The translations under genes were made by a program, and so were the position numbers. A stretch of 64,000 nt of DNA. Source: Shigella phage SHSML-45. The notes beneath the pieces were generated by a model. It was not told where the DNA came from and searched no databases. It worked only from the letters and a program-made list of their open reading frames with translations. The first letter of the stretch is position 1, and each line of letters starts with the position of its first letter. The DNA lies in the sequence record KX130863. The stretch is one strand, 5' to 3'. Positions 1 to 64,000 of this stretch are shown here, one piece after another.

Positions 1-571
1 CTTGGATTACATCTCGATCCCATAAGTATGGTTCAACATGGTATCCAGGATGGTCATGTGGGTCTTCCTTAGCTGCTTCTACTTGTGCAATAAGGTTATC
101 CCATACTGGGGTTTCTACCTCATTACCACATTCTTTATACGTGAATGGTACACCACCATGAACAACACCATACTTCTTACCACGATGCAGCACAGTCAGG
201 AATACTGGAAGTTTTTCAGCCATGTCTTCGGCAATATTTTTAATGATATCTGTATCTAGTTCATTCATAGCCCACATACCACCGTTATACATCCAGTTAG
301 CCCAATCCCCTACAATCATAAACTGGTCATGATTTCCACGAACGCTACAGAAACGTGGATTATACAGGAATTTGGCTAAAACTTGTAGGTTTTGTGTGCC
401 TCGGTCAATTAAGTCCCCTACACATACAACGCAATCTTTCTTGCCGTTATAGCCAGCTAATTGTAGTGCATCTTCTAGTAAATCGTTGCATCCATGAATA
501 TCACCAACAAAGAATAAGTTAACATCATCAGGTACTACTAGTGTTTTATGCACATTAAATTCTTTTTTCAT
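1..571 (-). CDS. Ser/Thr protein phosphatase (calcineurin-like metallophosphatase), 3' end cut by window edge
   Basis: Reverse-complement translation from ATG at 571 gives MKKEFNVHK...FFVGDIHGC...CVGDLIDRG...VRGNHD, the GDxHG/GDxxDR/GNH(D/E) metallophosphatase motifs; not in the ORF track because it has no stop inside the window. Confidence 0.8.
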   Translation of the reverse strand, partial: MKKEFNVHKTLVVPDDVNLFFVGDIHGCNDLLEDALQLAGYNGKKDCVVCVGDLIDRGTQNLQVLAKFLYNPRFCSVRGNHDQFMIVGDWANWMYNGGMWAMNELDTDIIKNIAEDMAEKLPVFLTVLHRGKKYGVVHGGVPFTYKECGNEVETPVWDNLIAQVEAAKEDPHDHPGYHVEPYLWDRDVIQ

Positions 572-573
572 AA

Positions 574-819
574 TTATTCCCAAATAACATTTAAAATAGT
601 TGTACCATAGTTATTAGATAGTTTGAGAGTATAACCCTCTTTATAAATGGCTTTTATGGCCTCATAACTAATTTCATCACGGTTAAACTGCACATAAGAA
701 CCACCACATTCTACAGAAGATATAATCCGTCTTTTAACGTATCTATACGGTTTCTTTCTGCTCTTGAGAAGAGCAGCTCTATTAACTCTAGCTAAATGTT
801 TTGCTTGCTCTGCTAACAT
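574..819 (-). CDS. hypothetical protein (81 aa)
   Basis: ORF in the minus-strand gene array, tightly packed with neighbours. Confidence 0.4.
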   Translation of the reverse strand: MLAEQAKHLARVNRAALLKSRKKPYRYVKRRIISSVECGGSYVQFNRDEISYEAIKAIYKEGYTLKLSNNYGTTILNVIWE

Positions 820-823
820 TTAA

Positions 824-1201
824 TTATCTCCAATGGTTAGTATGTTTTTCAGCCTCTTCATCATTAGGCTCAAATACTACGTGGCAATCTACAGCTTCCC
901 AAAAGGCTTCACGGATTAAGGAGTTCTTAGCTGAAATATCTAACTCTTCCCACTCCTCTAAAGTCTCTAGGTCTGTATCAACTTCGGTATCACAGCCAAC
1001 CAAACCCAGAGACACAACAAGAGTAAGACGATCTTCACGTTCTTCGGGATAAACCTCAGCATACTCCCAAGCAGCTTCTTCAACATAATATTGTTGTTCC
1101 TTTTCTGGAAGTGACTTATACTTTTCCTCTGTAATACCCATCTCAACAGCGCGAGTACCACAAACTACGTTATTATTAATAATTAGATATGCATAGTTCA
1201 T
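824..1201 (-). CDS. hypothetical acidic protein (125 aa)
   Basis: ORF; E/D-rich; promoter-like TTGCTT-N17-TATAAT (minus) at 1259-1287 upstream. Confidence 0.4.
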   Translation of the reverse strand: MNYAYLIINNNVVCGTRAVEMGITEEKYKSLPEKEQQYYVEEAAWEYAEVYPEEREDRLTLVVSLGLVGCDTEVDTDLETLEEWEELDISAKNSLIREAFWEAVDCHVVFEPNDEEAEKHTNHWR

Positions 1202-1258
1202 TGGAATACTCCTATTTCTTGTAGTGCGTAGATAGCCTTCTCATCAATTTATATAAGT

Positions 1259-1287
1259 ATTATACCAAAATTTTTAGCAAAAAGCAA
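1259..1287 (-). promoter_or_regulatory. sigma70-like early promoter (TTGCTT-17-TATAAT on minus strand)
   Basis: Plus strand shows attata (1259-1264) and aagcaa (1282-1287) separated by 17 bp, followed (minus sense) by conserved ATAAATTGATGAGA leader and start of 824..1201. Confidence 0.5.
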
Positions 1288-1289
1288 GT

Positions 1290-1320
1290 AAAATAAAAGC
1301 CTGATCCGCTAAGATCAGGC
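1290..1320 (-). terminator. rho-independent terminator
   Basis: 8-bp stem gcctgatc/gatcaggc; on the minus transcript it is followed by UUUUAUUUU. Confidence 0.5.
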
Positions 1321-1328
1321 TTGGTTTA

Positions 1329-1625
1329 TTAATCCTCTGGATTATCATCCAGGAAATTTTTAATAGCTTCGTGCATAGTTTCTTTACGAAGCTGACGTCC
1401 AATCAAAATATGGTTAGCTTCTACTCGACCATTAGGTAAGCGATCTGCCAGAACTACTACAGGAACTTGGCGTACACCAAATTTCTGCATTAATTCTGTA
1501 TTATCAGTCTCTTTATGGACTTCCAAATTATATTCATTGACTACTTTATCAAACACAGGTTCGAAAAGAGCACAAGGACGACACGTGGAACCTTTTAATA
1601 AATAAATAACTTTGCTCATATACAC
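1329..1625 (-). CDS. thioredoxin/glutaredoxin-like redoxin (CxxC)
   Basis: KVIYLLKGSTCRPCALFEP...KFGVRQVPVVVL pattern resembles a thioredoxin fold with a CRPC active site; probable start at the 3rd codon (MSKVIY). Confidence 0.5.
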   Translation of the reverse strand: MYMSKVIYLLKGSTCRPCALFEPVFDKVVNEYNLEVHKETDNTELMQKFGVRQVPVVVLADRLPNGRVEANHILIGRQLRKETMHEAIKNFLDDNPED

Positions 1626-1632
1626 TCCTATT

Positions 1633-2172
1633 TTACTTGTTAAGCTCTTCTAAATCTGGTATATATCCAAGAAACTCCTCAATTAAAGCGTACTCCCCAG
1701 CAATCTCCTGTCTAGACTTATTTGCTAAGTCTACTGCCAGAGCTAAGTCTTCATAATTGAAAGTTCCTTTCATACGTTTTCGGCCTGTTTCATCCGTAAT
1801 TTGAACTCTCCATTTCTGCCTATCTTTAGCCCACATAACATTTGCATATCCAGATTTGGACTTTCTATGCTTCTTATTACGACAATTTTGTGGTTTAGAT
1901 GCAGAACGTAAGTTTTTCCATCGGTTATTTTGTGGATTTCTATCTATGTGATCCACAAATTCAGGTATATATCCTTCCATATATAGGAAGGCCCATCTAT
2001 GGGCTCCCTGCCTCTCCCCTTCCACCATTATCATTATGTAATCATTGTTGTATAGAGTTCCAGCTTCCATTCCCCTCTTTACATACTGATTATTACCATC
2101 TATCTTCCAGGTAAATATCCCGGTTTCTGGGTTATATTCTAGTAATTCTTTTAGTCTTTCTTGAGTAATCAC
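1633..2172 (-). CDS. HNH homing endonuclease (HNH plus AP2-like domain)
   Basis: MITQERLKELLEYNPETGIFTWK...AHRWAFLYMEGYIPEFVDHIDRNPQNNRWKNLR; paralogous to nine other ORFs in the window. Confidence 0.8.
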   Translation of the reverse strand: MITQERLKELLEYNPETGIFTWKIDGNNQYVKRGMEAGTLYNNDYIMIMVEGERQGAHRWAFLYMEGYIPEFVDHIDRNPQNNRWKNLRSASKPQNCRNKKHRKSKSGYANVMWAKDRQKWRVQITDETGRKRMKGTFNYEDLALAVDLANKSRQEIAGEYALIEEFLGYIPDLEELNK

Positions 2173-2573
2173 AATTTATTAATGGCCTCTAAGAAGTTTT
2201 TCATGCACTTAACAGTTGCGGTGCTCAGATCAAGATTTACACCCAAACACTCGGTTAATGCTTCCTGATAAGGAGCCTTTAATCTGCCTTCTGGGACTTC
2301 TACCTTCTTATATTCTTTATTTTTGACCTTTTTAATCATAGTCTCTAGTACAAGAAGCGGTAATTTAGCACCTTCAATATCAGTACCCAAAAGTTCAGTT
2401 AAAATTTTATTAAGATCAAGACGAGTTAACTTTTTGCCCTTAGACATAGTAGTTCCTGCCTTCTTCTCAAGTTTTTTACGCTCTGGTGAATCGAGGTCAC
2501 GTAATGCGATGTTCAACTCATATGGAGCCATGTTATAATGTTCCGCCATTTGAGTGTAGAAACGATCAGACAT
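2169..2573 (-). CDS. hypothetical protein (134 aa)
   Basis: ORF; its start overlaps the stop of the downstream HNH gene by 4 nt. Confidence 0.4.
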   Translation of the reverse strand: MSDRFYTQMAEHYNMAPYELNIALRDLDSPERKKLEKKAGTTMSKGKKLTRLDLNKILTELLGTDIEGAKLPLLVLETMIKKVKNKEYKKVEVPEGRLKAPYQEALTECLGVNLDLSTATVKCMKNFLEAINKL

Positions 2574-2648
2574 AATATATACCTCTCTTAACTAATTTAT
2601 GTATATATTATATAATAACTAGGGCTAAAAGTCAACTACTTTTTTATC

Positions 2649-3065
2649 TTAATCTACTACATGTATAAATCTTTTCCTAACTAGATACATAGTTATTGGG
2701 TAAATTGAGTACATAAGTATCGGGGAGAAAAGGGTGAAATACGCTGTAACTCCCCCAGCTAACATCAAAGGTATTAATGCTAGAGTAAGGGCCATAAGAA
2801 TCATACCGAATGAAACAGCCAAAGCTATGGATATAGGATTCTCTAGTTCCATCCATAACCAACAATATTTCGTATCTCTATGGCAATTGCATTTACAAAC
2901 GCCGAATGAACCCATAATTATATACTCTAGTCCGTGAATAACCTTTATTAATAAGCTATTTCGGGTAGTTAATGCAAGGATAGTAAAGACTATCATTAAA
3001 ACGAATACTACTAGACTTATTTTCCAGATACCTAGCAGCATCATAGTGAATAGTTCTGCAAACAT
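2649..3065 (-). CDS. multi-pass membrane protein, possibly lysis-associated
   Basis: Several hydrophobic segments; lies immediately downstream of the endolysin gene. Confidence 0.35.
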   Translation of the reverse strand: MFAELFTMMLLGIWKISLVVFVLMIVFTILALTTRNSLLIKVIHGLEYIIMGSFGVCKCNCHRDTKYCWLWMELENPISIALAVSFGMILMALTLALIPLMLAGGVTAYFTLFSPILMYSIYPITMYLVRKRFIHVVD

Positions 3066-3140
3066 GGCTTTCTCCTATCTTCAAAAATTATTAAAGCCCC
3101 CTTTGCCTAAAAAGGCGGGAATACTCCCGCCGTATCTTAC

Positions 3141-3554
3141 TTAAATCAATTCTATATGTGGGCCATCAAAAGTACCACGTTGGATTTCATCCTTATAACT
3201 TCCGTTCTGGTTCCAATCACCACCCCATCTAATCTTTACCCCTAGCTCTTCTGCTGCCTTAAAGAAGGCATCTGCCACTAATTTGAATGATTCTAAATCA
3301 TTCCAATCAATCTTCCCATTTTTAAGAGGAGCAAAGTCAACGGCCAGCCCTTGTACGTGTTTTGACTTGCTCGGGTCTTTTAAAAACGAGGTTCCATTCT
3401 TAATATTTTGGGCGCTTTGTTCTAAGGAACGTAATCCTTCTGTAATCGTAAAATCATATGGGCTTAATTCTAAAGCTCTATGAGTTACTCTTACTAAATC
3501 TGGATGAACACCCTTTAATCTATCTAAACTTCTTTTACCAAATTTAAAACTCAT
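3141..3554 (-). CDS. endolysin, L-alanyl-D-glutamate peptidase (M15/VanY-like)
   Basis: 137 aa; HVQGLAVDF and GPHIEL fit the zinc-ligand H-x6-D...H pattern of M15 peptidases; length matches the T5 endolysin as recalled. Confidence 0.7.
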   Translation of the reverse strand: MSFKFGKRSLDRLKGVHPDLVRVTHRALELSPYDFTITEGLRSLEQSAQNIKNGTSFLKDPSKSKHVQGLAVDFAPLKNGKIDWNDLESFKLVADAFFKAAEELGVKIRWGGDWNQNGSYKDEIQRGTFDGPHIELI

Positions 3555-4207
3555 ATTGATCTACCTAAAGATCTCTGTTGTGGGGAACAGAGCTTTGTTA
3601 AATACTCGTTAAATTTCTCAGAATCGGCTGCATCTACAGGATTATCTTTCCAAGCAATACCAATATATCCAGCATAGATATTGTTTAGATTGAAATAGGG
3701 ACAAGTGTATATGTAATTAAAAGTAACGTTCTTAAACGCAGGTATATTTAACCCCATGTATTTATTTACTTTTACACTTAAATCCGATGCGTAGTTAAAG
3801 CCTTCCAAGTGACGTCTATATAGCTCAGACGTTTTATTTACCGCTTTATCGGCCAAGTCAGCCCTATCTAATTGCGCATTGCTTTCCCATGCAATAATGT
3901 TAGAATAATCATTAATGGCATCGGGTTTATACTTGACGACAAAAACAGCATCCGCACCCGTTTGAGAAAAGAGTACCATGCTCTTTTCTCTAGCTACATT
4001 AGGAAAGTTATCTATCCTTTGAGTTTGAACATCCTGTAGAACCGCAGACGTGGAGAAAGTCTTTAAGAATGACATCACCTCGCTAGTATTACTAACAAAT
4101 AAGAAAATAATGACAGCAACTAAGATAGTTAGCAGACGTTTAAGAAGCGATGCTGGATCTTTCGCTTCTTGGAGCAGTACCGTTAATAATTGTAAGAACT
4201 TTTCCAA
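3551..4207 (-). CDS. membrane protein, candidate holin
   Basis: 218 aa with one N-terminal TM helix (ILVAVIIFLFV); directly upstream of and overlapping the endolysin gene. Confidence 0.35.
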   Translation of the reverse strand: MEKFLQLLTVLLQEAKDPASLLKRLLTILVAVIIFLFVSNTSEVMSFLKTFSTSAVLQDVQTQRIDNFPNVAREKSMVLFSQTGADAVFVVKYKPDAINDYSNIIAWESNAQLDRADLADKAVNKTSELYRRHLEGFNYASDLSVKVNKYMGLNIPAFKNVTFNYIYTCPYFNLNNIYAGYIGIAWKDNPVDAADSEKFNEYLTKLCSPQQRSLGRSI

Positions 4208-4320
4208 TTGTAACCTCCTCTAACCAGTACCATTATACTAATTTTGGAGGAAAATTACAATGTGTTTTTAAAGATCACTTCTGGAGCACAAAATTATGTC
4301 GTTGTCAAGAAGAATTTTAG

Positions 4321-4353
4321 ATAAAAGAAAAGCCAGGGTACTTAACCCTGGCT
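4321..4353 (-). terminator. rho-independent terminator
   Basis: Stem agccagggt/accctggct followed on the minus transcript by a U-rich run. Confidence 0.45.
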
Positions 4354-4362
4354 TAAAATTAC

Positions 4363-4962
4363 TTACTCTTCGTTGTGCTCCTCGGATTGAGGTAACTGAG
4401 CTTTATTATATTGCTCAGATCGATATTTTGCCAAGATTTCAGTACGCTTATGAATTTCCTTGCTATCTAGATAGATATTTTTGTTGTCTTTTACCATCTC
4501 GTCGATTTCATCTATTGAGAAGAACGGATAGTAGACATCTAGCATCATATCTTCTACAAACTTGTTGTAAGATTCATAGGCTTTCTTGATTTCTTGACCT
4601 TTCTCACAGAACCCGCCAGAGAACGTGTGCCCCATTAGCGTAGCATGTGGATGTACTACCCATCCATGACAAGATAGGAAAATTGTGCAGTAAGCAGAAG
4701 CACTAGGACCAATCAGGTGTCCTATAACTGTTCCACGGCAATTAGCAATTAAGTTAGATAACTGTGCAGCAGTATCAACATAACCACCTGGACCATTAAT
4801 CATCAGATTAATTTCGTCGTCCTCATTTGCCTGCATAAGTACCATTGATAAATCACGGTATTCATCCGGTGGGCCTAATTCTTCATCAAAGAAAAAGGTA
4901 TACTCGTTAGATTGGCGAATGGAGTGAAACAGGTTAGTCTTTTCTTCTTTTTTATTAGTCAT
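4363..4962 (-). CDS. ClpP-like serine protease
   Basis: INLMINGPGGYV and IGPSASAY resemble the ClpP INSPGG and GxSAS signatures. Confidence 0.55.
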   Translation of the reverse strand: MTNKKEEKTNLFHSIRQSNEYTFFFDEELGPPDEYRDLSMVLMQANEDDEINLMINGPGGYVDTAAQLSNLIANCRGTVIGHLIGPSASAYCTIFLSCHGWVVHPHATLMGHTFSGGFCEKGQEIKKAYESYNKFVEDMMLDVYYPFFSIDEIDEMVKDNKNIYLDSKEIHKRTEILAKYRSEQYNKAQLPQSEEHNEE

Positions 4963-4974
4963 AGCGATCCTTGA

Positions 4975-5727
4975 TTATCCAACTAGTGGTTCTAGCTCTA
5001 AGTCACAGAAGTTATAAACTTCTAGTTTAAGGTTATTGATACCATCGAATTTATTAACTAATTCGTGAGTAATATATTTTGCAGGAATACCACTTTCAGA
5101 TGGATGATCTGATTTAATAGTGAACTTCTGCTCAGCGGGTACTACATTTACTATCAAAGAATCCATATCTAAATGGTTTGTTTCTCTGAGTAACTCTCCT
5201 TCATTGGGGAATCTAACATCTGTTATTACGGCGACATCTGGGTCGTCTTTAGCGATGGATTGCTCCAGAATTATGAGCCAAATGCGTTCATGCACCAGCT
5301 GCCTTCCTAGCTCTGTCCCTACGAGCTGTAACATTTTTCTCGGAGAAATAAATAAACTATAAAGACCATCTTCTTTACTCTCTGAGATAAGTTGTTGAGG
5401 ATTAAGATATTTTTCCTCAAAAATAGGCCAAACGTACGAGAAGTCTTCAAACTTATCGATACCATACTTAACCCACACATCTCTAGCTCGCTCCAACTGA
5501 GATTGTGTGACCGTAAACCATTGGTCAATTTCTTTTCCCCTGCGCTCTCCTAGAAACTCTGGAGTTACCCCGAGGATTACGGATGCAAGCTCATAAACTG
5601 GTTTAGCAAAACTGTAACGACGGGGTAAACACGTTGGATACGTGTCATTACACCAATCGATAATTAATTTTGCAACGGTATCTTTTCCTGCACCTGCCTC
5701 GCCATGTAAACCTACTAATACTGACAT
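4975..5727 (-). CDS. deoxynucleoside monophosphate kinase
   Basis: N-terminal P-loop LHGEAGAGKDTVAKLI resembles the T4-type dNMP kinase GxxGxGKDT motif; 250 aa. Confidence 0.6.
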   Translation of the reverse strand: MSVLVGLHGEAGAGKDTVAKLIIDWCNDTYPTCLPRRYSFAKPVYELASVILGVTPEFLGERRGKEIDQWFTVTQSQLERARDVWVKYGIDKFEDFSYVWPIFEEKYLNPQQLISESKEDGLYSLFISPRKMLQLVGTELGRQLVHERIWLIILEQSIAKDDPDVAVITDVRFPNEGELLRETNHLDMDSLIVNVVPAEQKFTIKSDHPSESGIPAKYITHELVNKFDGINNLKLEVYNFCDLELEPLVG

Positions 5728-6080
5728 TAATCTTTCCTATTGTTAATGGGTGGATAGTAAATTAAGCAACGTTTTTCTTGTAAATCTTGGCGATAAAAGC
5801 AAACCATACTAGTCAATCGTGAGATATATGAATATTCTGCCTCGCGGCATTTTGCCAACATATTCCAATCTTTATATGGTACGACTACTACTACGCCATC
5901 CTCCCCATTTGTAGCTAATTTCTTTTCGAATTTGAAATCAAAGCTACAAGGTTGAAGTCCTTTAGGCCAGTCCACATGAGCTGTTGGTAGTTCATGGGTA
6001 GGTTCTGGCTTTATTTCTTGTGCACAGCCTGTGATTGTGATTGCGGCTGCGAGCAGTATTCCAAGTTTTATTTTGTGCAT
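5727..6080 (-). CDS. lipoprotein
   Basis: Signal peptide with lipobox LAAAITITGC. Confidence 0.5.
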   Translation of the reverse strand: MHKIKLGILLAAAITITGCAQEIKPEPTHELPTAHVDWPKGLQPCSFDFKFEKKLATNGEDGVVVVVPYKDWNMLAKCREAEYSYISRLTSMVCFYRQDLQEKRCLIYYPPINNRKD

Positions 6081-6766
6081 CTACGCACCTCATAATGTGT
6101 TTCTATGTATTGTTCCACTTCTACTGGAGAAACATTGAAAAACTCTGTACTTCCACTAAACCCCCCATAACTGCATCTTTTATTTTTATAGACACTATGT
6201 AGGTCAGCTTCGATCTTAGCTGTTTCTTCCTTAGAACCCTTGCCACAAATATAGTAAGATGATACTCTCAGATCTTTAAAACCACTACAAGACTTAACTT
6301 CTAGAAGTCTTTTCTGCACACTCTTACTTATACCTATTTTTATGCCTTTATCTGAAACAAATATGTATAAAAATCCTTGTGTATCCCAAGCTGTTTTGGC
6401 ACAATTTGGGCACCCACTATGGTGTAAAACGTGGTTAGTGGTTGTCTCCCACTGATGGGAACATGTATTACATAAAAACTTTAGCTTAGAAGTAGAATTA
6501 GTATATTCACTTAGTAATACGATTTTTCTAGGACTGAGGAGTGAGTTAATCCTGTCTTTGGTTAACTTTTCATTGCCTGCACATTTTGGGCATCCTCTAC
6601 CTTTATTTCTGACATTTGTAGGGGCTGTTAACCATGTATTAGAGCATATAAGACACTTAAATTGTGTCTTTGTCTTATTATGTTCATATTCCCCTACTAA
6701 TCTTACTGTCCTACCTTGAGCTTCTAAATCTTTATTAAAGATTTCTTTATTTATTTTTACGCTCAT
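6068..6766 (-). CDS. Zn-ribbon repeat protein with GIY-YIG-like (T5orf172-type) C-terminal domain
   Basis: Three CxxC...CPxC repeats followed by GFLYIFVSDKGIKIGIS; paralog of 31953..32816. Confidence 0.5.
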   Translation of the reverse strand: MSVKINKEIFNKDLEAQGRTVRLVGEYEHNKTKTQFKCLICSNTWLTAPTNVRNKGRGCPKCAGNEKLTKDRINSLLSPRKIVLLSEYTNSTSKLKFLCNTCSHQWETTTNHVLHHSGCPNCAKTAWDTQGFLYIFVSDKGIKIGISKSVQKRLLEVKSCSGFKDLRVSSYYICGKGSKEETAKIEADLHSVYKNKRCSYGGFSGSTEFFNVSPVEVEQYIETHYEVRRCTK

Positions 6767-7172
6767 CCCTACAGTACTCCAAGCTACCAGAAAGACATGC
6801 TAATCTTTCCTCGAATTCCTTACTCTGCTTTTTAGCAATTAATGTAACCAATCCAGGCTTTGCAGCTATAATATCTTGACGACTAAGTGCTTTATCAAGC
6901 TGATTAATTTTCTTGTCTAGATCTGCTTGCGAAACATTATTCATTGTGAAATACTGATTCATTCGAGTCTCACGAAGTTCACTCTCAGCCCTCACATTAT
7001 TAAGGGAAGTTTCTAGAGAAGAGATCTTTTTAGTAGCTACTGCAAGATCACCTGCTAGAGTCTCAACCTTATTAACTAAGTGATAAGCACCGAATCCGAT
7101 GCCTATCGCCAAACCAGCTCCCAGGATATACCACTTACCTTGCCATAGAGAACTAATAAAGTTTTTTATCAT
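6747..7172 (-). CDS. membrane-anchored coiled-coil protein
   Basis: N-terminal TM segment followed by heptad-rich sequence. Confidence 0.35.
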   Translation of the reverse strand: MIKNFISSLWQGKWYILGAGLAIGIGFGAYHLVNKVETLAGDLAVATKKISSLETSLNNVRAESELRETRMNQYFTMNNVSQADLDKKINQLDKALSRQDIIAAKPGLVTLIAKKQSKEFEERLACLSGSLEYCRDERKNK

Positions 7173-7849
7173 CTTTTCATATTCCTGAATGACGTAACCG
7201 TATCAAATCCATGTGCTGCTAGGCGGTCTTTATCAGAAATGGTAATAATATCTGGTTCTCCTGTTCCAAGTACGCCCCAGATATATTGTTCAATTCTCTG
7301 GTGTAATCGGTATAAGTTGCTTTCAACTTCCTGCCACGGAATACCTGATAGATGTAGGCGTGGGTTAGTTATAACCTTGAAATACTTATTACTATCTTTA
7401 TCATTTGGAACTACTGAGTCTAGAACCGCTAAAGGTACTCTTAACTCAGCTAAGGCTTCTTCAGCTTTAGAGGTAACTTCTTCTTGCCAGGATAGAATAG
7501 ATTCTTTTGGCTTTCCTCTATTTATATCTAGTAGAGAAAATCCCGTTGACCATCCATTCTCTTTCAAAACTTCTAATGCTTTGTCTAGGTTGAAAGTTTT
7601 TACTTGAGTATCCAATACATCAATATGGTACATCCAGTAAATCTCTCCTGCTAGGAAAAACGGTAGAATTTTAAAGTAGCCTTTCTTTTCACCAACACGA
7701 GCAATCATACGTTCTTGCATAATCATGTAGTTGCCATCATCTGGAGCCTTTATTGTTAGCTCTTCAGTTTTACGCTCCCAAGCACGATCGGGGTCAAACA
7801 AGCTGTTCTGCAAATCGTATACATCTGCCCATTTACTAATAATTCTCAT
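7169..7849 (-). CDS. hypothetical protein (226 aa)
   Basis: ORF, 4-nt overlaps with neighbours. Confidence 0.4.
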   Translation of the reverse strand: MRIISKWADVYDLQNSLFDPDRAWERKTEELTIKAPDDGNYMIMQERMIARVGEKKGYFKILPFFLAGEIYWMYHIDVLDTQVKTFNLDKALEVLKENGWSTGFSLLDINRGKPKESILSWQEEVTSKAEEALAELRVPLAVLDSVVPNDKDSNKYFKVITNPRLHLSGIPWQEVESNLYRLHQRIEQYIWGVLGTGEPDIITISDKDRLAAHGFDTVTSFRNMKR

Positions 7850-7852
7850 AGT

Positions 7853-8368
7853 TTATCCTCTAAATCCCTCGTAAATAGCAAATTCACCAAAATACTCGAA
7901 TCTTAACTCATTAGCAGTTTCTACTGCTTCTTTAAGATCACTAAAGATTCCGCCATAGATTGTTTTTCTATCTTTAGTAACAGAAACTTGCCACTTATTA
8001 GCTCTTTTATTCCAACTTACATTTTTGTAACCTGAAGTATTATTAGAGTACTTTGACTTATTGGCATTATTCTGTGATTCAGTAGACTCCCTCAAGTTAT
8101 CCCAAACATTATTTGTTGGGTTAATATCTTTATGGTCTATGTTTTCTGGTATATAACCTTTCTTATATAGAAAGGCTAACTGATGAGCATAGTAAGGTTT
8201 TCCATCAATTCTTATAGAAATATACCCATTGGATTTTCCACCAGCTAAACATCCAGCATGTCTGGCATTCCATGCATTATCTAACTCTTTTCTGAACTTC
8301 CACCTAAAATTTCCAATATGTTCATCATACTCCAGAATACTTTTTAGGTATTCTTGTGTTAATTCCAT
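7853..8368 (-). CDS. HNH homing endonuclease
   Basis: AHQLAFLYKKGYIPENIDHKDINPTNNVWDNLRE...YKNVSWNKRANKWQV; paralog family. Confidence 0.75.
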   Translation of the reverse strand: MELTQEYLKSILEYDEHIGNFRWKFRKELDNAWNARHAGCLAGGKSNGYISIRIDGKPYYAHQLAFLYKKGYIPENIDHKDINPTNNVWDNLRESTESQNNANKSKYSNNTSGYKNVSWNKRANKWQVSVTKDRKTIYGGIFSDLKEAVETANELRFEYFGEFAIYEGFRG

Positions 8369-8440
8369 AATATAATTGATCCTTTTGCCTCAATCTATAA
8401 ACATATTATACAATACTTGTGGCATCTGAGCAACTGAAAT

Positions 8441-8483
8441 TTTATTACAAAAATAGCCCAGTCGCAAAATTGCAGGCTGGGCT
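8441..8483 (-). terminator. rho-independent terminator
   Basis: agcccag...ctgggct stem followed on the minus transcript by a U-run. Confidence 0.4.
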
Positions 8484-8518
8484 TTGTCATTATTATTCTT
8501 GCTAGGAGGTGATTATCA

Positions 8519-8908
8519 TCACTCTTGTTTACTTAATTCTCTAGCACGACGTAGCGATCCAGCGGTTCTCCATAGTTTAATGTCGTCAACAACTTCTTTG
8601 TAGGGAGCAATAGTAAGACCTAGCGGCCCCGCTACCAACAGTCCAAAGAAACCAATTACACGCATGTAAAGCAAGCATTCTTTGGGAGTCATTGACTGGA
8701 CAGCCTGTCTTTCCTCAGCACTGTCGAACTCGTGTTCTTGATAGTCTAAACGTAGGTACTTAATAAACCATTCAGCAGAATATTCATCCAGATGACGAAT
8801 AACTGCAATAGCATAGCCTAAACCAATAATAAACCATGCTGCTACAATGAATAAAATAAAGCTCATGATATCTCCAGTTAAAGTTGAGGTCAGCGACCAA
8901 CTCACCAC
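8519..8908 (-). CDS. small membrane protein
   Basis: Hydrophobic N-terminus; probable start at the internal MSFILFIV. Confidence 0.35.
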   Translation of the reverse strand: MVSWSLTSTLTGDIMSFILFIVAAWFIIGLGYAIAVIRHLDEYSAEWFIKYLRLDYQEHEFDSAEERQAVQSMTPKECLLYMRVIGFFGLLVAGPLGLTIAPYKEVVDDIKLWRTAGSLRRARELSKQE

Positions 8909-8982
8909 TTACCGCACTAAGGGGCACGACTCCCTTATCCGTAACAGTTGCAGGTGACGCAACTCGGTCCTACGCGAGTTCT

Positions 8983-9267
8983 TTACTTGCTCTGCATTTC
9001 AGCGCGAAACTTTTTCATCTTACGAGTTTTACGGAAGAAGAAGTAAGTAGCTACTGGCCCGAACAAGGTGTCCATGATAAGCATACCTGACATAATGAAT
9101 TTGAACATCTTTTCATCGTCAAATTCTGCTAATTCTGGTGGACGATATTTGTTTATAACATAAAGAATAACATCTTTATTTTTAGAGATATACAGATCAT
9201 CAATCAGGCTGTAAATCGCGACAACTGCACCAATAACAAACCACAAAGCAAATGGAGAGATAATCAT
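8983..9267 (-). CDS. small membrane protein
   Basis: ORF with hydrophobic helices. Confidence 0.35.
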   Translation of the reverse strand: MIISPFALWFVIGAVVAIYSLIDDLYISKNKDVILYVINKYRPPELAEFDDEKMFKFIMSGMLIMDTLFGPVATYFFFRKTRKMKKFRAEMQSK

Positions 9268-9557
9268 TTAAGATCCTTTTCATCAATTAGAATAGTAACA
9301 AACAATGGTACACAACCTGGGCACAAATCTTTACCAAACTTTTCCATCACATCCCAAAGTGGTAAAGTAATCACACCATTCTTAACTCTAGGATCTGTAT
9401 ACTCAGCTATTCGTTTATTTGCAAAATCAGTAGCTAAATCTGAGTTATGCTCGTAGCTATAATCAGTCCAGAATTTAACATGATCCTTTCTAAGATATTC
9501 TAGTACAGCATCAGTTGCTGGAATCTGTACTAGACTGTTGAGATTTAGCTCTTTCAC
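9264..9557 (-). CDS. hypothetical protein (97 aa)
   Basis: ORF. Confidence 0.35.
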   Translation of the reverse strand: MKELNLNSLVQIPATDAVLEYLRKDHVKFWTDYSYEHNSDLATDFANKRIAEYTDPRVKNGVITLPLWDVMEKFGKDLCPGCVPLFVTILIDEKDLK

Positions 9558-10008
9558 GTTCTTCTCTCCGACGTTTGCGTTCTTTCATCATGTAAGCTGC
9601 TACAACTTCATGGTAGTAGTCGTTAATGTTACCTTCAGGCAAGAAATGCTTAATCGTTTCTAGCTGGCAGACAACACGGTAAAGATGTTTATTTGGTAAA
9701 CATAATTTCATGCCCATAACAAATCCAGAGAAGCCTGGAACACTGAACATGGGTTGGGCTTCTACGTTGCCCTCTGGATTGATACTAAGTTCAATCGAGA
9801 TGCCCATTTTCATGCTATAAAGCTGACAGCCTTCACCATTGCCAAATCTTGACCAAACAGTGAAGTCCTCATCTATCTGATCTTGGATTTCTTCGACTGC
9901 ATGTTTAATTCTAGGGTCTAAATTACTCATCTTCACCTTCAAAGCCGCAGTCATAACGGCAAGTAAAAGAATCAGAACTATTAGTACGTTGAGTAGTGAT
10001 TTCACCAC
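9511..10008 (-). CDS. hypothetical protein with N-terminal TM helix
   Basis: ORF; overlaps flanking ORFs in different frames, so boundaries are uncertain. Confidence 0.3.
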   Translation of the reverse strand: MVKSLLNVLIVLILLLAVMTAALKVKMSNLDPRIKHAVEEIQDQIDEDFTVWSRFGNGEGCQLYSMKMGISIELSINPEGNVEAQPMFSVPGFSGFVMGMKLCLPNKHLYRVVCQLETIKHFLPEGNINDYYHEVVAAYMMKERKRRREERERAKSQQSSTDSSN

Positions 10009-10288
10009 GTTTACTAACAGTAATAGCCGGAGTAGAGAAGTTTTTATTAGTATAGATTTCTACTTTGCCATTACGTTCTTTAACATCACGTACTTTACCA
10101 TATTCGGTGGTAATGCCGTTCTGTTGTATCCTAACACTACCATTTTTCATAGAAACTTTGGTAGATGCCAGAGAACCGAAACTAACTGCTGAGATTACTA
10201 GAGCAATAATAAACTTATTCATCTTCATCGTCCTCTTTACAGTCACGGCATACATCATAATCATTGAAAGAATGTTCGTGAGCTTCAC
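9923..10288 (-). CDS. secreted protein (signal peptide)
   Basis: MNKFIIALVISAVSFGSLAS signal-like segment; real start probably at an internal Met near 10222. Confidence 0.35.
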   Translation of the reverse strand: MKLTNILSMIMMYAVTVKRTMKMNKFIIALVISAVSFGSLASTKVSMKNGSVRIQQNGITTEYGKVRDVKERNGKVEIYTNKNFSTPAITVSKRGEITTQRTNSSDSFTCRYDCGFEGEDE

Positions 10289-10496
10289 ACCACCAAGAAC
10301 AAGAATCGCACAAGAAAATTTCTGTTTTCTCTATTGACTGTCCAAGCAGTTCGTCTGCTTCATCTTCTGTGATTTTCAAACTACAAACATCAGCAACACG
10401 TTTAACAATCATTTTACCTGCTTCATGATAAGACATACAAGTCCCAACAACATCATGCTCAAGTACATGAACAGCACAGTCTAAGTGAGTTTTCAT
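10215..10496 (-). CDS. Cys-rich small protein (probable zinc-binding)
   Basis: CDSCSWWC...CRDC pairs and acidic tail. Confidence 0.35.
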   Translation of the reverse strand: MKTHLDCAVHVLEHDVVGTCMSYHEAGKMIVKRVADVCSLKITEDEADELLGQSIEKTEIFLCDSCSWWCEAHEHSFNDYDVCRDCKEDDEDE

Positions 10497-10573
10497 TTCA
10501 AAGCCCTCTCTATCAATTTATATAAATATTATATCAATAAAGAGGCTCTTTAGCAAATGAATTATTTACGAAA

Positions 10574-10921
10574 TTAGTCGTAGCACCACCATAAACCACG
10601 CTTACGCATGTCATGGTCGCGATTATAATCATAATTTTCTGGATCTTTCATCACGCGGTGGAGTTCTTGACGATTCCCTTGACGAACCATTTTATTAGAA
10701 TGCCACTTAACATTCTTACTAATAGAATTCCAGTTATAACCATCCTTTTTCTCATTACGAATGGTTGCTTCCTTCATTTCTTTTTTGATGTCGTCCCAAG
10801 ATTTGGCATAAGTAACACGAATGTAGTAGCCACTTGCTTTGAGGAAAGTATATCCCTGGGTGTAATTAGCTTTAGACTTCCACCACTGATCACCAGTTTG
10901 TCTACGATAAGTACGGCTCAT
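10574..10921 (-). CDS. hypothetical protein (115 aa)
   Basis: ORF, W/Y-rich. Confidence 0.35.
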   Translation of the reverse strand: MSRTYRRQTGDQWWKSKANYTQGYTFLKASGYYIRVTYAKSWDDIKKEMKEATIRNEKKDGYNWNSISKNVKWHSNKMVRQGNRQELHRVMKDPENYDYNRDHDMRKRGLWWCYD

Positions 10922-11000
10922 ATTACCTCCATTAAGTCTTTTAAATTAACCTAATGTGGATGAATTTTATTATACATAAACTATTTTCCTGTACACAGAA

Positions 11001-11034
11001 AAACCCCAGACTACTTATTCAATAGCTGGGGTTT
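11001..11034 (-). terminator. rho-independent terminator (possibly bidirectional)
   Basis: Stem aaaccccag/ctggggttt, T-runs on both sides. Confidence 0.45.
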
Positions 11035-11042
11035 GTTATTAA

Positions 11043-11357
11043 TTACAGATCGGGGCGTTCATCTTCGAAACAGCCTGAGCTAATTCCTTCTCCGAATCCT
11101 ACAAAGCCATCAAATTCGTCATTTGAGATGCCCATAATCATTGCTTCCATTTTCCTAATCTCCGAGATTTTCATGCCTGCTTTACTATTCTTATAGTACT
11201 TGCGAGGGTTCCCACACATCCAACAAGAACAGATGCAAGGAGTAGTAGTGATAATACCTAACCGTTTAGGGCTTTCTTCATGTGGGAAGACTGTCCAATA
11301 CTTTTTGCGATTGTTCTTCACACGTTGCCGGTGATGGCGTCTCAATGCTCGATCCAC
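11043..11357 (-). CDS. Cys-rich small protein
   Basis: CICSCWMCGNP motif. Confidence 0.35.
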   Translation of the reverse strand: MDRALRRHHRQRVKNNRKKYWTVFPHEESPKRLGIITTTPCICSCWMCGNPRKYYKNSKAGMKISEIRKMEAMIMGISNDEFDGFVGFGEGISSGCFEDERPDL

Positions 11358-11438
11358 ACATTTCTCCTAAAACTTGGGAGATAAATGGAGTTTGCTCGAC
11401 TACCTTGCGTAGCTGGGAGAAATCGTATCCAAACCCCA

Positions 11439-11807
11439 TTACATCGCCTGAGTAAATGTACGACTAATAACGTCGTTCTGTTGTTCACGAGTCAGTGCGT
11501 TAAAACGTACAGCGTACCCTGAAACACGGATAGTTAATTGAGGGTATTTTTCAGGATGTTTCTGTGCATCCAAAAGCTGATCACGACTTAACACATTGAC
11601 ATTTAGGTGCTGACCTCCCTCGATTTGAGGAACTACTTCCACCTTGACTTCACGGAAGGATTCGGGGTCAAAATGTGGTGTGATACCTTCTAGATCCTCA
11701 ACCAGAACTTTTTGTTTAAGTTCACCATCTTTAGAGTACAGTTGAATAATCTGATTATCATGAACAAGATTAATTACGCCAGACTTAAGATTTTGATATG
11801 CTTTCAT
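11439..11807 (-). CDS. grcA: autonomous glycyl-radical cofactor (GrcA/YfiD-like)
   Basis: C-terminus [59 protein letters not shown] closely resembles the PFL/GrcA glycyl-radical domain (RVSGY); start placed at the Met with AGGAGA SD because the longer ORF would overlap a tRNA. Confidence 0.8.
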
Positions 11808-11820
11808 TAGCTCTCCTGTT

Positions 11821-11896
11821 TGGTAGTTAGTAGTGGATTTGAACCACTGTAGTCGCTCCGTATGAAGGAGGTGCATAACCACTCTGCCAACTAACT
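11821..11896 (-). tRNA. tRNA, anticodon CAT (Met, fMet or Ile2)
   Basis: Hand fold: acceptor AGTTAGT/ACTAACT, anticodon loop TTCATAC, T-arm GGTTCAAATCC, encoded CCA. Confidence 0.6.
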
Positions 11897-11992
11897 ATTA
11901 TGTTTTACTAGGCTAAGTAAGTATTCTTTATACTCTTTAGACCAACTAGCTTTTTTAAACTTTCCTGGACGCATAGCCTTAATTCCTAGATT

Positions 11993-12069
11993 TGGTACTC
12001 CGGGAGGGATTTAAACCCCCGATCTCTCGGTTATCAGCCGAGTGCTTTAGATCGCTAAGCTACCGAAGC
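11993..12069 (-). tRNA. tRNA-Ile (GAT)
   Basis: Acceptor GCTTCGG, anticodon arm CTCGG-CTGATAA-CCGAG, encoded CCA. Confidence 0.7.
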
Positions 12070-12084
12070 ATTAAAATATTTACA

Positions 12085-12375
12085 TCACACACTGTCTAAG
12101 TAAGAAGTATAGTGGAATTTAGTTTCTCCAGTATTATCTACTTCTACCTCAGTTCGTGGTACTTGACGAACCACACCATGAATCATCTTATATCGGATGC
12201 CTCTAGCTGGTTCATGATCTTTTGGAAATACTTGTTTAACCGTCACTACTTTATATTCTTCACGCGGTGTTAGCACTACTACTTGATCACCCTCTTTGAT
12301 TTTCCAAGAAGATGGAAATTCATAGGTGTATCTTTGACCACCGGTAAGGAATATAACAGAAAGATAACGTTTCAT
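12085..12375 (-). CDS. hypothetical protein (96 aa)
   Basis: ORF between tRNA genes with its own promoter-like motif upstream. Confidence 0.4.
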   Translation of the reverse strand: MKRYLSVIFLTGGQRYTYEFPSSWKIKEGDQVVVLTPREEYKVVTVKQVFPKDHEPARGIRYKMIHGVVRQVPRTEVEVDNTGETKFHYTSYLDSV

Positions 12376-12452
12376 TTGGTTTCCCTCTCATTAATTTATA
12401 TAAATATTATAGCAATAAATAAGAGAGAAAGCAAATGAGTTTTTCTTGAAAT

Positions 12453-12527
12453 TGGTAGCGGGTTCCAGTACTGCCCTGGACTTACTTAGCTTATGAGACT
12501 AAGAAGAACTCTATGCCTCCCACCCGC
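12453..12527 (-). tRNA. tRNA-like, anticodon CAT, non-canonical T-loop
   Basis: Anticodon arm TTAGT-CTCATAA-GCTAA folds, but the T-loop (GGCAGTA) and acceptor pairing are imperfect. Confidence 0.35.
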
Positions 12528-12535
12528 AATTGTTT

Positions 12536-12660
12536 GGTCATTCTAGGCAGGACTCGAACCTGCTATCACTTGTGCGGACTTACGAGAACCATTCTTTCAC
12601 TCGAATCGAACGAGCTTCTGCCCTCGCCAAGTTGGTTTCCCCATCAACCACGCTAGAATG
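12536..12660 (-). ncRNA. tRNA-like or structured RNA region (two T-arm-like motifs)
   Basis: GCAGG-TTCGAGT-CCTGC and GCTCG-TTCGATT-CGAGT T-arm-like hairpins in an ORF-free stretch; I could not fold a complete cloverleaf by hand. Confidence 0.3.
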
Positions 12661-12781
12661 TTAGATTGTTTTCAGTGCAAGAGTCCGAGTCTTGGACACG
12701 ACCGCTTCGCAAGTACATAGGCAGCTTATCATGAGTCAGCACTTCCGAATTGCTAGCTCCGTGTTCTGCACTGAAATTCTG

Positions 12782-13129
12782 TTAGTTTAATCGTAAAGTA
12801 TTATCTACTTCACCATTAATTGTTCGGCATTCCTCTGGGATTGCCGGGGTGGCCTTGTATTCCCACCACTCAGCACCATCATATTCCCCACGTTCTAGCC
12901 AAGTTCCATCGGCAAACCATACATTACCATAAAGTAATTGTCCACCGTATCCAGAATCATATTCAAAGTCTAGGTTATTAAGAAAATCCTCAATGTATTC
13001 TTCTGTATAACCTAAAGGTAATACCCAAACTTTTTTATCCCCATAATACCCGAATTCTATTTTAATACACTTAACTTTAGAATTGGTATTTTTTAAGGCG
13101 AGTAACAGCTCTTCTTTAGCATTACGCAT
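12782..13129 (-). CDS. hypothetical protein (115 aa)
   Basis: ORF, W/Y-rich. Confidence 0.4.
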   Translation of the reverse strand: MRNAKEELLLALKNTNSKVKCIKIEFGYYGDKKVWVLPLGYTEEYIEDFLNNLDFEYDSGYGGQLLYGNVWFADGTWLERGEYDGAEWWEYKATPAIPEECRTINGEVDNTLRLN

Positions 13130-13153
13130 AGTATATTCTCATACTGAATTATT

Positions 13154-13231
13154 TTGGCGCGACCGATGGGATTTGAACCCACATTCCCTCCCGTGACAGG
13201 GGAGTACCATTACCAAGCCAGCCCCGGTCGC
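13154..13231 (-). tRNA. tRNA-Asp (GTC)
   Basis: Acceptor GCGACCG, anticodon arm CTCCC-CTGTCAC-GGGAG, T-arm GGTTCAAATCC, encoded CCA. Confidence 0.7.
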
Positions 13232-13240
13232 ATAATTTAT

Positions 13241-13426
13241 TTACTCAGCTTTGAGTTTTTCAATAGCTGCATTAAGTTCTTTAAGAAACTCTTTTCGTAC
13301 ATTAAGACGATTGAGACTTACTAGTATATCATGTTTAAGTTCTTCGATGTATTTCTTCTCAACTTCAATATTGTTGATAGTGCTATCACGATGAACTTCT
13401 AGCTGCGCAATCACATTCTTGGACAT
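13241..13426 (-). CDS. small coiled-coil protein (61 aa)
   Basis: ORF. Confidence 0.3.
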   Translation of the reverse strand: MSKNVIAQLEVHRDSTINNIEVEKKYIEELKHDILVSLNRLNVRKEFLKELNAAIEKLKAE

Positions 13427-13453
13427 GCTTGTTTCCTCAGTTATTAATGAAAA

Positions 13454-13526
13454 TGGTATCTGTGGCTGAATTCGATGTCAGCAATGATAGCTGGTTGGCT
13501 ACCGGTTTACTTAACTCTACACAGAA
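13454..13526 (-). tRNA. tRNA-like (anticodon unresolved)
   Basis: Canonical 3' half (GCTGA-CATCGAA-TCAGC T-arm, acceptor, CCA) but the anticodon arm folds with a 6-nt loop. Confidence 0.35.
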
Positions 13527-13528
13527 TT

Positions 13529-13611
13529 TGGCGGGCCGTGTAGGATTCGAACCTACGTTGTCTTTCGACACGGATTAACAATCCGCCGCCAAACCGCTTG
13601 GCTAACGACCC
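13529..13611 (-). tRNA. tRNA with anticodon GTT (Asn) and an extended variable arm
   Basis: Acceptor GGGTCGT/ACGGCCC, anticodon arm GCGGA-TTGTTAA-TCCGT, 13-nt variable region, T-arm GTAGG-TTCGAAT-CCTAC, CCA. Confidence 0.5.
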
Positions 13612-13763
13612 TAAATTTATATTGCTGACTAGGATTTTCACCTAGACGGAGTTAGCACCGTAGCGTGTAGCGGCATACCTCTCCAAACCGTGCCTCATCT
13701 TTCAATTACGGAGACAGTGTTCCTACGCGTGCCTGAATTGATTTAACAATTCTTTCAGCAAAT

Positions 13764-13839
13764 TGGACGACCGCATGAGATTTGAACTCACATAAAAAGG
13801 ATTTGCAATCCTTCGCCTAAGCCATTCAGCCAACGGTCG
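13764..13839 (-). tRNA. tRNA-Cys (GCA)
   Basis: Anticodon arm AAGGA-TTGCAAA-TCCTT, T-arm GGTTCAAATC, CCA. Confidence 0.7.
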
Positions 13840-14017
13840 ATCTATCTTGTTTTTCGAGATCTTCAAATTCTAGATCATTGAAGTTCCCTAGAGTACGGGT
13901 GTAGAACCTATCTCCTGAGTCATAGCCTGATTTACCACAATCATACATTTTAAATTCACGAAGAGGTGTGAAAATGTGTTCAGAACCACAACACTTAAAT
14001 CTAACTAATCGTTTCAT
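13826..14017 (-). CDS. small protein (63 aa)
   Basis: ORF; its 3' end overlaps the tRNA-Cys call, so one of the two is misplaced. Confidence 0.25.
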   Translation of the reverse strand: MKRLVRFKCCGSEHIFTPLREFKMYDCGKSGYDSGDRFYTRTLGNFNDLEFEDLEKQDRSTVG

Positions 14018-14066
14018 TAGCTTCTCCAGTTCAATTTATGTAATTATTATATAGAACTTTTGGAAA

Positions 14067-14345
14067 CTAAGCGACTACATTTTTTAAGAATTTGATGCCT
14101 TTCTTTTTCTTCTTATATTTCCACGTTAATGGATTTTGTCGATTATGAGCGCTTGAGATCTTTGTCTCGTCAAAGTTCTTCAATATCATGTAATCACAGG
14201 ATAATTGTTCTAGTGGAATGTGATCACCGTCAAAAGCGTATACATAAGGCTGTTGACTAGCACGATAATGATAGACTTTGTTAATTCTACGTTTCAGCGA
14301 CTTATCCGCGCAGTAAATAAAGAAGTTTTCAGGATGCATCAGCAT
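14067..14345 (-). CDS. hypothetical protein (92 aa)
   Basis: ORF. Confidence 0.4.
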   Translation of the reverse strand: MLMHPENFFIYCADKSLKRRINKVYHYRASQQPYVYAFDGDHIPLEQLSCDYMILKNFDETKISSAHNRQNPLTWKYKKKKKGIKFLKNVVA

Positions 14346-14356
14346 CTACTTCAATT

Positions 14357-14440
14357 TGGTGCATCGTGATGGATTTGAACCACCAACCCCGAAGGGCACG
14401 GATTTACAGACCGCTGCAATAGACATTCTGCCAACGATGC
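14357..14440 (-). tRNA. tRNA-Tyr (GTA), class II
   Basis: Anticodon loop CTGTAAA identical to E. coli tRNA-Tyr, long variable arm GCCCTTCGGGG, T-arm GGTGG-TTCAAAT-CCATC, CCA. Confidence 0.65.
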
Positions 14441-14568
14441 ACATTTAAAAGTATTCAAATACTAGTTTAAACACTTTTAAATATGTTTCCAAATTAGATA
14501 ACTATTATACCAAGTTTTAAGGCACTGAGCAAGTCAAATTTCGAAGAACTTGCTCAGTGCTGTATTAG

Positions 14569-14844
14569 TTAGTCGAACTTAGGAGTGACAGTTAAGGAGA
14601 ACGGAAGTTCAAAAACTTCTTCCCCCTCATTACTAACTGTAACTACACGACCTTTAAGTTCAGACATTAAAATATCAATATCAGCTTTTGCATCTGGAGC
14701 CATGCCAGCTTCAACACATTTAGCTTTAACTTCCGGAAGGAGTTCTACATCGTAGAAATAAAGCCATTCAATCTCACCTTCCCAGCCTTCCCAGGATTTA
14801 CAGATTGCACTTTCAATACCAGTTGCTATAACACGATTTTGCAT
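14569..14844 (-). CDS. hypothetical protein (91 aa)
   Basis: ORF. Confidence 0.4.
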   Translation of the reverse strand: MQNRVIATGIESAICKSWEGWEGEIEWLYFYDVELLPEVKAKCVEAGMAPDAKADIDILMSELKGRVVTVSNEGEEVFELPFSLTVTPKFD

Positions 14845-14934
14845 TCGTTAACTCCTTCATCAATTTATATAACTATTATATCAGAAATTTAAAGTAAAAG
14901 GCAAGTACATTTTTAAAAATTCTATTCGGAGGAG

Positions 14935-15141
14935 CTAAACTCCAGATTCTTCGGCCAAGTCTAGACTAATAAGAGTTATAGCCATAATTGCCGCACCATG
15001 TTCTTTTTCCCCGGTGTTTTTAGCAGAGTCTATAATATCCTTAATCTGTTCGTAATAACTTTTTACTTCTTGTTCAATACCTGCCTCGGCTATCATGCCT
15101 TTAGTCATGATTCGTTGCATAGTAATTTCACGGTTAGCCAT
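14935..15141 (-). CDS. hypothetical protein (68 aa)
   Basis: ORF; a possible unlisted 39-codon ORF (15133-15249) overlaps its start in an ATGGCTAA arrangement. Confidence 0.35.
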   Translation of the reverse strand: MANREITMQRIMTKGMIAEAGIEQEVKSYYEQIKDIIDSAKNTGEKEHGAAIMAITLISLDLAEESGV

Positions 15142-15316
15142 GATGTTTCTCCAGCTTCATTTTTAATAGTTTACAAATGAAGTCAACGTCTTCATCTGTG
15201 CCTAGATCTCTATCTTCAAGAGTTGCCTTGAAGTTTTTCGTTAGTTCCATAAGAACTACTTCTCTAGAACGACGTGTTGGCGGGGGTGGATGTCTATACA
15301 TCTTATTTCCTTAATT

Positions 15317-15391
15317 TGGTGGGTCGGAGGAGAATCTAACTCCTACTCGTTAGCTTATGAGGCCACCGCTTTAACTTTAAGCTACCGACCC
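15317..15391 (-). tRNA. tRNA, anticodon CAT (Met-type)
   Basis: Acceptor GGGTCGG/CCGACCC, anticodon loop CTCATAA, encoded CCA; T-loop is non-canonical (TTAGATT). Confidence 0.5.
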
Positions 15392-15397
15392 TATGTT

Positions 15398-15486
15398 TGG
15401 CGGAAGAAGGGGGAATCGAACCCACAAGGCTATATTTCAAACCGACAGATTAGCAATCTGCTGCAATACCGTTATGCTATTCTTCC
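15398..15486 (-). tRNA. tRNA-Ser (GCT), class II
   Basis: Acceptor GGAAGAA, anticodon arm GCAGA-TTGCTAA-TCTGT, long variable arm, T-arm TGGG-TTCGATT-CCCC, CCA. Confidence 0.7.
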
Positions 15487-15507
15487 GAATTTATAAGATA
15501 TATTATA

Positions 15508-16026
15508 TTAGAAATTTAGCTTCATGGCAAGAAAATTTTTCAAGTTTTCGGTAGACATCTCATCCACATCTATAGGAGAAACAAACCCATTTAATTGTCT
15601 AGCAAACTTTTCGCCAGCAGGATCATTATCCCCAACAGCTACCAATTTAAAAGGTAGTAATTTCAATTGCTTTAATAGCGGTTTTCCTGGAGAAGAACCC
15701 AACATTGCTAGAGCAGGATACCCAGCATTATGTAATGCTACAGCCTTAAATACAGATTCAGCAATTAATACTACTTTTTCATCCCCATTGAGAGTTTCTA
15801 GTCCCCATACACACTGTGTAGTAGAATAAGTAAAATATCTAGCTTCAAAGGGGCACTTACCATGACCTTTTGGAGCAGAAGGATTATAAGTCTGATAGCC
15901 TCTCAACATTCCAGAGAAGTCATACAATGGGACTGTTAGCCATCCTTCTGGGCTTAACCAGCAGTGATATTTATCTGTATCAAACCCTCTAGATAAGAGA
16001 TGTTCTGTTAGTTCATCAATAGTCAT
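15508..16026 (-). CDS. hypothetical protein with Toprim-like DxD segment
   Basis: KLVAVGDNDPAGEKFA resembles a Toprim acidic motif; start moved to the Met with GAGAGGAA SD (MTIDELTEHL). Confidence 0.4.
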   Translation of the reverse strand: MTIDELTEHLLSRGFDTDKYHCWLSPEGWLTVPLYDFSGMLRGYQTYNPSAPKGHGKCPFEARYFTYSTTQCVWGLETLNGDEKVVLIAESVFKAVALHNAGYPALAMLGSSPGKPLLKQLKLLPFKLVAVGDNDPAGEKFARQLNGFVSPIDVDEMSTENLKNFLAMKLNF

Positions 16027-16246
16027 ACTAGATTCCTCTCTCAAATTTATAAATATATTATGCAGAGAATTTAGCATTCAAGCAATTGAATTTTTTAACT
16101 TTTTAGAGGAAAATCACAGGATGCTTAAGGGTAGCAGGTAAGTGGGTAGACCCCAAAATTGTTATCCCCACTTGATTTTCAATGTGATATAGTGTAAAGT
16201 ATTTGTCATAGCTGAGTGACCAAAGAGACACACTTATCCTCTACCT

Positions 16247-16287
16247 TAAAACAGAAAAGCCCTGCGCTCTCCAGGGAACACAGGGCT
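16247..16287 (-). terminator. rho-independent terminator
   Basis: gccctg...cagggc stem followed on the minus transcript by UUUUCUGUUUU. Confidence 0.45.
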
Positions 16288-16311
16288 TACTTCGAATATT
16301 ACGTGTGGGAA

Positions 16312-17259
16312 TTACTTGTTACGCATATCCATAATCATCTGGCCATCGTAACCAGTGCCAACTACTGTTTGAGGTACACCGCCTTGATATTTCTGAGCAC
16401 GAATCATTTCAACTTCTAGTTGTTTCCAGCGAATCATCTCAGGAGTAATAGTACGTTGCAGAGCGGCGTTAGCTTCGGCTTCCTTCTTAGCTGCGTACAG
16501 TTTAGCATCTGCATCACGTTCGTTTGCAATAGCTTGGTTGTTACGAGCTTCACGATCTGCTTCTGCTTGTTTAACCTTCTGCTGTGCTTCTTGTTCAACA
16601 CGAGCCAACTCAGCTTTCGCAGCATTAACTTGTTCCTCACGAACTTTGGTATTCTGTACCTGTTCCACGATTACAGGCGGCAAAGTAATATCCTGAAGGA
16701 ACACTTGCTTAACTGTGTAACCATAAGGGCGTGCATACTCTTCAACTTCCTGTTGAATTGCGGTTTGTAATTGAGCCTGGATTTTAGCATCAAACAAATC
16801 TTGTGCTTTAGGAACAGACTTACCGAACTCACGAATAGTGGACAGTAATTTTTCAGTTACATATTTGTCTAATGCTTGATCCTGGGTACCTGCGTTAATA
16901 CGGTTAATCGGTGCCTTAGAACCATCAAACTGCAACATAACAGTCAGGTCAACAGTGGATTTAAACTTATCCTGACTAGGAACCTGAAGTTTATCTAATT
17001 TTACAGCAATGTCTTTTGTACTAAAAGTATCGAAAGATGCAAATGGGTTTACAAGATGAAAACCAGGTAATACAGGATTAGGGTCTACTTTACCCAGAAA
17101 TGTTTGGGTTTTAACCGTACCATCAGAAACAATAGTATATGAATTAAAAGCTAGGATTAAACCTGCTAAACCAACTACAGCACCAATACCCCAACGTTTA
17201 ATAGTGCGAATTACTTTTTGCTCAGAAGTCAGTTCTTTCATATTTTTAGTATTAAACAT
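16312..17259 (-). CDS. SPFH/band-7 (prohibitin/HflC-like) membrane protein
   Basis: N-terminal TM (GIGAVVGLAGLILAF), SPFH-like core, then an Ala/Glu/Gln-rich coiled coil (EQVNAAKAELARVEQEAQQKVKQAEADREARNNQAIA) as in HflK/HflC. Confidence 0.65.
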   Translation of the reverse strand: MFNTKNMKELTSEQKVIRTIKRWGIGAVVGLAGLILAFNSYTIVSDGTVKTQTFLGKVDPNPVLPGFHLVNPFASFDTFSTKDIAVKLDKLQVPSQDKFKSTVDLTVMLQFDGSKAPINRINAGTQDQALDKYVTEKLLSTIREFGKSVPKAQDLFDAKIQAQLQTAIQQEVEEYARPYGYTVKQVFLQDITLPPVIVEQVQNTKVREEQVNAAKAELARVEQEAQQKVKQAEADREARNNQAIANERDADAKLYAAKKEAEANAALQRTITPEMIRWKQLEVEMIRAQKYQGGVPQTVVGTGYDGQMIMDMRNK

Positions 17260-17270
17260 ATATTTCCTTA

Positions 17271-17471
17271 TTATTTAGAAGAGTTAGCTACTACAGTTAC
17301 TTTAGTTGCAGAAATAAACAGGCTAGCATCCACAGCAAATTCAGGAGCTTTGATATCTCCATTATGAAATATGACTATACCGGAGACTACTTCAAATGCT
17401 AGTGCTGTAACATCGGTGGTATTTACTTGTGAATGTTCACCTACTACTTTTACTATATATCGTGTTTTCAC
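17271..17471 (-). CDS. small protein (66 aa)
   Basis: ORF directly upstream of the SPFH gene. Confidence 0.35.
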   Translation of the reverse strand: MKTRYIVKVVGEHSQVNTTDVTALAFEVVSGIVIFHNGDIKAPEFAVDASLFISATKVTVVANSSK

Positions 17472-17497
17472 TTTATTTTCCTAGCAGTTAATAAAAT

Positions 17498-17572
17498 TGG
17501 CCGAGGTGACAGGATTCGAACCTGCATAAAGGAATTTAGAAGACTCCTGCCTCTCCCTTAGACTACACCCCG
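17498..17572 (-). tRNA. tRNA-Arg (TCT)
   Basis: Acceptor CGGGGTG/CACCTCG, anticodon arm GGAGT-CTTCTAA-ATTCC, T-arm GGTTCGAATCC, CCA. Confidence 0.7.
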
Positions 17573-18074
17573 TTTAAGTATTTTTAAGAACTCTCGTAAA
17601 AACTCTTAAAAATACAGACGATACCGGGAGAGTCATAAGTCTCACTCATTAAGTATTTCAAGACAAAATACAGTAACGTCTATTATTTTCCAGTTTAAGT
17701 CAAGGTGACTTAGTGGTTATGTCCTGCGGTATACTGAGGACTCGGTTAGGTTAGGGTCATGACTCCCCACCTTTTGCTGCTACTCAACAGGAGTTATCGC
17801 GAATTACCTGTGCTATTGTGCACCATTAGTGACATCTCTCATGTCAGCATTTCCCACTTTGTGGATAGCTTGAAAAACTACTCCGATATGGAGAAAGAAC
17901 TTCACTATCCTAGAATACCTTCTAAAGTTCTTCTTTAGCCTGGACATAGTTAAATCGTAATAAAACTATTCAGCAGACTGGTTGGTTAGTCTGGAACCAA
18001 CTACCGCGTGGTTTAGGCAGTGCGCAACTAACCTCGGAAGCTTTTACGTTAAAAGCACCAGTTATCCAGTTCTT

Positions 18075-18146
18075 ACCGACCGTAGGATTCGAACCTACAT
18101 CTTCCACCAGTTACGGCTTGATAATACCGTTTATACTAGATCGGCA
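18075..18146 (-). tRNA. tRNA-like (anticodon unresolved; CCA not encoded)
   Basis: Perfect T-arm GTAGG-TTCGAAT-CCTAC and acceptor GCCGATC/GGTCGGT (two G-U pairs); anticodon arm did not fold by hand. Confidence 0.4.
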
Positions 18147-18258
18147 GTGTTACTACATAAGTGATTTCCACACCCCACTATTTATAAATTAGAGAAGAAT
18201 TACTCTCTAATTTATGAATATATTATACAGAATTTATAAGCATTTAGCAAATGAATTT

Positions 18259-18693
18259 TTAGAAAAACTCGCTAGCAATCAAGGCGGCTGTTTTACCATC
18301 ATAACGCCCCGGAAACTCTGCCTTAATAGTTTTCATTAGGAGAGCTTTGGTAATACCTGGGTTTAGCTTAACCAATTCTGCAAAATATTTACGAATTTCA
18401 GTTTCAGTTAGCTGTTGTAGTGCATAATCATGCTCTAAACGCGCTAAAAGATCTAAGTATTCAGCATCAGGAGTATAGTCAACATTCGATTTTTCAGCGG
18501 CAATCCGTGTATTCTCAATTGCTTTGAGTTGTGATTTCAACCAGTTAGTAAACTCCAGCTCAGTTACGCAATCTTTATCAATACGTTGCAGGTCTCCTAG
18601 AACCGTACTTAGATGCTTAACTGATACAGCGTCACCACTTTTGCGAGCAGCTTCAATCAACTCTCGCAGTACATAAAGCATGTTCATGCCCAT
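18259..18693 (-). CDS. hypothetical protein (144 aa)
   Basis: ORF. Confidence 0.4.
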   Translation of the reverse strand: MGMNMLYVLRELIEAARKSGDAVSVKHLSTVLGDLQRIDKDCVTELEFTNWLKSQLKAIENTRIAAEKSNVDYTPDAEYLDLLARLEHDYALQQLTETEIRKYFAELVKLNPGITKALLMKTIKAEFPGRYDGKTAALIASEFF

Positions 18694-18931
18694 TATTTCA
18701 TCCCCAATGCTTGGTTAAAAGATTGTTCTGTCATAACTACTGAGACTTTGGCGAAATCAAACTTTTTAGGGTTCGTAGTGATCTCAGCAACGTTGGAAGT
18801 TTTAACAGTTTTCGTAGTACGAATACCGCGAGTGCTAACACCAATGACGATCAAGTTTTTCATATTTCGCTTCCTCTCATTAATTTATGAAAGTATTATA
18901 CAGAAGTTTAAGTATTTAAGCAAATAAATTT

Positions 18932-19381
18932 TTAAGTTTTAGTGACAGCAGGCTTATAAAATGTATGTCCCTTAATCTTAGTTGTTTTCTTAAACTTCTT
19001 TGTCCAGTATGGTTTATCTTTACCACTATGGAAGTATAAAGCTCCATGTGTAGGATCTTGTGGTAAATCAACGTAGTATATCACTCTAGCTAAATTCTTG
19101 GCAGTTTGCCAAGCCTCATCGGTTTTATCAACTTTTGGTCTCTTAGATACCCAAGAGAACTGGTTAGACTGATATACTACTTTACAGTAGGAATCTGGAA
19201 ATTTGCCGGAGTTTACACGGTTTTTAGTAACCTGTGCAACCGCCATCATTCCCTTTATGCCCTCACCACGACTCTCGAAATAGATATTTTTAGCAATGCA
19301 ATCTATTTCTTTTGCATCGTGCGATGCTTGACTACTAAAGCTGAAGGTAAGGGCAGCTACTAAAAGCAAAGCTGCCTTCAT
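18932..19381 (-). CDS. secreted cell-wall hydrolase (SleB/CwlJ-like)
   Basis: Signal peptide MKAALLLVAALTFSFSSQA; IAKNIYFESRGEGIKGMMAVAQVTKNR...FPDSYCKVVYQSNQFSW matches the SleB-type hydrolase pattern. Confidence 0.55.
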   Translation of the reverse strand: MKAALLLVAALTFSFSSQASHDAKEIDCIAKNIYFESRGEGIKGMMAVAQVTKNRVNSGKFPDSYCKVVYQSNQFSWVSKRPKVDKTDEAWQTAKNLARVIYYVDLPQDPTHGALYFHSGKDKPYWTKKFKKTTKIKGHTFYKPAVTKT

Positions 19382-19393
19382 TCTTTTTACTCC

Positions 19394-20215
19394 TTAAAAT
19401 AGATCATATTCTAATCTATTGGGATTTTCTCGGTATCCATAAGACGTAAGAGTACCCCTCATATACTCTGCGTCAACAGGATTAGATGTTACTAGAACCA
19501 CTTTTAGTGGTCTTTGACCTAAAAATAGTATATGATCTAATAAGTCTTTTCCTTGTACCTCTGGATCTCCTAAATCTGAGTCCATAAATAAATAGGATCC
19601 TGTGAAACTAAATATATCTGATAGCTCCAGCGCACCTATAACTGTACGACAAATAATGGACATTTCAGGTAGATCTCTAACATCGTCTATTAGAATATTG
19701 GTCTGCTTCCCAATTTCTGCATTACATAAACCATTTACTAGTTTTTCTCTTTCCCCTTTAGCTTGTTCGAAAGTGGTGAAGCCAGGAGATACGAAAAACT
19801 TTCCACCTAATGTAATGCTATACACAAAACCCTCGGGGAGGAGTTCTACACCTACGGTTTTATTAGTATTAATCCTATTTAACTTAAAATTTGTCTCTCT
19901 TAGATTAATAATTCTGTTATCCCACGGTATAGTATTTATATGGTCGATCATATCAGGCGGCTCTTCACCATAATGGAGCAACCACGCTATTCGGTGTCCA
20001 TAAATAATTGTGGGTTTATTATCTAAGAGCAAACTAACTCTGATGTACCCATCAGAGTTCTTACTACATATTTCTCTCCCAGCATATAGGGTGTGCCAAG
20101 TTTTATTCTTGTATTTATTAGGCCTATAAAATAATTTACCGGTATAAGGATTATACTCTATAATTTCTCGAATATAATCTATATATGGTAGTATTTGTTT
20201 TTGTAATTTACCCAT
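19394..20215 (-). CDS. HNH-AP2 homing endonuclease with ~100-aa C-terminal extension
   Basis: YGHRIAWLLHYGEEPPDMIDHINTIPWDNRIINLR and an AP2-like segment, then an unassigned C-terminal domain. Confidence 0.55.
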   Translation of the reverse strand: MGKLQKQILPYIDYIREIIEYNPYTGKLFYRPNKYKNKTWHTLYAGREICSKNSDGYIRVSLLLDNKPTIIYGHRIAWLLHYGEEPPDMIDHINTIPWDNRIINLRETNFKLNRINTNKTVGVELLPEGFVYSITLGGKFFVSPGFTTFEQAKGEREKLVNGLCNAEIGKQTNILIDDVRDLPEMSIICRTVIGALELSDIFSFTGSYLFMDSDLGDPEVQGKDLLDHILFLGQRPLKVVLVTSNPVDAEYMRGTLTSYGYRENPNRLEYDLF

Positions 20216-20657
20216 AATAGCCTCGTTTCATCAATTTAAAAATATATTATACAGATAACTTAATAAATTAGCAAATACATTTTTAAATTGTGAAACTAGT
20301 AAACCGATAAACAGCCTAGAGGCGCCACAGGCCATATCTTATGAGCCATGTACCTTTGATCTAGGGTTTGAATCATCAACGAATACTTTGCATCTTTTAG
20401 CTTTAGAAGTTTAGAAGTTTGAGTTCTTTAAACTTTTCAGCTTTCATACTTAAATGTTGATCTTTGAAGTTGTGTCGGTAATATCAACGACGCTTTGTTC
20501 TTACGTGTCAGCTTAAAAGGCTGGTGTAATAAACATAATCTCCAATAGATTATACTTTATAGTATGGTCAGCGGTCTTATTTAACCTCGTATTTCAACCG
20601 CTGCTGCGAGGTAAGATGCTTGGGCTTTCGTCTACCGATTTACTAGCTTTTAAATTA

Positions 20658-21296
20658 TTACTCTACTTCAATGAAGGTAGAGGCGTTAGACTCGGACAGA
20701 ACAAAGTCAACATTTGTTGCAAAGTCCTGGTATTCCTCGTCATGCTGCTTAATCAGCTTCTCCAGTTCCAGCGGATCAATCAAGAATGGAGTATTCTTGA
20801 GTTCCAGCAGGTTGAGCTGCATTTTAACTTCATCTTCGGAAGTTTTCTTATCGCGGGTAGCCATGCTATCCTGCAAACGCTCATATTTAGCATCAAACTG
20901 TGCTTTCTGCGTATTAAACTTAACTGTAGCGGCATGGAACTGCTTACGCATATTAGCCAGCAACTGAGCTTTAAGCTCCATAGAACGCTTAGCTTCAATT
21001 GCTTCTGCAACAGTCATTCTACGAGAACCGATCTCAACGATCGTTTCTGCGTTGCTCTTAATCAGGGCAGCTTTGATACGATCACGCTGGGACATCATAT
21101 CCAGCAGAGACTGGAAATCAGTCTTAATACGAGTAGACAGGTCATCTACTTCGATTGCAGCGCCAACTACAACCTGGTTTTTATCCTTACCTTCACCAAC
21201 AGCGATCAAAAGCTGTTGTTCAGTAGCTTTACGGATTTTAGCTTCCAGAGATTTGATGGTTGCCAGAGCACGAGTTTTAGAAATACGAGTGGTCAT
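20658..21296 (-). CDS. hypothetical protein (212 aa), host-like codon usage
   Basis: ORF; overlapping plus-strand ORFs judged spurious. Confidence 0.45.
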   Translation of the reverse strand: MTTRISKTRALATIKSLEAKIRKATEQQLLIAVGEGKDKNQVVVGAAIEVDDLSTRIKTDFQSLLDMMSQRDRIKAALIKSNAETIVEIGSRRMTVAEAIEAKRSMELKAQLLANMRKQFHAATVKFNTQKAQFDAKYERLQDSMATRDKKTSEDEVKMQLNLLELKNTPFLIDPLELEKLIKQHDEEYQDFATNVDFVLSESNASTFIEVE

Positions 21297-21348
21297 TGTT
21301 TCTTCCTTATATGAAGTTTAAGATTTGAATTTGTTTAAAGTTGGTCTA

Positions 21349-21531
21349 TTACAGACCAATTGCCAGCAGAGTGCGTAGAACAGTATCGTTACTGTTATCA
21401 ATTTTAGGGTTAGCACGATTTAGCAGATCAAAGATTTTCTGGATGCCGGACTGACGTTCAGCCATACGACGCAGACCCAGGTTACGTTTTGCTACTTTAC
21501 CATTTTTACGGACGTTTTTAGATACTGGCAT
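21349..21531 (-). CDS. small basic protein (60 aa)
   Basis: ORF. Confidence 0.35.
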   Translation of the reverse strand: MPVSKNVRKNGKVAKRNLGLRRMAERQSGIQKIFDLLNRANPKIDNSNDTVLRTLLAIGL

Positions 21532-21601
21532 AATTATTTTCCTTTTGTTGTTTTCTCAAATTTATGAATATATTATACAGAATTTTGGAGCCGGAAGCAA
21601 A

Positions 21602-22303
21602 TCAAATTTTCATTTTTTCGATCATAGCTGCAACACAATAGCTCTCAACTAAGGCATCGAATGCTGGGTCATGTTTAACTGGGTAGATTCCATAACGAAT
21701 GGTATCCATCTTCTCCATCTTAGCTTTTGCCCAGCTAATCCCCTCTGCTTCTAGGTCTTTGTAACTATAACCAGCCTGCATCCAGAGATTGCGGAGAGAT
21801 CGAACATTACCCAAATTCCAGAATTTCCACGGAACTATTTCTTCATTGGTTCCAGCATGGAAAGTGTTTGCAGAGTAGATAGTCATATCAAACTCTGGGC
21901 CGTTGCCATAATACAAAGCATTCTCTCCTAGAGCCAACTCCATAATATTTTGAGCCATAGAGAAGGCAGCATAGTTTGAGCCTAATTTATTAGTGCAATG
22001 ATGTTTACCATTTTGGAAGGCAATCAGTTTTGGATTACGTTCCTTCATAGCTTCCATAATGTGGATAGCAGACGGGCTATTTTTAGCTTGATCCATCCAG
22101 AATGCTAGAGTAGATGCTGTAACTTTGGCACCAGAATTAAGCTGATCCTGCACATCCAAAGTAACAAATACTAGATCAGGGTCTTTATCAACCCCATGCA
22201 TAGCCACAAAAGCGAAAGAAGGCATTACGATATGAGTAGTACCACAATCTCCTGGAGTTCCTAGAGATTCAATATCTAGCATACCAAATGGTTTTACTTT
22301 CAT
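21602..22303 (-). CDS. putative 3'-5' exonuclease (DnaQ/DEDD-like)
   Basis: N-terminal MLDIESLGT resembles the Exo I DxE motif; 233 aa. Confidence 0.45.
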   Translation of the reverse strand: MKVKPFGMLDIESLGTPGDCGTTHIVMPSFAFVAMHGVDKDPDLVFVTLDVQDQLNSGAKVTASTLAFWMDQAKNSPSAIHIMEAMKERNPKLIAFQNGKHHCTNKLGSNYAAFSMAQNIMELALGENALYYGNGPEFDMTIYSANTFHAGTNEEIVPWKFWNLGNVRSLRNLWMQAGYSYKDLEAEGISWAKAKMEKMDTIRYGIYPVKHDPAFDALVESYCVAAMIEKMKI

Positions 22304-22331
22304 AACTTATCCTTTATTGTGTAGAAAACTA

Positions 22332-22568
22332 TTAAAGAGCTGTCTCTTTAATAGACTCCCACTTCTTGGGGTCTTTAAAACCAGGAAGCATATCCTCACT
22401 AACATCCCAGTTCTCTTCCATAGAGAAGTCAGGCCATTCATTCCAGCTACCTTCCAGCTCTTCATAACAGGTATTCATTACCTCATGACTAGAAAGTCGT
22501 GTATAATCTCTAGCGGATTTATGGGTGCTAGCACGGTTAAAATCATTCTTTGCTACAAAATTACGCAT
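22332..22568 (-). CDS. hypothetical protein (78 aa)
   Basis: ORF. Confidence 0.35.
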   Translation of the reverse strand: MRNFVAKNDFNRASTHKSARDYTRLSSHEVMNTCYEELEGSWNEWPDFSMEENWDVSEDMLPGFKDPKKWESIKETAL

Positions 22569-22611
22569 AGTTTCTCCAAAATATGAGGGGCTTTCGCCCC
22601 CTATTTATCTA

Positions 22612-23127
22612 TTACTTCGCTTTACGCTTGCGAGCTGGTTTAGCAGATTTACGAGCAGAATCGCCTGTGAATTTAATTCCTACACCGTAACACAGAGCAC
22701 GAACGTTATCTTTGCTATATTCTACGCCAAAGATATTTGGTTTAACAGAACCAAACTGGCCACGAGTGTCACGAAGCACATCTGCCGTTGGTTTACGCTT
22801 CTGGTTAACTGCTTTCTCATAGTCTTTCATGGCCATGCCATTACGAGAGAACAATTCTGCTCCAGCATTGAAACTCAGTGCTACTGGAACAGATTTGTGA
22901 CCATAACCCTGTACATAGGTCACAAGGCGGGCTACAGAACGAGTAGCATTCTTAGCCTTCGGCTTTTGACGAATCGTAGCCGGACGATTCAGTGCCTGTG
23001 CAGCTTGAGCATCAGTAGGATGCTTGCGCAGGTGGCGTTCCAGACGAGCTTTGCGGTTAGCCTCAGTCTGCGGGAAAGTTTTAACTGTAGTAGCTGCTTG
23101 AGTTTTTGCGTTTTTCTGCTTAGCCAT
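22612..23127 (-). CDS. basic protein, probable nucleic-acid binding
   Basis: Lys/Arg-rich termini; host-like codon usage. Confidence 0.4.
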   Translation of the reverse strand: MAKQKNAKTQAATTVKTFPQTEANRKARLERHLRKHPTDAQAAQALNRPATIRQKPKAKNATRSVARLVTYVQGYGHKSVPVALSFNAGAELFSRNGMAMKDYEKAVNQKRKPTADVLRDTRGQFGSVKPNIFGVEYSKDNVRALCYGVGIKFTGDSARKSAKPARKRKAK

Positions 23128-23210
23128 TATTTGTTTTCCTTTTTGTTTATTAATTTATGAAGTATATTATACGAGAATTTGAAGCGTTTAGCAAATGAAT
23201 TTTTTAAAAA

Positions 23211-23489
23211 TTATCTACCAACCATCTTGGCTTGTTCTGCATCGGAAACATATTGATACGCTCCTTTATTATATGCTGGAGCAGTACACATTTTCTTACG
23301 CTCAATCTCTTCTTGAGCTTTTCTTTCGCGTTCAGCTAATTCTTTATCCAAATAAACTAAACGTTGTTCTGGAGGAGGTGGAAGACGTGTTTCTGGCTCA
23401 CCAATATTAGCCTCTCTTATTTGACGAGGTGATTGCGCACGTTTTCTCAATGGTTTAAATCCTAATGAATTTGAGTTATAAATTCGCAT
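23211..23489 (-). CDS. hypothetical protein (92 aa)
   Basis: ORF. Confidence 0.35.
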   Translation of the reverse strand: MRIYNSNSLGFKPLRKRAQSPRQIREANIGEPETRLPPPPEQRLVYLDKELAERERKAQEEIERKKMCTAPAYNKGAYQYVSDAEQAKMVGR

Positions 23490-23564
23490 AAAGCCCCTTA
23501 ACTTTCAATACGAATATTATACTAAATTAGTGGGCTTTAAGCAAGAAAATTTTTAATTTATTTA

Positions 23565-24053
23565 TCACATCTCGGCAAGTTCTTGCTCAGTAATAACAGT
23601 ATTACATAATGCGTCAACTTCTTCATTACCTCTAATACCTGAGTGCCCTTTAACCTTAATAAAGGTAGGGTTAGTATTATGAAAATTAATATACTGTTGG
23701 GTTAGTTTAAATGCTTCTTGCCATAGTTCTAAATTGAGAGGAGCTTCACCATCTCCCTTCTTCCAGCCTTTCTTCTGCCAAGACCACATCCAGCTTTCCA
23801 TACCATTTTTACAGTATGCAGAGTCAGTGTAGATTATAACTGGACGTTTATCATTCTTAGTAGCCCAGCGCAGAACTTCAACAATAGCTGTGAGTTCCAT
23901 TTCATTGTTTGTGGTTTTTGGACTGAAACCCGACTTAGAACCCAAACGTTCGTCATTAGGATCATAAACTACGAAACCCCAAGCACCTAAACCAGGATTA
24001 CCCTTACAAGCGCCATCTGTATAAACATGGAAAACTGACATTATTTGCTCCAA
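23565..24053 (-). CDS. rnh: ribonuclease H (RNase HI)
   Basis: VYTDGACKGNPGLGAWGFVV...NNEMELTAIVEVL...IYTDSAYC...VKGHSGIRGNEEVDAL, the RNase HI D-E-D-D/H pattern. Confidence 0.85.
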   Translation of the reverse strand: MEQIMSVFHVYTDGACKGNPGLGAWGFVVYDPNDERLGSKSGFSPKTTNNEMELTAIVEVLRWATKNDKRPVIIYTDSAYCKNGMESWMWSWQKKGWKKGDGEAPLNLELWQEAFKLTQQYINFHNTNPTFIKVKGHSGIRGNEEVDALCNTVITEQELAEM

Positions 24054-24174
24054 TTAATAGTTACCCAATAGCTTTCACGTTGATTATGATCAAGTAAAAT
24101 ATATTATATTTGAGATTATACCTAATAAGCAAGTACAATTTCAAATATAATAGCCCCCGAAAGGGCTATTTGAG

Positions 24175-25014
24175 TTAAGAAGACATCTTAGCTTTAAGAG
24201 CTGGGTGAGGATCGTACCCCTCTAAATGGAATGACCAAGCTGCCGTATTATTATCCAGTAAATCGTAGAGATCTACAAATTCTGGCATTACTAGAGTTGG
24301 CAAAGGACGTGGTTTGCGTTTCATTTGCTCCTCTACTTGCTCTATATGATCATTATAGATATGAGTATCACCGCCACTAAAGATAAGATAACGAGGTTTT
24401 AATCCTGTCAGTTTTGCTAATATGTGCGTTAATAAAGCATAACTAGCAATATTGAAAGGTAGGCCTAGAAAACAGTCTACAGAACGTTGTGTCCATTTAA
24501 GATCTAAGTATCCATCATTACTTACGTAACACTGAAAACCATAATGACATGGTGGTAGTGCCATCTTATCCAGTTCAGCAACGTTCCATGCGGATACTAG
24601 GTGTCTACGACCATGTGGATTATTCTTGAGTCCCTCAATGAGTTCTAAAATCTGATCTCGTCCGCCAAAGTTGCGCCATTGTTTACCATATACTGGTCCT
24701 AGATTACCATTGTCATAACCCATGCTTATAGCTTGGTCTTCATAATTTGGGGTCCAGATAGTCCACTGTCCTTCGTCACGCCCAAATGTGAATACACGCA
24801 GATCATGGAGATTTGTAGACCCAGATAGGAACCATAAGAGTTCTCCAACTACCGATTTCCAAGCTAGACGTTTAGTGGTTACGGCAGGGAATCCCTCACG
24901 TAGATCGAACTTAGCATAGGAATCAAAAATTGAAACTGTGCCTGTTCCTGTACGGTCATTACGGGGTTCACCTAGTAAAATTACATCTGTCAAAATTTTT
25001 AAGTATTGTTGCAT
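24175..25014 (-). CDS. thyA: thymidylate synthase
   Basis: 279 aa with the ThyA active-site region LPPCHYGFQCYV. Confidence 0.9.
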   Translation of the reverse strand: MQQYLKILTDVILLGEPRNDRTGTGTVSIFDSYAKFDLREGFPAVTTKRLAWKSVVGELLWFLSGSTNLHDLRVFTFGRDEGQWTIWTPNYEDQAISMGYDNGNLGPVYGKQWRNFGGRDQILELIEGLKNNPHGRRHLVSAWNVAELDKMALPPCHYGFQCYVSNDGYLDLKWTQRSVDCFLGLPFNIASYALLTHILAKLTGLKPRYLIFSGGDTHIYNDHIEQVEEQMKRKPRPLPTLVMPEFVDLYDLLDNNTAAWSFHLEGYDPHPALKAKMSS

Positions 25015-25547
25015 TAATAAGTAACCAATTCCTGTACAAATCGCAGGCTGTTATCACTGTTTGCGCCAACTGCATAGACTAATCGAGTGGATTCATAGTT
25101 ATAATCCAGTATCATACTATCTAGGTGTGTATCTGCCTCTAGCTTCTGCTCGCTAAAAATTGTAGATACAAAAGCACTTTCAATATGTCCATGTTGGTAC
25201 ATTTCTAGAAGAAGATTAGCTCCACCTAGAACTAATGTTTGCTGATCTTTTAGGAAAGTAGGTAATGTATCACCTATCATTGATATGGGAGTGTAAATAT
25301 CGTGTGTAATATCATCTGGCAGTGGACGATCAGCACGAATAAATAGGTCAGAAGCTCCAATCATACGTTCTCTAACGGCGTATGGAAGAGCTAAATAAGT
25401 ACCAGCACCAATGATGATGTTATCTGGATTCAACACGTCCAGTTGAGAATAGAAAGCATCTAGTTCTTCTTTGAAGGAACCCCAGGGAAGTTTACCTCGG
25501 AGGCCGAACTCCCCATTCGGCCCAACTGCATACATTGCTGTAATCAT
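25014..25547 (-). CDS. frd: dihydrofolate reductase
   Basis: N-terminal GPNGEFGLRGKLPWG resembles the DHFR GxxxxLPW motif; sits next to thyA as in T4-like frd-td. Confidence 0.7.
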   Translation of the reverse strand: MITAMYAVGPNGEFGLRGKLPWGSFKEELDAFYSQLDVLNPDNIIIGAGTYLALPYAVRERMIGASDLFIRADRPLPDDITHDIYTPISMIGDTLPTFLKDQQTLVLGGANLLLEMYQHGHIESAFVSTIFSEQKLEADTHLDSMILDYNYESTRLVYAVGANSDNSLRFVQELVTY

Positions 25548-26689
25548 AAGAAATCTCCAAATTCATTACCCAGATCTTTCAGAGTATCAGTAGAGGTTTC
25601 GGTGACTTGACCTACACGATATGCTGCACCAATCTGGATTTCTTGTGGAGCAGGCTGTAAAGAAGTGGTATCCAGCCAGTTCATGATCCACGGAATGGGG
25701 TTCTTGGTGATTACTGGTAAATGACTAGGCCATTCTACACCGATGTGCATAAATGCATTACGCCCCACAAAGTACAGATATTCTTCTAGAAGTTCTGCGT
25801 TCAAGCCAATCAGACTACGACCTTTGAAAATGAAATGACCCCATTCAATTTCAGTTTTCAGAGTTTTCAGGAGCTGTGCTGGTGCTTTAGCCACTGCTTC
25901 ATCCACCAGATCTTTGTCAAACTGCTGGAACATAATCTGGATGATTGCTTTAGACATCTGAGTGTGCAGAGCTTCATCTTTAGCGATTAATTGCAGATTT
26001 TTAGCAATACCTTGCAGAATATCGTTCTCTGCTAACGCAAAGGTACATGCAAAGGATGCATAGAACTGCATTGCTTCCAGACCGTAGATTGCAAAATAAG
26101 CGTCTAATAACTTAGCCTGGGTTTCACGTTTAACTTCAGGAAACTCTGTTTCTGGGTAAGTATTATCACCACGATGATCGCGTACTGCGATGAAATACTG
26201 ACCTAACTGGTATAGTTCATCGAACAGTTCAACAGAATCAGCGATACGTGCAAATGCTTCTTGGTTTTTAGTTACAGAATCAATAAATTCTGCTGGATCA
26301 GTCAGCACATTACGAATAATATTACTATATGCACGGCTATGCAGATCTTCGAAGTAGCTCCACTGCTTGAGCATACCTTCCAATTCTGGACGACTTACAA
26401 GTGGCATAATAGCTGCTTCAGGCGCTCGACTGATAAAGGAATCAGTTTGAGTCTGCCATGCTAAATTCAGAAGTGTAATTTCCTGAATTTCACGTGGGAG
26501 ATTAGGCCATTGTTTCTTATCTGCTTCCAGACTGATTTCAGTTTCAGTCCAAAATTGAGAGCGAGCTAATAACGCCAGCCTTTCTAGCTCTGGATGGGCT
26601 ACCCTTACATAGTCTGCAATACCAAGTGAATCACCCAGGAAAAGATCTGGATTAGTATGATCCCATTTTAAATTAAGTAAAGTTGTCAT
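25544..26689 (-). CDS. nrdB: ribonucleotide reductase small subunit (class Ia NrdB)
   Basis: 381 aa ferritin-like di-iron protein, adjacent to nrdA. Confidence 0.8.
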   Translation of the reverse strand: MTTLLNLKWDHTNPDLFLGDSLGIADYVRVAHPELERLALLARSQFWTETEISLEADKKQWPNLPREIQEITLLNLAWQTQTDSFISRAPEAAIMPLVSRPELEGMLKQWSYFEDLHSRAYSNIIRNVLTDPAEFIDSVTKNQEAFARIADSVELFDELYQLGQYFIAVRDHRGDNTYPETEFPEVKRETQAKLLDAYFAIYGLEAMQFYASFACTFALAENDILQGIAKNLQLIAKDEALHTQMSKAIIQIMFQQFDKDLVDEAVAKAPAQLLKTLKTEIEWGHFIFKGRSLIGLNAELLEEYLYFVGRNAFMHIGVEWPSHLPVITKNPIPWIMNWLDTTSLQPAPQEIQIGAAYRVGQVTETSTDTLKDLGNEFGDFL

Positions 26690-27213
26690 TAGTTCTCCTG
26701 TTTATCTGTGTTTCTAAGTAGTGTTGGGTCTTTGGTTATAGAGAGAATTAAAGAATCTCGATACTCTATCGCCTCTTCTAGAGTTGGGAGAGTTTTCACA
26801 TATTCTTTTCCGTTAATGTATTTTCTAACTTGAAATCCAGACCCTTTCTTCCGAATATTCTTAGTACCCAATATATTGTTTTTACTGGTTTTTCTATTTT
26901 GACTATTTAACTGCCAGTCTGCTTCTCTTAGATTAGTCCACTTATAGTTTAGTGAATCTCCATCTATATGGTCAACCATAATTTTAGGTAAGTTTCCTGT
27001 CATGTACAGGAAAGCAATATTTTGTGCGGGATACTTCTTACCCTTGATTTGTATTACTAAGTCTTTTCGGTTAGGATCTACTGAGTGTGGTTTTAAACAG
27101 CCAGCAGGTAGTCCTCTTACTTTATTATGTACTTCCTGGTTATTTAACCAAGTAAATGTTCCTTCATCTGGATTATACTCCAGAATCCTTTTTAATTCAT
27201 CTTGTGTTATCAA
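26689..27213 (-). CDS. HNH homing endonuclease
   Basis: MITQDELKRILEYNP...AQNIAFLYMTGNLPKIMVDHIDGDSLNYKWTNLRE; inserted between nrdA and nrdB. Confidence 0.8.
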   Translation of the reverse strand: MITQDELKRILEYNPDEGTFTWLNNQEVHNKVRGLPAGCLKPHSVDPNRKDLVIQIKGKKYPAQNIAFLYMTGNLPKIMVDHIDGDSLNYKWTNLREADWQLNSQNRKTSKNNILGTKNIRKKGSGFQVRKYINGKEYVKTLPTLEEAIEYRDSLILSITKDPTLLRNTDKQEN

Positions 27214-27315
27214 AATTAATCTCCTTAACTAATGGAGATATTATAGCAAATCAGGTAGCGATTAGCAAGTAAAATTTCAAAGAAAAAAGGAGACCCGAAG
27301 ATCTCCTTGTTTTTA

Positions 27316-30300
27316 TTATAACTGACAGCCTCCTGATGCACAGCCTACTGCTTCTTCACCAGCTCCACCACCATTTTCAGTATTAAAATTAGCATAATAC
27401 CAAGTTTTTATACCATACTTAACAGCGATCATGAAGTCACGAACTACTACTGGGCCTGGAATGATTTCATTCTCGAATTTAGAGTAGTCATAATACGACT
27501 GGAAGCTTGAAGACTGATTCAGGAACTTCTGGTAAACAGCATTCCACTTAATATACTCTACCCTATCAATGTCATAAGCCAGTTTATAGCTCATTAATGT
27601 ATCCCAATCAGTTGCACCTGGAGCAATTGCAATTACTTTATTCACTGCACTACCCTTGATAGATACGATCTTACGGGGCGGTTCGATAGAGTTAGTAACA
27701 CCTAGCAGTACAGAGGAACTTTCACCTGGCATCTGAGCAGTCAGAACAGAGTTGCGCATACCATATTTCAGAATATCTGCACGCAGAGATTCCCAATCCA
27801 TTTCTAGACCTACAGTTACCAGTTCATCAACAGTTTTCTTGTACGTGTCGATTACCAGAGTTCCTTGCGAAGGCTTAGTACGATTAAACCAGTCACATGC
27901 ACCTTGTTCTTTAGCCAGACGTACAGAGGCTTTATGTAGGAAGTAGGACAGCTTTTCAGCTTCACGGTGAATCCAGTTACGGGCTTCAACACCTTCGTAA
28001 GCCAAACCTTCTGCTGCCATTGCACCTGCTGCGTTCATCAGACCAATACCAACGTTACGACGTTTCTTAGCCGTGTACTCCATAGTTGGGAATGGGTAAT
28101 CCTGAATCTCGATGATTGTATCAACGAATTTCAGAAGAATGTAGCAAGTTTTCTCCCATTCAGCCAGAGATTCCATACGACCTAGTACAACACCACCTAA
28201 GTTACACAGAGATACTTCACCAATATCTTCTGGACGCATATCGTCTAACTGATCTTGGGTCTTATACAGCTCCATAATGTGATGGAATGGACGGGTTGGC
28301 TGAGTAATTTCAACACAAAGGTTGGTCATACGAATCGGGTCAAGGAAGTTACCATGACGGTTAGATTCACCAATGTGATGAGCATACATACGCCCTGTTT
28401 CCATACGGATACGTAACCAAGTATCTAGGATTTCTTTTGCAGAGATTCTAGGAGCTGCTGGAATTGTTTTTCCTTCGTGGTCGATCTTTGTAAGAGAAGC
28501 CACACGTTTCTCCGCTGCCACGTAGATTTCTTCAAACTTAGCCTCATCTTCGCCATAAAACGCTTCATGAACTTCTGGTGCGTAGAAGTATGACATTAGC
28601 GTAATATCTTCATTTTTCAGATAACGTTTTAACAAAAGATTGTTGAAGCTCAGAGAATAATCCATCTTATCGATTTTATTCTCGTCTGTAGCACGTTGTT
28701 GCTTAACCTGCATCAACTGGATGATTTCAGGGTCAAAGTAAGGATAGGATACAGTAGCAGAACCACCACGGCTATTACCACAGACTATGGTATGCCCGTT
28801 ACGGCGCACTACTAACTTATTGGTGGGTACTTCCACACAATAAACTTTACCAATATACTCAACTTCAGTTTCCTTGATACCCTCTGCTGTCATATCTAGT
28901 TGGTCAAAATAGACATAGCAACGGTCTTTAGTGCTTGTATTTGAGCGTAATCCAGCAATTGCTGCTAGAGCCTGCACCACATGTTGTTGCCCTGCGTGGC
29001 TTGAGTATTCTCCAACATTTTCGGATTTCCAGTACCCATCCCACTCCATGATTTCTTTCAATGCTTCTTTCGCAGCATTAGATGTTAAATCCTTCTCTAG
29101 CAGGAAAGATAAGTCTTTCGAATAGTATAGCTGCCCATGCCCAATATGAATGGTAGTTACACCTTGTTCATTTAGCTTCTTAGAATATTTAAGACCTAAA
29201 TCATCTAGGATATGTACTAAACGATCTACCTTGCGTTGCTTTTTAAATCCGAAACGATACGCTCTACCTGTATTTGTTTCTACGATTGAACCATCAGCCT
29301 GCAATGCAATACGGAAGCGGTCTAGCATGGTGATAGTATCAGTACCATTTGTTTTCTGCGCTGAACCAAAATCTAGTGCATGGGTTCTTTTTGGTTGCCA
29401 ATCTTCTGCTAGGATTTTCTGATACCCAGGTTTACGTTGGATATTCTTATTATTATACGATACTTGACGGTATACCATAGTATGGTTAGGGGTTACTAGA
29501 AGATCTACCCCTCTTTTCTCGAAACGTAACATTGTACCTTCGTAATCATACTCGAACACATTAAGAGGTAATACCCATTCTAACCCCCTACTATCAGTAA
29601 TCTGAGCGACTAACTCATCTCCAGTAAGTTCTGAGAATAACTTCCAACCATTCTTAGTTAAGACTTCAGTATCCTCGGAGTAGCACTGTTGGGTATTTGC
29701 CTTTACTGAGCGGTCAATGTGTCGATAATATGGCAGTTTTCCGGAATGCGGGAATGCCCCATTTCGCACCGGATCAGCAATTGATCGGCTTTCAAGATGA
29801 TACCCGATTCCCGCTCTGGCTGCGACCATTTTGAAGACGATGTGCTCGGCTGTGTCGATTGAATCCAACGTGTCAGTGGAATCCACGAGGCAGCAACTAG
29901 CAAATCCACGGTCACTAGAACGCAAACCAACCAGTGGCGGCGTAGGAACGTTGATTTTGTGGAGCGACATTGCATTGTAGAGATCGATTGCATCTAGAAT
30001 TGTCCAGTTGGGTTGAGATAACATCGCCATTGCCATGCCCATATAGGCAAATTGCGGGGTTTCGTAAATTTCACCAGTGGCTATATTACGACGGGAATAT
30101 TTATCAAAGAACTGTTTCAGTCCACCACTAGTAAAAAGACGGTCACGATCGTGGTCTATAACCTGATTCAGAGCTTCAAATTGCTCATCGGTAATCCATG
30201 CACTCATGTCTTCCCATGCACCTACACTAACCATATGATCGTGGAAGAAGCGTAGAGAAGGTGGTTCGAAGGAATCATAAAGGCGTTTACGCATCTGCGC

Positions 30301-30618
30301 AAGACGTAATTCCTTTGCTGGCACGTCGTATGCTGGATTATCTTTAATAAGACTTTCGGCAGCTTTAATTAACGCATCCATCAGAGTATCGGAATCTACA
30401 ACCCCTTTAGGCAGAGTTTTTTGAGCAGCCATAGTAATGGCTGACCAACTTACATCAACTGTTTTGCAGCCATACTCTGCCCAACCATTGAGTTTTTCAG
30501 GAGCAAAGTCTTCTACAGTACCGTCACGTTTAATTACTTTTTCAATGCGATGGCTCATTTGGTTTTCCTTTTTATAGTTATCAGGATTTAGGAAATAGTT
30601 TACTTTATTCTCAGTCAT
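27316..30618 (-). CDS. nrdA: ribonucleotide reductase large subunit (class Ia NrdA) containing an intein
   Basis: Aligns by eye to E. coli NrdA over its length except for a ~304-aa insertion; product 1100 aa against ~760 expected; real start may be the second Met (MSHRIEK). Confidence 0.85.
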   Translation of the reverse strand: MTENKVNYFLNPDNYKKENQMSHRIEKVIKRDGTVEDFAPEKLNGWAEYGCKTVDVSWSAITMAAQKTLPKGVVDSDTLMDALIKAAESLIKDNPAYDVPAKELRLAQMRKRLYDSFEPPSLRFFHDHMVSVGAWEDMSAWITDEQFEALNQVIDHDRDRLFTSGGLKQFFDKYSRRNIATGEIYETPQFAYMGMAMAMLSQPNWTILDAIDLYNAMSLHKINVPTPPLVGLRSSDRGFASCCLVDSTDTLDSIDTAEHIVFKMVAARAGIGYHLESRSIADPVRNGAFPHSGKLPYYRHIDRSVKANTQQCYSEDTEVLTKNGWKLFSELTGDELVAQITDSRGLEWVLPLNVFEYDYEGTMLRFEKRGVDLLVTPNHTMVYRQVSYNNKNIQRKPGYQKILAEDWQPKRTHALDFGSAQKTNGTDTITMLDRFRIALQADGSIVETNTGRAYRFGFKKQRKVDRLVHILDDLGLKYSKKLNEQGVTTIHIGHGQLYYSKDLSFLLEKDLTSNAAKEALKEIMEWDGYWKSENVGEYSSHAGQQHVVQALAAIAGLRSNTSTKDRCYVYFDQLDMTAEGIKETEVEYIGKVYCVEVPTNKLVVRRNGHTIVCGNSRGGSATVSYPYFDPEIIQLMQVKQQRATDENKIDKMDYSLSFNNLLLKRYLKNEDITLMSYFYAPEVHEAFYGEDEAKFEEIYVAAEKRVASLTKIDHEGKTIPAAPRISAKEILDTWLRIRMETGRMYAHHIGESNRHGNFLDPIRMTNLCVEITQPTRPFHHIMELYKTQDQLDDMRPEDIGEVSLCNLGGVVLGRMESLAEWEKTCYILLKFVDTIIEIQDYPFPTMEYTAKKRRNVGIGLMNAAGAMAAEGLAYEGVEARNWIHREAEKLSYFLHKASVRLAKEQGACDWFNRTKPSQGTLVIDTYKKTVDELVTVGLEMDWESLRADILKYGMRNSVLTAQMPGESSSVLLGVTNSIEPPRKIVSIKGSAVNKVIAIAPGATDWDTLMSYKLAYDIDRVEYIKWNAVYQKFLNQSSSFQSYYDYSKFENEIIPGPVVVRDFMIAVKYGIKTWYYANFNTENGGGAGEEAVGCASGGCQL
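28774..29685 (-). mobile_element. intein in nrdA (aa 312-615) with LAGLIDADG-like endonuclease region
   Basis: Insertion begins CYSEDTEVLTKNGW (Cys1 plus block A-like) and ends VYCVEVPTNKLVVRRNGHTIVCGN followed by Ser+1; internal LQADGSIVE motif; flanking exteins align to NrdA ...VK/SRGGSATV. Confidence 0.65.
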
Positions 30619-30900
30619 TTGGCAAATAAAATTTCTGATAGAAAAGGCCCGAGTATTTTCATACCCAGGCCTCCTGTGTTGTCAGTCTAGTTTTTGGCCA
30701 CTTAAGTTCTCAGCAGAATATCTATTGAGGTACTTAGTTCATTATAATTGAAGGGCCGATTTGGATTTGAGGTTACAATTTTCCACGCTAGGGTAGTCTT
30801 AGGACTTTCTTCCCCTTCCTTACGTGTAATCATATTAGCAGCACTCAGTGAAGTACGATGTATTTTAGTTTTACGGTGTAGATGTACGACGTTTCCCATA

Positions 30901-31662
30901 TTACACCTTCCCCATGTCTTTAAAAATATCGTAGAATGCTTTAGACTCAGCAGAACGAACGTTATCAATCAATTCGATCATAGAGAAAGGAGAGTTTTCA
31001 TACTTCTCATAGACTTCCATAAGAAGTGCTAGACCTGAGTCACCTTTAATGTCTTTCTGAGCTATATCCCCGCAGATAATTAAACGGCAGTCTTGTCCTA
31101 CACGAGTTAGGAGACAAACCATTGCCTCAACGGAAATATTCTGAGCTTCATCGACAATTACATAGGAGTTGTTGAAAGTTCTGCCACGAGCATGTTCTAT
31201 AGCCAAAAATTTAATTTTCTGACGTTCGACATATCCCTTATAGGCATGATCACCGATGGCCCATTTCATACCATCAGCTATTGGCTCTAACCAAGGCTCT
31301 AGCTTTTCTGCTAGATCACCAGGAAGCATACCAAGAGACTTACCTAGAGGTTCATTAGGACGTACGAGGATCACTTGCTCAATATCTGAGTGAATGTCTA
31401 CGAGTTCCTGAGCTGCAAGAACAGACGGGATAAAGGTTTTACCAGTACCCGGCTCACCGATACCCACAGTCACTGTGTTGTTCTTGATCATATTAATATA
31501 TGATTTTTGCTCTCGGTTTTTACCTACTAGGGATTTAGCAACTGGGTTAGCGTAATCATTAGAAAAATCAGCCTGAATTACGTTACTCCCATATTTGTTG
31601 CCACGCTTTCTTGAACCATTGCGGTTCTCTCTTTTTTGACGTGCTTTTCCCATAAATAACAC
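30901..31662 (-). CDS. phoH: PhoH-like ATPase
   Basis: Walker A GIGEPGTGKTF and Walker B region LIICGDIAQKD. Confidence 0.8.
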   Translation of the reverse strand: MLFMGKARQKRENRNGSRKRGNKYGSNVIQADFSNDYANPVAKSLVGKNREQKSYINMIKNNTVTVGIGEPGTGKTFIPSVLAAQELVDIHSDIEQVILVRPNEPLGKSLGMLPGDLAEKLEPWLEPIADGMKWAIGDHAYKGYVERQKIKFLAIEHARGRTFNNSYVIVDEAQNISVEAMVCLLTRVGQDCRLIICGDIAQKDIKGDSGLALLMEVYEKYENSPFSMIELIDNVRSAESKAFYDIFKDMGKV

Positions 31663-31867
31663 TCCTATAGTGTACTTCGCTTCTAACAGAGGATCAACAA
31701 AGAGATCTTGTTTATCAACTTACAAATATATTATAACAAGGTTTACAGCAAAAAGCAAGTATAATTTTAAATAAACCTATGATATTGCTTTTAAGTAAAA
31801 AATTTACTTGCTTATAAAGGTAGAAATATGATACTAGATAATCATTTATTTATATGCGAAATATTAC

Positions 31868-31896
31868 AGTATTAGATGGCGAAAGAAAATTTTAAT
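31868..31896 (+). promoter_or_regulatory. sigma70 consensus promoter (TTGACA-17-TATAAT)
   Basis: ttgaca 31868-31873, 17-bp spacer, tataat 31891-31896; first plus-strand promoter after the strand switch. Confidence 0.6.
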
Positions 31897-31952
31897 TGAC
31901 ATAGTGGATAATGTTTAGTATAATAGGTGTAAAAATTCTGTGGAGAAGTGGA

Positions 31953-32816
31953 ATGCCGAAAAAATTAACTCAAGAAGAAGTAGATAAATGCCTAGCCGAG
32001 CGTGGTTTTACTATGGTGGATAAGCCATATCAAAATTCTAGGTATAGGCATACGTATCAGTGTGAATACGGTCACCAATGGACAGCTAAATTTGACGCTA
32101 TTAGGAATGGAAAGACCAATTGTCCTACTTGCTCTATTAGTAGCCGTAAACTAGATATTGATAAAATTAATACTATATTACAGGACAGAGGTATTACATT
32201 GTTGAACGGCTATAAAAATAGTGCCGATATAAATACTAAATTTAGGTGTGTTTGTGGTCATGAGTGGGCTACTACACTTAATAGTATAATTAATAGAGGT
32301 AGTGGCTGCCCATCTTGTGCTGCTAATAAACAGAAACTTAGTGTTAATACTATAAATGATCGTCTTGCTGCCAGAAATATCAGAATAGTGGGTGAGTATA
32401 GTAATGCGAATACTAAGACCGCCTTTCTTTGTGGTGCAGGGCATAGGTGGGAAGCTACTCCAGGGTCTGTATTAAGGGGGAACGGTTGTCCTTACTGTAG
32501 TTATAGAGATTTAGAAAGTACTAGGATATATGTTATGTATAGCCCCTCACATGGGGTTAAAATAGGTAGGTCTAACAATCCAGAGCGTAGACTTCTACAT
32601 ATTAGATCTAGTAGCCACCTTATTGATTTGGAAATAATTAAAGTATTTGAAATTGGGGAATATAGTAGTGCAGTTCGAATAGAAAAATTAGCCCATAACT
32701 ACTTTAAAGAGCAGAATTGCCAGTACAAAGATTTTGACGGCGCTACGGAATTCTTCAATATTGAACCAAAAGTAGCTATAAAGTTTATCGAGGAAATAAT
32801 CAATGACAGAGAATGA
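31953..32816 (+). CDS. Zn-ribbon repeat protein with GIY-YIG-like (T5orf172-type) domain
   Basis: Four CxxC...CPxC repeats then YVMYSPSHGVKIGRS; start moved to MPKK (GGAG SD) because the ORF-track start overlaps the promoter. Confidence 0.5.
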   Translation: MPKKLTQEEVDKCLAERGFTMVDKPYQNSRYRHTYQCEYGHQWTAKFDAIRNGKTNCPTCSISSRKLDIDKINTILQDRGITLLNGYKNSADINTKFRCVCGHEWATTLNSIINRGSGCPSCAANKQKLSVNTINDRLAARNIRIVGEYSNANTKTAFLCGAGHRWEATPGSVLRGNGCPYCSYRDLESTRIYVMYSPSHGVKIGRSNNPERRLLHIRSSSHLIDLEIIKVFEIGEYSSAVRIEKLAHNYFKEQNCQYKDFDGATEFFNIEPKVAIKFIEEIINDRE

Positions 32817-34629
32817 ATTAATTGAGAATTGCAAAGGTCTGCTCACTCTAACTGCGGATAAGGACTTACAGCATAATAATGCTAATAAGCCTAGTGAGAT
32901 GTTCCATACTCAAAGAGACTTATTGGCCGGAGAAATCAACAAATATTTAGTATCGCAGGAATTACCCAAACATCTATTAGACGCCCATAATCTAGGTAAG
33001 ATACACATTCATGATATGGATTACAGGGCGCAGGGGTACACTAACTGTTGCTTAGTAGACCTTGGTGGCATGCTGAAGAATGGTACTAAAATTGGTAATG
33101 CAAATATTGAAACTCCTAAATCCATAACTACTGCATGTGCAATCACTGCTCAGATTATTGCCCAAGTATCTGGTGCTCAGTATGGTGGCACCTCTATTGA
33201 TCGTATCGACGAGGTTCTAGCCCCGTATGTCAGAAAGTCTTACAATAAACATCTGGGTCGTGGGCTACGTTGGCTCAAGGATGAAAGAAAAGCTGCTGTG
33301 TATGCTACTGAGCTTACTGAAAAAGAGTGTTATGATGCATTCCAAGCTCTAGAGTATGAAACTAATTCATTATTTAACTCTAATGGGCAGACCCCTTTTG
33401 TTACGCATGGCTTTGGATTAGGTCAGGAGTGGGAGGAAAGGATGATTCAGAAAGCCATCCTCCAAAATCGTATTAAAGGTTTAGGTGCTGCTGAGTCAAC
33501 CCCTATCTTCCCTAAACTAGTATTCTCAGTTAAAGAAGGGTTAAATAAAAATCCAGGCGATCCTAACTACGATATAAAACAGCTAGCACTTGAGTGTTCT
33601 GCTACCCGTATGTACCCAGACTATTTAAGCTATGAGAAAGTTGTAGCTGTTACTGGTGATTTTAAAGCCCCTATGGGTTGTCGTAGCTTTTTATCTGCTA
33701 TCCCCTCCGGAGAAATTGCAGGGCGCAATAATTTAGGTGTAGTGTCTATTAATCTACCTATGGTTGCTGCTGAGGCAGATGGGGTTTTTGAAGATTTCTG
33801 GGATATTCTGGACAAATATGTGGATGAGGCTTTTGAAGCTCATGATTTTTTCTTGGATAGACTTAAGAAAGTGAAGGCTAAACAAGCCCCTATTCTTTAT
33901 ATGCACGGTGGTTTTGGTGTGCGTTTAGATGGGGAAGAGTATGTATGGCCTATTTTTGAGGGTAGATCTTCTGTATCTCTTGGATACATTGGGGTCTATG
34001 AGATGTGCCAAATAATGTTTAGTCTACCACAAACCCATAGGGATTGTATTGAATTTACAGAAGAAGTTCTTACTCACCTAAAAAATCGTTGCGAAGTTAA
34101 AGCTAATGAGACTAATCTTGGATTTAGCTTATACGCTACCCCTAGTGAGTCTCTATGTAATCGTTTTAATAAATTACTAGAACGTAGATTCCCAGAGTAT
34201 TCTTGGTTAACAGACAAAGGCTATCTTACTAATAGTCACCATTTGGACGTAAGAGAGAAGGTAGCCCCAGATACTAAATTTGAGTACGAAGCTCATTTTA
34301 CCAAAATAGCTAATGGTGGTAATATATCGTTTGTGGAATTACCACAAATGAAAAAATTCCATAAAGCTCTTGAATACGTAGTAGATAAGGGACTAGAGTG
34401 TAGCCATTATATCGGTGTTAATATACCGATTGACGAGTGTTTCAACTGTGGATATATGGGTGAATCTATTGCCTCTGAGCGTGGGTTTGTATGTCCAAGT
34501 TGTGGGTCTGAAGAAATAGAGGTTACACGTAGGGTTTGCGGGTACCTGGGATCCCCGGGCAGTAGGCCTTTCAATTCTGGGAAACAAAAAGAAGTGCTTG
34601 GTAGAGTAAAACACTTAAATCTTAAGTAA
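32803..34629 (+). CDS. nrdD: anaerobic ribonucleoside-triphosphate reductase (class III NrdD)
   Basis: 608 aa; C-terminal zinc ribbon CFNCGYMGE...CPSCGS and glycyl-radical motif TRRVCGYLGS. Confidence 0.85.
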   Translation: MTENELIENCKGLLTLTADKDLQHNNANKPSEMFHTQRDLLAGEINKYLVSQELPKHLLDAHNLGKIHIHDMDYRAQGYTNCCLVDLGGMLKNGTKIGNANIETPKSITTACAITAQIIAQVSGAQYGGTSIDRIDEVLAPYVRKSYNKHLGRGLRWLKDERKAAVYATELTEKECYDAFQALEYETNSLFNSNGQTPFVTHGFGLGQEWEERMIQKAILQNRIKGLGAAESTPIFPKLVFSVKEGLNKNPGDPNYDIKQLALECSATRMYPDYLSYEKVVAVTGDFKAPMGCRSFLSAIPSGEIAGRNNLGVVSINLPMVAAEADGVFEDFWDILDKYVDEAFEAHDFFLDRLKKVKAKQAPILYMHGGFGVRLDGEEYVWPIFEGRSSVSLGYIGVYEMCQIMFSLPQTHRDCIEFTEEVLTHLKNRCEVKANETNLGFSLYATPSESLCNRFNKLLERRFPEYSWLTDKGYLTNSHHLDVREKVAPDTKFEYEAHFTKIANGGNISFVELPQMKKFHKALEYVVDKGLECSHYIGVNIPIDECFNCGYMGESIASERGFVCPSCGSEEIEVTRRVCGYLGSPGSRPFNSGKQKEVLGRVKHLNLK

Positions 34630-34636
34630 GCTAATC

Positions 34637-34670
34637 AGCCAGGTTGCTAGTCGACCTGGCTTTTATTTTA
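34637..34670 (+). terminator. rho-independent terminator
   Basis: Stem agccaggt/acctggct followed by TTTTATTTTATTT. Confidence 0.55.
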
Positions 34671-34671
34671 T

Positions 34672-34700
34672 TTGCTTTCAGCTAAAAATATATGTATAAT
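34672..34700 (+). promoter_or_regulatory. early promoter (TTGCTT-17-TATAAT)
   Basis: ttgctt 34672-34677, tataat 34695-34700, then conserved ATAAATTTGAGAGGAG leader and ATG at 34729. Confidence 0.55.
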
Positions 34701-34728
34701 AGATTTATAAATTTGAGAGGAGAAAGCT

Positions 34729-35010
34729 ATGAGAGAGTTGCTTCCTAAAGTAGATGTCTCCCATCTTGGAGAGCCTAGTGAAGAACGTAAGGCTCTAGAT
34801 TGGTTGGGTGGATTTGATTATCGTCGTGTTGTTGCAACATGGAATGATAAGAAAGTTAAGAAGTTTCGGGTACATTATGTAGGTAAAGACAAGTGGCTCT
34901 GGATTGATTATGAAGAATCGAAGGGGTCTACTAAGGCTGTGAAAATTTATTGTATGTATGGGTATTATTATGCTCACTGTGACAAGAATGAATTTACAGT
35001 ACAGAACTAA
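34729..35010 (+). CDS. hypothetical protein (93 aa)
   Basis: ORF with promoter and SD. Confidence 0.45.
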   Translation: MRELLPKVDVSHLGEPSEERKALDWLGGFDYRRVVATWNDKKVKKFRVHYVGKDKWLWIDYEESKGSTKAVKIYCMYGYYYAHCDKNEFTVQN

Positions 35011-35019
35011 GGAACAAGA

Positions 35020-35223
35020 ATGAAAAACGTAAAACACCTTAAATATCGCTTAATTTACAACGGACGTATGGAAACAGAAGACCTAGCTCAATTAGCTATT
35101 AATTCTAATGAGGTCACGGTACGTGCGTTAGCTATTGAAAAGTTGCGGGCTTCTTATGAAAGTCGTATTATGGAACTAGAGGAGAAACTTTATGGCATTC
35201 TCGAAGCCGATGCTACCAGATAA
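35020..35223 (+). CDS. hypothetical protein (67 aa)
   Basis: ORF. Confidence 0.35.
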   Translation: MKNVKHLKYRLIYNGRMETEDLAQLAINSNEVTVRALAIEKLRASYESRIMELEEKLYGILEADATR

Positions 35224-35581
35224 GGGTTTAAACGCCGCTTTGGAAAACGCATTAATGCAGCACTGGTTCTCTGTCAGGAATGAGATGGAGAACGTTCAGA
35301 TTATGACCGGATTAGATCTTATCGATCGTTTTCTTGGTACAACGGATTTTACTGGTGGTGGGCTATCTAGGGGTAATTCTGTTCTTCGCTTCGTTGAAAA
35401 GCATAAGCTCAAACATTGGTGTGTGCTGGATGATGCTGGTGCTATGATGTATCAGTACCCAACGGTTATAGTCAACGGTAGAACTGGAATAAATCTTCAA
35501 GATTTAAGAGCTGTTAGCTATATGCTAGAATTTAGCCCAGATCTTGAAATGTGTAAATCCTTACAACAATTTAAGGTGTAA
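35192..35581 (+). CDS. hypothetical protein (129 aa)
   Basis: ORF. Confidence 0.4.
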   Translation: MAFSKPMLPDKGLNAALENALMQHWFSVRNEMENVQIMTGLDLIDRFLGTTDFTGGGLSRGNSVLRFVEKHKLKHWCVLDDAGAMMYQYPTVIVNGRTGINLQDLRAVSYMLEFSPDLEMCKSLQQFKV

Positions 35582-35583
35582 AT

Positions 35584-36012
35584 ATGTTCAATAATGTATT
35601 CTCTAAAGAAGCTAACCCAATTTTGGTTAACTTTTGGCGTACTCTCCCGGCTAGCCTGTATAATGAGGCTATTAATGCTCTGAAAATATGGTGTGAAAAT
35701 AATGAAATCTCCTTTGCTTTTAAAGATGATATTGATGAGGCCCCCTGTATTGGTTTAGTTGTGCAGGTAGAGGATGGTCTTGAAGAGATTGTGGGCTGGA
35801 AAGAGTTGGATGAAATGGGGTTGGTTTTTGCATTAAACTATAAGCTATTTATGCCCAATAAACACCGTATTGTTGTTAATTATAAAACCAGTGAATCTCC
35901 TGGTTTTCAAGTTAATGAACACTACGGTTGGTCTTACTCACCGGAAGAAGTAAATGATGGTATCCAAAAACTTCGTCGTTTTGGTTATCAAATTCCCGGT
36001 TTAACTGCCTAA
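35584..36012 (+). CDS. hypothetical protein, paralog A of a tandem pair
   Basis: Shares ...ELD(W/E)xELxxMGL(I/V)xALN(Y/F)xLF...P(D/E)...(F/I)(Y/Q)IPGL with 36022..36414. Confidence 0.45.
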   Translation: MFNNVFSKEANPILVNFWRTLPASLYNEAINALKIWCENNEISFAFKDDIDEAPCIGLVVQVEDGLEEIVGWKELDEMGLVFALNYKLFMPNKHRIVVNYKTSESPGFQVNEHYGWSYSPEEVNDGIQKLRRFGYQIPGLTA

Positions 36013-36021
36013 GGGGACACA

Positions 36022-36414
36022 ATGGAACAAGTATATTGGCGTCAGATTGATCCTAGTTTGGTGAATCGTGCGGAGAAGCTGCTACAACGTTGGTTGGGGG
36101 TAAGACAAGCCTCCTTCACTTTTCCAGAGCAGCAAATAGATGATCCCTGTGTTGATGTTTTCCTATCAGGCTACGCTAGGGAATGGGAATTGGATTGGAA
36201 TGAGTTGTCTGCTATGGGTTTAATTGTTGCCCTAAATTTCTCTTTGTTCCATCCACGTGGTTTGGCCATATGTCGTGTGCCTGATGACGGTTGTTCGCCC
36301 CATCTTTTACAGGTGGAAGATGATATTTGGGAGTACACTCCAGATATTCTCAAAGAAGCCAAAGAACAATTAAACCGTGTTGGAATTTATATTCCAGGCC
36401 TGAATGATGAATGA
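36022..36414 (+). CDS. hypothetical protein, paralog B of a tandem pair
   Basis: See paralog A; same length class (130 vs 142 aa). Confidence 0.45.
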   Translation: MEQVYWRQIDPSLVNRAEKLLQRWLGVRQASFTFPEQQIDDPCVDVFLSGYAREWELDWNELSAMGLIVALNFSLFHPRGLAICRVPDDGCSPHLLQVEDDIWEYTPDILKEAKEQLNRVGIYIPGLNDE

Positions 36415-36553
36415 TTTTTATTAGCTGAAATTTGTAATCCGGGCTATTAGTGCTCGGATTATTACATAATCTTTCCAGTCGATTGACAGTCAAAATAAAA
36501 TGTCGTTGACAATTTGGATGGATTATGTAATAATATATGTATTGGAGGTGAGG

Positions 36554-37006
36554 ATGTCATTCACACAGCAAGAACTTTTAGATAACTTCCGATATGAAGA
36601 TGGTAAGTTATTTAGAACTACAGGAAGAAATGCAGGGAAAGAATGTTGTGTTTCTACGGGTAACGGATATTATCGTATATCTCTAGGGAATAGGACTATG
36701 CTTCGGCATAGAGCAATATTTTTAATGCATCATGGATACTTACCTGATTTAGTAGATCATGTGAATACTATAAAAGGTGATGATCGTATTGAAAATCTTA
36801 GAGAGCAGACAGTGTCCGGTAATCTAAGAAATATCAAATATAAGAAAGGAATGCATGTTTACCCTTCTGGTAGTAAGAACTGGCAAGTAGTATTTACTAT
36901 TAACCGTAAACGTATAGTTAAAGGAACATATGACAACTATGAGGTTGCATGTTCTATGGCCAAGATGTTTAGAGGTCAATTATACGGTAGGGAATCAATC
37001 CAGTAA
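36554..37006 (+). CDS. HNH homing endonuclease
   Basis: RHRAIFLMHHGYLPDLVDHVNTIKGDDRIENLRE; start set at the Met after GGAGGTGAGG SD. Confidence 0.7.
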   Translation: MSFTQQELLDNFRYEDGKLFRTTGRNAGKECCVSTGNGYYRISLGNRTMLRHRAIFLMHHGYLPDLVDHVNTIKGDDRIENLREQTVSGNLRNIKYKKGMHVYPSGSKNWQVVFTINRKRIVKGTYDNYEVACSMAKMFRGQLYGRESIQ

Positions 37007-37015
37007 AATTTCATT

Positions 37016-37044
37016 TGCAAGGGAGTATTATTTTATAGTATAAT
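37016..37044 (+). promoter_or_regulatory. promoter copy 1 (TTGCAA-17-TATAAT) of a tandem pair
   Basis: ttgcaa 37016-37021, tataat 37039-37044, followed by 39-bp repeat copy 1. Confidence 0.5.
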
Positions 37045-37055
37045 ATTCCCATAAA

Positions 37056-37094
37056 TGAGAGACATTAGTAAAAATTGATTTTGCTAATTTTTCT
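37056..37094 (+). repeat. 39-bp direct repeat, copy 1
   Basis: tgagagacattagtaaaaattgattttgctaatttttct, identical to 37179-37217. Confidence 0.8.
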
Positions 37095-37136
37095 CTATGT
37101 TCAAAGACACTGGTAGCAGCCCCGGGAAAAATTTAC

Positions 37137-37165
37137 TTGCATGATGCCCAAAATCTTGATATAAT
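37137..37165 (+). promoter_or_regulatory. promoter copy 2 (TTGCAT-17-TATAAT)
   Basis: ttgcat 37137-37142, tataat 37160-37165, followed by repeat copy 2. Confidence 0.45.
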
Positions 37166-37178
37166 ATTTATATTGAAT

Positions 37179-37217
37179 TGAGAGACATTAGTAAAAATTG
37201 ATTTTGCTAATTTTTCT
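37179..37217 (+). repeat. 39-bp direct repeat, copy 2
   Basis: Identical to 37056-37094; period 123 bp. Confidence 0.8.
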
Positions 37218-37662
37218 TGTTTACAATCCGCGATACGGAACAGTTAGGCTGCCCCATTAAGGGTTGTTTTAACTATTACTAGTGTTTATATTGCATTAGT
37301 TAATCTTCAATTAAGTGATCTGTGTACCCTGAATTCGGAAAGGTAAATCCAAACCGTGCATGTTTAGCTCGTTATATAGGCAGAGCTTTATATGGGGGTG
37401 CGAACGAAAAGAGCAGCGAATGGCGGCACGTACAGTAGTCACCTACCAATAGGATAGTGAGGACAAATAGAATCGGCTTAGCGGCCAATGACCTAGGTTC
37501 TATTCTGTATAAGAGCGAAGAGAGCACAGCACTGAGATATGATAACTTATTCATATTGTTTGATGATAATTGATGTTTACGTAAATAGTAGTAATAGTTG
37601 TTCTATTCTTTCTGAATAGTCCTAAAGAAAACTTATTTCATTTCCAACACAGGAGTATTGTT

Positions 37663-40452
37663 GTGTTTTCAATCCTACAAGGTCATGCAGGATTTCATCG
37701 CGATTTAGCCACAGGCAATTGGCGAGAAATCAAAGCGGAAGATTATACCTTTGCCAAGCGATTCTCGAAAGAGCATCCAGAAGGTAAACCAGCTTCTATG
37801 CCCTTCAAATTTGATGTAATAGAAGAGCACGACCCACAAAGCCTGGCCGAAATGTTACCCCTTATGAGACGTTTAACGTCTGACCCTCATATCGTTGCGG
37901 TACGAGGTCGATGTCTTGCACCTAAAAATAATGTGCGGCGTAAGAAAGGTAACTTTAATGTATCTAATCCTAGTAATATTATTGCTATGGACGTGGATGG
38001 TATCCTAGATACCGGTGGGTACGACAAATTTAATCTTGTTGGTATGGCCCGCCACATTATTAAGATGTTGAATAGTATTAGTGAGGATATGTTTCCTCTT
38101 AATGCAGGCTTTATAGCTCATGCATCGTCTTCGGCTGGGCTAAAACCAGGTATCCGAATGCACTTAATGCTAGAATCTAACGTCAAGGTAACTCAGGGTC
38201 AGCTAAAGTTCTTATTTACATCTATCAACGATAGTAGTAAGCAAAAATTTGGTTTTGATATTGCCGACCTAGCTTATTATTCATCTGTCCAGCTCCACTA
38301 TTTTGCCGACCCCTTATTTAGCGATGGTATTGTTGATCCGTTTAAAGCGGAGAGTAAGCCACGTCTGGTGTATGTTAAAGGTTCGAAAGTAAATTTGCCC
38401 AATAATCTGGTTGACTATGAAACAACTAGAGGGGAGTTTAAGGAAGAGTTTTATTCTTTACTTGATCAAATTAAAGGCAAAAAGATTGCTTCTGATAAAG
38501 TAGAAGAAACCATCAGCGAGTTAGAAGAAGCTGATGATGGAGTGTATTTGCGTATTATCCCCAAACTATACCATAGGGCATTAGAGGATGGTGTTGATTT
38601 TGCATGGCTAGAACGTGAGATTAAACCAGCTTTATCTGAATATATTGCAACTAAAGATAACAGTCGTAACATTCAAGATTACTTTAATAACGGTCGTAAG
38701 CAGGCTCTCAAAGCGTTTGTTAATAATTCTAAACGTGAGATTCCATTAAATCTGAAAGGTGTTCCACTTAAGAAATTAGAAGTGGATTCTCCACCAGAAG
38801 TTCCATACCTGAAGATTAACATTGTGCCACCAAAAGGCCATATAACATTTGTTAAGGCAAGTCTTGGTACTGGTAAAACTACGGCAGTAACTAAATGGCT
38901 GGACGCAGGTGTTCTTCCGGGCAACTTTTTAGCAGTTACAAATACTAGAGCACTGGTATCTTCAAATGCCAAGAAATTTAGTGCAGGACAATACGATAAG
39001 TCTGTAGATATGCTCAACTTTAAACGTGGAGCTATTGATCGTATGTCCACAACTATTCACTCTTTGCATAAGTTCAAAAGTTTTATTGGTCAAATAGACA
39101 CCATTTTTATTGACGAATGTGACGCTGTAATGAATGATCTATTATTCGCCCCTGTTGTTAAACAACGCCGCGAGTGTATTCAAGTTCTACGTGACATCCT
39201 CATGACAGCTAAGACTGTAATTTTATCCGATGGTGATATTAGTGCTGAGACGATTGAAGCATATGGTTCTCTAATTGATTTTGATAAACCAGTAGCATTT
39301 TATAATCATCACCGTAAAATGCTGTCAAAAGCTCATGCTTATGAATTCCCTGACGAATCCAGTATTTGGGTTGCACTTCAGACTTCTCTAGAGATGGGTG
39401 AGAAATCTATTCTAGTATCTGATTGTGGCCCAGATGAGCTGAATGAGAAAGGTATGGCATTACGTCGTAATACTGGTGCGTTAGTTAAAGAAATCCATTC
39501 AAACTCCACTTCAGATGTGGATATTCGACGTATTCTGGATTACACGACTAATGAGCTAATTGATCAACAAATTGATTGCTTATTATGTAGTCCATCCGTA
39601 ACGAGTGGTGTTGACTTCAATTACTTTGATAACGTATTTGTTATTACTAGAACTAGTAATCAAGCGCCAAACATGCGTTTTCAAGCAATCAGGCGCGACC
39701 GTGGTGCTCAGAATATCTATTATTTTATTGATAAATCCACTAGTGGGTTCTCCGCAGGTTCTGAACAATATAATATTGATGAAGGTTGGCTGGAGTTAGC
39801 ACAGCAATTATATGCACGTCGTAGGGAATTAGAATCTAGGAACTATACTAGTACCTTACGTTATTACTTGCTTGATCAGGGTGCAACTATTGATATTTTC
39901 AGTGAAAGCTGGGGAACTATTGAAGGTGCTGGTAAAGAGTACACAGAAGAGCGAATAAAAGCTATTCTGCACTCAACTCCTGATTATTGTGCTCCACGTC
40001 ATGCGGATGCGTATGAAGCTAAACTACTTCTTGTTCGCTATTATCATCTTGAGTCTATTAAAGATGTAACAGTTGAGCATGTTGAACAATATATCAAAGA
40101 TAAACCGAATGATCGAGCTGCATTCTTCCATAAGATGCACGAGATGTTCTGGGAAGATATTAAGAAGTGTTCAAACGTCACTATCAAACCATTCATAGAA
40201 GCTCTGAAAGGTAAGAAGAAAGATTTCTTCCTTAAAACAGGTCAGAGTGCTAATCCAAAATATGCTAGAATGTATCTTGGTATGATGGGTATTGGTAAGG
40301 ATATGAACACTGAAAATATCGTAGACTGGTATAGAACCTACTGCAAAATCGAATGTATGCCGATTCCTTATAAGTTTATGACTGATGAGGAGAAACATAT
40401 GCATGATGAAGCAATGTCAGAGCTAGGTGCTAGAAATGACAGTGAAGAATAA
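37663..40452 (+). CDS. large P-loop NTPase, helicase-like (candidate replication initiator/origin-binding protein)
   Basis: 929 aa; Walker A SLGTGKTTAVTKW, Walker B IFIDECDAVMND; GTG start with AGGAG SD; preceded by a ~640-bp untranslated leader. Confidence 0.55.
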   Translation: MFSILQGHAGFHRDLATGNWREIKAEDYTFAKRFSKEHPEGKPASMPFKFDVIEEHDPQSLAEMLPLMRRLTSDPHIVAVRGRCLAPKNNVRRKKGNFNVSNPSNIIAMDVDGILDTGGYDKFNLVGMARHIIKMLNSISEDMFPLNAGFIAHASSSAGLKPGIRMHLMLESNVKVTQGQLKFLFTSINDSSKQKFGFDIADLAYYSSVQLHYFADPLFSDGIVDPFKAESKPRLVYVKGSKVNLPNNLVDYETTRGEFKEEFYSLLDQIKGKKIASDKVEETISELEEADDGVYLRIIPKLYHRALEDGVDFAWLEREIKPALSEYIATKDNSRNIQDYFNNGRKQALKAFVNNSKREIPLNLKGVPLKKLEVDSPPEVPYLKINIVPPKGHITFVKASLGTGKTTAVTKWLDAGVLPGNFLAVTNTRALVSSNAKKFSAGQYDKSVDMLNFKRGAIDRMSTTIHSLHKFKSFIGQIDTIFIDECDAVMNDLLFAPVVKQRRECIQVLRDILMTAKTVILSDGDISAETIEAYGSLIDFDKPVAFYNHHRKMLSKAHAYEFPDESSIWVALQTSLEMGEKSILVSDCGPDELNEKGMALRRNTGALVKEIHSNSTSDVDIRRILDYTTNELIDQQIDCLLCSPSVTSGVDFNYFDNVFVITRTSNQAPNMRFQAIRRDRGAQNIYYFIDKSTSGFSAGSEQYNIDEGWLELAQQLYARRRELESRNYTSTLRYYLLDQGATIDIFSESWGTIEGAGKEYTEERIKAILHSTPDYCAPRHADAYEAKLLLVRYYHLESIKDVTVEHVEQYIKDKPNDRAAFFHKMHEMFWEDIKKCSNVTIKPFIEALKGKKKDFFLKTGQSANPKYARMYLGMMGIGKDMNTENIVDWYRTYCKIECMPIPYKFMTDEEKHMHDEAMSELGARNDSEE

Positions 40453-40669
40453 AAAATGGGAAACAAGGAAGTTTCCAGTAAAAGAACGTAAAGTTCCTGT
40501 TTATGATACTTCGGAAAAGCTATGTAGGGTGGTTCCTGCTAGACTAGCTGGTATCCCTAACATATCCGAGTGGTTACTTAAACAACGGAGGACTAACGTA
40601 TCCCTTCGCATAGGGTTTGAGTTAGATAAAGTATATGCTGAGCTTTCTTCTTTGCTCAAAGAATCATAA
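40427..40669 (+). CDS. hypothetical protein (80 aa)
   Basis: ORF overlapping the end of the upstream gene. Confidence 0.35.
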   Translation: MLEMTVKNKKWETRKFPVKERKVPVYDTSEKLCRVVPARLAGIPNISEWLLKQRRTNVSLRIGFELDKVYAELSSLLKES

Positions 40670-40678
40670 AAAATTTAT

Positions 40679-40707
40679 TTGCTTTCAGGAAAAATTTTCT
40701 GTATAAT
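40679..40707 (+). promoter_or_regulatory. early promoter (TTGCTT-17-TATAAT)
   Basis: ttgctt 40679-40684, tataat 40702-40707, conserved ATAAATTTGAGAGAGGAG leader, ATG at 40739. Confidence 0.55.
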
Positions 40708-40738
40708 AGATTCATAAATTTGAGAGAGGAGTTTAAAT

Positions 40739-41443
40739 ATGGCTGGTTCTCGCAGAAAGAAACATATCCATGAAATCCCGGATGAAGTCTTTAAAAAAGT
40801 TATAGAGCATCTGGAAAACGGTGGTACTAAGAAAGCAGCATGCGAAATGCTCGGCGTATCATCCAACCCAACTATGGAAAGGATGATAGAAGAGTGGCAA
40901 GACCGTCAGATCCAAGTTGCCGAGATGAAGAAAAAGAAACGTGGTACACTCATTGAAGGTATTGAGTTGGCCAACGTTATTGAACAGTATCTATCTGGTG
41001 ATTCTTTTGAAGAGATTGCCGATCGTAATTACCGCTCCGTAGCAATGGTTAAATCTGTTCTGGAACGCTATGGTGCTCTGCTTCGTTTGAACGATATTGT
41101 AGATCCATTGAATCCACCAATTATTCCTGATGATGCTGTAGCAGAAGAATTTGAGGTAGGTGAGCTTGTTTGGGTTCCTGGATACCAGTGTATCGGTGAA
41201 ATCAAAAAAGCAATGGATAACCCTGTTGGTTGTTACCGTGTATGGCTTCTATCGGAAGGCAAACAACAGAACGTTCATTATATGAATTATGAGTTGGCTT
41301 CTGTTAAACACCTGGAAAAGTTAGGGGTAGACGTAAAATCTCTGGGGTACAAGTGGACTCGTGAAGAAGTTATTACGTTGATTAACGAAGCTGTTAAGGC
41401 TGCCCTGAAACTTGATAAAGAAAAAGGAAAACGCCGTGAGTAG
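40739..41443 (+). CDS. putative DNA-binding regulator (HTH)
   Basis: N-terminal ...GGTKKAACEMLGVSSNPTMERMIEEW resembles an HTH. Confidence 0.4.
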   Translation: MAGSRRKKHIHEIPDEVFKKVIEHLENGGTKKAACEMLGVSSNPTMERMIEEWQDRQIQVAEMKKKKRGTLIEGIELANVIEQYLSGDSFEEIADRNYRSVAMVKSVLERYGALLRLNDIVDPLNPPIIPDDAVAEEFEVGELVWVPGYQCIGEIKKAMDNPVGCYRVWLLSEGKQQNVHYMNYELASVKHLEKLGVDVKSLGYKWTREEVITLINEAVKAALKLDKEKGKRRE

Positions 41444-41672
41444 ACTAACTGATTTACTTAAAGATGGAGATGTAAAATATCTCCAGCGGGATAGCTGGGA
41501 AAATAATAAAGAGTATACTGTATTATTGAAATTTGACGTATACAGCAATACTGTACGCCAATACGTGTGGATGCCTTCAGATACTACGCTGCTGCCTAGT
41601 GATGAAGAGGTTGAATTAACACTAGACGAAGCTCTAGCGGATGATTGGGAGATTGTTGAGCTAGATGTGTAG
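41412..41672 (+). CDS. hypothetical acidic protein (86 aa)
   Basis: ORF. Confidence 0.35.
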   Translation: MIKKKENAVSRLTDLLKDGDVKYLQRDSWENNKEYTVLLKFDVYSNTVRQYVWMPSDTTLLPSDEEVELTLDEALADDWEIVELDV

Positions 41673-41778
41673 CAATTACCGAAAAATTTCAGTTGCTTAA
41701 TCCTACAATTCTTGATATAATATTCTCATAGTTTGAAAGAACTATTCTGTTTAATTCTTAATTAAGGAAATATAAAAT

Positions 41779-42189
41779 ATGACTACTCCAACTCAGTGGA
41801 CTGATGAACTGTTCGAAAAAATGTCTTCCGAATACGTTGCTCGTATGGAGCAATTCCCAGAGGATGAACGTCCGGGTGTTAGCATGGAAATTGTTAGCGA
41901 AATTGCCCAGGAAAATGGTGTAACTCCGAACGGTTTTCGTATGAAGCTGACTAAAGCAGGTTTGTATATCAAGAAAGCTGCTGGCTCTGCTTCTAAATCT
42001 AGCGCATCTACTGGAGAAAAAGCTTCTGGTGGTTCTCGTACTTCCAAAGCCCAAGCTCATGCCGATCTTCGTTCAGCATTCTCTGATGCTGGCCTAGCAC
42101 CAGATTTTCTGGATGATGCAATTATCGACAAACTGACCGGTAAAGCAGCTGCTCATCTGGCAGAAGCAATCCGAGCTATCACTAAGTAA
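41779..42189 (+). CDS. hypothetical protein (136 aa), host-like codon usage
   Basis: ORF with SD; Ala/Ser-rich linker; codons typical of highly expressed genes. Confidence 0.45.
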   Translation: MTTPTQWTDELFEKMSSEYVARMEQFPEDERPGVSMEIVSEIAQENGVTPNGFRMKLTKAGLYIKKAAGSASKSSASTGEKASGGSRTSKAQAHADLRSAFSDAGLAPDFLDDAIIDKLTGKAAAHLAEAIRAITK

Positions 42190-42225
42190 TTCTTAGATAA
42201 ATCCACCAACACAAGGAATACAGTT

Positions 42226-42522
42226 ATGACCAAAGCTGAAATTATCGCACAATGTGAAAAATTTGGTGAGTTTTATCTTCATTACGAGAAACTTCGTCAG
42301 AAAGGAACCACGTACCTTCAGGGTACAATGGAATTTGATCCAGCCCAAGATAAATATCTGGCTGAGCGTATTAAACGTGAACGTATTCGTAAAGCGAAAG
42401 ATGATGAAATCCTTGTCTTCTCTCGTACTAATGATAGCTTCCGTTTCATTCCTGTTGCGAAAGTTCGCCGTGTGACGAGCCTCCAGTCAGAGTTAGATCG
42501 TGCTTCTCCAGTAGGCCGATAA
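42226..42522 (+). CDS. hypothetical protein (98 aa)
   Basis: ORF followed by a terminator. Confidence 0.4.
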   Translation: MTKAEIIAQCEKFGEFYLHYEKLRQKGTTYLQGTMEFDPAQDKYLAERIKRERIRKAKDDEILVFSRTNDSFRFIPVAKVRRVTSLQSELDRASPVGR

Positions 42523-42532
42523 GAAACCAATT

Positions 42533-42557
42533 AGCCCCTATATGGGGCTTTTTGTGT
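42533..42557 (+). terminator. rho-independent terminator
   Basis: agcccc-tatat-ggggct hairpin followed by TTTTTGTGTATTT. Confidence 0.55.
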
Positions 42558-42572
42558 ATTTGGGATATGTAA

Positions 42573-42881
42573 ATGAGCGATCAGGTAAATCAAAACTATG
42601 AAGGACACGTTGACGACCAGTCCATCATGCTTTGGGAGAAGGAGGGAGAACAAGTAAGACTAACCGTATCTGAATTTCGTGGGAATCTATACATGGGAAT
42701 TCGTTACTGGCTCCAAGATATTACTGGAGAGTGGTTTCCAACGAAATCCGGCTTCTCTTTTCCTTATACCCTAGAAACTACGTCACAGCTATTCTACGCT
42801 TTTACGCAAATCCTCAGTGAATCCGAGGTCTTGCATGAAGTACAGAAACGAGCTGAAGAACTCAAAGCCAAGAATGCCTAG
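42573..42881 (+). CDS. hypothetical protein (102 aa)
   Basis: ORF. Confidence 0.4.
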   Translation: MSDQVNQNYEGHVDDQSIMLWEKEGEQVRLTVSEFRGNLYMGIRYWLQDITGEWFPTKSGFSFPYTLETTSQLFYAFTQILSESEVLHEVQKRAEELKAKNA

Positions 42882-42908
42882 TTCTTGGCTTTTTCTTTAT
42901 AAATGTAC

Positions 42909-42937
42909 TTGCTTTCGACTCAGTTTTCATATATAAT
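42909..42937 (+). promoter_or_regulatory. early promoter (TTGCTT-17-TATAAT)
   Basis: ttgctt 42909-42914, tataat 42932-42937, leader ATAAATTGATGAGAGA, ATG at 42969. Confidence 0.55.
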
Positions 42938-42968
42938 ATTTATATAAATTGATGAGAGATATAAATAA

Positions 42969-43940
42969 ATGACTAATGTAAAAGAATTTATTAAACGCTG
43001 TCAAGAAGCATATTATCAGGGTATGTCTTTAATCTCTGATGAGGAGTATGATTGCCTGGTAAAACGCTTCCCGTTAGAAGAAGAGATCGGGCCTAAGGGT
43101 GATATTCCACACCTATATCGTATGTATTCTTTACAGAAAGTTTATTATAACCGTGGGGATAAATCACCATTTAATCCTTTAGGTCAGGTAGAAACTGATA
43201 AGTTAGATGGTTGTGCAATTTCTCTGCTATATATTAACGGTGAATTTGTTCAAGCATTAACCCGTGGTAATGGTATTCTGGGAAATGATGTCACAAGCAA
43301 CGTAAGATTGCTGAACATCCCTAAAAAGATTTCCCAAAAAGTACCTACTCAAATCACTGGTGAAGTTCTAATTACAAAAGAAGTAGAAAATAAACGTAAC
43401 TTTGCCTCTGGTGCTATTAACCTCAAAGATAGTGATGCTTTCATACAACGCATTGGAGAAGGCGGTTTAATCTTTGTTGCTTATGGTATCCAATGTTCTG
43501 CTGAAGCTGTAGGTATTACAGAAGCATACTTAAAAGATATGCTTTGGCTAGAGAATGAGAACTTCTTAACAGTTGTTAATGTGCGTTCCTTCTTTAAATG
43601 GATTCCGACGGACGGTAAAGTTGTTCGTATTAATGACAACAACAAATTCTTCCGTGAGGGCTGGACAAATAAATTCCCTCGTGGAGCATTCGCCATTAAA
43701 GAGGATGAAGAAGGCGAGATTACAACTCTTACTAAAGTTGAATGGCAGGTAGGGGCTTCTGGTAAAGTAACTCCAGTTGGTTATTTCGAACCGGTAATTA
43801 TTGATGATGCTACGATTGTTAAAGCGACTCTTAATAACGTTGATTATATTAACTCTCTCGATCTAGAGATCGGTTGCCAGATTCGAGTGATTCGTGCCGG
43901 TGGTGTAATCCCGTGCATAGTAGAGCGAGTATACGATTAA
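42969..43940 (+). CDS. ligA: NAD-dependent DNA ligase, N-terminal portion (adenylation domain)
   Basis: KxDG adenylation motif in ETDKLDGCAISLLY; N-terminal LigA-like Ia region; stop codon before the Zn-finger domain. Confidence 0.7.
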   Translation: MTNVKEFIKRCQEAYYQGMSLISDEEYDCLVKRFPLEEEIGPKGDIPHLYRMYSLQKVYYNRGDKSPFNPLGQVETDKLDGCAISLLYINGEFVQALTRGNGILGNDVTSNVRLLNIPKKISQKVPTQITGEVLITKEVENKRNFASGAINLKDSDAFIQRIGEGGLIFVAYGIQCSAEAVGITEAYLKDMLWLENENFLTVVNVRSFFKWIPTDGKVVRINDNNKFFREGWTNKFPRGAFAIKEDEEGEITTLTKVEWQVGASGKVTPVGYFEPVIIDDATIVKATLNNVDYINSLDLEIGCQIRVIRAGGVIPCIVERVYD

Positions 43941-44083
43941 TACATAACCCTTTGCTACCCATCTACCATATCGGAATTATAAAGTGGTTATTGACATTTT
44001 CGCCGCTTAGGTATATACTATTATCATTCAGTTGAGGGATAGAAAGTTATGGCGAGGGTAAGCAAAGTTAGTTAAAATTGTAG

Positions 44084-44112
44084 TTGCTAAATGCTTAAAT
44101 ACTTGCTATAAT
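44084..44112 (+). promoter_or_regulatory. promoter (TTGCTA-17-TATAAT) inside the ligase gap
   Basis: ttgcta 44084-44089, tataat 44107-44112. Confidence 0.5.
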
Positions 44113-44139
44113 ATTTATATAAATTGATAAGGAAGAAAT

Positions 44140-44922
44140 TTGATGAAAATCGAAATTCCAACACAATGTCCCTCTTGTGGTTCTAAGCTCGATCTTGTCA
44201 ACGGACAATTATTCTGTCGTAATAAGTCCAACTGTCCAGCTCAATCAAGTAAGTTAATTGAGAACTTCTGTACAAAAATGAAGTTAAAGGGTTTTGGCCC
44301 GAAAACTATTGAGAAGCTGGAGCTGACGAAGATTTCAGAACTATTTTACCTAACCGAAGAAGATTTGGTTAGAGCCGTGGGTAGCAAGGTTGCCGCTAAG
44401 TTAATTAGCGAATTAAATACTAAAGTTCGCGGAGACATTGACTTTGGTTCAGTTCTCGGTTCTTTAGGAATCCCTCTAATTGGAGAGGTTGCAGCAAAGA
44501 AATTGTCCCAAAATTGCACCAGTTTTCAAGATGTGAGAGCTGATGGCAAAGCTGGAGAAAATTATAAAGCCTGGCTAAATTCCCCACAAGGCAAGGATGT
44601 TATCGAATTACCGTGGAAATTCACAACTGGTATTAAAGGTGCTAAAGCTGAGGTCATCATCACTGATGGTCTAGTAGCCCAACCAAACGGAATAACGGTA
44701 TGTATTACCGGATCTTTGCAAGATTTTGCAAATAGAACGGATGCAACAAACTATTTAGAAGGTCTAGGATATACGGTTAAGAAATCCGTTACCAAAGACG
44801 TCAAATACCTAATCTGTGAGGATGAATCGAAGCGTTCTTCCTCATCTTATAAGAAAGCCGAAACGAATGGGATAGAAATCCTGTCGATTAAAGAACTATT
44901 GGAGAAAAATAATAATGTCTAA
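44140..44922 (+). CDS. ligB: NAD-dependent DNA ligase, C-terminal portion (Zn-finger, HhH, BRCT-like)
   Basis: Begins with Cys4 zinc finger CPSCGSKLDLVNGQLFCRNKSNCPAQ as in LigA domain 3; C-terminal BRCT-like ITVCITGSL. Confidence 0.7.
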   Translation: MMKIEIPTQCPSCGSKLDLVNGQLFCRNKSNCPAQSSKLIENFCTKMKLKGFGPKTIEKLELTKISELFYLTEEDLVRAVGSKVAAKLISELNTKVRGDIDFGSVLGSLGIPLIGEVAAKKLSQNCTSFQDVRADGKAGENYKAWLNSPQGKDVIELPWKFTTGIKGAKAEVIITDGLVAQPNGITVCITGSLQDFANRTDATNYLEGLGYTVKKSVTKDVKYLICEDESKRSSSSYKKAETNGIEILSIKELLEKNNNV

Positions 44923-45682
44923 ACTGAACTGGAACGTAGAAGGTGTAACCGAGTCTCTGAAAGCAAAAGCCACTGCTCTGGGTGTTGCTGTAATCTCTCA
45001 AGAACAAGTAGCTGCTATCGCTGCTGAACTAGCTGCTGAAACTGGCAAAGACGTTACTGCTCGCTCTGTTGGCTCTAAGCTGCGTAAAGAAGGTTTCGAA
45101 GTACAGAAAGCTAACGAAGTACAGAAATCCCCGTGGACTCCTGAGCAGGAAGCTGAACTGGTTGATTTCCTGAACGCTCATGCTGGTCAGTATACCTATG
45201 CTGAAATCGCTGCTGCTGTAGCTGGTGGTCAGTTCGGTGCTAAACAGGTACAGGGTAAGATCCTGAGTCTGGAAATGACCGCTTCTGTTAAGCCAACCGA
45301 AAAAGCTGCTGCTGTTCGTTCCTTCACTCCGGATGAAGAAACTGATTTTGTTAATCAGGTTGTTGCTGGTGCTACTATTGAAGCTATCGCTGCTCACTTC
45401 GGTCGCAATATTAAGCAGATCCGTGGTAAAGCTCTGAGTCTGCTTCGTGAAGGTCGTATTGCTGCTATGCCGGTACAGGAAACTTCAAGTGCTAAAACTC
45501 GTGAAGATCTGTTAGAAGGTCTGGATCTGGTTAACATGACTGTTGCTGAGATCGCTGAGAAAACTGGTAAGTCTGAGCGTGGTGTTAAATCTATGCTGTC
45601 TCGTCGTGGTCTGGTTGCTAAGGACTATGATGGTGCCGCTAAGCGTGCTAAACTGGATGCAAAAGCTGCGGCTGCTGTATAA
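44915..45682 (+). CDS. DNA-binding protein with three internal HTH-like repeats
   Basis: Three ~60-aa repeats (AEIAAAVAGGQFGAKQVQGKILSL / IEAIAAHFGRNIKQIRGKALSL / VAEIAEKTGKSERGVKSMLSR); strongly host-like codon usage. Confidence 0.45.
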   Translation: MSKLNWNVEGVTESLKAKATALGVAVISQEQVAAIAAELAAETGKDVTARSVGSKLRKEGFEVQKANEVQKSPWTPEQEAELVDFLNAHAGQYTYAEIAAAVAGGQFGAKQVQGKILSLEMTASVKPTEKAAAVRSFTPDEETDFVNQVVAGATIEAIAAHFGRNIKQIRGKALSLLREGRIAAMPVQETSSAKTREDLLEGLDLVNMTVAEIAEKTGKSERGVKSMLSRRGLVAKDYDGAAKRAKLDAKAAAAV

Positions 45683-45695
45683 TTAGAAGGCAGAT

Positions 45696-45724
45696 AAGGA
45701 GAACTTCGGTTCTCCTTTCTTGTA
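45696..45724 (+). terminator. rho-independent terminator
   Basis: aaggagaac-ttcg-gttctcctt hairpin followed by TCTTGTAT. Confidence 0.5.
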
Positions 45725-45741
45725 TATTAGAAGGCTACATA

Positions 45742-46323
45742 ATGGGGGAGATTACCCAGCAGTATCTTAAAACATTATTAAGATATGAGCCTGATACTGG
45801 AAATTTTTACTGGCTACCTAGAGAAAATAATCCTGCGTTCAATGCTAAGCACGCTAACAAACCTGCAGGCTATATGCATTCATCAGGCTATATTTATATA
45901 AAGATAACCTTAGAGTCAGGTATACAAAAATCTATGGGAGCACATAGGTGGGCCTTTCTATATATGGAAGGAGAAATCCCTGACAAGGTTGATCATAAAA
46001 ATAGAATTAAAACTGATAATACTTGGAATAACTTACGTGAAGTTACTTCCTCTCAAAATTCCGCTAATAGCTTTATAGGTAACAAGCTAGGCATTCGTAA
46101 CATAGAAGTAACAAAAAATAACACATTTAAAGTAACCATATCTAAAAACTCCAAAGTATTTAGAAAAACCCTAAAAACTCTAGGAGAAGCTCTGTGGTAT
46201 AGAGATAAGCTGCTTTTAGCCTTGTACGGAGATTTCGCAGCCCTAGATGCTCTAGATATAGAGAGGGTTAAACCGCAGAATATAGTGGATAACTTTACAG
46301 AGGAGTTGCTAGATAATGTTTAA
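45742..46323 (+). CDS. HNH homing endonuclease
   Basis: AHRWAFLYMEGEIPDKVDHKNRIKTDNTWNNLRE; between the ligase/DNA-binding genes and the helicase. Confidence 0.75.
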   Translation: MGEITQQYLKTLLRYEPDTGNFYWLPRENNPAFNAKHANKPAGYMHSSGYIYIKITLESGIQKSMGAHRWAFLYMEGEIPDKVDHKNRIKTDNTWNNLREVTSSQNSANSFIGNKLGIRNIEVTKNNTFKVTISKNSKVFRKTLKTLGEALWYRDKLLLALYGDFAALDALDIERVKPQNIVDNFTEELLDNV

Positions 46324-47782
46324 CGTGCAAGCTGTAGTGTTGAAGATGCTTCTAGCTTCCGAACAGAAGCAAATAGCATTGGAAACATTCTCAAAACTGC
46401 ATAAAGATCATTTTAATGACGCTTTCTCCTCAATTTACCAAGCCGTCCAGAATTATTATAAAAAATATAACACAATGCCGTCCATTGACGCACTGATGCT
46501 TGAGGCTAATAGGAACGCCCGCCTTTCTCAAGCTCTAGTCGTCTTAGCTAACACTCAAATTCCAGAAGTGAGCATGGAACAGGCACTTGAAGTCCTAGAA
46601 GCCGAATATACACAGGATTTATTCCTGAAGCTTCTAGAAACAGACGTGCTTCAAGATTTAACAATGCTGGATCAGGGAGAAATTCTCAACCGAGTTGCCT
46701 CCCTTCACTTAAAATTAGAAGAGAAAGTAACGAATACTGGAAAAGTATTCAACGCAGACACAATGCGTATTTTCCAGAGAGAAGAAGATACCAAACTGAA
46801 CTTGATCGCTCTTGGTATTTGTAATGAGTTCGACGCTCAAATTGGTTTAGCTCGCACAGAAACGTTACTGCTTGGTGGTTGGCGTGGTACTGGTAAATCC
46901 ATTATCTGTTCAAACATACAGGTTCAGCAATATTTGAATGGAGATATTGCTCCATACTTCTCAATTGAGATGAAAGAACATGAAGTATTTAGACGTAATC
47001 TAGCCATGTTAGCTGGTGTATCAGCACTAGCAATGCGTAATAATACTCTAGAAGGTGCAGCTCTGTTGAGATTAGCCAGAACTAGAGCTAGGATGTTTAA
47101 TGGTGGTGAAGAGCTTTTCGATAACTTCGTTAAACAGTACACAATGGCTAAGATGAGTGATTTCTACGATATGGAAAGTAAGCTAATAGAAGGGTATGAA
47201 CTACATACTCCTATGATTATTGTTTATGATCCTGAGCTGTCTATTACAACAGTTGACGTAGAATTAAATAAATTAGTTGCTAGATATGGGGATAAAGTTA
47301 CAGTAGCTTTACTGGACTATATTAACCAAACCCGACTTCCAGACTCTAAAACCATTGATATGTATGACTGGAAAGAACAGATGGTTGTTAGCTCGTCTTT
47401 CAAATCTATCTGCCAGAAACATAACGTGGCTGGTGTAGCTCCTTACCAGATTGATCAAGATGGTAGAACACGTATGTCAAAAGGGATTCTTGATTCCGCA
47501 GACATGGCTGCTAATCTTAATGCTGCAAAAGCTGATAATGGTCAAGGTGCTATTATGTTTGACTTCGTTAAGACCCGTTCTTCTGATAGCGTGAAGTTTA
47601 TGCCTAAAATGAACTGGGAAACCCTGCGGATGGATAACACTACCAACCTAGCAATGGAAGATATATCTCAAATGGAAGCTGAGTTCGTTATCCCTATTGA
47701 GAAGGATAAGCCAGCTCAATCTAAACGTGCTAAGAAAGACAAAGCTGAAAATTCAACAGGTGAACAGGCCAGCGATATATGA
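46316..47782 (+). CDS. replicative DNA helicase (DnaB-like)
   Basis: Walker A LLGGWRGTGKSI; 488 aa; immediately upstream of the primase. Confidence 0.55.
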   Translation: MFNVQAVVLKMLLASEQKQIALETFSKLHKDHFNDAFSSIYQAVQNYYKKYNTMPSIDALMLEANRNARLSQALVVLANTQIPEVSMEQALEVLEAEYTQDLFLKLLETDVLQDLTMLDQGEILNRVASLHLKLEEKVTNTGKVFNADTMRIFQREEDTKLNLIALGICNEFDAQIGLARTETLLLGGWRGTGKSIICSNIQVQQYLNGDIAPYFSIEMKEHEVFRRNLAMLAGVSALAMRNNTLEGAALLRLARTRARMFNGGEELFDNFVKQYTMAKMSDFYDMESKLIEGYELHTPMIIVYDPELSITTVDVELNKLVARYGDKVTVALLDYINQTRLPDSKTIDMYDWKEQMVVSSSFKSICQKHNVAGVAPYQIDQDGRTRMSKGILDSADMAANLNAAKADNGQGAIMFDFVKTRSSDSVKFMPKMNWETLRMDNTTNLAMEDISQMEAEFVIPIEKDKPAQSKRAKKDKAENSTGEQASDI

Positions 47783-48312
47783 TAACACAGGAACGACTAA
47801 AAGAACTGTTTGACTACTCCCCAGAGACTGGGGAGTTTATTAGAAAAGTATCTAGAGGCAACCAGAAAGCCGGGAGTATAGTAACTAGAAAGGATTCAAA
47901 CGGTTATATAATTATCGGTATAGATGGTAGGGATTATAAAGCCCATCGTATGGCCTTCCTATTTATGGAAAACACGTTACCTGAAAAAGTAGACCATATA
48001 AACCGTATACGAAGTGATAATCGATGGTGTAATCTAAGAGACGCCACAGCCCAGGAAAATAGTAGAAATAAAACCGCATGTAGTAAGTCTGGATATTTGG
48101 GAGTTGCTTGGGATATAGAAAAACAAAGATGGAGAGTTCAAGTAAGAGACTCTAATAGCACTCTTAAAAATGGTGGCAGATTTAAGTATGAAGAGCTAGA
48201 GCTAGCTGTAAATTCAGCAAATATATTAAGGACTAAGTTACATGGAGAACGTGCTGTTATAGAATTTTTTGATACATCTAATTATCCTTCACTGGAGGAG
48301 TTAAATTCATGA
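47779..48312 (+). CDS. HNH homing endonuclease
   Basis: AHRMAFLFMENTLPEKVDHINRIRSDNRWCNLRD; inserted between helicase and primase. Confidence 0.8.
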   Translation: MITQERLKELFDYSPETGEFIRKVSRGNQKAGSIVTRKDSNGYIIIGIDGRDYKAHRMAFLFMENTLPEKVDHINRIRSDNRWCNLRDATAQENSRNKTACSKSGYLGVAWDIEKQRWRVQVRDSNSTLKNGGRFKYEELELAVNSANILRTKLHGERAVIEFFDTSNYPSLEELNS

Positions 48313-49199
48313 GTAGAATAACAGAGTTACTTGATCTAAAAGGAATTGAGTACAAGGATACAGGCGGGGATATTCTTATATGCTGCCTGAATCCTGAACA
48401 CGAGGATAAACACCCAAGTTTGCGTATTGATCCTGAAACCGGGATTATGCACTGCTTGAGTTGCGGTTTTGGCAAAGGTATACCTAGTATTTATCATTAT
48501 TTTAATGAGACTCAATATAGACAATCTCCAAGACTATCCCAAGTACGTAAAAAAATTTCTGAGATTAGAAATGGATCTACGAATCTTGCAATCCCAGAAT
48601 CTGCTTTTCTTTTTGAAGGTGATTTCCGAGGTATCAGTTCTAAGACCTTAAAGAAATATTTTGCTTTCCAACACCAAGAGGACTGGGAAGGCAGAATTGT
48701 ATTCCCAATCACAGATGCTGTTGGACGCAATATCCTATTTTTGGGTCGTTCTATAAACAGTTCTGCCCCTCCTAAATACTTAGTAAAACCAAAACAAGTT
48801 TCACCACCAATTTTTCCTGTACGATATAATACTCCAGTTCTTATTCTAGTTGAAGGCATCTTTGATATGCTGAACCTAGAGGATAATGGTATAGACTATG
48901 CTTCTTGCTGCTTTGGTACACATCAGTTTACTTCGGATAACATTGCTGATAAGTTCAGTCCTTACATTATTGCTGGAGTAAGAGTAGTTGTTATCTTGCT
49001 AGATAATGATGCCTCTGGTAATAAAGCTGCTCAAGCACTAGCGAAGCTAATTCGTACAAAAACACGTTTAACACCTGTAGTTGGTAACTTCCTTCTTCCA
49101 GAAGGTAAAGACCCAGGTGATTTAAATAAAGAAGAGATCGATATGTTGGCTCAACGTATTGAAATTTTAGTTGCCGAATCGCTCAAAGATTTGGTATAA
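48309..49199 (+). CDS. DNA primase (DnaG-like zinc finger plus Toprim)
   Basis: Zinc finger CCLNPEHEDKHPSLRIDPETGIMHCLSCG; Toprim acidic motifs LVEGIFDMLNL and VVILLDNDASG. Confidence 0.75.
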   Translation: MSRITELLDLKGIEYKDTGGDILICCLNPEHEDKHPSLRIDPETGIMHCLSCGFGKGIPSIYHYFNETQYRQSPRLSQVRKKISEIRNGSTNLAIPESAFLFEGDFRGISSKTLKKYFAFQHQEDWEGRIVFPITDAVGRNILFLGRSINSSAPPKYLVKPKQVSPPIFPVRYNTPVLILVEGIFDMLNLEDNGIDYASCCFGTHQFTSDNIADKFSPYIIAGVRVVVILLDNDASGNKAAQALAKLIRTKTRLTPVVGNFLLPEGKDPGDLNKEEIDMLAQRIEILVAESLKDLV

Positions 49200-49261
49200 T
49201 ATATTGGTAAGTTAGAGAAGAAACACTGAAGTTATACTTACTTACCAAAAGGAGACTAAAT

Positions 49262-51829
49262 TTGAAAATTGCAGTAGTTGATAAAGCTCTAAATAACACT
49301 CGTTATGATAAACACTTCCAGCTTTATGGTGAGGAAGTTGATGTATTCCATATGTGTAACGAGAAGTTATCTGGTCGTTTGCTGAAAAAGCATATTACAA
49401 TCGGAACTCCAGATAACCCGTTCGATCCGAACGATTACGATTTTGTTGTGCTAGTTGGTGCTGAACCTTTCCTGTATTTCGCAGGTAAGAAAGGTATCGG
49501 TGATTATACTGGTAAACGTGTAGAGCATGGCGGCTATGCCAACTGGATTGCAAGTATTAGTCCAGCTCAGCTACACTTTAAACCTGAAATGAAACCAGTT
49601 TTCGATGCTACTGTTGAAAGTATTCACGACATTATTAATGGTCGTGAGAAGATTGCAAAAGCTGGTGATTATCGTCCTATTACTGATCCAGACGAAGCTG
49701 AAGAATACATCAAGATGGTGTATAACATGGTTATCGGACCTATCGCATTCGACTCCGAAACCTCAGCTCTGTATGCTCGTGATGGTTATCTTCTTGGTGT
49801 TTCTATGTCTCACCAAGAGTATCAGGGTGTATATATCGATTCTGACAGCATCACCGAAGTAGCTGTACATTATCTCCAGAAAATTCTGGATAGCAAGAAT
49901 CATCAGATCGTTTTTCATAACTTGAAGTTCGATATGCACTTTTATTCCTATCATCTAGGACTTTCCTTTGAGAAAGCGCATAAAGAGCGTAGACTTCACG
50001 ATACCATGTTGCAGCACTATGTTCTAGATGAACGTCGTGGTACTCATGGCTTGAAATCTCTAGCAATGAAGTATACCGATATGGGTGACTATGACTTCGA
50101 ACTAGATAAGTTCAAGGATGATTATTGCAAGGCACATAAGATCAAAAAAGAGGATTTCAGCTATGATCTGATTCCTTTTGATATTATGTGGCCATATGCT
50201 GCAAAAGATACCGATGCTACTATACGTTTACATAACTTCTTCTTACCAAAAATTGAGAAGAACGAAAAACTTTGTAGTCTGTACTACGATGTTTTGATGC
50301 CTGGTTGCGTATTCTTGCAACGTGTTGAGGATCGTGGAGTACCTATCTCTATTGATCGCTTGAAAGAAGCTCAGTATCAGTTGACACATCGATTAAATAT
50401 GGCTCGTGAGAAGCTGTACACTTATCCAGAAGTCGTTCAGCTGGAGAAGGATCAGAACGAAGCGTTTAACCCGAACTCTGTTAAGCAACTCCGTGTTCTT
50501 CTGTTTGATTATGTTGGTTTGACTCCAACTGGTAAACTGACGGATACAGGTGCAGATTCTACAAATGCAGAAGCTCTGAATGAACTGGCTACGCAGCATC
50601 CAATTGCTAAAACTCTGCTAGAGATTCGTAAGCTGACTAAGCTGATTTCTACTTATGTTGAGAAGATTCTTCTGAGCATCGATGCAGATGGTTGCATTCG
50701 TACAGGTTTCCACGAACACATGACTACTTCTGGTCGTCTGAGTTCTTCTGGTAAGCTGAACCTGCAACAGTTACCACGTGATGAATCTATTATCAAGGGT
50801 TGTGTAGTTGCACCACCTGGATACCGTGTAATCGCGTGGGACTTAACAACTGCGGAAGTTTATTATGCTGCTGTTCTATCTGGTGATAGAAATATGCAAC
50901 AAGTATTTATCAACATGAGAAATGAACCTGATAAATACCCTGACTTCCACTCTAACATCGCACACATGGTATTTAAATTGCAATGTGAACCCCGTGATGT
51001 TAAGAAGCTGTTCCCAGCTCTGCGTCAGGCTGCTAAGGCAATTACCTTTGGTATTTTGTATGGTTCTGGCCCAGCGAAAGTAGCTCATTCTGTTAACGAA
51101 GCTCTTCTGGAACAGGCTGCTAAGACAGGCGAACCGTTTGTTGAATGTACCGTTGCAGATGCGAAGGACTATATCGAAACTTACTTCGGTCAGTTCCCTC
51201 AGCTTAAGCGTTGGATTGATAAGTGCCACGATCAGATCAAGAACTTTGGATTCATCTATAGTCACTTTGGTCGTAAGCGTCGTCTGCACAACATCCATTC
51301 CGAAGATCGTGGTGTTCAGGGTGAAGAAATCCGTTCTGGATTTAACGCAATCATTCAGTCTGCATCTTCTGATAGCCTGTTGTTAGGTGCTATTGATGCT
51401 GATGAAGAAATCCTGTCACTGGGTCTAGGAAAAGAGATGAAGATCGTCATGTTGGTTCACGACTCCGTGGTTGCCATTGTACGTGAAGATCTGATCGATC
51501 AGTATAACGAGATTCTGATTCGTAACATCCAGAAGGATCGTGGTATTAGTATCCCTGGCTGCCCAATCGGTATTGATTCTGATTCTGAGAAAGGTGGTTC
51601 TCGCGACTACTCTTGTGGTAAGATGAAGAAACAGCACCCATCAATCGCTTGTATTGATGATGATGAATATACTCGTTATGTTAAGGGTGTATTACTCGAT
51701 GCAGATTTCGAGTATAAGAAGTTAGCTGCAATGGATAAAGAGCATCCAGACCACAGCAAGTACAAGGATGATAAGTTTATTGCTGTATGTAAAGATTTGG
51801 ATAATGTAAGAAGGATTCTCGGTGCTTAA
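49262..51829 (+). CDS. DNA polymerase (family A) with 3'-5' exonuclease domain
   Basis: 855 aa; pol motif B-like KAITFGILYGSG, exo DxE region IAFDSETSAL; TTG start at 49262. Confidence 0.85.
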   Translation: MKIAVVDKALNNTRYDKHFQLYGEEVDVFHMCNEKLSGRLLKKHITIGTPDNPFDPNDYDFVVLVGAEPFLYFAGKKGIGDYTGKRVEHGGYANWIASISPAQLHFKPEMKPVFDATVESIHDIINGREKIAKAGDYRPITDPDEAEEYIKMVYNMVIGPIAFDSETSALYARDGYLLGVSMSHQEYQGVYIDSDSITEVAVHYLQKILDSKNHQIVFHNLKFDMHFYSYHLGLSFEKAHKERRLHDTMLQHYVLDERRGTHGLKSLAMKYTDMGDYDFELDKFKDDYCKAHKIKKEDFSYDLIPFDIMWPYAAKDTDATIRLHNFFLPKIEKNEKLCSLYYDVLMPGCVFLQRVEDRGVPISIDRLKEAQYQLTHRLNMAREKLYTYPEVVQLEKDQNEAFNPNSVKQLRVLLFDYVGLTPTGKLTDTGADSTNAEALNELATQHPIAKTLLEIRKLTKLISTYVEKILLSIDADGCIRTGFHEHMTTSGRLSSSGKLNLQQLPRDESIIKGCVVAPPGYRVIAWDLTTAEVYYAAVLSGDRNMQQVFINMRNEPDKYPDFHSNIAHMVFKLQCEPRDVKKLFPALRQAAKAITFGILYGSGPAKVAHSVNEALLEQAAKTGEPFVECTVADAKDYIETYFGQFPQLKRWIDKCHDQIKNFGFIYSHFGRKRRLHNIHSEDRGVQGEEIRSGFNAIIQSASSDSLLLGAIDADEEILSLGLGKEMKIVMLVHDSVVAIVREDLIDQYNEILIRNIQKDRGISIPGCPIGIDSDSEKGGSRDYSCGKMKKQHPSIACIDDDEYTRYVKGVLLDADFEYKKLAAMDKEHPDHSKYKDDKFIAVCKDLDNVRRILGA

Positions 51830-52319
51830 TTTCAAATTGCCCGTCTATGCGTTACGGGCGTTTGTATCAATTGAGCAAGAAGGTGATTATTCTGTAATTA
51901 CAACAAGATATAATAAATATGTGCTAGATAACAGGAAGTTGCCTGGCACGTTTTCTCAGCGTAGGCTTATTCTATTTGAGAAACGGAAAGAATTACCTTA
52001 TAAGCTCTATCCTATTCGTGGTAGAATATCAATGTTGTCCCAATTAGTTGGGTCAAAGCGTAGCCAGTTCATAGATTCTGATGGAAATCTTATTAACTGG
52101 AAGAAAACTACGTTCTATGATGTTGTCACCGCTAAAGTTTTGCATTCAGCTAGAATTTATAATGGAAAATACCAATGCTATGTGGCTAAAGTCCCTTATC
52201 CATTTGTATTATCCTACGTTCCAGCTTATATAAGCTATATTCTGGTAAATAATAGCCCTGTTATTTATCAAGTCCATCAAGAGGAGCCTGAAATTCCTAG
52301 ACTTAGAATAAAATTATGA
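51822..52319 (+). CDS. hypothetical protein (165 aa)
   Basis: ORF overlapping the polymerase stop. Confidence 0.4.
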   Translation: MLNFKLPVYALRAFVSIEQEGDYSVITTRYNKYVLDNRKLPGTFSQRRLILFEKRKELPYKLYPIRGRISMLSQLVGSKRSQFIDSDGNLINWKKTTFYDVVTAKVLHSARIYNGKYQCYVAKVPYPFVLSYVPAYISYILVNNSPVIYQVHQEEPEIPRLRIKL

Positions 52320-53662
52320 AGGTTGTTATATCTAATAAAGCCTATTTCAAGCCCGATGATGAACTTTGGGATTATTGTAGTAAGCAAACCACTTATCATG
52401 TAGAGACAATGACAAGTAAATACCCTATTATGTATAAGAATAGTGGTGTTGTTGCTAAAGAGATTAAGTGGATTCCCATTACTCGTCTAGATTTACTAGA
52501 TGCTAAAGGAATAAAATACGAATTAGTCGATAAACGCACATTAGCTCCGGTAGATATACCAGAACCGTCGTTTAAACTGCGTGAAGAAGATCAGCTTCCA
52601 ATATACGAAGAATGCGATGATACCTGTATTATTAATGGTAAGCCTGGGTTTGGTAAAACTATCCTAGCACTAGCACTTGCGTATAAATTTGGTCAGAAAA
52701 CTTTGGTAATCTGTACGAATACATCCATTCGTGAAATGTGGGCGGCAGAAGTTCGTAAATGGTTTGGGTTTGAACCAGGTATCATAGGTTCTGGGAAATA
52801 TAATATTGATCCACCAATTGTGGTTAGTAATATTCAAACAGTGAATAAACATGCGAATAATCTTTCTAAAGTATTCGGTACTGTTATAGTTGATGAAGTT
52901 CACCATTGTGTGGCTACAACTTTCACTAACTTCCTAGAAATATCATGTGCTCGCTATAAAATTGGACTATCCGGTACACTAAAACGAAAAGATGGTTTAC
53001 AAGTTATGTTCAAAGATTTCTTTGGATATAAGATATTTAGCCCACCGGTTAATAATACTGTTGCACCTACAATCCATAGGTACTCCGTGCCTGTTGAGCT
53101 ATCAGGAAACCAAAACGTACCGTGGGCATTACGTGCTAACGATGTGTATAACCATCCTGAATACCGAGAGACTATTATAAACCTAGCACATCTATATGTG
53201 AATATGGGGCATAAAGTACTCATTCTAAGTGATAGAACAGAGTTAATCCAAACAGTACTAGAAGCTCTTGCACAGCGTGGTGTTACAACCTATGAGATTA
53301 TAGGTGCAACTCCTTTGGATGATCGATTGAGAATCCAGAAAGATGTAGCGGAGGGCGGACCTTGTGTACTTGCAGCAGCTCAGAGTATCTTCTCAGAAGG
53401 TATTTCTCTTAACGAGCTATCTTGTTTAATAATGGGAAGTCTCATTAATAATGAATCTCTCATAGAACAGCTAGCAGGTCGCGTTCAACGTATTGTTGAC
53501 GGAAAGCTAGATCCGATTGTTGTAGATTTAATTATGAAAGGAGGTACTGGTTTAAGACAGGCTTCTGGACGTATGGCCGTGTATCGCAATAACGCGTGGA
53601 AAGTAATCACAATGACCCCTGAGAAAGCTGTGAGATTAGCACAAGAAATATTTAAAACTTGA
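52316..53662 (+). CDS. SF2 helicase (DEAH-type)
   Basis: Walker A NGKPGFGKT, Walker B VIVDEVHHC. Confidence 0.7.
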   Translation: MKVVISNKAYFKPDDELWDYCSKQTTYHVETMTSKYPIMYKNSGVVAKEIKWIPITRLDLLDAKGIKYELVDKRTLAPVDIPEPSFKLREEDQLPIYEECDDTCIINGKPGFGKTILALALAYKFGQKTLVICTNTSIREMWAAEVRKWFGFEPGIIGSGKYNIDPPIVVSNIQTVNKHANNLSKVFGTVIVDEVHHCVATTFTNFLEISCARYKIGLSGTLKRKDGLQVMFKDFFGYKIFSPPVNNTVAPTIHRYSVPVELSGNQNVPWALRANDVYNHPEYRETIINLAHLYVNMGHKVLILSDRTELIQTVLEALAQRGVTTYEIIGATPLDDRLRIQKDVAEGGPCVLAAAQSIFSEGISLNELSCLIMGSLINNESLIEQLAGRVQRIVDGKLDPIVVDLIMKGGTGLRQASGRMAVYRNNAWKVITMTPEKAVRLAQEIFKT

Positions 53663-53663
53663 C

Positions 53664-54197
53664 ATGATAACTCAACAAAGATTAAAAGAATTACTAATAT
53701 ATGATCCAGATTCTGGCCACTTTATTAACAAGGTGTCCAGGGGCAGAGGAGGTAAAATTGGGGCTATTGCTGGAAGTCCTGATAAAGATGGATATATAAT
53801 CATAGGTATAGATAGGAAATCTTATAAAGCCCATCGCTTAGCCTTCTTGTACATGGAAGGCTATATGCCTACTGAAGTAGACCACGATAATAGAATACCT
53901 TATGATAATAAATGGAGTAACTTAAAAGATTCTTCTCATTCGGAAAATATGAAAAACCGTAACCCTTATAGTAAATCTGGTTATAAAGGAGTTACGTGGA
54001 ATAAGGTTAAGAAGAAATGGCAAGTACAAGTGTGTAGGTCAGATGGTTCTACAGTTTATGGTGGGTTATTCCCTTATGAAGAATTAGAGTTAGCTATAAA
54101 TAAAGCTAACGAACTTAGAGCACAGCATCTAGGTATGGATTCCAGGCAAGAACTATTCAAAGGATATATTTGCCGACGTGAGGACTTAGATAAGTAA
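53664..54197 (+). CDS. HNH homing endonuclease
   Basis: AHRLAFLYMEGYMPTEVDHDNRIPYDNKWSNLKD. Confidence 0.8.
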   Translation: MITQQRLKELLIYDPDSGHFINKVSRGRGGKIGAIAGSPDKDGYIIIGIDRKSYKAHRLAFLYMEGYMPTEVDHDNRIPYDNKWSNLKDSSHSENMKNRNPYSKSGYKGVTWNKVKKKWQVQVCRSDGSTVYGGLFPYEELELAINKANELRAQHLGMDSRQELFKGYICRREDLDK

Positions 54198-54362
54198 AAT
54201 TGCATTTGGCAACTGCTCATAATTATTGTATAATATATACATAAATTTGAGAGAGAAAGTTTCGGATTGATAAGAAAGTCCGAAGCAGAAAAATAAAAAT
54301 TGTACTTGTCAAATCCTCCCGATTTAATGTATAATATATACATAAATTGATGAGAGACAAAA

Positions 54363-54725
54363 ATGAAATTCTTTGATTACGAGAGAATTTACCTCTTAGC
54401 TAGAGGAAACTCCGACCTGATTGTCAAGCTATTTAGTAGAATGCTTGCAGAGCCTGATGCTCACCAATTACTGGTCGGTTCTTCATTCATCTTGAATGAA
54501 TCAACTATTGTTGATAACCCTTACAAATTGTCTAATAGACAACTGGCAGAATATCTAGGAATTCTAAGTCTACGAAATTATGCCGAATATAAGTTTACAA
54601 ACGATCCGAGTTTGGACATGCAATATGTTCCCGTATGGATACCACGTTCTGTAATCGACACTAACCCACTAATTGCAATCAATAAATCGAAGATAATCTT
54701 TAAAGAGGAAATAAAATATGGCTAA
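54363..54725 (+). CDS. hypothetical protein (120 aa)
   Basis: ORF preceded by tandem promoter-like motifs at 54201-54362. Confidence 0.4.
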   Translation: MKFFDYERIYLLARGNSDLIVKLFSRMLAEPDAHQLLVGSSFILNESTIVDNPYKLSNRQLAEYLGILSLRNYAEYKFTNDPSLDMQYVPVWIPRSVIDTNPLIAINKSKIIFKEEIKYG

Positions 54726-55491
54726 GTCTTGGGGCGAAACTACTGGCGGTTCTAACGATAAAATCGACTTCCTGAAATTCAACAACGGTGTAACTCGTGT
54801 TCGTATCGTTTCTGGTGTTCTTCCACGTTATGTCTACTGGCTGACTAACAAAGATGGTAATGCAGCTCCGTTTGAGTGTCTGCGTTTCAACCGTACTAAA
54901 GAGAGCTTCGTTCGCGGTAAAGCTGACCCGATTCACGAAATGGGTTTCTTCGAGAAAGAGTTGGACAAAGATGGTAATCGTGTTCCGCTGAAACCGAAGA
55001 AAAACTACATTGCTTTCGTTATCGACCGTTCCGATAACAAACTGAAAGTTATGGAAGTTAAAGCTACTATCCTGAAAGGCATCCAGTCTATCATGAAGCA
55101 GCTTGAACTGGCAGATCCATTCGATATCGATATTTCTATCGAGAAGAAAGGTAAAGGCTTCGATACTGAGTACGATGTACAGCAGATCGCAGCAATGCAG
55201 TTCCAGATGAAACTGAAAGATCCTACCAGTGCTGAGTCTAAACTGCACGCCGCTGATGTTGATATCCTCGGTGAAGCTATGTGTGATGATACTGGTGAGT
55301 TCATCAAGTTCGAAAAAGTTCCTTCTCTGGAGCAAACCTATCCGGTTCCTACCTATGAAGAGCAGAAAGAAGCAATTCAAGCCTTCATGGAAGGTCGTGA
55401 GAATAAAGATGATGATGCCAAATCTGGTAACAGCAATGCTGGTTCCCAGAAAGGTATTGACCAAGAAGCTGCTAGCGATCTGGACGACTAA
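54718..55491 (+). CDS. putative ssDNA-binding protein
   Basis: Acidic C-terminal tail ...DQEAASDLDD, host-like codon usage, replication-gene neighbourhood; no motif-level proof. Confidence 0.4.
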   Translation: MAKSWGETTGGSNDKIDFLKFNNGVTRVRIVSGVLPRYVYWLTNKDGNAAPFECLRFNRTKESFVRGKADPIHEMGFFEKELDKDGNRVPLKPKKNYIAFVIDRSDNKLKVMEVKATILKGIQSIMKQLELADPFDIDISIEKKGKGFDTEYDVQQIAAMQFQMKLKDPTSAESKLHAADVDILGEAMCDDTGEFIKFEKVPSLEQTYPVPTYEEQKEAIQAFMEGRENKDDDAKSGNSNAGSQKGIDQEAASDLDD

Positions 55492-55500
55492 TAAACCAAG

Positions 55501-55526
55501 GGGAGCTACGGCTCCCTTTCTTTTTA
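55501..55526 (+). terminator. rho-independent terminator
   Basis: gggagc-tacg-gctccc hairpin followed by TTTCTTTTT. Confidence 0.55.
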
Positions 55527-55530
55527 ACTT

Positions 55531-56061
55531 ATGAGAAATAAGCTATATTCCTTATTTTTGGAAGACCCTAAAAAATTCATTTTATTAGTAAATAAATTCA
55601 GAGAAAGATTTTCCTATGATCCTGAGTCCGGGCTACTCTCTAGGGAAATAGGAACGGGTGGTCAGTTACCAGGATCTATAGTAGGCACGGATAATGGAAA
55701 AGGATATTTAAGAACCTCATTTAATAAGGAGCAGTATCTTGTACATTTAATTATTTATGCCATGCAGACTAATGAAATGGCAGAAGTAGTAGATCACAAA
55801 GACTTAGATAAGAAGAATAATAGATGGAGTAATCTAAGACCAACTAATAAATCAGGTAATGAAAGAAACACAAGCGTAAGATCTAATAGTACCACAGGTG
55901 TTAAAAATGTATATTGGATACCTGGGAGACATAAGTATAGGGTTCAGTTTAAAATCCACGGAGAAACAAAATACTTTGGATATTATGATACTATTCAAGA
56001 AGCAGAAGTAGTAGCTGATAGGGAACGTAGGCGACTACACGGAGAATTTGCCAGATCATGA
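55531..56061 (+). CDS. HNH homing endonuclease (divergent member)
   Basis: VHLIIYAMQTNEMAEVVDHKDLDKKNNRWSNLR...YWIPGRHKYRVQ. Confidence 0.65.
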   Translation: MRNKLYSLFLEDPKKFILLVNKFRERFSYDPESGLLSREIGTGGQLPGSIVGTDNGKGYLRTSFNKEQYLVHLIIYAMQTNEMAEVVDHKDLDKKNNRWSNLRPTNKSGNERNTSVRSNSTTGVKNVYWIPGRHKYRVQFKIHGETKYFGYYDTIQEAEVVADRERRRLHGEFARS

Positions 56062-57035
56062 AAATACTATTTAGTGCTGATCACCATATAAAACTTGGGC
56101 AAGATAAAATTCCCAAAGAATGGCAGAAGAAAAGATTCTTAATGCTGGGAGACCGTCTAAATGATATATTCCATAATCATAACTGTGATTTGCATATTAT
56201 TGGTGGTGATTTATTTGATCATTCCGACCCGTCGTCGGAAGAAGTAGAACTTCTAGAAAAATTTATGTCTAGGCTAGATCATATAGGAATGGTATTTACA
56301 GGTAATCATGAATTAATAACTAAAACGATTTCATGTCTATACCATTATGCAGGAGTTATTAATAAAGTAACAAATGGAAATTGGGAAGTAATTACCAAAC
56401 CATATCGTTCCCCTGAATTTGATATTGTTCCGTATGATGAGATCCATAAATCCAAATGGAAACCGTCTGAATCAAAACTATGTTTCACGCATGTTCGTGG
56501 TGAAATCCCTCCACATGTAAAACCAGAAATTGATCTAACTAAGTATAACTGTTATGATACTGTAATTGCTGGCGATTTACATTCTTATACTAATAGCCAG
56601 ACTATCGGATCTACTAGACTTCTCTACCCAGGGTCTCCATTAACTACATCGTTCCATAGAGAACGCACAAAAGGTACAAATGGTTGCTTTATCGTTGATA
56701 CCGACACATTAAAAGTAGAATGGATTGAACTAGGTGATTTACCACAACTGATTCGTAAAACAATCGGAGCCGGTGAAGAGATGGAACCTAGTGATTATGA
56801 TCGTGTAGTCTATGAAGTTACTGGTGACGTTGTTCAATTAAAGTCAATCAAAGACTCTGATTTATTAGATAAGAAGATTAACCATCGAGTTACTAAAGAC
56901 GCTAAGTTAAATCTTGTCGATCTCGATATGTTAGGTGAACTTGAACTTTACTTCCGTGAAGTCGAGAAGCTATCTCAAGGCGACATTGATAGAATCTTAG
57001 CTAGAGCTGCTAAATATGTCAAAGATTATAATTAA
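56058..57035 (+). CDS. SbcD/Mre11-like recombination nuclease
   Basis: Metallophosphatase motifs ILFSADHH, IIGGDLFDH, FTGNHE. Confidence 0.75.
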   Translation: MKILFSADHHIKLGQDKIPKEWQKKRFLMLGDRLNDIFHNHNCDLHIIGGDLFDHSDPSSEEVELLEKFMSRLDHIGMVFTGNHELITKTISCLYHYAGVINKVTNGNWEVITKPYRSPEFDIVPYDEIHKSKWKPSESKLCFTHVRGEIPPHVKPEIDLTKYNCYDTVIAGDLHSYTNSQTIGSTRLLYPGSPLTTSFHRERTKGTNGCFIVDTDTLKVEWIELGDLPQLIRKTIGAGEEMEPSDYDRVVYEVTGDVVQLKSIKDSDLLDKKINHRVTKDAKLNLVDLDMLGELELYFREVEKLSQGDIDRILARAAKYVKDYN

Positions 57036-58854
57036 GACACTAAAATTCAGCAACGTTATGTCTTACGGTAAGGATATCGTAATTCATTTCGATAAGAATC
57101 CAGTTACTCAGTTAATCGGAGGAAACGGTCTAGGGAAGTCCACTATTGCTACTGTTATCGAGGAATTGTTCTATAACAAGAACTCACGTGGTATCAAGAA
57201 GGACGCCCTATTCTCTTGGGGTTCTCCGAAGAAAGAGTACGATATGCACGCTTACTTCTCGAAAGATGAAGATGAGTATGAGTTGCATAAAGTAGTTAAA
57301 TCAACTGCTAAGGTTACACTGATTAAGAATGGAGAAGATATCAGTGGACACACAGCAACTCAAACGTATAAGATGATTGAAGAGATTATGGGTGGTGACT
57401 TCCAAACATTCACTAAACTGATCTATCAATCTGTAGGTTCCAATCTAGACTTCCTCAAAGCAACTGATGCGACACGTAAAGCTTTTCTTGTTAATCTGTT
57501 CAATCAGGAACAGTATAAAGAGATGTCAGAAACTATTAAGGCTGATCGTAAAGAAGTGGCAAGTACGTTAAGTAACTTGCAAGGCCAGATGGCCGTAATT
57601 ACGAAGATCCTCAATGGAAAAGGCAATCTCGGAAGTTTACAAGAACCAGTTGAAGTTCCAGAGTTTGATGAAGAACCGTTAGCACAAGAACTTACTGAAT
57701 CGAAAATTAAGGCGGCATTAGCCAAGTCACAAGAGGCTAATATTACTAAACTCCGTAATTTGGACAAAGCTGTACAAGTTGCCGAACAATCTTTCGAGCC
57801 TTTCAAAAATTTCCCTGCGCCCACCGACCAATCTGAAGAGATCTCAAGTGTTACGCGTGACTTAACGATTGTTACCTCACGTGCGGGAGAAGTCAAGAAA
57901 CGTTATCAGAAGTTTAAGCAAGAGGCTTCAAATACTGAATGTCCTACTTGTGGTACGCATCTTGATACAACTGCTGCTCAAAAAGCAATGGATATGGCTA
58001 GAACAGAATATGATCCTCTGTTTAAAGAGAAACAATCTCTCGAAGCTACATTGGAGCAGTTAAAGAAAGAACAACTCGAGTACGCTGCGTATACTAGAGC
58101 TAAGGATGCTTTAGATAAGGCAGTAGCAGCTAGAGACGAGTTCAAAAATTCAATGAGTGATGCTTCTTTTGAAGAACTCAATGTGCAGATCCTACAGGTG
58201 CAAATCCGACAATTAGAACAGGAAATCGCTGATGGCCGTTCTAAAGTTGCAATTGCCAAAGAGCATAATGCAAATGTCGAATTAGCCAATGCAAAATATA
58301 AAGCGAAACTAGAACAGATTGAAAAAGCTGAGGCAGAAATGTCTGAGATAACGTCCAAACTGGATGGAGTATCAGAAGCTGTTGCTGATCTTGATATTCT
58401 GATCGCTGCATTGAAAAATCTGGTAGGATATAAACTAGAGCATAGTGTGAAAGTATTTGAGGAATTGATTAATAAATATCTTTCTATTATGACTGGTGGT
58501 AAGTTCGCACTTGGATTTGAACTTGATGAAACTAAATTACAAGTAGTAATCTTCAATGATGGAAACCGTACCAGTATGGAGAACTGCTCTACTGGTCAGC
58601 AAAGTAGAATTAACCTAGCAACTCTGTTAGCAATTCGAATGCTGTTAACATCTATTAGTAAAGTTAATATTAATCTTCTGTTCCTTGACGAAGTTATTAG
58701 CTTTATTGATACGAAAGGACTTGATACTCTCGTTGAATTATTAAATGAGGAAGATAGTCTGAATTCTATCATTGTTTCTCATGGGCACTCCCATCCGCTG
58801 GCACATAAGATTACTGTCAAAAAAGATGCAGAAGGATTTTCTTACTTAGAATAA
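57016..58854 (+). CDS. SbcC/Rad50-like ATPase
   Basis: Walker A GGNGLGKST, long central coiled coil with CPTCG zinc hook, signature/Walker B region LLFLDEV. Confidence 0.75.
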   Translation: MSKIIIKTLKFSNVMSYGKDIVIHFDKNPVTQLIGGNGLGKSTIATVIEELFYNKNSRGIKKDALFSWGSPKKEYDMHAYFSKDEDEYELHKVVKSTAKVTLIKNGEDISGHTATQTYKMIEEIMGGDFQTFTKLIYQSVGSNLDFLKATDATRKAFLVNLFNQEQYKEMSETIKADRKEVASTLSNLQGQMAVITKILNGKGNLGSLQEPVEVPEFDEEPLAQELTESKIKAALAKSQEANITKLRNLDKAVQVAEQSFEPFKNFPAPTDQSEEISSVTRDLTIVTSRAGEVKKRYQKFKQEASNTECPTCGTHLDTTAAQKAMDMARTEYDPLFKEKQSLEATLEQLKKEQLEYAAYTRAKDALDKAVAARDEFKNSMSDASFEELNVQILQVQIRQLEQEIADGRSKVAIAKEHNANVELANAKYKAKLEQIEKAEAEMSEITSKLDGVSEAVADLDILIAALKNLVGYKLEHSVKVFEELINKYLSIMTGGKFALGFELDETKLQVVIFNDGNRTSMENCSTGQQSRINLATLLAIRMLLTSISKVNINLLFLDEVISFIDTKGLDTLVELLNEEDSLNSIIVSHGHSHPLAHKITVKKDAEGFSYLE

Positions 58855-58858
58855 TAAC

Positions 58859-59350
58859 ATGGTAGATCCAAGAGTAACCCCAGAATACCTATGGGATAGA
58901 TACGAGTATAGAGATGGCACTCTTATCAATAAACATTCAAAAGGCAGAATGAAAGCAGGAGTACCAGCAGGTACTCCTAATAAGGCAGGATACCTAAGAG
59001 TAACATTATTCCAAAAACAAGAGTATATACATAGAATCATATTTTTTATGTTTAATGGTTATTGGCCTAAGGAGATAGATCATATTGATAGAGATAATAC
59101 TAACAATAGGATAGAGAATCTTAGAGAAGCAACAAGATCTCAAAATATGGCTAATCGTATAGGATCAAATAATTTTAGAGGAATCCAATTTAATGGTAGT
59201 AACTACACCGCTAGAATTGGTAATCCTTTTAATAGGAAAACTGAGTATATAGGTAGTTACCCAACCGCCGAGGATGCGGCAAGAGCCTATGATATTAAAG
59301 CAAAAGAATACTTCGGAGATTTCGCAGTATTAAACTTTGGTGAAGATTAA
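58859..59350 (+). CDS. HNH homing endonuclease
   Basis: IHRIIFFMFNGYWPKEIDHIDRDNTNNRIENLRE. Confidence 0.75.
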   Translation: MVDPRVTPEYLWDRYEYRDGTLINKHSKGRMKAGVPAGTPNKAGYLRVTLFQKQEYIHRIIFFMFNGYWPKEIDHIDRDNTNNRIENLREATRSQNMANRIGSNNFRGIQFNGSNYTARIGNPFNRKTEYIGSYPTAEDAARAYDIKAKEYFGDFAVLNFGED

Positions 59351-59832
59351 TGGCTATTGATAGTCGAGAAAAGGGAAAAAGAGCGGAGTATCAGGTAAGA
59401 GATATTCTTCGGGAGAGAACAAAATTAGAATGGGAACGGGTACCAGGGTCTGGTGCTTTTGGTCAAAGTCATGAGCTAAAAGGAGATATATATCTCCCCC
59501 CACAAAGCGGACACATTAGTAAATACTGCTTTGAAGTTAAACATTATAAAGATGATAATATTTCAAGTAACTTATTTAATGTTGGTGAATCCACTCTAGA
59601 GAAGTGGTGGCAGCAATGTTCACGAGAAGGTGAGCAGATGAACTCCAAACCAGCCTTAATATTCAAGAAAGACAGAGGACAGTGGTTAATTGCTTTGGAT
59701 AGCTCAGACCCTATGGTCGACAACTTAATGAGTCGTACCCATATGGTGTTAAATAAGAAAGACATGGAAATCGTAATCGGGTTATTCGAACCGTGGTTAC
59801 ATCACGCATCTGTTGAGGACTTAATTAAATAA
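59350..59832 (+). CDS. PD-(D/E)xK nuclease, Holliday-junction-resolvase-like
   Basis: KGKRAEYQVRDILRERT...GSGAFGQSHELKGDIYL...FEVKHYK fits the Hjc-type G-x-ER...D...EVK arrangement. Confidence 0.45.
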   Translation: MAIDSREKGKRAEYQVRDILRERTKLEWERVPGSGAFGQSHELKGDIYLPPQSGHISKYCFEVKHYKDDNISSNLFNVGESTLEKWWQQCSREGEQMNSKPALIFKKDRGQWLIALDSSDPMVDNLMSRTHMVLNKKDMEIVIGLFEPWLHHASVEDLIK

Positions 59833-60707
59833 TGAGTAAATCCTGGGGAAAATTTATTGAAGAGGAAGAAGCTGAGCTGGCTTCTCGTCGCAACCTAATG
59901 ATTGTTGATGGAACTAACTTGGGCTTCCGCTTCAAACATAATAATAGTAAGAAACCATTCGCATCAAGTTATGTTTCTACAATTCAATCTCTCGCAAAAT
60001 CCTATTCAGCTAGAACCACAATCGTTCTCGGCGATAAAGGAAAGTCTGTATTCCGTTTAGAACATCTTCCTGATTACAAAGGGAACCGTGACGAAAAGTA
60101 TGCACAACGTACAGAAGAAGAGAAAGCACTGGATGAGCAGTTCTTTGAGTATCTTCGTGATGCTTTCGAGTTGTGTGAAACCACATTCCCAACTTTCACT
60201 ATTCGTGGTGTAGAAGCAGATGATATGGCAGCTTATATTGTTAAGCTCATTGGTCATTTATATGATCATGTTTGGCTGATATCTACTGATGGTGACTGGG
60301 ATACTCTATTAACTGATCGAGTTTCTCGCTTCTCCTTCACCACACGTCGTGAGTACCATCTTCGTGATATGTATGAACACCATAACGTTGATGATGTTGA
60401 TCAGTTTATCTCTCTAAAAGCAATTATGGGAGATCTAGGTGATAACATTCGTGGTGTTGAAGGCATTGGTGCAAAACGTGGTTATAATATTATCCGTGAA
60501 TTTGGTAATGTTCTGGATATTATTGATCAGCTCCCTCTGCCTGGGAAACAGAAATATATGCAGAATCTAAATGCATCGGAGGAGTTGCTTTTCCGAAATC
60601 TGATTCTGGTTGATTTACCGACCTATTGTGTAGATGCTATTGCTGCTGTGGGTCAAGACGTATTAAATAAGTTTACGAAAGATATTTTGGAGATCGCGGG
60701 ACAATGA
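59832..60707 (+). CDS. 5'-3' exonuclease / flap endonuclease
   Basis: 291 aa; N-terminus MSKSWGKFIEEEEAELASRRNLMIVDGTNLGFRF matches my recollection of the T5 D15 exonuclease; H3TH-like GDLGDNIRGVEGIGAKRG. Confidence 0.85.
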   Translation: MSKSWGKFIEEEEAELASRRNLMIVDGTNLGFRFKHNNSKKPFASSYVSTIQSLAKSYSARTTIVLGDKGKSVFRLEHLPDYKGNRDEKYAQRTEEEKALDEQFFEYLRDAFELCETTFPTFTIRGVEADDMAAYIVKLIGHLYDHVWLISTDGDWDTLLTDRVSRFSFTTRREYHLRDMYEHHNVDDVDQFISLKAIMGDLGDNIRGVEGIGAKRGYNIIREFGNVLDIIDQLPLPGKQKYMQNLNASEELLFRNLILVDLPTYCVDAIAAVGQDVLNKFTKDILEIAGQ

Positions 60708-61150
60708 TTAAAATTAAACTAACTCATCCAGATTGCATGCCAAAGATTGGTTCTAATGATGCCGCAGGTATGGATCTGCGTGCATTCTTTGGTACTAACC
60801 TTGCAGCAGATTTACGTGCTATTGCACCAGGCAAATCCCTTATGATTGACACCGGTGTCGCGGTGGAAATTCCGCGAGGTTGGTTTGGTTTGGTAGTTCC
60901 TCGCAGCTCTTTAGGTAAACGTAAACTGATGATCGCAAACACCGCAGGAGTGATCGACTCAGACTACCGTGGTACTATTAAGATGAACCTTTATAACTAC
61001 GGTTCTGAAATGCAAACTCTGGAGAATTTCGAGAGACTTTGTCAGCTAGTAGTACTACCACACTACTCAACTCATCATTTTGAAATCGTTGACGAACTAG
61101 AGGAGACTGATCGTGGAGAAGGCGGCTTTGGAAGCTCAGGAAGCAAGTAA
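60704..61150 (+). CDS. dut: dUTPase
   Basis: dUTPase motifs AAGMDLRA, GLVVPRSSLG, GVIDSDYRG. Confidence 0.85.
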   Translation: MIKIKLTHPDCMPKIGSNDAAGMDLRAFFGTNLAADLRAIAPGKSLMIDTGVAVEIPRGWFGLVVPRSSLGKRKLMIANTAGVIDSDYRGTIKMNLYNYGSEMQTLENFERLCQLVVLPHYSTHHFEIVDELEETDRGEGGFGSSGSK

Positions 61151-61376
61151 TTTTGTTGATCCTAACATGGTAGGTATTGATACTAATATGTCAACTTATC
61201 AGATTAAAACTACTGAACCAGAAAAGTTTGTACTAAGAACCGATAAAGAAGGTAATGTTACTTTCTGGGATCCTGAAGGTTTTGTAGAACTCTGCACTAA
61301 CAGTGACAATGAGCACTTAAAAATACTATTGACTATTTATAATCTTGGTATTATAGAAGGTTGTAGAAGTGAATAA
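61113..61376 (+). CDS. small hypothetical protein (start uncertain)
   Basis: ORF overlapping the dut 3' end; last plus-strand ORF before the convergent terminators. Confidence 0.3.
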   Translation: MEKAALEAQEASNFVDPNMVGIDTNMSTYQIKTTEPEKFVLRTDKEGNVTFWDPEGFVELCTNSDNEHLKILLTIYNLGIIEGCRSE

Positions 61377-61384
61377 TAGAAAAA

Positions 61385-61419
61385 CCCCAGTGGATTTTGT
61401 CCACTGGGGTTTCTTTTTT
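61385..61419 (+). terminator. rho-independent terminator at end of the plus-strand block
   Basis: ccccagtgg-attttgt-ccactgggg hairpin followed by TTTCTTTTTT, preceded by AAAA. Confidence 0.6.
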
Positions 61420-61602
61420 ACTATGCACACATTATTAGTTATCTGGATTAATGGCCTCATTCACATGTTTTTCAGTTCGATTAATTCTTGCTCAAGTTTA
61501 TTAAGCTGGTATAGCCAACGGGTTACGAAGTAAGGCATAGAGTTTTTTACCACCTCTTTACAAATGATTTATATGTAAAGAGGTGGTAAATTAGGATTGG
61601 CA

Positions 61603-61630
61603 AGAAAAAAGCCCATCCTGGGACGGGCTT
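61603..61630 (-). terminator. terminator for the minus-strand tail-fibre transcript
   Basis: Minus transcript reads agcccgtcccaggatgggc followed by UUUUUU. Confidence 0.45.
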
Positions 61631-61637
61631 GATATTC

Positions 61638-64000
61638 TTATGACATGTTGGAATCTTCTGGAGAAGTTCCATGCAGTTTTAAAAGGTTGTCTACAACAGC
61701 TTTAAGTTCCTCAATCTCTTTTTGTAGTCTGGATATCTTTTCCTTATTTTCATTATCACGTTTTGTTAAAGCTTGGATGGCTGCTAGACCATCAAGCAAC
61801 ATCGGAGTCGTGTCAAGATGCAACTTATCTCCGACTTTTGTCGTGTATTCGCGGTCAATCCACCTGACTTGCTGAGCAATAACACCTCGTCTGGTGCTTC
61901 GTTCAGGGGAATCGTTCAGATAACGGAATAGCTTAAATTCCATTCTGTTAATATTATCTAATGCACCTTCAACATTAAGATTGCCTTTAATATCTTTCAG
62001 GCTTTCATCAGATACGGCGGCGGTTGTTACTTTCAACCAGTCCTTCCATACTTTCTTACCGTCATCCCTTACCCTTGTATATAATCGGCCAGAATCTTTA
62101 TCCCAGCATAGGTGACCGACATAGCAGCCAGCTGCAGCAGTATTACCAGTACCGAATGCAGCCAGTACTCCGTAAGTCGCTGGAAGAATATGTGTCTTAC
62201 GCCCATTTATATACGATATCGCTTTTGTTGTATATACTTCATCTGCTGTATATCCAGCGGCTAAAAAATCAACTATATCAGTATTTTCTAGTGCAAATTT
62301 CTTCCACTCCTTCCAGCTATTATTCTCCATGCATCTACCGTAAAAGCCATTGTCTCTTGCCGCTATCTGCATTGCGTAGGAATTACTGTATCCAACGTGT
62401 ATCCCCCCGTGCACCAAATCAACGGGTGCATTAGCTTGCCCGGCCATAAATAAGCCACGGTTAACTGTGGCATTGCCGTTATTCCAGTTCATGCTTGTGG
62501 CAGTCGTAATTCCCTCCGGAGACCAAAAGCGACCAGACTTATCAAATTCCCACACAGCAACGCCACCAGAAGTACCTGGAGATCTGTTTAGGATTTGTAA
62601 GTTTGATGCCCCAGCACGAAATTCCGCCTGACTAACTAGCTCGCTATTTGAGTTATACAGCCTTGATATAAAAGATGATCCAGTAAGATTTAGATTCTCA
62701 CCATCCGCAAAAATCCCAGACGTACCCCTTGATGTGATGCTTGAGAATCTAACGGCCGATGAATACCCAAGACCAATAAATGTCCTAAATGGATCATCAC
62801 TCCTCGGCATTACCCATCTATTCCATGCTGTCCACTGGGATACTTCGCCAATAAAATTATAATAACGAGCGTAATAATTGGTTGTGTTATTGTATGGGTA
62901 GTAAAACTGAATACAACACTCAACACTATTTGCACTATTCCTGAGCACTACAAGAGTACCAGCAGTACGCTCTGGATAGTTCAGTTCAGGCGTTGCAGAA
63001 GCAACGGCAACCTGCATGTAAATACCTGATTTAGTACCAGTGAGAGTATTTAAATCAGTGTTACCGAGGTTGCCGCTTGATTCATAGAATGCCGATAGGT
63101 TTTTACGCGCATTGCTTGCGTCAGCCGCACCAGTACCACCATTACCAATACTAAGAGCTATCCATTGACCATTCCACCCGCCCCAAGTGTTATTATCCTG
63201 AACACGAAGACGCATAGCACCATTCGCACTTAAAAAGTCTGAATACGATGCGCCTTGAACAACCTTGTCAACTTTTAGGTTTGTCCTTGCTGTATTGATA
63301 TTAGCAACATCTGCAAGGTTTTGATCTTTTTTCAACGTACCGGATGCAGCTTGCTCAGCCCGGGCAGCAGCGGCCTCCGCATCACTTGCTTTCTGCGTAG
63401 CAATGTCAGCTTTACTGGTGGAAGTAGCGGCACTCTGCTCCGCCTGGGTAGCTTTATCTGTAGCTGTACTTGCAGCGGTAACGGCTGTATTTTTTAGCGC
63501 TGTAGTTTCAGCAACCGCGTCATCTTTAATCTTCTGTGTATCAACCTTAATTTGATTTATTGTGACTACAGCAGCACTAGCTGTGTTAGCAGATTCCGCC
63601 GCTTCGGCTTGTGCTTGTTTAGCAGCGTCTTCACTAGCTTTTGAGTTAATTTCGCTAGTCTTTGTATTAATTTCTGAGTTTTTTGCTGCTAATGCTGATG
63701 TGGAGGCTTGTGCAGCGAATGCTTCTGCTTCATCCCTGAATCCTTTGGAGTCAGAAGCAGAGGCAGCGGAAGCAGCAGCATTAGTCTCGCTAGTTTTTGC
63801 TGCTGCTGCATATGCTGCTGCATTAGTCTCGCTAGTTTTTGCGTTAGTCTCACTAGTTTTTGCATTAGTCTCACTAGTTTTTGCTGCAGCTGATGATTCT
63901 AGAGCGTTAGTTTCACTAGTTTTTGCTGCAGCTGATGATTCTGCAGCTTTAGTAGCGGACGCAGCAGATTGAGAAGCAGAGCAGAGGCATCGGCACTATC
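61638..64000 (-). CDS. tail fibre protein with C-terminal intramolecular chaperone domain; 5' end beyond the window
   Basis: C-terminal 110 aa resemble a self-cleaving chaperone (peptidase S74-like) domain; I found no in-frame stop upstream of the ORF-track TTG start out to 63900, and 63600-63900 encodes Ala-rich AKTSETN heptad repeats. Confidence 0.7.

What the first reader, a model, noticed from the sequence alone, without database searches (positions are those of the whole stretch)
12430..12780. ORF-free 350-bp block with tRNA-like hairpins that do not fold into canonical cloverleaves
The block contains a CAT-anticodon tRNA-like gene with an aberrant T-loop (12453-12527), two further T-arm-like motifs (GGTTCGAGTCC near 12551, TTCGATT near 12605), and a 9-bp inverted repeat (cagtgcaag/ctgcactg) bracketing 12668-12772. 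These could be unusual tRNAs, tRNA fragments or small regulatory RNAs.
Basis: seen in the sequence. Interest (0 to 1): 0.6.

Follow-up and report, generated by a model that had tools for sequence, protein, structure and literature searches.

The report
Three tRNA-derived RNA genes in phage
The "empty" 350-bp block is the minus-strand continuation of a T5-like phage's tRNA cluster and holds three tRNA-derived RNA genes that standard tRNA finders miss: an unannotated conserved RNA, the homologue of the T5 stable RNA "RNA2", and a methionine-type tRNA with a rebuilt elbow.

Summary
The window is Salmonella phage Shivani, a T5-like phage.

- **Element A (12775-12671).** This 105-nt RNA has a perfect 10-bp terminal stem. 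No record annotates it as an RNA. It is nearly invariant in T5-like phages although the adjacent ORF varies.
- **Element B (12660-12535).** This is the homologue (97.6% identity) of the T5 misc_RNA "rna2". I show it belongs to a covariation-supported family found in T5-like, Klebsiella and Acinetobacter T4-size phages. The family is a tRNA scaffold whose anticodon loop is replaced by a conserved 48-55-nt domain containing a second T-loop hairpin. In Shivani a 280-bp deletion joins its 3' end to the ACCA tail of a lost tRNA-Pro.
- **Element C (12528-12453).** This is a real cloverleaf with a CAU anticodon, sitting in the slot of T5 tRNA-fMet. Its acceptor and D stems look like an initiator tRNA, but the D and T loops are co-changed (GGCAGUA).

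None of the three matches Rfam. Expression and function are untested. My best guess is that C is a working Met tRNA and that A and B are non-decoding tRNA mimics.

The parts
12671..12775 (-). Element A: 105-nt structured RNA candidate, not annotated as an RNA in any record. It has a 10-bp terminal stem (12775-12766 with 12680-12671) and a 4-bp hairpin GUCC-AAGACUC-GGAC (12697-12683). The interior fold is unresolved; one possible hairpin is anticodon-like, GCUGA-CUCAUGA-UAAGC (12740-12724).
   Evidence: Perfect inverted repeat. The MFE fold keeps the terminal stem and the hairpin. There are 0-3 variable columns per 20 in 27 distinct T5-like loci, against 11-20 in the adjacent ORF. Found in 218 phage records, all at least 93.9% identical, with 'none' or a spurious 'hypothetical protein' annotated. 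100% identical to the unannotated gap between T5p065 and rna2 in T5.
12535..12660 (-). Element B: homologue of the T5 stable RNA 'rna2' (RNA2). Parts, 5' to 3': 8-bp acceptor stem (12660-12653 with 12546-12539); D arm (12650-12633); helix P3 in the place of the anticodon stem (12632-12628 with 12572-12568); inserted domain; T arm; and a 3' ACCA (12538-12535).
   Evidence: 97.6% identical to T5 rna2. T5 annotation as misc_RNA. CM R1 scores 105.5 bits at 12547-12633. Family covariation.
12576..12623 (-). Conserved 48-nt domain of B that replaces the anticodon loop. It consists of P4 GGGC/GUCC, P5, a T-loop hairpin (12615-12599, loop UUCGAUU), the strand GAAAGAAUGGUUC, and a UAA bulge.
   Evidence: Structural alignment of 15-16 divergent family members. 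The Rfam tRNA model aligns relative L093 as a tRNA with 55 nt in place of the loop.
12547..12563 (-). Canonical T arm of B: GCAGG UUCGAGU CCUGC.
   Evidence: The outermost pair is G-C in Shivani, G-U in ESCO40 and A-U in MM-1.
12537..12540 (.). Deletion junction (TGAC microhomology). Relative to phage ESCO40, 280 bp are missing: rnaIV, the P13a-type promoter and the body of tRNA-Pro.
   Evidence: Alignments and exact end points.
12453..12528 (-). Element C: 76-nt cloverleaf tRNA with anticodon CAU (12495-12493), a U1.U72 mismatch, acceptor xGCGGG, A11:U24, D loop CAUAGAGU (12515-12508, no GG), T arm UCCAG-GGCAGUA-CUGGA (12480-12464), and an encoded ACCA end.
   Evidence: Lies in the slot of T5 tRNA-fMet. 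Family cloverleaf 92.1% paired, covariation score 0.617 against 0.202 in shuffles. ARAGORN calls it only in mitochondrial mode or at 80% thresholds.
12406..12434 (-). Promoter-like site (TTGCTT, 17 nt, TATAAT with TGC upstream) for the downstream ORF 12375-12085. It marks the 3' limit of the RNA block.
   Evidence: Read from the sequence. T5 annotates a putative promoter at the homologous place upstream of T5p056. The consensus scan did not list it, because the -35 hexamer matches only 3 of 6.

Best explanation
The block is part of the early tRNA transcription unit of a T5-like phage, read on the minus strand. It encodes three tRNA-derived RNAs placed head to tail.

**Element C** is a methionine-type, initiator-like tRNA. 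Its four stems, CAU anticodon, A73 and CCA end are intact. Its D loop and T loop have changed together, so the usual G18G19/U55C56 elbow contacts are replaced. It most likely still accepts methionine and substitutes for the canonical T5 tRNA-fMet that occupies the same slot in relatives.

**Element B** is the homologue of T5 RNA2. It has a tRNA scaffold (acceptor stem, D arm, T arm) in which the 7-nt anticodon loop is replaced by a conserved folded domain of about 50 nt carrying a second T-loop hairpin. It therefore cannot decode. It most likely acts as a tRNA mimic that is cut out by tRNA-processing enzymes and binds some partner that recognises tRNA shape.

**Element A** is a third stable structured RNA linked to B.

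Shown here: the strand, boundaries, homology, conserved secondary structures, the deletion junction, and the failure of standard predictors. Inferred: transcription and processing, charging of C, and the mimic or decoy role of A and B.
For: **Identity and strand.**
- The window is phage Shivani (100% and 99.7% identity).
- All ten called tRNAs lie on the minus strand.

**Element B.**
- It is 97.6% identical to the misc_RNA 'rna2: RNA2' annotated in T5 records.
- The phage DT57C record calls the related rna2H a 'stable RNA with unknown functions'.
- Homologues occur in 482 phage records and in viral and metagenome contigs, including Klebsiella phages and Acinetobacter T4-size phages.
- For the proposed structure, 88.8% of cells are paired and the covariation score is 0.505, against 0.152 in shuffles (0 of 500 reach it) and at most 0.145 for slid controls.
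- P3 shows 4-5 different pair types per position.
- The covariance model separates members (65-105 bits) from ordinary tRNAs (24 bits or less).
- The Rfam tRNA model aligns relative L093 as a tRNA with 55 nt in place of the anticodon loop.

**Element C.**
- The same gene occupies the slot between tRNA-Pro and tRNA-Lys in other T5-like phages.
- Relatives occur in Stephanstirmvirinae, in Lahexavirus and in two further viral contigs.
- The cloverleaf is 92.1% paired with covariation 0.617 against 0.202.
- The one substitution seen within T5-like phages turns G10.U25 into A10-U25.
- The T loops fall into two co-varying types, UGCRAUA and GGCRGUA. Phage TS3 has the same D stem with canonical loops.

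**Element A.**
- It is as conserved as B while the neighbouring ORF is not.
- It is always directly upstream of B, including in phage TrudiGerster, where the upstream ORF is absent.
Against: - I had no transcript data for Shivani or for A and C in any phage.
- A has almost no sequence variation, so its fold has no covariation support. My cloverleaf-like drawing of A (-19 to -23 kcal/mol) is worse than its MFE fold (-31.7).
- Single-sequence folding z-scores are unremarkable, -1.3 to -1.6.
- The T5 region carrying A and rna2 lies inside the viable T5Mos deletion 30661-38625 (PMC11464382; coordinates), so both are dispensable in laboratory hosts.
- The tRNA region recombines and deletes freely, so some content may be neutral.
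- C lacks the three G:C pairs in the anticodon stem that are typical of bacterial initiators, and no charging data exist.
- No partner or target of A or B is known.
Confidence: 0.75

Rival explanations
1. The three elements are functionless relics: decaying tRNA pseudogenes and recombination scars in a hyper-recombinogenic, dispensable tRNA region.
For: Shivani has a 280-bp deletion joining B to the tail of tRNA-Pro. Gene content downstream of rna2 differs between almost every lineage. Large deletions of this region are viable in T5 (PMC11464382). Relatives L098 and L100 of C have imperfect acceptor stems.
Against: A and B are far more conserved than the adjacent protein gene. B keeps its helices through many compensatory changes across unrelated phage families. 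C keeps its helices in the same way across several phage lineages. The loop sequences of B's inserted domain are invariant from T5-like phages to Acinetobacter phages.
Confidence: 0.12
2. B is a precursor tRNA with a small intervening sequence in its anticodon loop. ARAGORN's intron mode reads it as tRNA-Arg(CCG) with a 48-nt intron. On this view the insert is removed to give a decoding tRNA.
For: ARAGORN with -i at 90% thresholds calls 12659-12539 as an intron-containing tRNA-Arg. The Rfam tRNA model accepts L093 with a 55-nt insertion. P3 sits exactly where an anticodon stem would. The junction looks superficially like loop, 4-bp helix, 3-nt bulge.
Against: - The residual loops (GCGAGCA, GCUAGCA, AUAGCA, GCAGAUA and others) lack U33 and a purine at 37, and they vary in length.
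- The alternative residual loop, GUCCGCA, has C37, and its 'anticodon' is one strand of the conserved P4 helix.
- The versions in Acinetobacter-type phages lack an acceptor stem altogether.
- The insert is the most conserved part of the molecule, the opposite of what is expected for an intron.
- No small-intron splicing system is known in these hosts (from my own knowledge).
Confidence: 0.04
3. A, and possibly B, are cis-acting elements of the polycistronic transcript: processing or insulator signals, or 3'-end stabilisers for the upstream ORF. On this view they do not act in trans.
For: A starts 6 nt after the stop codon of ORF 12782-13129 and has a long terminal stem. In Epseptimavirus the same position upstream of rna2 holds unrelated stem-closed elements of 70-80 nt.
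Against: A stays with rna2, not with the ORF, in TrudiGerster. No U tract or terminator-like site was found. Near-invariance over 105 nt is more than a simple stabilising hairpin needs.
Confidence: 0.12
4. The block encodes small proteins, as some GenBank records suggest with 'hypothetical protein' features over A and B.
For: Annotators placed CDS features here in several phages.
Against: No minus-strand ORF of 30 aa or more exists, and the plus-strand ORFs are antisense to the transcription unit. Substitutions follow base pairing, not codons.
Confidence: 0.01

Closest known systems
Bacteriophage T5 stable RNA 'RNA2' (misc_RNA rna2; AY692264 32962-33086, AY543070/NC_005859 32960-33084)
   Same: Element B is the same gene: 97.6% identity, the same 125-nt limits, and the same neighbours (A upstream).
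   Different: In Shivani the 3' flank is deleted, so B abuts C and gains an encoded ACCA end (T5 has ACAC). None of the papers the searches turned up discusses a function or structure for T5 RNA2, and Rfam has no matching family.
Bacteriophage T4 species 1 and species 2 RNAs (rnaC, rnaD)
   Same: They are small stable RNAs of unknown function encoded at the end of a phage tRNA cluster. rnaC has a canonical T arm near its 3' end and shares the string GGUUGAGAUA with some rna2 relatives.
   Different: They are not homologous by the family model: rnaC scores 18.6 bits through its T arm only. Their length and architecture differ.
tmRNA and other tRNA mimics with a replaced anticodon arm (for example YrlA/Y-like RNAs)
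   Same: They share a tRNA-like acceptor and T-arm module joined to a non-decoding domain.
   Different: B has no tag reading frame, no pseudoknots and is only 125 nt. ARAGORN finds no tmRNA in the window or in the block at 80% thresholds, and Rfam has no match. In YrlA the RNA ends lie on the opposite side of the tRNA-like module (from my own knowledge).
Bacterial initiator tRNA(fMet), and the T5-encoded tRNA-fMet
   Same: C occupies the T5 tRNA-fMet slot. It shares the CAU anticodon and CUCAUAA loop, the acceptor xGCGGG with a 1:72 mismatch, A11:U24 and A73.
   Different: The D loop lacks G18G19. The T loop is GGCAGUA instead of UUCGAUU. The anticodon stem has no run of three G:C pairs. C is missed by ARAGORN and by the Rfam tRNA model.
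Non-proteinogenic tRNA-Gly of Staphylococcus (cell-wall glycine donors)
   Same: These are functional, chargeable tRNAs that lack G18, G19 and the U55/C56 elbow nucleotides (PMC4574755). They are a precedent for a working tRNA with a rebuilt elbow and a specialised role.
   Different: They differ in amino acid, organism and loop sequences. I have no evidence that C is used outside translation.

Membership tests
Canonical bacterial tRNA (as defined by ARAGORN and Rfam RF00005) | Detected by ARAGORN at default settings or by RF00005 at its gathering score | tested here: not met
   There is no call for A, B or C. No RF00005 hit appears in 12300-12900 even at E<=10. Relatives of C also stay below the gathering score.
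Canonical bacterial tRNA | Four-arm cloverleaf with a 7-bp acceptor stem, 4-bp D stem, 5-bp anticodon stem, 7-nt anticodon loop and 5-bp T stem | tested here: met
   Met for C only: 21 pairs, 92.1% paired across 10 distinct sequences, covariation 0.617 against 0.202. ARAGORN's mitochondrial mode calls 12528-12453 as tRNA-Met. Not met for B (no anticodon loop) or for A.
Canonical bacterial tRNA | Conserved elbow nucleotides G18, G19, U54, U55, C56 and A58 | tested here: not met
   In C the D loop is CAUAGAGU and the T loop is GGCAGUA (G54, G55, C56, G58). B does have a GG-containing D loop and a UUCGAGU T loop.
Bacterial initiator tRNA (tRNA-fMet) | CAU anticodon, mismatched or weak 1:72 pair, G2:C71 C3:G70 G4:C69, A11:U24, A73 | tested here: met
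   C has U1.U72, G2-C71, C3-G70, G4-C69, A11-U24 and A73 (read). The determinant list itself is from my own knowledge of E. coli tRNA-fMet.
Bacterial initiator tRNA (tRNA-fMet) | Three consecutive G:C pairs at the bottom of the anticodon stem | tested here: not met
   The anticodon stem of C is UUAGU/GCUAA. The canonical T5 tRNA-fMet also lacks them (CUAGU/GCUAG).
Bacterial initiator tRNA (tRNA-fMet) | Charged by MetRS and formylated by the transformylase | not testable with these tools
   This needs biochemical assays.
T5 RNA2 (rna2) family | Sequence homology to the annotated T5 misc_RNA with the same limits | tested here: met
   B is 97.6% identical over 124-125 nt and starts at the same C of CAUUCUAG.
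T5 RNA2 (rna2) family | P3 helix enclosing GRGGY, a T-loop hairpin, GAAAGAAUGGUUC, NCG, UAA, RUCC, followed by a canonical T arm (family model R1) | tested here: met
   R1 scores 105.5 bits at 12547-12633(-). All other members score 65-103 bits and ordinary tRNAs 24 bits or less.
T5 RNA2 (rna2) family | Accumulates as a discrete stable RNA in infected cells | not testable with these tools
   Only the GenBank annotation of T5 and DT57C ('stable RNA with unknown functions') speaks to this. Nothing is known for Shivani.
tmRNA | tRNA-like domain plus a tag-peptide reading frame and pseudoknots | tested here: not met
   ARAGORN, which also searches for tmRNA, finds none in the window or in the block at 80% thresholds. 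No Rfam tmRNA hit.
Intron-containing tRNA | Removal of the insert leaves a 7-nt anticodon loop with U33 and a purine at position 37 | tested here: not met
   The residual loops are 6-7 nt, mostly with C in the second position and C or U in the sixth. The insert is the most conserved part. The forms without an acceptor stem cannot be tRNAs.
T4 species 1 RNA (rnaC) | Homology to T4 rnaC | tested here: not met
   R1 gives 18.6 bits on T4 rnaC, from the T arm only. No BLAST relation was found.

The most novel reading that the evidence does not exclude
The rna2 family, perhaps together with its linked partner A, is a widespread class of phage-encoded tRNA mimics without an anticodon. Its extra T-loop domain gives it a second 'elbow'. 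It would work as a decoy or adaptor that captures a host or phage factor recognising tRNA shape. Candidates are a tRNA-targeting defence nuclease, a tRNA-processing or modification enzyme, or a ribosome-associated factor. That would make it an RNA-based counter-defence or takeover device sitting beside the protective tRNAs of T5. In the same reading, the rebuilt elbow of C lets an initiator-type tRNA escape a factor that reads the canonical elbow.
Probability: 0.2. Interest if true: 0.8.

Novelty: new variant of a known kind. Interest (0 to 1): 0.5.

Why it matters
Small stable RNAs of unknown function have been annotated next to the tRNA genes of T4 and T5 without explanation. This work turns one of them, T5 RNA2, into a defined family with a covariation-supported architecture, a searchable model and a host range spanning unrelated phage groups. 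It adds an unannotated, equally conserved neighbour (A). It also shows that a conserved class of CAU tRNAs with a rebuilt elbow is systematically missed by ARAGORN and Rfam, so phage tRNA repertoires are under-counted. Phage tRNAs are now known to neutralise tRNA-cleaving immune systems such as PARIS and retron Eco7. Non-decoding tRNA look-alikes in the same clusters are therefore obvious candidates for related roles, and they are directly testable by deletion and complementation.

Tried and rejected
- **Rfam.** I scanned at the gathering score and at E<=10 on the block and on divergent relatives. No family matched A, B or C.
- **Intron reading of B.** Rejected on the residual-loop sequences, on the forms without an acceptor stem, and on the conservation of the insert.
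- **Homology of B to T4 rnaC/rnaD or T5 rna1.** A shared GGUUGAGAUA string exists, but model R1 gives only T-arm-level scores.
- **Other T5 misc_RNAs.** rnaI, rnaIII, rna1, rna2H and rnaIV are absent from the window.
- **Cellular homologues of B.** The genome-contig scan gave 34 pattern matches. Only one is real, and it lies on a 167-kb phage-like contig.
- **RNA-RNA complementarity among A, B and C.** Not better than shuffles. The 10/12 complementarity between the hairpin of A and the T arm of B is about chance level.
- **Cloverleaf model for A.** It is energetically poorer than the MFE fold and has no covariation support, so I left it open.
- **Flanking ORFs.** They match no Pfam family, only PHROGs families of unknown function plus one weak 28-residue excisionase-family hit.
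- **A shared neighbouring gene.** A YqeY-like gene lies near B in L041 and 5.5 kb away in Shivani, but not in the fetched stretches of the Acinetobacter-type phages. I kept this only as a lead.
- **Literature searches.** None of the returned papers discusses T5 stable RNAs or phage tRNA-like decoys.
- **Wasted scan.** One viral-contig scan was lost to a pattern that was off by one base.

Full report
**Where we are.** The window matches Salmonella phage Shivani (Tequintavirus, T5-like) at 100% over the block and 99.7% over 12 kb. ARAGORN and the Rfam tRNA model each find ten tRNA genes between 11.8 and 18.2 kb, all on the minus strand, and none between 12070 and 13154. The Shivani records annotate nothing between the ORFs at 12085-12375 and 12782-13129. 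A permissive Rfam scan of 12300-12900 at E<=10 gives only noise and no tRNA-clan hit. On the transcribed strand the longest ORF in the block is 29 aa.

**The observation.** Read that way, the block resolves into three adjacent units:
- A: 12775-12671
- B: 12660-12535
- C: 12528-12453

A 29-nt promoter-like site follows at 12434-12406, serving the next ORF. The two perfect inverted repeats found by the repeat tool are the terminal stems of A (10 bp) and B (8 bp).

**Element B is T5 RNA2.** The T5 st0 record (AY692264) annotates six misc_RNAs in its tRNA region. One of them, rna2 (125 nt), aligns base for base with B at 97.6% identity. It starts at the same C of CAUUCUAG. AY543070/NC_005859 and the 'Salmonella phage 5' fragment also label it RNA2. 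The DT57C record describes the related rna2H as a 'stable RNA with unknown functions'.

**B belongs to a broad, structured family.**
- BLAST finds B-like sequences in 482 phage records, down to 77% identity in Klebsiella and Acinetobacter phages.
- A motif scan of viral, metagenome and genome collections added more members. These include divergent members on Acinetobacter-type T4-size contigs (160-170 kb), a 164-kb contig without neighbouring tRNAs, and environmental contigs.
- The single hit in 'bacterial genomes' lies on a 167-kb phage-like contig. I therefore found no cellular homologue.
- A segment-wise structural alignment gives the following order of parts:
  1. acceptor stem (four unrelated sequences, all paired)
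  2. D arm with a GG loop
  3. helix P3
  4. a 3-4-nt joint
  5. P4 (GGGY/RUCC)
  6. P5
  7. a hairpin with a T-loop sequence, UUCRAUU
  8. the near-invariant strand GAAAGAAUGGUUC
  9. NCG
  10. a UAA bulge
  11. RUCC
  12. GCA or AUA
  13. the P3 return strand
  14. 2-4 nt
  15. a canonical T arm
- On a 15-sequence MAFFT alignment, 88.8% of cells pair and the covariation score is 0.505. Shuffles average 0.152 (0 of 500 reach the observed value) and slid controls reach at most 0.145.
- P3, the internal hairpin and the T arm carry most of the compensatory changes. P4 and P5 each have one covarying pair.
- A covariance model built from this alignment scores members at 65-105 bits and ordinary tRNAs at 24 bits or less. 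Ordinary tRNAs align through their anticodon stem and T arm, so P3 stands where the anticodon stem stands.
- Independently, the Rfam tRNA model accepts one divergent member (L093) as a full tRNA with 55 nt in place of the loop.
- The versions in the Acinetobacter-type contigs sit between two tRNAs and have no acceptor stem. The conserved core is therefore the elbow plus the inserted domain, not the aminoacyl end.

**Is B an intron-containing tRNA?** ARAGORN's intron mode at 90% thresholds calls it tRNA-Arg(CCG) with a 48-nt intron. I reject this for three reasons:
- The loops left after removing the insert lack U33 and a purine at position 37, and they vary in length.
- The proposed anticodon is one strand of P4.
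- The insert is the most conserved part of the molecule, and some members have no acceptor stem.

**A Shivani-specific rearrangement.** In phage ESCO40 the order is A, rna2, rnaIV, promoter, tRNA-Pro, C. In T5 and MM-1 more genes follow, including tRNA-fMet, an ORF, tRNA-Lys and tRNA-Val. Shivani lacks exactly 280 bp relative to ESCO40, with both end points at TGAC (12540-12537). As a result the acceptor stem of B is followed by ACCA, inherited from tRNA-Pro, where T5 has ACAC. Single-piece BLAST hits suggest that a few close relatives share this junction.

**Element C is a real but non-canonical tRNA.**
- C has a 7-bp acceptor stem with a U1.U72 mismatch, a 4-bp D stem, a 5-bp anticodon stem, the loop CUCAUAA, a 5-nt variable loop, a 5-bp T stem, A73 and CCA.
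- It lies where T5 and MM-1 carry tRNA-fMet. In phage SB10 it sits precisely between tRNA-Pro and tRNA-Lys.
- Relatives occur in Klebsiella Stephanstirmvirinae phages, in Aeromonas Lahexavirus and in two other viral contigs.
- Across ten distinct sequences the cloverleaf is 92.1% paired, with covariation 0.617 against 0.202 in shuffles.
- What deviates is the elbow. The D loop is CANAGAGY, with no G18G19. The T loop is UGCRAUA in one group and GGCRGUA in the group that includes Shivani, so positions 54 and 58 change together.
- Aeromonas phage TS3 has the same GG-GAGG D stem with canonical loops, an apparent intermediate.
- ARAGORN calls the UGCRAUA type as tRNA-Met. It misses the GGCRGUA type in all three lineages. 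Rfam's tRNA model misses both types at its gathering score.
- C is recovered only in ARAGORN's mitochondrial mode or at 80% thresholds.
- The acceptor xGCGGG, the weak 1:72 pair, A11:U24 and A73 resemble initiator tRNA. The three G:C pairs of the anticodon stem are absent, as they are in T5 tRNA-fMet.
- Staphylococcus non-proteinogenic tRNA-Gly species, which also lack G18/G19 and U55/C56, show that such tRNAs can be functional (PMC4574755).

**Element A.**
- A is 100% identical to the unannotated 121-nt gap between T5p065 and rna2 in T5.
- It occurs in 218 records, all at least 93.9% identical, and is never annotated as an RNA.
- In 27 distinct loci it shows 0-3 variable columns per 20, like rna2. 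The neighbouring ORF shows 11-20, and the 10-nt A-B spacer is itself variable.
- A is always directly upstream of rna2. In the Epseptimavirus TrudiGerster it keeps that position although the upstream ORF is missing. Its six substitutions there fall in predicted loops, for example CUCAUGA to CGCGCGA.
- Only the terminal stem and the GUCC-AAGACUC-GGAC hairpin are robust in folding. A cloverleaf-like drawing with a CAU-containing anticodon-like hairpin is possible but energetically inferior and unsupported by covariation.
- A resembles the other T5 stable RNAs in size and in having a long terminal stem.

**Mechanism: shown and inferred.**
- Shown: the strand, limits, homology, conserved structures, the deletion, and the blindness of the predictors.
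- Inferred from the arrangement, and from what is established for tRNA operons: the three RNAs are transcribed with the flanking tRNAs and ORFs and are released by RNase P and 3' trimming.
- For C, I commit to a Met-accepting, initiator-type tRNA with an altered elbow.
- For B, I commit to a non-decoding tRNA mimic whose extra T-loop domain forms a second elbow-like module and binds a factor that recognises tRNA shape.
- For A, I commit to a co-inherited stable RNA, or alternatively a cis-acting partner of B.
- Against any essential role: T5Mos lacks 30661-38625, which includes A and rna2, and is viable (PMC11464382).

**Verdict.** B is already annotated in T5, but its structure is uncharacterised. 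A is unannotated. C belongs to a conserved tRNA class that standard tools miss. I rate this a new variant of a known kind, of moderate interest.

Noticed in passing
window 11821-18146 (all tRNA genes); KP143763/NC_028754 features: The GenBank records of Shivani place the tRNA features on the strand opposite to the one on which ARAGORN and Rfam find them. The coordinates are the same but the strand is wrong.
   Followed up: partly
window 12376-12790 compared with L002, L003, L004: Shivani lacks T5's tRNA-Pro, tRNA-fMet (canonical form), tRNA-Lys(UUU) and tRNA-Val. It also lacks the stable RNAs rnaI, rnaIII, rna1, rna2H and rnaIV. T5 tRNA-Lys is the reported antidote to PARIS (PMC11464382), so Shivani may be PARIS-sensitive.
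   Followed up: partly
window 18259-18693 (-); L041:3005-3505: A YqeY/GatB-tail-like protein gene lies in the Shivani tRNA region. Another lies about 230 nt upstream of the rna2-like RNA on a 164-kb contig that has no tRNAs nearby. From my own knowledge, YqeY-type domains contact the tRNA elbow in GatB, which makes this a possible partner.
   Followed up: partly
L005:784-897 and L007:114-224 (Klebsiella phages FBKp34, KP13-16): A 111-114-nt tRNA-Asp(GUC) carries an insertion of about 38 nt between the D arm and the anticodon arm, yet still scores 47.7 bits with the Rfam tRNA model.
   Followed up: no
L139:190-290 (Pseudoalteromonas phage J2-1): The 5' half of a C-type tRNA(CAU) is intact up to the anticodon. 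It is then replaced by unrelated sequence followed by an endonuclease gene. This may be an intron or a homing-endonuclease insertion.
   Followed up: no
L098:5901-5979: A CyVA-1 RNA (RF02965) matches at 52 bits inside a 20-tRNA array of a viral contig that also carries a C-type tRNA.
   Followed up: no
L097:207-300 (phage TrudiGerster): An extra tRNA-like element of about 90 nt, ending in CCACCA, lies between tRNA-Lys and element A. ARAGORN does not call it.
   Followed up: no
L014:808-1038 (Acinetobacter phage W16); L128:7053-7127: In W16 the rna2-like RNA lies directly upstream of a 76-aa gene for an RF-1-domain (ArfB-like) protein. On the 167-kb contig L128 it directly follows a tRNA with the amber-reading anticodon CUA.
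   Followed up: no
L004:3505-3648 (T5 rna1); L096:1409-1547 (T4 rnaC): Both stable RNAs contain GGUUGAGAUA, and rna1 continues it directly with AAUGG, as in the inserted domain of some rna2 relatives. The family model does not support homology.
   Followed up: partly
window 12683-12694 and 12548-12559: The hairpin of A is 10/12 complementary to the T arm of B. This is about what chance gives in a region of this size.
   Followed up: yes
window 18073-18146 (-): ARAGORN calls a tRNA-Ser with the unusual anticodon ACT. It is the weakest Rfam tRNA hit in the window, at 36.8 bits.
   Followed up: no

What the first reader, a model, noticed from the sequence alone, without database searches (positions are those of the whole stretch)
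13529..13611. tRNA with Asn anticodon (GTT) but a class-II-like extended variable arm
My hand fold gives an 83-nt tRNA with anticodon loop TTGTTAA and a 13-nt variable region, unusual for tRNA-Asn. If real, this could affect aminoacylation identity, for example a decoding-altering or suppressor-type phage tRNA. It abuts another tRNA-like element with a 6-nt anticodon loop (13454-13526).
Basis: seen in the sequence. Interest (0 to 1): 0.45.

Follow-up and report, generated by a model that had tools for sequence, protein, structure and literature searches.

The report
Phage tRNA-Asn with an extra arm
This is a real asparagine tRNA gene of a T5-like phage that carries an extra hairpin arm normally seen only in leucine, serine and tyrosine tRNAs; the gene is already known and behaves as an Asn tRNA, but the arm is a conserved, almost phage-only feature whose purpose I found no explanation for.

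Summary
ARAGORN and Rfam both call an 83-nt tRNA-Asn(GUU) at 13529-13611 on the minus strand. Its 13-nt variable region folds as GUC-GAAA-GAC plus an AAC tail. The window is a Tequintavirus (99.6% identical to Salmonella phage Shivani), and the gene is the ortholog of T5 tRNA-Asn (96% identical).

The suggestion that it alters decoding or acts as a suppressor is not supported:
- The full E. coli AsnRS identity set (G34, U35, U36, G73) is present.
- The arm is Leu/Tyr-sized, not Ser-sized.
- The T5 ortholog helps rescue cells and phage from the PARIS AriB tRNase, which cleaves host tRNA-Asn (PMC12409363).

The arm is not a local oddity. I found 111 distinct long GUU tRNAs whose arm stems covary. 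They make up 12-23% of matching viral tRNA-Asn genes. Only 17 occur in 185,579 cellular species genomes, mostly inside tRNA arrays.

The arm's role is unproven. T5 tRNA-Thr(UGU), another anti-PARIS tRNA, has a similar arm, and T5-type tRNA-Tyr evades a retron nuclease through its variable loop. Two statistical tests for a PARIS-specific link were negative. The best reading is an ordinary Asn decoder with a selected extra arm, possibly a shield against nucleases.

The parts
13529..13611 (-). tRNA-Asn(GUU) gene, 83 nt, with CCA encoded
   Evidence: ARAGORN; Rfam RF00005 at 58.4 bits; MFE cloverleaf; annotated tRNA-Asn in Shivani, T5 and hundreds of phage records
13605..13611 (-). Acceptor stem, 5' strand GGGUCGU. 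It pairs with 13533-13539 (ACGGCCC): 7 pairs including U4-G69, with G1-C72 and G2-C71
   Evidence: Sequence; fold
13588..13602 (-). D arm GCCA-AGCGGUU-UGGC: a 4-bp stem and a 7-nt loop containing G18 G19 and C16. This is a class-I-like D arm, whereas many relatives have a 3-bp stem with a 9-11-nt loop
   Evidence: Sequence; family comparison; E. coli tRNA-Asn has U16
13570..13586 (-). Anticodon arm GCGGA-UUGUUAA-UCCGU. The stem is identical to that of E. coli tRNA-Asn and includes the AriB site U36-A-A-U-C|C41. The only difference in the loop is U32 in place of C32
   Evidence: Sequence; verified E. coli tRNA-Asn; cleavage site from PMC12409363
13577..13579 (-). Anticodon GUU, which reads AAC and AAU
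   Evidence: ARAGORN places the anticodon at position 33
13557..13569 (-). Extra (variable) arm, 13 nt: stem GUC/GAC (13567-13569 with 13560-13562), GAAA tetraloop (13563-13566), and unpaired tail AAC (13557-13559) whose last C is position 48, the Levitt partner of G15
   Evidence: MFE fold; covariation in homologs; Levitt-pair test
13540..13556 (-). T arm GUAGG-UUCGAAU-CCUAC
   Evidence: Sequence; Rfam alignment
13532..13532 (-). Discriminator G73, an AsnRS identity element
   Evidence: Sequence; G73 in 108 of 111 long GUU tRNAs; identity rule from PMC9976931
13454..13526 (-). Adjacent degenerate tRNA-like element. It is not part of the tRNA. It is most likely a decayed tRNA gene or a structured spacer, and it overlaps a weak promoter-like match for the downstream 61-aa ORF
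   Evidence: Fold z = -3.0; not called by ARAGORN or Rfam; over 95% conserved in Tequintavirus, absent from INF11-type relatives, and replaced by a real tRNA-Met in Proteus phages; promoter-like site 13481->13453

Best explanation
This is a functional phage-encoded elongator tRNA-Asn. It is transcribed from the minus strand within the T5-type early tRNA region, charged with asparagine by the host AsnRS (which reads G34, U35, U36 and G73), and used to read AAC and AAU.

It most likely serves two purposes. It supplements host tRNA-Asn for an AT-rich, Asn-rich phage proteome. It also keeps translation going when host tRNA-Asn is destroyed by tRNA-cleaving defences such as PARIS AriB.

The 13-nt variable region is a real, selected class-II-type hairpin (3 bp plus a GAAA cap) set into an otherwise normal tRNA core. 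It does not change amino-acid identity. Its most likely role is to alter the tRNA surface right beside the 3' strand of the anticodon stem (AriB cuts at 40|41 and the arm starts at 44), so that host nucleases which recognise host tRNA-Asn do not recognise or cut the phage copy.

What is shown and what is inferred:
- Shown here: the gene, the fold, conservation and covariation of the arm, and its restriction to phages.
- Shown in the literature for the T5 ortholog: a contribution to the rescue from PARIS.
- Inferred: charging by AsnRS (probability about 0.9).
- Inferred and only circumstantially supported: the shielding role of the arm (probability about 0.35).
For: The gene and its fold:
- ARAGORN, Rfam and the MFE fold all agree.
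- The window is 99.6% identical to Tequintavirus shivani, and the gene is annotated tRNA-Asn there and in T5.
- It differs from the T5 copy at three positions. Two of them form a compensatory U28-A42 to C28-G42 change.

Asn identity:
- GUU plus G73 is the E. coli Asn identity set (PMC9976931).
- G73 is kept in 108 of 111 long GUU tRNAs, although G73 was not part of the search pattern.
- U1-A72, typical of bacterial tRNA-Asn, is present in 72 of 111.

Function:
- AriB cleaves E. coli tRNA-Lys(UUU), Thr(UGU) and Asn(GUU) at 40|41. Co-expressing the T5 tRNA-Lys, Thr and Asn rescues growth, and the T5 tRNA-Asn is needed to rescue phages T5Mos and Bas34 (PMC12409363).
- Asn codons make up 5.5% of codons in the window's ORFs.

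The arm is real and selected:
- There are 111 distinct long GUU tRNAs. The mean best hairpin is 3.46 bp against 2.72 +/- 0.07 for shuffles.
- All 4 arm pairs show changes on both sides.
- RNAalifold predicts the same five-helix fold with no structure supplied.
- The 15:48 Levitt pair is kept more often than chance: 56 of 111 against 38 +/- 4.6.

The arm is phage-specific:
- It occurs in 14 of 120 matching viral tRNA-Asn genes, and in 11 of 48 within loci holding five or more tRNAs.
- Only 17 occur in 185,579 cellular species genomes, and 11 of those lie in dense tRNA arrays.
- No E. coli genome has a similar gene.

Support for a shielding role:
- The window tRNA keeps the host's anticodon stem and the AriB site exactly. 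Any escape must therefore come from elsewhere, meaning the arm or C16.
- T5 tRNA-Thr(UGU), another anti-PARIS tRNA, also keeps UAAUCA and has a 3-bp, GUAA-capped extra arm. T5 tRNA-Lys has no arm and is the one reported to escape through site substitutions.
- In T5-like phage SP15, the variable loop of phage tRNA-Tyr is required to neutralise Retron-Eco7 (PMC12673091 and PMC13096335).
Against: - No experiment has addressed the arm. The AriB paper never mentions the variable region. It attributes escape to substitutions near the cleavage site and to U16->C in the D-loop. The window tRNA also has C16, which may be enough on its own.
- Resistance of T5 tRNA-Asn to AriB has not been shown directly. 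The authors say they cannot exclude cleavage of the Bas34 copy, and that some viral tRNAs may act as competitive inhibitors.
- Both of my tests for a PARIS-specific link were negative. Among non-Asn class I phage tRNAs, an extra arm is not associated with the UAAUC site (OR 1.3, p = 0.36). Long arms on Asn and Thr(UGU) do not co-occur significantly (OR 2.2, p = 0.34).
- Extra arms also occur on isotypes not known to be AriB targets: Ile(UAU), Cys and Trp.
- From general knowledge, not tested here: class II synthetases such as AspRS approach the tRNA from the variable-loop side, so it is not self-evident that AsnRS tolerates a long arm.
Confidence: 0.55

Rival explanations
1. A neutral or purely structural arm. 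The tRNA is an ordinary Asn decoder. The extra hairpin is an evolutionarily labile feature of phage tRNAs, either inherited from a class II ancestor or gained by insertion. It is kept only because, once present, it is needed for correct folding or stability, and it has no role in defence evasion.
For: - Arm presence tracks what the synthetase needs rather than defence. In the same viral loci tRNA-Ser is long in 79 of 81 and tRNA-Tyr in 52 of 55. tRNA-Leu, whose E. coli synthetase does not read the arm, is long in only 68 of 125, and both T5 tRNA-Leu genes are 77 nt.
- Extra arms appear sporadically on many isotypes.
- There is no association with the AriB-type site and no significant co-occurrence with long Thr(UGU).
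- GNRA caps are as common on phage Ser (54%) and Leu (41%) arms as on Asn arms (54%), so the design is generic.
Against: - The arm is almost absent from cellular tRNA-Asn (17 in 185,579 species) yet present in 12-23% of matching phage genes. Pure neutrality does not explain that contrast.
- The distribution across isotypes is very uneven: Lys(UUU) 0 of 70 and Arg(UCU) 0 of 71, against Ile(UAU) 11 of 22 and Thr(UGU) 12 of 64.
- Several phages keep a short and a long tRNA-Asn side by side.
- A variable-loop change has been shown experimentally to matter for defence evasion in the tRNA-Tyr of T5-like phage SP15.
Confidence: 0.3
2. A non-translational decoy. The long-arm tRNA acts mainly as a competitive inhibitor or sponge for host tRNA-targeting nucleases, or for another tRNA-binding factor, rather than as a decoder.
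For: The AriB authors raise the possibility that overexpressed viral tRNAs inhibit AriB by competing with host tRNAs. This would explain why plasmid copies were needed even when the phage encodes the tRNA (PMC12409363). Some phages carry both a short and a long tRNA-Asn.
Against: Every feature needed for translation is conserved: the 7/5 acceptor/T architecture, the canonical T loop, G18 G19, U33, A37, G73 and an encoded CCA. The anticodon and discriminator are conserved as expected for a tRNA that is charged. Most phages with the long form have no other tRNA-Asn.
Confidence: 0.07
3. Altered identity. The long arm plus G73, with G2-C71 and C11-G24 in this copy, lets SerRS or another synthetase charge it. 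AAC/AAU would then be partly read as Ser, giving deliberate mistranslation or recoding.
For: - A long V-arm plus G73/U73 is described as the essential SerRS element set (PMC5389517).
- The window copy has G1-C72, G2-C71, C11-G24 and G73.
- Its arm carries a GNRA cap, as 54% of phage tRNA-Ser arms do.
- There is precedent for V-arm tRNAs with class I anticodons being mischarged: the nematode nev-tRNAs (cited, details from my own knowledge).
Against: - The arm is 13 nt with 3 bp. tRNA-Ser arms in the same phages have a median of 18 nt and mostly 5-7 bp, and this window's own tRNA-Ser(GCU) arm is 19 nt.
- 46 of the 111 family members have C2-G71, a listed SerRS antideterminant.
- The full AsnRS identity set is conserved.
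- The T5 ortholog helps restore growth when host tRNA-Asn is depleted, and no toxicity from its overexpression is mentioned in the text read. Proteome-wide Asn-to-Ser replacement would be deleterious.
Confidence: 0.04
4. A handle for a phage factor. The arm is a recognition element for a phage-encoded enzyme (modification, repair, CCA addition or processing) that marks or matures phage tRNAs specifically.
For: The arm is conserved and often GNRA-capped, and GNRA loops are common protein and RNA docking motifs. It is phage-restricted.
Against: The same architecture occurs in unrelated phage lineages that share no obvious common tRNA enzyme: Demerecviridae, Straboviridae, Phapecoctavirus, phiKZ-like phages and many metagenomic contigs. 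The T5 tRNA-Asn works when expressed from a plasmid in uninfected E. coli.
Confidence: 0.04

Closest known systems
Bacteriophage T5 tRNA-Asn(GUU)
   Same: It is the ortholog: 83 nt, 96% identical, with the same acceptor stem, D arm, T arm and an identical extra arm GUCGAAAGACAAC, in the same position between tRNA-Cys and tRNA-Asp. The T5 copy contributes to neutralising PARIS AriB (PMC12409363).
   Different: There are three substitutions in the anticodon arm: the compensatory 28:42 change from U-A to C-G, and C32 to U. With these, the window copy's anticodon stem becomes identical to that of E. coli tRNA-Asn. The arm was not discussed in any paper I could read.
E. coli / enterobacterial host tRNA-Asn(GUU)
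   Same: The same anticodon, an identical anticodon stem GCGGA/UCCGU, the same U8 A9, G26, G15-C48 and G73, and the same AsnRS identity set.
   Different: The host tRNA is 76 nt with a 5-nt variable loop (AUGUC), U1-A72, U16 and an 8-nt D loop. The phage tRNA has a 13-nt hairpin arm, G1-C72, C16 and a 7-nt D loop. Overall similarity is too low for BLAST to detect.
Bacterial class II tRNAs (Leu, Tyr, Ser)
   Same: A base-paired extra arm lies between the anticodon and T stems, followed by unpaired nucleotides ending at position 48. The arm's size and GNRA cap are most like phage tRNA-Leu arms (median 13 nt, 41% GNRA). Many family members also have the class II-type 3-bp D stem with a large D loop.
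   Different: The anticodon and discriminator are those of Asn. G73 is an antideterminant for LeuRS and TyrRS. The arm is shorter than Ser arms. Tyr arms almost never have GNRA caps (3%). The window copy has a class-I-like 4-bp D stem.
T5 / SP15 tRNA-Tyr with a distinctive variable loop that evades Retron-Eco7 (PtuAB) and Septu
   Same: It comes from the same phage group. A remodelled variable arm distinguishes the phage tRNA from its host counterpart, and the phage tRNA replaces a host tRNA destroyed by a defence nuclease.
   Different: There the nuclease cuts within the variable arm itself, and the arm's role has been shown by deletion and chimera experiments. For tRNA-Asn the known nuclease cuts the anticodon stem, and the arm's role is untested.
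Non-canonical V-arm tRNAs: nematode nev-tRNAs and bacterial allo-tRNAs
   Same: They are tRNAs with class I-type anticodons that nevertheless carry a long variable arm (PMC5389517).
   Different: Allo-tRNAs have 8/4 or 9/3 acceptor/T architecture and are thought to be Ser acceptors. This tRNA is 7/5 and keeps the Asn identity elements. The nev-tRNAs are eukaryotic and charged with Leu (my own knowledge, not checked here).

Membership tests
tRNA (Rfam RF00005) | Cloverleaf with a 7-bp acceptor stem, D arm with G18 G19, 5-bp anticodon stem with a 7-nt loop (U33), and 5-bp T stem with a T-psi-C loop, scoring above the curated threshold | tested here: met
   58.4 bits against a gathering score of 29; ARAGORN call; MFE cloverleaf
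tRNA-Asn (substrate of bacterial AsnRS) | Anticodon G34-U35-U36 | tested here: met
   GUU at tRNA positions 33-35 of the gene, window 13577-13579; identity rule from PMC9976931
tRNA-Asn (substrate of bacterial AsnRS) | Discriminator G73 | tested here: met
   G at window 13532; G73 in 108 of 111 long GUU tRNAs
tRNA-Asn (substrate of bacterial AsnRS) | Actual charging with asparagine and decoding of AAC/AAU | not testable with these tools
   Indirect evidence only: the T5 ortholog helps rescue growth and infection when host tRNA-Asn is cleaved (PMC12409363)
tRNA-Asn (canonical bacterial form) | Class I architecture with a 4-5-nt variable loop | tested here: not met
   13-nt variable region forming a 3-bp stem plus tetraloop. 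E. coli tRNA-Asn has 5 nt
Class II (long-arm) tRNA architecture | Variable region longer than 10 nt that forms a conserved stem-loop | tested here: met
   Fold; covariation in all 4 arm pairs; hairpins exceed shuffles across 111 sequences
Class II (long-arm) tRNA architecture | 3-bp D stem with an enlarged D loop, as in bacterial Leu, Ser and Tyr tRNAs | tested here: not met
   The window copy has the 4-bp stem GCCA/UGGC with a 7-nt loop. Many relatives do have the 3-bp stem with a 9-11-nt loop
tRNA-Ser (SerRS substrate) | Long variable arm of Ser size (in these phages a median of 18 nt, mostly 5-7 bp) | tested here: not met
   13 nt and 3 bp here. The family median is 15 nt with 3-4 bp, against a Ser median of 18 nt
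tRNA-Ser (SerRS substrate) | G73, G2-C71 and C11-G24 | tested here: met
   All are present in the window copy. However, 46 of the 111 family members have the antideterminant C2-G71
tRNA-Tyr / tRNA-Leu (bacterial) | Discriminator A73, and a GUA anticodon for Tyr | tested here: not met
   G73 and GUU. G73 is listed as an antideterminant for LeuRS and TyrRS
Suppressor tRNA | Anticodon complementary to a stop codon, or an 8-nt anticodon loop for frameshift suppression | tested here: not met
   Sense anticodon GUU in a 7-nt loop
allo-tRNA | 8/4 or 9/3 acceptor/T-stem configuration with a long V-arm | tested here: not met
   7-bp acceptor and 5-bp T stem; definition from PMC5389517
Anti-defence phage tRNA (nuclease-resistant replacement of a targeted host tRNA) | The host counterpart is the target of a defence tRNase, and the phage copy restores infection | not testable with these tools
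   Reported for the T5 ortholog in combination with T5 tRNA-Lys and tRNA-Thr (PMC12409363). Not tested for this phage, and direct resistance of the Asn tRNA to AriB has not been shown

The most novel reading that the evidence does not exclude
Extra arms grafted onto normally arm-less phage tRNAs form a general, so far undescribed kind of structural armour. The affected isotypes are Asn(GUU), Thr(UGU), Ile(UAU), Cys, Trp and others. A short capped hairpin placed next to the 3' strand of the anticodon stem would make the phage tRNA unrecognisable to host anticodon-arm nucleases such as PARIS AriB. The synthetase identity elements are left untouched, so the phage keeps decoding while host tRNAs are destroyed.
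Probability: 0.3. Interest if true: 0.7.

Novelty: new variant of a known kind. Interest (0 to 1): 0.45.

Why it matters
Textbook bacterial tRNAs carry a long variable arm only for Leu, Ser, Tyr and Sec. Here a class-II-like tRNA-Asn turns out to be common in phages: 12-23% of matching phage tRNA-Asn genes, across at least five unrelated phage lineages. In cells it is almost absent.

The T5 member of the family is one of three phage tRNAs that together defeat the PARIS defence system. How it escapes the nuclease is an open question, because its cleavage site is unchanged from the host's. The arm is an obvious candidate that can be tested directly.

If the arm does protect, that would add a structural route to the known anticodon-loop point mutations by which phage tRNAs evade tRNA-targeting immunity. 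It would also suggest a way to design nuclease-resistant tRNAs. If it does not, the data still show that the class I / class II boundary is fluid in phage tRNAs (Leu loses the arm while Asn, Thr and Ile gain it). That matters for isotype prediction and annotation.

Tried and rejected
1. Recent capture from the host. BLAST of the 83-nt gene against 5,426 E. coli genomes gave only 29-nt T-arm matches. Rejected.

2. Origin from tRNA-Tyr by a GUA-to-GUU anticodon shift.
- Nearest-neighbour identities within each phage were all 0.6-0.7. Tyr was nearest most often (18), but Leu (14) and Lys (11) were close behind, and matching lengths bias the comparison.
- Tyr arms almost never carry GNRA caps (3% against 54% for Asn).
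- Inconclusive, leaning against.

3. Single versus multiple origin. Clustering the tRNA cores gave 30 clusters at 80% identity and essentially one large cluster at 75%. Uninformative.

4. PARIS-specific association. There was no enrichment of extra arms on non-Asn class I tRNAs that carry the UAAUC site (OR 1.3, p = 0.36). There was no significant co-occurrence of long Asn with long Thr(UGU) (OR 2.2, p = 0.34). Both tests were negative.

5. A GNRA cap as an Asn-specific design. Rejected, because phage Ser and Leu arms are capped just as often.

6. The neighbour element as a real tRNA. It is not called by ARAGORN even at 50% thresholds on its own strand. The relaxed calls lie on the opposite strand or overlap the Asn gene, and they look spurious. 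Rfam finds nothing better than E = 9.

7. First viral scan with the exact U32 pattern. It returned only 4 loci and was too strict. Two scans failed on pattern syntax.

8. Literature. No accessible paper links tRNA-Asn, a variable arm and phages. The AriB paper's supplements are not held. The 1980s T5 tRNA sequencing papers are not in the library, so the arm may have been drawn there without my being able to see it.

9. Saprospiraceae genome hits. These turned out to be tandem truncated tRNA-Asn 5' halves, not long-arm tRNAs.
Full report
**1. What is at 13529-13611**

ARAGORN finds ten tRNA genes on the minus strand between 11.8 and 18.1 kb. One is tRNA-Asn(gtt) at exactly 13529..13611, 83 nt long. 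Rfam's tRNA model scores it at 58.4 bits against a threshold of 29 and places a 10-nt insertion in the variable region. Folded alone, the RNA gives a cloverleaf plus an extra hairpin (-33.9 kcal/mol, z = -3.1).

Read from the sequence, the tRNA is:
GGGUCGU UA GCCA-AGCGGUU-UGGC G GCGGA-UUGUUAA-UCCGU GUC-GAAA-GAC-AAC GUAGG-UUCGAAU-CCUAC ACGGCCC G CCA.

The gene lies on the minus strand.

**2. Where it comes from**

The surrounding 1.4 kb is 99.6% identical to Salmonella phage Shivani (Tequintavirus shivani), where the gene is annotated tRNA-Asn, "codon recognized: AAC". The 83-nt sequence matches 613 phage records, and in 521 of them the match covers at least 80% of the query.

It is 96% identical to the tRNA-Asn of T5. 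There are three differences, all in the anticodon arm. Two of them are the compensatory change of pair 28:42 from U-A to C-G. The third is C32 to U.

No E. coli genome holds a similar gene. I verified the E. coli tRNA-Asn sequence against 5,425 genomes. Compared with it, the window tRNA has an identical anticodon stem and keeps U8, A9, G15-C48, G26 and G73. It differs in the acceptor and T stems, in the D loop (C16 instead of U16, one nucleotide shorter) and in the variable region.

**3. The extra arm is a conserved, selected helix**

Full-length homologs of 83-87 nt, all annotated tRNA-Asn, occur in several unrelated groups:
- Demerecviridae (T5-like phages, Proteus phage Stubb);
- Phapecoctavirus (ukendt);
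- a phiKZ-like Pseudomonas phage (PA1C);
- the jumbo phage Munch.

Their arm stems differ but always pair: GUC/GAC, GUUC/GAAC, AUCC/GGAU, GUCA/UGAC, GGC/GCC.

After ARAGORN parsing I had 111 distinct long GUU tRNAs. Their properties are:
- variable region 11-19 nt, most often 15;
- stem usually 3-4 bp;
- a GNRA tetraloop in 61 of 111 (GAAA in 43);
- a 3' tail of usually 3-4 nt;
- T stem intact in 110 of 111 and acceptor stem intact in 101 of 111.

On this unselected set the mean best hairpin is 3.46 bp, against 2.72 +/- 0.07 for shuffled variable regions.

I then aligned the 22 distinct sequences that share the commonest layout. All four arm pairs show changes on both sides, with 2-5 pair types per position. 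The whole five-helix structure is 99.4% paired, against 70.7% in shuffles and 33-46% when the partners are slid. Because those 22 were chosen for having a 4-bp stem, the informative result is the diversity of pairs, not the pairing percentage. RNAalifold, given no structure, predicts the same five helices.

The last nucleotide of the long region behaves as position 48. It forms a canonical Levitt pair with position 15 in 56 of 111 sequences. The shuffled expectation is 38 +/- 4.6, and none of 2,000 shuffles reached 56. Shifted registers give only 25 and 10. The window tRNA has G15-C48. The hairpin is therefore a true class-II-type arm set into a normal core.

**4. It is a phage feature**

With the same sequence anchors but any variable-region length, 14 of the first 120 viral matches (12%) are long. 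Among loci with at least five tRNAs the figure is 11 of 48 (23%).

The long pattern found only 37 places in one genome for each of 185,579 bacterial and archaeal species. Only 17 of those are real long tRNA-Asn genes, and 11 of the 17 sit in arrays of 7-36 tRNAs per 8 kb, which are typical of phage or mobile DNA.

These frequencies are conditional on the anticodon arm GGACUGUUAAUCC and a GGTTCRA T arm.

**5. Does the arm change amino-acid identity?**

The evidence says no.
- E. coli Asn identity rests on the three anticodon bases and G73 (PMC9976931). The window tRNA has all four.
- G73 was not part of my search pattern, yet it is kept in 108 of 111 long GUU tRNAs.
- G73 is listed as an antideterminant for LeuRS and TyrRS.

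The serious alternative is SerRS, because a long V-arm plus G73/U73 are its essential elements (PMC5389517). The window copy also has G2-C71 and C11-G24. Against this:
- In the same phage loci tRNA-Ser arms have a median of 18 nt and mostly 5-7 bp. The long Asn arms have a median of 15 nt and 3-4 bp, close to Tyr (14 nt) and Leu (13 nt).
- The window's own tRNA-Ser(GCU) arm is 19 nt, against 13 nt for Asn.
- 46 of the 111 have C2-G71, a listed SerRS antideterminant.

[quoted passage not shown] Co-expression of the T5 tRNA-Lys, Thr and Asn almost completely restores growth. The T5 tRNA-Asn is needed to rescue phages T5Mos and Bas34 (PMC12409363). That behaviour fits an Asn-inserting tRNA. It does not fit one that would put Ser at every Asn codon.

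Asn codons make up 5.5% of the codons in the window's ORFs, so the phage's demand for this tRNA is high.

**6. What might the arm do?**

This step is inference. The window tRNA keeps the host's anticodon stem and the AriB site U36-A-A-U-C|C41 exactly. If it escapes AriB, the determinant must lie elsewhere. There are two candidates:
- C16. The authors show that U16-to-C impairs cleavage of tRNA-Lys, and their model has the second AriB subunit on U16-U17.
- The extra arm, which begins three nucleotides after the cut site.

Three observations are suggestive:
- T5 tRNA-Thr(UGU), another of the three anti-PARIS tRNAs, is 87 nt long, keeps UAAUCA, and has an arm A-GGA-GUAA-UCC-CGUU.
- T5 tRNA-Lys(UUU) has a normal loop, and it is the one shown to escape through substitutions at the site.
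- In the T5-like phage SP15, deleting or swapping the phage tRNA-Tyr variable loop restores Retron-Eco7 defence (PMC12673091; see also PMC13096335).

Two independent statistical tests did not support a PARIS-specific link:
- Among non-Asn class I phage tRNAs, an extra arm is not associated with the UAAUC site (OR 1.3, p = 0.36).
- Long arms on Asn and on Thr(UGU) do not co-occur significantly (OR 2.2, p = 0.34).

Extra arms also occur on Ile(UAU) (11 of 22), Cys (8 of 56), Trp (7 of 57), Ile(GAU) (9 of 64) and Met (8 of 122). They never occur on Lys(UUU) (0 of 70) or Arg(UCU) (0 of 71).

GNRA caps are generic to phage V arms: Ser 54%, Leu 41%, Asn 54%, but Tyr only 3%.

Arm retention by isotype follows synthetase need. 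Ser is long in 79 of 81 and Tyr in 52 of 55, but Leu in only 68 of 125. Both T5 tRNA-Leu genes are 77 nt with A73. This fits the view that the arm is invisible to synthetases that do not read it, and that it is free to be gained or lost for other reasons.

**7. Origin**

Nearest-neighbour comparison within phages and clustering of the tRNA cores cannot resolve whether the family has one origin or several, or whether it derives from a class II tRNA. The loop statistics argue against Tyr ancestry. T5-like phages and the 166-172-kb Klebsiella/Enterobacter-type phages share the acceptor stem GGGUCGU/ACGGCCC, which indicates transfer between unrelated phages of enterobacteria.

**8. The neighbouring element, 13454-13526 (minus strand)**

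It folds (z = -3.0) into:
- an acceptor-like stem with a U1-U72 mismatch;
- a 6-bp hairpin with the 6-nt loop CAACCA;
- a T-like hairpin with an 8-nt loop;
- A73-CCA;
- no D arm.

ARAGORN and Rfam do not call it, and it is unannotated in Shivani and T5. It is over 95% conserved within Tequintavirus. It is absent from INF11-type relatives, and Proteus phages have a real tRNA-Met at that position. A weak promoter-like match for the next small ORF overlaps it. It is most simply a decayed tRNA gene or a structured spacer.

**9. Verdict**

The gene is a known, annotated phage tRNA-Asn whose T5 ortholog has a published counter-defence role. The decoding-alteration reading is not supported.

What I did not find described is the arm itself: a covarying, phage-restricted class-II-type arm on tRNA-Asn, and less often on other class I tRNAs. 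No paper I could search mentions it. The 1980s T5 tRNA sequencing literature is outside the library. The arm's function is open. Nuclease shielding is the best-motivated hypothesis, and it can be tested directly.

Noticed in passing
window 13454-13526 (minus strand): A degenerate tRNA-like element lies directly downstream of tRNA-Asn. It has an acceptor-like stem, a 6-nt 'anticodon' loop, an 8-nt T-like loop, an A-CCA end and no D arm. It is conserved in Tequintavirus, absent from INF11-type relatives, and replaced by a real tRNA-Met in Proteus phages. It overlaps a weak promoter-like site (13481->13453) upstream of the 61-aa ORF at 13241-13426.
   Followed up: partly
window 18073-18146 (minus strand); the same element at L277 18917-18988 (T5_ev212): ARAGORN calls an odd 'tRNA-Ser(act)' with no CCA. 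Rfam tRNA scores 36.8 bits but leaves 18 nt of the anticodon region unaligned. In T5_ev212 the equivalent element is annotated only as 'tRNA', with no isotype. It is probably another aberrant or decayed tRNA-like gene, about 575 nt from tRNA-Arg(UCU).
   Followed up: no
L277 8134-8220 (T5_ev212); L095 8998-9084: T5 tRNA-Thr(UGU) is 87 nt long and has a 15-nt extra arm (A-GGA-GUAA-UCC-CGUU), while keeping the AriB-type site UAAUCA. Two of the three T5 tRNAs reported to neutralise PARIS therefore have class-II-like arms. The window itself has no tRNA-Thr or tRNA-Lys gene.
   Followed up: partly
L277 9881-9957 and 14050-14126; L002 3023-3099 and 8066-8142: T5-type tRNA-Leu(UAG) and tRNA-Leu(UAA) are only 77 nt long, with a 5-nt variable loop and A73, so they are class-I-like leucine tRNAs. 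Across the viral loci only 68 of 125 distinct tRNA-Leu genes are long, against 79 of 81 for Ser and 52 of 55 for Tyr.
   Followed up: partly
viral loci, e.g. L030, L031 and L099; one genome locus: tRNA-Ile(UAU) genes of 91-96 nt make up 11 of 22 in the sample. Their long variable arms have loops that share a CAGAUAA / CAGAUUA / CUAGAUUGG-like motif. This is a different and more conserved arm design than the one on Asn.
   Followed up: no
L019, L052, L054, L056, L066, L076, L081, L086, L101, L105, L145, L164, L167: These contigs encode both a standard 72-76-nt tRNA-Asn and a long-arm tRNA-Asn. In several contigs (for example L052, L054, L056, L081, L086) the two are only a few to about 30 nt apart. 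This hints that the two forms are not redundant.
   Followed up: no
L054 1440-1526, L055 13362-13447, L056 209-295: Three related long GUU tRNAs have U73 instead of G73. Each is most similar to a co-resident long-arm tRNA-Cys(GCA) (70-74% identity). Their identity is less certain than that of the rest of the family.
   Followed up: no
L136, L137, L141, L165 (Micromonospora/Verrucosispora); L145; L167: These bacterial genome loci hold 21-36 tRNA genes within 8 kb, covering 16-21 isotypes and including a long-arm tRNA-Asn of 83-90 nt. They are dense tRNA arrays, probably of phage or mobile origin.
   Followed up: no
L144 about 5470-5930 (also L134, L143, L154, L161 and other Saprospiraceae/Bacteroidota MAGs): Three tandem 128-bp units lie upstream of an intact 75-nt tRNA-Asn. 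Each unit holds the 5' 44 nt of tRNA-Asn followed by the palindrome CCCGATAGCTATCGGG instead of the rest of the gene. These are repeated truncated tRNA halves of unknown meaning.
   Followed up: no

What the first reader, a model, noticed from the sequence alone, without database searches (positions are those of the whole stretch)
16312..17259. Phage-encoded SPFH/prohibitin-like membrane protein
The ORF has an N-terminal TM helix, a band-7-like core and an HflK/C-like Ala/Glu/Gln-rich coiled coil. In bacteria HflKC cages the FtsH protease, so a phage copy could modulate FtsH or membrane microdomains early in infection. It sits in the tRNA island with its own terminator (16247-16287) and a 66-aa partner ORF upstream (17271-17471).
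Basis: partly seen in the sequence, partly recalled or inferred. Interest (0 to 1): 0.6.

Follow-up and report, generated by a model that had tools for sequence, protein, structure and literature searches.

The report
T5-family phage SPFH membrane scaffold gene
This is a real phage gene, annotated since 2004, for a membrane-anchored SPFH (stomatin/prohibitin/HflK-C-like) scaffold protein; nearly all T5-like phages keep it under strong selection, yet T5 grows normally without it in the laboratory, so its role is still unknown and probably conditional.

Summary
The window is Salmonella phage Shivani, a T5-like phage. The ORF at 16312-17259(-) is gp161, the ortholog (99% aa identity) of T5p078/T5.080, and public T5 records have flagged its Band 7 domain since 2004.

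- Pfam Band_7 hit, E=3.4e-17.
- One N-terminal TM helix.
- A predicted α/β SPFH core followed by a 76-residue helix.
- Full-length structural matches to every cage-forming SPFH protein.
- A strong terminator hairpin, and a position inside the tRNA island.

Three parts of the interpretation do not hold:
- The protein is not an HflK or HflC ortholog. There is no NCBIfam hit, and the family profile scores HflK at about 0 bits, HflC at 19 and QmcA at 33.
- The 66-aa "partner" is an ORFan indel that T5 and all T4-like carriers lack.
- The common database label "lipoprotein" is wrong, because the protein has no cysteine.

The gene is near-universal in Tequintavirus, has dN/dS 0.024 against T5, and is shared with T4-like phages. 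It is nevertheless dispensable: it lies inside the T5 st0 deletion and scored "Not Fit" in a published knock-down screen.

My best reading is an early-expressed, solitary SPFH protein that forms a homo-oligomeric cage on the inner membrane, probably on the periplasmic side. Its function would be conditional and its client is unknown. The FtsH idea is untested. The gene's existence and domain are already known; its function is open.

The parts
18222..18250 (-). Early sigma-70 promoter (TTGCTA-N17-TATAAT) that drives the transcription unit; equivalent to T5 promoter P16-17
   Evidence: Promoter scan gives 10/12 matches. The sequence is identical in T5, where AY734508 annotates promoter P16-17 at the corresponding place.
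17573..18221 (-). Non-coding leader equivalent to T5 'RNAX'. It includes a tRNA-like element at 18073-18146 that ARAGORN calls tRNA-Ser(act).
   Evidence: T5 record AY734508 annotates misc_RNA rnaX between P16-17 and tRNA-Arg. The alignment to T5 shows it conserved apart from an 87-bp indel. ARAGORN result.
17498..17572 (-). tRNA-Arg(TCT), co-transcribed upstream of the protein genes
   Evidence: ARAGORN; annotated tRNA-Arg in the T5 and Shivani records.
17271..17471 (-). orf66 (Shivani gp160): an optional 66-aa ORFan inserted between tRNA-Arg and the SPFH gene. Not a conserved partner.
   Evidence: Matches PHROG 11609, unknown function. Absent from T5 as a clean ~204-bp indel. Found only in T5-like phages at >=90% identity, in 193 records. 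Only 2 clusters in 5.8 billion proteins. No Pfam, NCBIfam or PADLOC hit. The AF2 model is unusable, pLDDT 41.
17265..17269 (-). Ribosome-binding site AAGGA, 5 nt upstream of the SPFH ATG
   Evidence: Read directly from the sequence. Annotated as an RBS in NC_028754.
16312..17259 (-). SPFH/Band-7 protein gene (315 aa; Shivani gp161 = T5p078 = T5.080)
   Evidence: Pfam Band_7 E=3.4e-17. PHROG 200 E=5e-86. 99.9% DNA identity to Shivani and 99% aa identity to T5. dN/dS 0.024.
17134..17193 (-). Signal-anchor TM helix (residues ~23-42), preceded by a Lys/Arg-rich N-tail (residues 1-22)
   Evidence: Hydropathy 1.79 over 19 residues, 6 K/R upstream, no Cys anywhere. AF2 helix over residues 12-38. The TM segment is present in 97-98% of family members.
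16684..17139 (-). Alpha/beta SPFH core (residues ~41-192)
   Evidence: AF2 strands and helices over residues 41-192, pLDDT 75-88. Pfam match over residues 52-225. Foldseek hits to stomatin SPFH-domain crystal structures.
16390..16677 (-). Long helical 'wall' region: helix 195-270 (76 residues) plus helix 273-290
   Evidence: AF2 prediction. AEQKR fraction up to 0.77. Full-length alignment to the coiled-coil walls of erlin, prohibitin, HflK/C and stomatin cages. Length varies among homologs only in 11-residue steps, 52/63/74/85.
16315..16389 (-). Conserved C-terminal tail (residues 291-315, Y-x-G-G-V-P-Q-T-V-V-G...M-D-M-R); a candidate cap or closure segment
   Evidence: Near-invariant positions Y291, G293, V295, P296, T298, G301, D311 and R313 in 34 homologs. 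Low monomer confidence, pLDDT ~40, as would be expected for a segment that folds only in an oligomer; that last step is inference.
16247..16288 (-). Intrinsic terminator hairpin plus T-tract ending the unit. It also contains the T5 'major nick 3' octamer CCCTGCGC at 16260-16267 (+).
   Evidence: 13-bp stem with 7 GC pairs and a T-tract. dG -23.1 kcal/mol, z=-4.16. Conserved in T5, where the records annotate a rho-independent terminator and the 32.6% single-strand interruption at this spot.

Best explanation
The gene encodes a solitary, single-pass SPFH scaffold protein of a largely phage-borne subfamily (PHROG 200). It is made early in infection as the last cistron of the unit P16-17 > RNAX > tRNA-Arg > (orf66) > SPFH > terminator.

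Proposed mechanism:
- The protein inserts into the inner membrane through an N-terminal signal anchor. The Lys/Arg-rich N-tail stays in the cytoplasm, so the SPFH core, the ~11-nm helix and the conserved C-tail face the periplasm. This orientation is inferred.
- Like every structurally solved SPFH protein of this architecture, it then assembles into a homo-oligomeric ring or cage that fences off a patch of membrane and the proteins in it. This is inferred from the fold and not shown.
- It has no catalytic domain, no obligate partner gene and no lipid anchor.

Its contribution is accessory and conditional, relating to host range, envelope state or counter-defence. It is not part of the core lytic programme: T5 grows normally without it in laboratory E. 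coli, yet natural T5-like phages almost never lose it. The client protein or proteins are unknown.
For: Identity:
- Band_7 hit E=3.4e-17.
- The AF2 model shows a TM helix, an α/β core, a 76-residue helix and a second helix.
- Foldseek gives full-length matches with probability 1.0 to erlin1/2 (5.7e-15), prohibitin (6e-14), HflK/C (1e-12), stomatin (1e-12), QmcA (2e-10) and flotillin. All of these are solved as membrane-attached cages.

Oligomer-compatible features:
- Helix length among 119 homologs takes only the values 52, 63, 74 and 85 residues, that is 11-residue (three-turn) steps.
- The C-tail is strongly conserved but low-confidence in the monomer model.

Solitary gene:
- orf66 is absent from T5 and from the T4-like carriers.
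- The chromosomal homologs in Morganella, Providencia and methylotrophs have different housekeeping neighbours and no NfeD or second SPFH gene.

Orientation:
- 6 K/R in the 22-residue N-tail against net ~0 after the TM.
- The family mean is 3.0 K/R before the TM and 1.5 after. QmcA and YqiK have 0 before the TM.

Early expression:
- The promoter is identical to T5 P16-17, and no other minus-strand promoter match lies between it and the gene.

Selected but dispensable:
- dN/dS 0.024.
- Present at >=80-90% identity in 428-437 records, against ~440 records carrying a T5-type polymerase.
- Synteny Hydrolase_2-YqeY-SPFH is kept in a divergent T5-like contig.
- The gene lies inside the st0 deletion, 33667-41891.
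- 'Not Fit' in CRISPRi-ART (PMC11879866).
- Mutants with a ~8-kb deletion of the tRNA-rich region are viable (PMC11555353).
Against: - Oligomerisation, topology and membrane localisation are all predictions. None was or could be tested here.
- The crude positive-inside count miscalls E. coli HflC, at 2 K/R before against 4 after, so the orientation call is only moderately reliable.
- No client, phenotype or condition is known, so 'conditional function' is an inference from conservation combined with dispensability.
- The monomer model has pTM of only 0.45.
- Whether the published ~8-kb TRR/ADI deletions remove exactly this gene is inferred from the st0 coordinates. The papers do not state it.
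Confidence: 0.6

Rival explanations
1. FtsH modulator. The phage protein acts like HflK/C, caging or competing for the periplasmic domain of host FtsH and so changing turnover of FtsH substrates early in infection.
For: It has the same overall architecture and the same predicted N-in/C-out orientation as HflK/C. HflK/C-FtsH cages are the best-precedented bacterial SPFH mechanism (PDB 7vhq, 7wi3 and 9cz2 among the Foldseek hits).
Against: - It is not an HflK/HflC ortholog. No NCBIfam HflK/HflC hit; profile scores HflK 0.4 bits, HflC 19 bits and QmcA 33 bits; no HflK/C hit in the PDB profile search at E<=10.
- It is a single gene, not a K/C pair.
- Solitary chromosomal members of the same subfamily occur in Morganella and Providencia. 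As Enterobacterales these should also carry their own hflKC (my expectation, not checked here), which would imply a different job.
- T5 is strictly lytic, so there is no CII-type switch to tune.
- Knock-down has no fitness effect.
Confidence: 0.13
2. Counter-defence or membrane-protection factor. The cage stabilises the inner membrane, or sequesters a host membrane-acting abortive-infection effector or sensor, extending host range on strains that carry such systems.
For: - The gene sits in the deletable tRNA-rich region, also called the 'Anti-Defense Island', of T5-like phages. That region holds proven counter-defence elements: tRNA-Tyr, and Rad, the adjacent Toprim gene whose window equivalent is 15508-16077 (bioRxiv 10.1101/2023.03.15.532788; PMC11555353; annotation).
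- The island deletion in T5n also lowered plating on AVAST 2, with the determinant unidentified.
- The pattern 'strongly conserved but dispensable on lab strains' is typical of anti-defence genes.
- The gene spreads horizontally between unrelated virulent phages.
Against: - No experimental link exists.
- None of the retron-rescuing fragments (F6-F8) is described as containing this gene.
- No PADLOC relationship.
- AVAST 2 is not known to me as a membrane-acting system.
- Island location is only guilt by association. In T4-like phages the gene sits in a different neighbourhood, tk-rI.
Confidence: 0.2
3. Lysis-timing or superinfection-exclusion factor. The periplasm-facing cage modulates holin/antiholin behaviour or blocks genome entry by secondary phages.
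For: - In Pseudotevenvirus and Slopekvirus-type T4-like phages the gene directly follows rI (the lysis-inhibition antiholin) and rI.-1.
- In an Aeromonas T4-like phage a 'lysis inhibition' gene is ~3 kb away.
- In T5-like phages a secreted SleB-like cell-wall hydrolase lies ~1.7 kb upstream, and this synteny is conserved.
- The predicted periplasmic location fits.
Against: The tk-rI region of T4-like phages is a known hyperplastic insertion zone (my knowledge), so adjacency is weak evidence. T5 has no rI/LIN system known to me. No lysis phenotype is reported for st0 or TRR deletion mutants.
Confidence: 0.07

Closest known systems
T5p078 / T5.080 of phage T5 (AAU09419 'putative membrane protease', AAX12012 'putative transmembrane protein, band 7'), and Shivani gp161 itself (YP_009194713)
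   Same: This is the same gene: 99% aa identity, the same position between tRNA-Arg and the terminator/nick-3 hairpin, and the same promoter. The Band 7 domain has been noted in the T5 records since 2004.
   Different: Shivani has the extra orf66 upstream and lacks the + strand T5p075-077 block downstream. The public product names ('lipoprotein', 'membrane protease') are not supported: the protein has no Cys and no protease domain.
E. coli HflK/HflC (FtsH-regulating SPFH cage)
   Same: Single N-terminal TM; predicted N-in/C-out orientation; SPFH core, long helical wall and C-terminal segment. Foldseek E~1e-12 over the full length.
   Different: No specific sequence relationship: HflK 0.4 bits, HflC 19 bits, no TIGRFAM-type hit. 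It is one gene and not a hetero-pair. It lacks HflK's long N-terminal extension. FtsH binding is untested.
E. coli QmcA-YbbJ (stomatin-type SPFH with NfeD partner) and eukaryotic prohibitins/erlins
   Same: These are the best sequence matches among solved structures: QmcA 2.8e-7, PHB2 1e-4. Erlin and prohibitin are the best Foldseek matches. Size (~300 aa) and domain order are similar.
   Different: Only ~20% identity. There is no NfeD gene nearby. The N-tail charge pattern is opposite to QmcA's, which has 0 K/R before the TM, predicting the opposite orientation.
Other virus-encoded SPFH proteins (RB43 ORF139c, 44RR ORF098c, Aeh1 ORF064c; Vibrio, Rhizobium and Streptomyces phage and giant-virus Band 7 proteins)
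   Same: RB43-type T4-like phages carry true orthologs at 72-80% identity (Nolan et al. 2006, PMC1524935). Many other viruses carry proteins of the same fold.
   Different: The more distant viral SPFH proteins are only 13-21% identical and probably represent independent acquisitions. None has a demonstrated function in the literature I could search.

Membership tests
SPFH / Band 7 superfamily (PF01145) | Significant match to the Band_7 profile above Pfam's gathering score | tested here: met
   63.5 bits against a cutoff of 23.6, E=3.4e-17, residues 52-225.
SPFH / Band 7 superfamily (PF01145) | Alpha/beta SPFH fold followed by a long helical region, membrane-anchored at the N-terminus | tested here: met
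   AF2 model with pLDDT 76.8. Foldseek probability 1.0 to erlin, prohibitin, HflK/C, stomatin, QmcA and flotillin over ~270-317 aligned columns. This rests on a prediction, not an experiment.
SPFH / Band 7 superfamily (PF01145) | Assembly into a large membrane-attached ring or cage | not testable with these tools
   Indirect support only: 11-residue quantised helix length and a conserved C-tail that is low-confidence in the monomer model.
HflK/HflC (FtsH regulators) | Sequence membership (NCBIfam/TIGRFAM HflK or HflC models; closest E. coli paralog) | tested here: not met
   No NCBIfam hit at E<=0.1. Family profile scores: HflK 0.4 bits, HflC 19.3 bits, QmcA 33 bits. No HflK/C hit in the PDB profile search at E<=10.
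HflK/HflC (FtsH regulators) | Two paralogous adjacent genes forming a hetero-oligomer | tested here: not met
   Single gene in T5-like and T4-like phages and in the bacterial chromosomes.
HflK/HflC (FtsH regulators) | Type II (N-in, C-out) topology with a periplasmic SPFH domain | tested here: inconclusive
   The charge distribution favours N-in, with 6 K/R in the N-tail. The simple count miscalls HflC itself. No experimental topology is available.
HflK/HflC (FtsH regulators) | Physical association with FtsH | not testable with these tools
   Needs pull-down, crosslinking or a structure.
Stomatin/QmcA-type SPFH with NfeD partner | Adjacent NfeD (PF01957) gene | tested here: not met
   No NfeD hit in orf66 or other neighbours. 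orf66 against E. coli YbbJ gives nothing. orf66 is absent from most carriers. The fold test of orf66 is inconclusive, pLDDT 41.
Bacterial lipoprotein (the label carried by PHROG 200 and RefSeq) | Lipobox with an invariant Cys at the signal-peptide cleavage site | tested here: not met
   The protein contains no cysteine. Only 5 of 117 close homologs have any Cys in the first 45 residues, and none of them matches a lipobox pattern.
Flotillin/YqiK type | Sequence similarity and a long flotillin-type C-terminal repeat region (~550 aa proteins) | tested here: not met
   No profile score against YqiK. The protein is 315 aa. Flotillin ranks lower in Foldseek, at 1e-8.
T5 deletable tRNA-rich region / 'Anti-Defense Island' gene | Lies within the region lost in viable deletion mutants | tested here: met
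   The T5 gene is at 39794-40738 and the st0 deletion joins 33667-33683 to 41882-41891. The ~8-kb TRR/ADI deletions are described; their exact ends were not available to me.
T5 deletable tRNA-rich region / 'Anti-Defense Island' gene | Demonstrated anti-defence activity | not tested
   The rescuing fragments were F6 (tRNA-Tyr), F7 (ORF71/72) and F8 (Rad). Nothing is reported for this gene.

The most novel reading that the evidence does not exclude
The phage SPFH cage is a transferable counter-measure that acts at the inner membrane. It would corral or shield a host membrane protein: a membrane-acting abortive-infection effector or sensor, FtsH, or the entry route of competing phages. That would explain four things together: it rides in the T5 anti-defence island, it hops between T5-like and T4-like phages, it is almost never lost in nature, and it is invisible on defence-poor laboratory strains. 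It would be the first SPFH scaffold shown to be a viral weapon.
Probability: 0.2. Interest if true: 0.75.

Novelty: already known. Interest (0 to 1): 0.3.

Why it matters
As an object, the gene is ordinary. It has been annotated since the first T5 genome records, and its domain call is simply confirmed here.

What remains open is its function. No virus-encoded SPFH protein has a demonstrated role. Yet this one is kept by essentially every Tequintavirus under strong purifying selection, and it has been exchanged with T4-like phages.

Recent cryo-EM work shows that SPFH proteins build membrane cages that control access to client proteins. A phage version, sitting in a proven anti-defence island, is a tractable place to ask what such cages do during infection.

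On the practical side, the analysis corrects three misleading annotations ('lipoprotein', 'membrane protease', 'HflK/C-like partner pair'). It also identifies experiments that are already in hand: the st0 and TRR deletion mutants and the CRISPRi-ART data.

Tried and rejected
1. orf66 as an NfeD-like or obligate partner: rejected on distribution. It is absent from T5 and the T4-like carriers and is an ORFan. The fold test failed, pLDDT 41.

2. A conserved ABC-transporter neighbour of the bacterial homologs: this was a false lead. Morganella has a C39-peptidase ABC exporter plus HlyD. The methylotrophs have a soluble ABC-F protein. BLAST had linked the two only through the shared ATPase domain.

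3. The lipoprotein label of PHROG 200 and RefSeq: rejected, no Cys.

4. The 'membrane protease' label (COG0330 wording): there is no protease domain.

5. A relationship to a known defence system: no PADLOC hit.

6. HflK/HflC orthology: rejected.

7. The Morganella/Providencia copies being prophage-borne: rejected. Their neighbours are housekeeping genes and differ between the two genera. In a crude NJ tree these copies nest among T5-like phage genes. The tree has no support values, so the direction of transfer is only suggested.

8. Literature searches for any functional study of a phage SPFH protein, or of this locus tag, found none.

9. Heptad or hendecad periodicity of hydrophobic residues in the long helix gave no clear signal. 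Only the 11-residue indel quantisation is informative.
Full report
**What the window is.** The region 15400-18200 is 99.9% identical to Salmonella phage Shivani (KP143763 / NC_028754; genus Tequintavirus) and 95.5% identical to phage T5. The ORF in the finding, 16312-17259 on the minus strand, is Shivani gp161, annotated 'lipoprotein, band 7 domain'. Its T5 counterpart is 99% identical in protein sequence. T5 records name it T5p078 'putative membrane protease; contains band 7 family protein PF01145; COG0330' in AY734508, and 'putative transmembrane protein; IPR001107 band 7' in AY587007. A recent functional-genomics study numbers it T5.080.

**Checking the observation.** Every descriptive element is present.
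- The ORF is 315 aa, with an ATG start preceded by AAGGA at a 5-nt spacing.
- Pfam Band_7 scores 63.5 bits (cutoff 23.6, E=3.4e-17) over residues 52-225. PHROG 200 matches at E=5e-86.
- There is one hydrophobic segment, at about residues 23-42. The 22-residue N-tail carries 6 Lys/Arg.
- Residues 211-270 are 67-77% Ala/Glu/Gln/Lys/Arg.
- AlphaFold2, run with a 34-sequence alignment (mean pLDDT 76.8), predicts a TM helix (12-38), an α/β core (41-192), one uninterrupted 76-residue helix (195-270) and a second helix (273-290). The C-tail (291-315) is low confidence.
- Foldseek aligns essentially the whole chain, at probability 1.0, with the subunits of every solved SPFH cage: erlin1/2 (5.7e-15), prohibitin (6e-14), HflK/C (1e-12), stomatin (1e-12), QmcA (2e-10) and flotillin (1e-8).
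- The terminator is a 13-bp stem plus T-tract at 16247-16288, with dG -23.1 kcal/mol, z=-4.16, and none of 200 shuffles folding as well.
- Ten tRNA genes lie between 11821 and 18146.
- Between Shivani and T5 the gene has 32 synonymous and 3 non-synonymous differences, giving dN/dS 0.024. It is a protein-coding gene under strong purifying selection.

**Transcription unit.** The only good minus-strand sigma-70 match upstream is TTGCTA-N17-TATAAT at 18250-18222. It is base-for-base identical in T5, where AY734508 annotates it as promoter P16-17, followed by 'RNAX', tRNA-Arg and T5p078. The gene is therefore the last cistron of an early unit that runs promoter > RNAX (with a tRNA-like element) > tRNA-Arg > orf66 > SPFH > terminator. 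It has its own terminator but shares its promoter with the RNA genes.

**The 'partner' ORF.** orf66 (17271-17471) is a clean indel of about 204 bp. T5 goes directly from tRNA-Arg to the SPFH ribosome-binding site. It occurs in 193 phage records, all T5-like and all at least 90% identical, whereas the SPFH protein is found in 724 records. A search of 5.8 billion protein clusters returns only two clusters, at 94-96% identity. It has no Pfam, NCBIfam or PADLOC match and no TM segment. It shows no similarity to the E. coli NfeD protein YbbJ. Its AF2 model is unusable, at pLDDT 41. The T4-like phages that carry the SPFH gene have unrelated neighbours. I conclude it is an optional ORFan neighbour and not a partner.

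**Which SPFH protein is it?**
- No NCBIfam model hits, including the HflK and HflC models.
- I retrieved the four E. coli K-12 SPFH paralogs and scored them with the phage-family profile. QmcA scores 33 bits, HflC 19, HflK 0.4 and YqiK nothing. Chromosomal homologs from Morganella and Providencia score about 495 bits.
- The same profile against all PDB sequences finds QmcA (2.8e-7) and prohibitins (1e-4 to 5e-4), but no HflK/C at E<=10.
- Against 1.84 billion cluster representatives it finds only 1,994 proteins at E<=1e-3 and 86 at E<=1e-30. This is a discrete subfamily within the superfamily.
- The subfamily is neither an HflK/C ortholog nor a stomatin/NfeD pair. It is also not a lipoprotein, because the protein contains no cysteine.

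**Distribution and evolution.**
- Close homologs (55-98% identity) come from T5-like phages and from 165-180-kb T4-like myoviruses: RB43, GAP161, Klebsiella, Enterobacter, Cronobacter and Pantoea phages, Aeromonas phages, and Morganella phage Mm5. Nolan et al. had already listed the Band 7 domain in RB43 ORF139c, 44RR ORF098c and Aeh1 ORF064c in 2006 (PMC1524935).
- About 440 phage records carry a T5-type DNA polymerase at >=90% identity. Of the records with the SPFH protein, 428 have it at >=90% identity and 9 more at 80-90%. The gene is therefore near-universal in this phage group.
- A divergent T5-like metagenomic contig keeps the local order SleB-like hydrolase, YqeY-like, SPFH.
- In bacterial genomes, homologs at 57-59% identity sit in Morganella and Providencia chromosomes, and homologs at 31-41% sit in methylotrophs and a few other lineages.
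- The neighbours of these chromosomal copies are housekeeping genes that differ between lineages, with no second SPFH gene, no NfeD and no phage genes.
- A crude neighbour-joining tree puts all phage copies in one clade. The methylotroph and other chromosomal genes fall outside it, and the Morganellaceae copies form a shallow group nested among T5-like phage genes. That suggests one capture by phages, spread among unrelated virulent phages, and a return to Morganellaceae. The tree has no support values, so I treat this as suggestive only.

**Dispensability.** The AY734508 record gives the T5 st0 deletion junctions as 33667-33683 and 41882-41891. The gene lies at 39794-40738, so the widely used st0 strain lacks it. 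In the CRISPRi-ART transcriptome-wide knock-down of T5, T5.080 (39791-40738, phrog_200) is 'Not Fit', with fitness -4.28 and p=0.85 (PMC11879866, supplementary files 8 and 16). Azam et al. describe viable T5 and SP15 mutants that lack an ~8-kb tRNA-rich region, called the 'Anti-Defense Island' in their preprint. These mutants grow normally but lose infectivity on retron-bearing hosts. The determinants were mapped to tRNA-Tyr, ORF71/72 and Rad. Rad is the Toprim gene immediately downstream of our gene, at window 15508-16077. Reduced plating of T5n on AVAST 2 was left unexplained. Nothing is reported for the SPFH gene.

**How it most likely works.**
- Shown: the domain, the single TM segment, the early promoter and terminator, conservation, selection and dispensability.
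- Inferred from the fold: like all solved proteins of this architecture, it should assemble into a homo-oligomeric ring or cage on the membrane.
- Two sequence features fit a packed helical wall. First, the distance between two conserved anchor motifs flanking the long helix takes only the values 52, 63, 74 and 85 residues in 119 homologs, which is steps of 11 residues or three helical turns. Second, the C-terminal 25 residues are nearly invariant yet unstructured in the monomer model.
- Inferred from charge: the Lys/Arg-rich N-tail should stay cytoplasmic, placing the SPFH domain in the periplasm as in HflK/C. This is opposite to QmcA and YqiK, which have no positive charge before their TM. 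The simple count miscalls HflC, so I hold this at moderate confidence.
- Inferred from 'conserved but dispensable': the role is conditional.
- I can only rank candidate clients. They are a membrane-level counter-defence or membrane-protection role (island context; about 0.2), FtsH modulation (precedent only, and weakened by the lack of specific similarity; about 0.13), and lysis timing or superinfection exclusion (adjacency to rI and rI.-1 in T4-like phages; about 0.07).

**Novelty and score.** The feature is real and correctly recognised, but it is already annotated. Viral SPFH proteins are common, and the obvious deletion experiment has been done with a null result. I found no functional study of any phage SPFH protein, so the function is a genuine open question with a reasonable experimental path. 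I score interest at 0.3 and novelty as 'already known'. I give a 0.2 chance that the gene turns out to be a membrane-level counter-defence or host-takeover device, which would be considerably more interesting.

Noticed in passing
window 16257-16288 (hairpin); octamer at 16260-16267 (+): The terminator hairpin downstream of the SPFH gene contains CCCTGCGC. This is identical to the site that T5 record AY587007 annotates as 'major single-stranded nick 3, 32.6%', and AY734508 marks it as a 'major DNA single-chain interruption'. The same element is thus both a terminator and a conserved genome nick site.
   Followed up: partly
window 15508-16077 (-): This Toprim-only 'primase-like' ORF (189 aa; Toprim_2, PHROG 849) is the ortholog of T5.076 / SP15 ORF75 'Rad', reported to neutralise several retrons. 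It lies immediately downstream of the SPFH terminator.
   Followed up: partly
window 16078-16256, compared with L002 1783-3549: Shivani lacks the ~1.5-kb plus-strand block that T5 carries here: T5p075-077 with promoter P12 and the bidirectional terminator ter1. The region around the SPFH gene is an indel hotspot.
   Followed up: no
window 17573-18221; tRNA-like element at 18073-18146: ARAGORN calls a tRNA-Ser with the odd anticodon ACT inside what T5 annotates as 'RNAX' or a pseudo-tRNA. T5 has an extra 87-bp duplicated segment here relative to Shivani.
   Followed up: no
window 18932-19381 (-) and 18259-18693 (-); L071 3640-4513: A SleB-like cell-wall hydrolase (Hydrolase_2) carries an apparent signal peptide, MKAALLLVAALTFSFSSQA. 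A YqeY/GatB-like protein ('tRNA amidotransferase') lies just upstream of the SPFH unit. The order hydrolase, YqeY, SPFH is conserved in a divergent T5-like contig.
   Followed up: partly
window 19394-20215 (-): A 273-aa ORF combines an HNH_3 endonuclease domain with a cREC_REC (cyclic-phosphate-processing receiver) domain. A cREC_REC ORF also appears near the SPFH gene in L071.
   Followed up: no
L022, L023, L026, L028, L029 (about 6001-8200): In five Methylococcaceae-type genomes, the stop codon of the distant SPFH homolog overlaps or abuts the start of a Pyr_redox_2 (NDH-2-like) oxidoreductase gene, which suggests an operon. DUF2782 lies upstream, and YcxB and ABC-F lie downstream.
   Followed up: partly
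L007 (NZ_JBHSCL010000010.1, 178,077 bp); P0028, P0051, P0061: Records labelled as a Flagellimonas marina contig, a Klebsiella pneumoniae 'plasmid' and Enterobacter asburiae are ~174-178-kb sequences. They carry the T4-like-phage version of this gene at 73-78% identity. They are probably phage genomes mislabelled as bacterial or plasmid DNA.
   Followed up: no
L019 7159-11316 (Morganella morganii chromosome): In Morganella the chromosomal SPFH homolog is followed on the same strand by a 91-aa ORF, a HlyD-family protein and a C39-peptidase ABC exporter, which is a bacteriocin-export-type cluster. This is not seen in Providencia or the methylotrophs.
   Followed up: partly
LC788711.1 (E. coli phage NG_S8) 28690-28815: One T5-like genome retains only the last 42 codons of the SPFH gene. 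It is a natural or laboratory deletion variant that could serve as a ready-made mutant.
   Followed up: no
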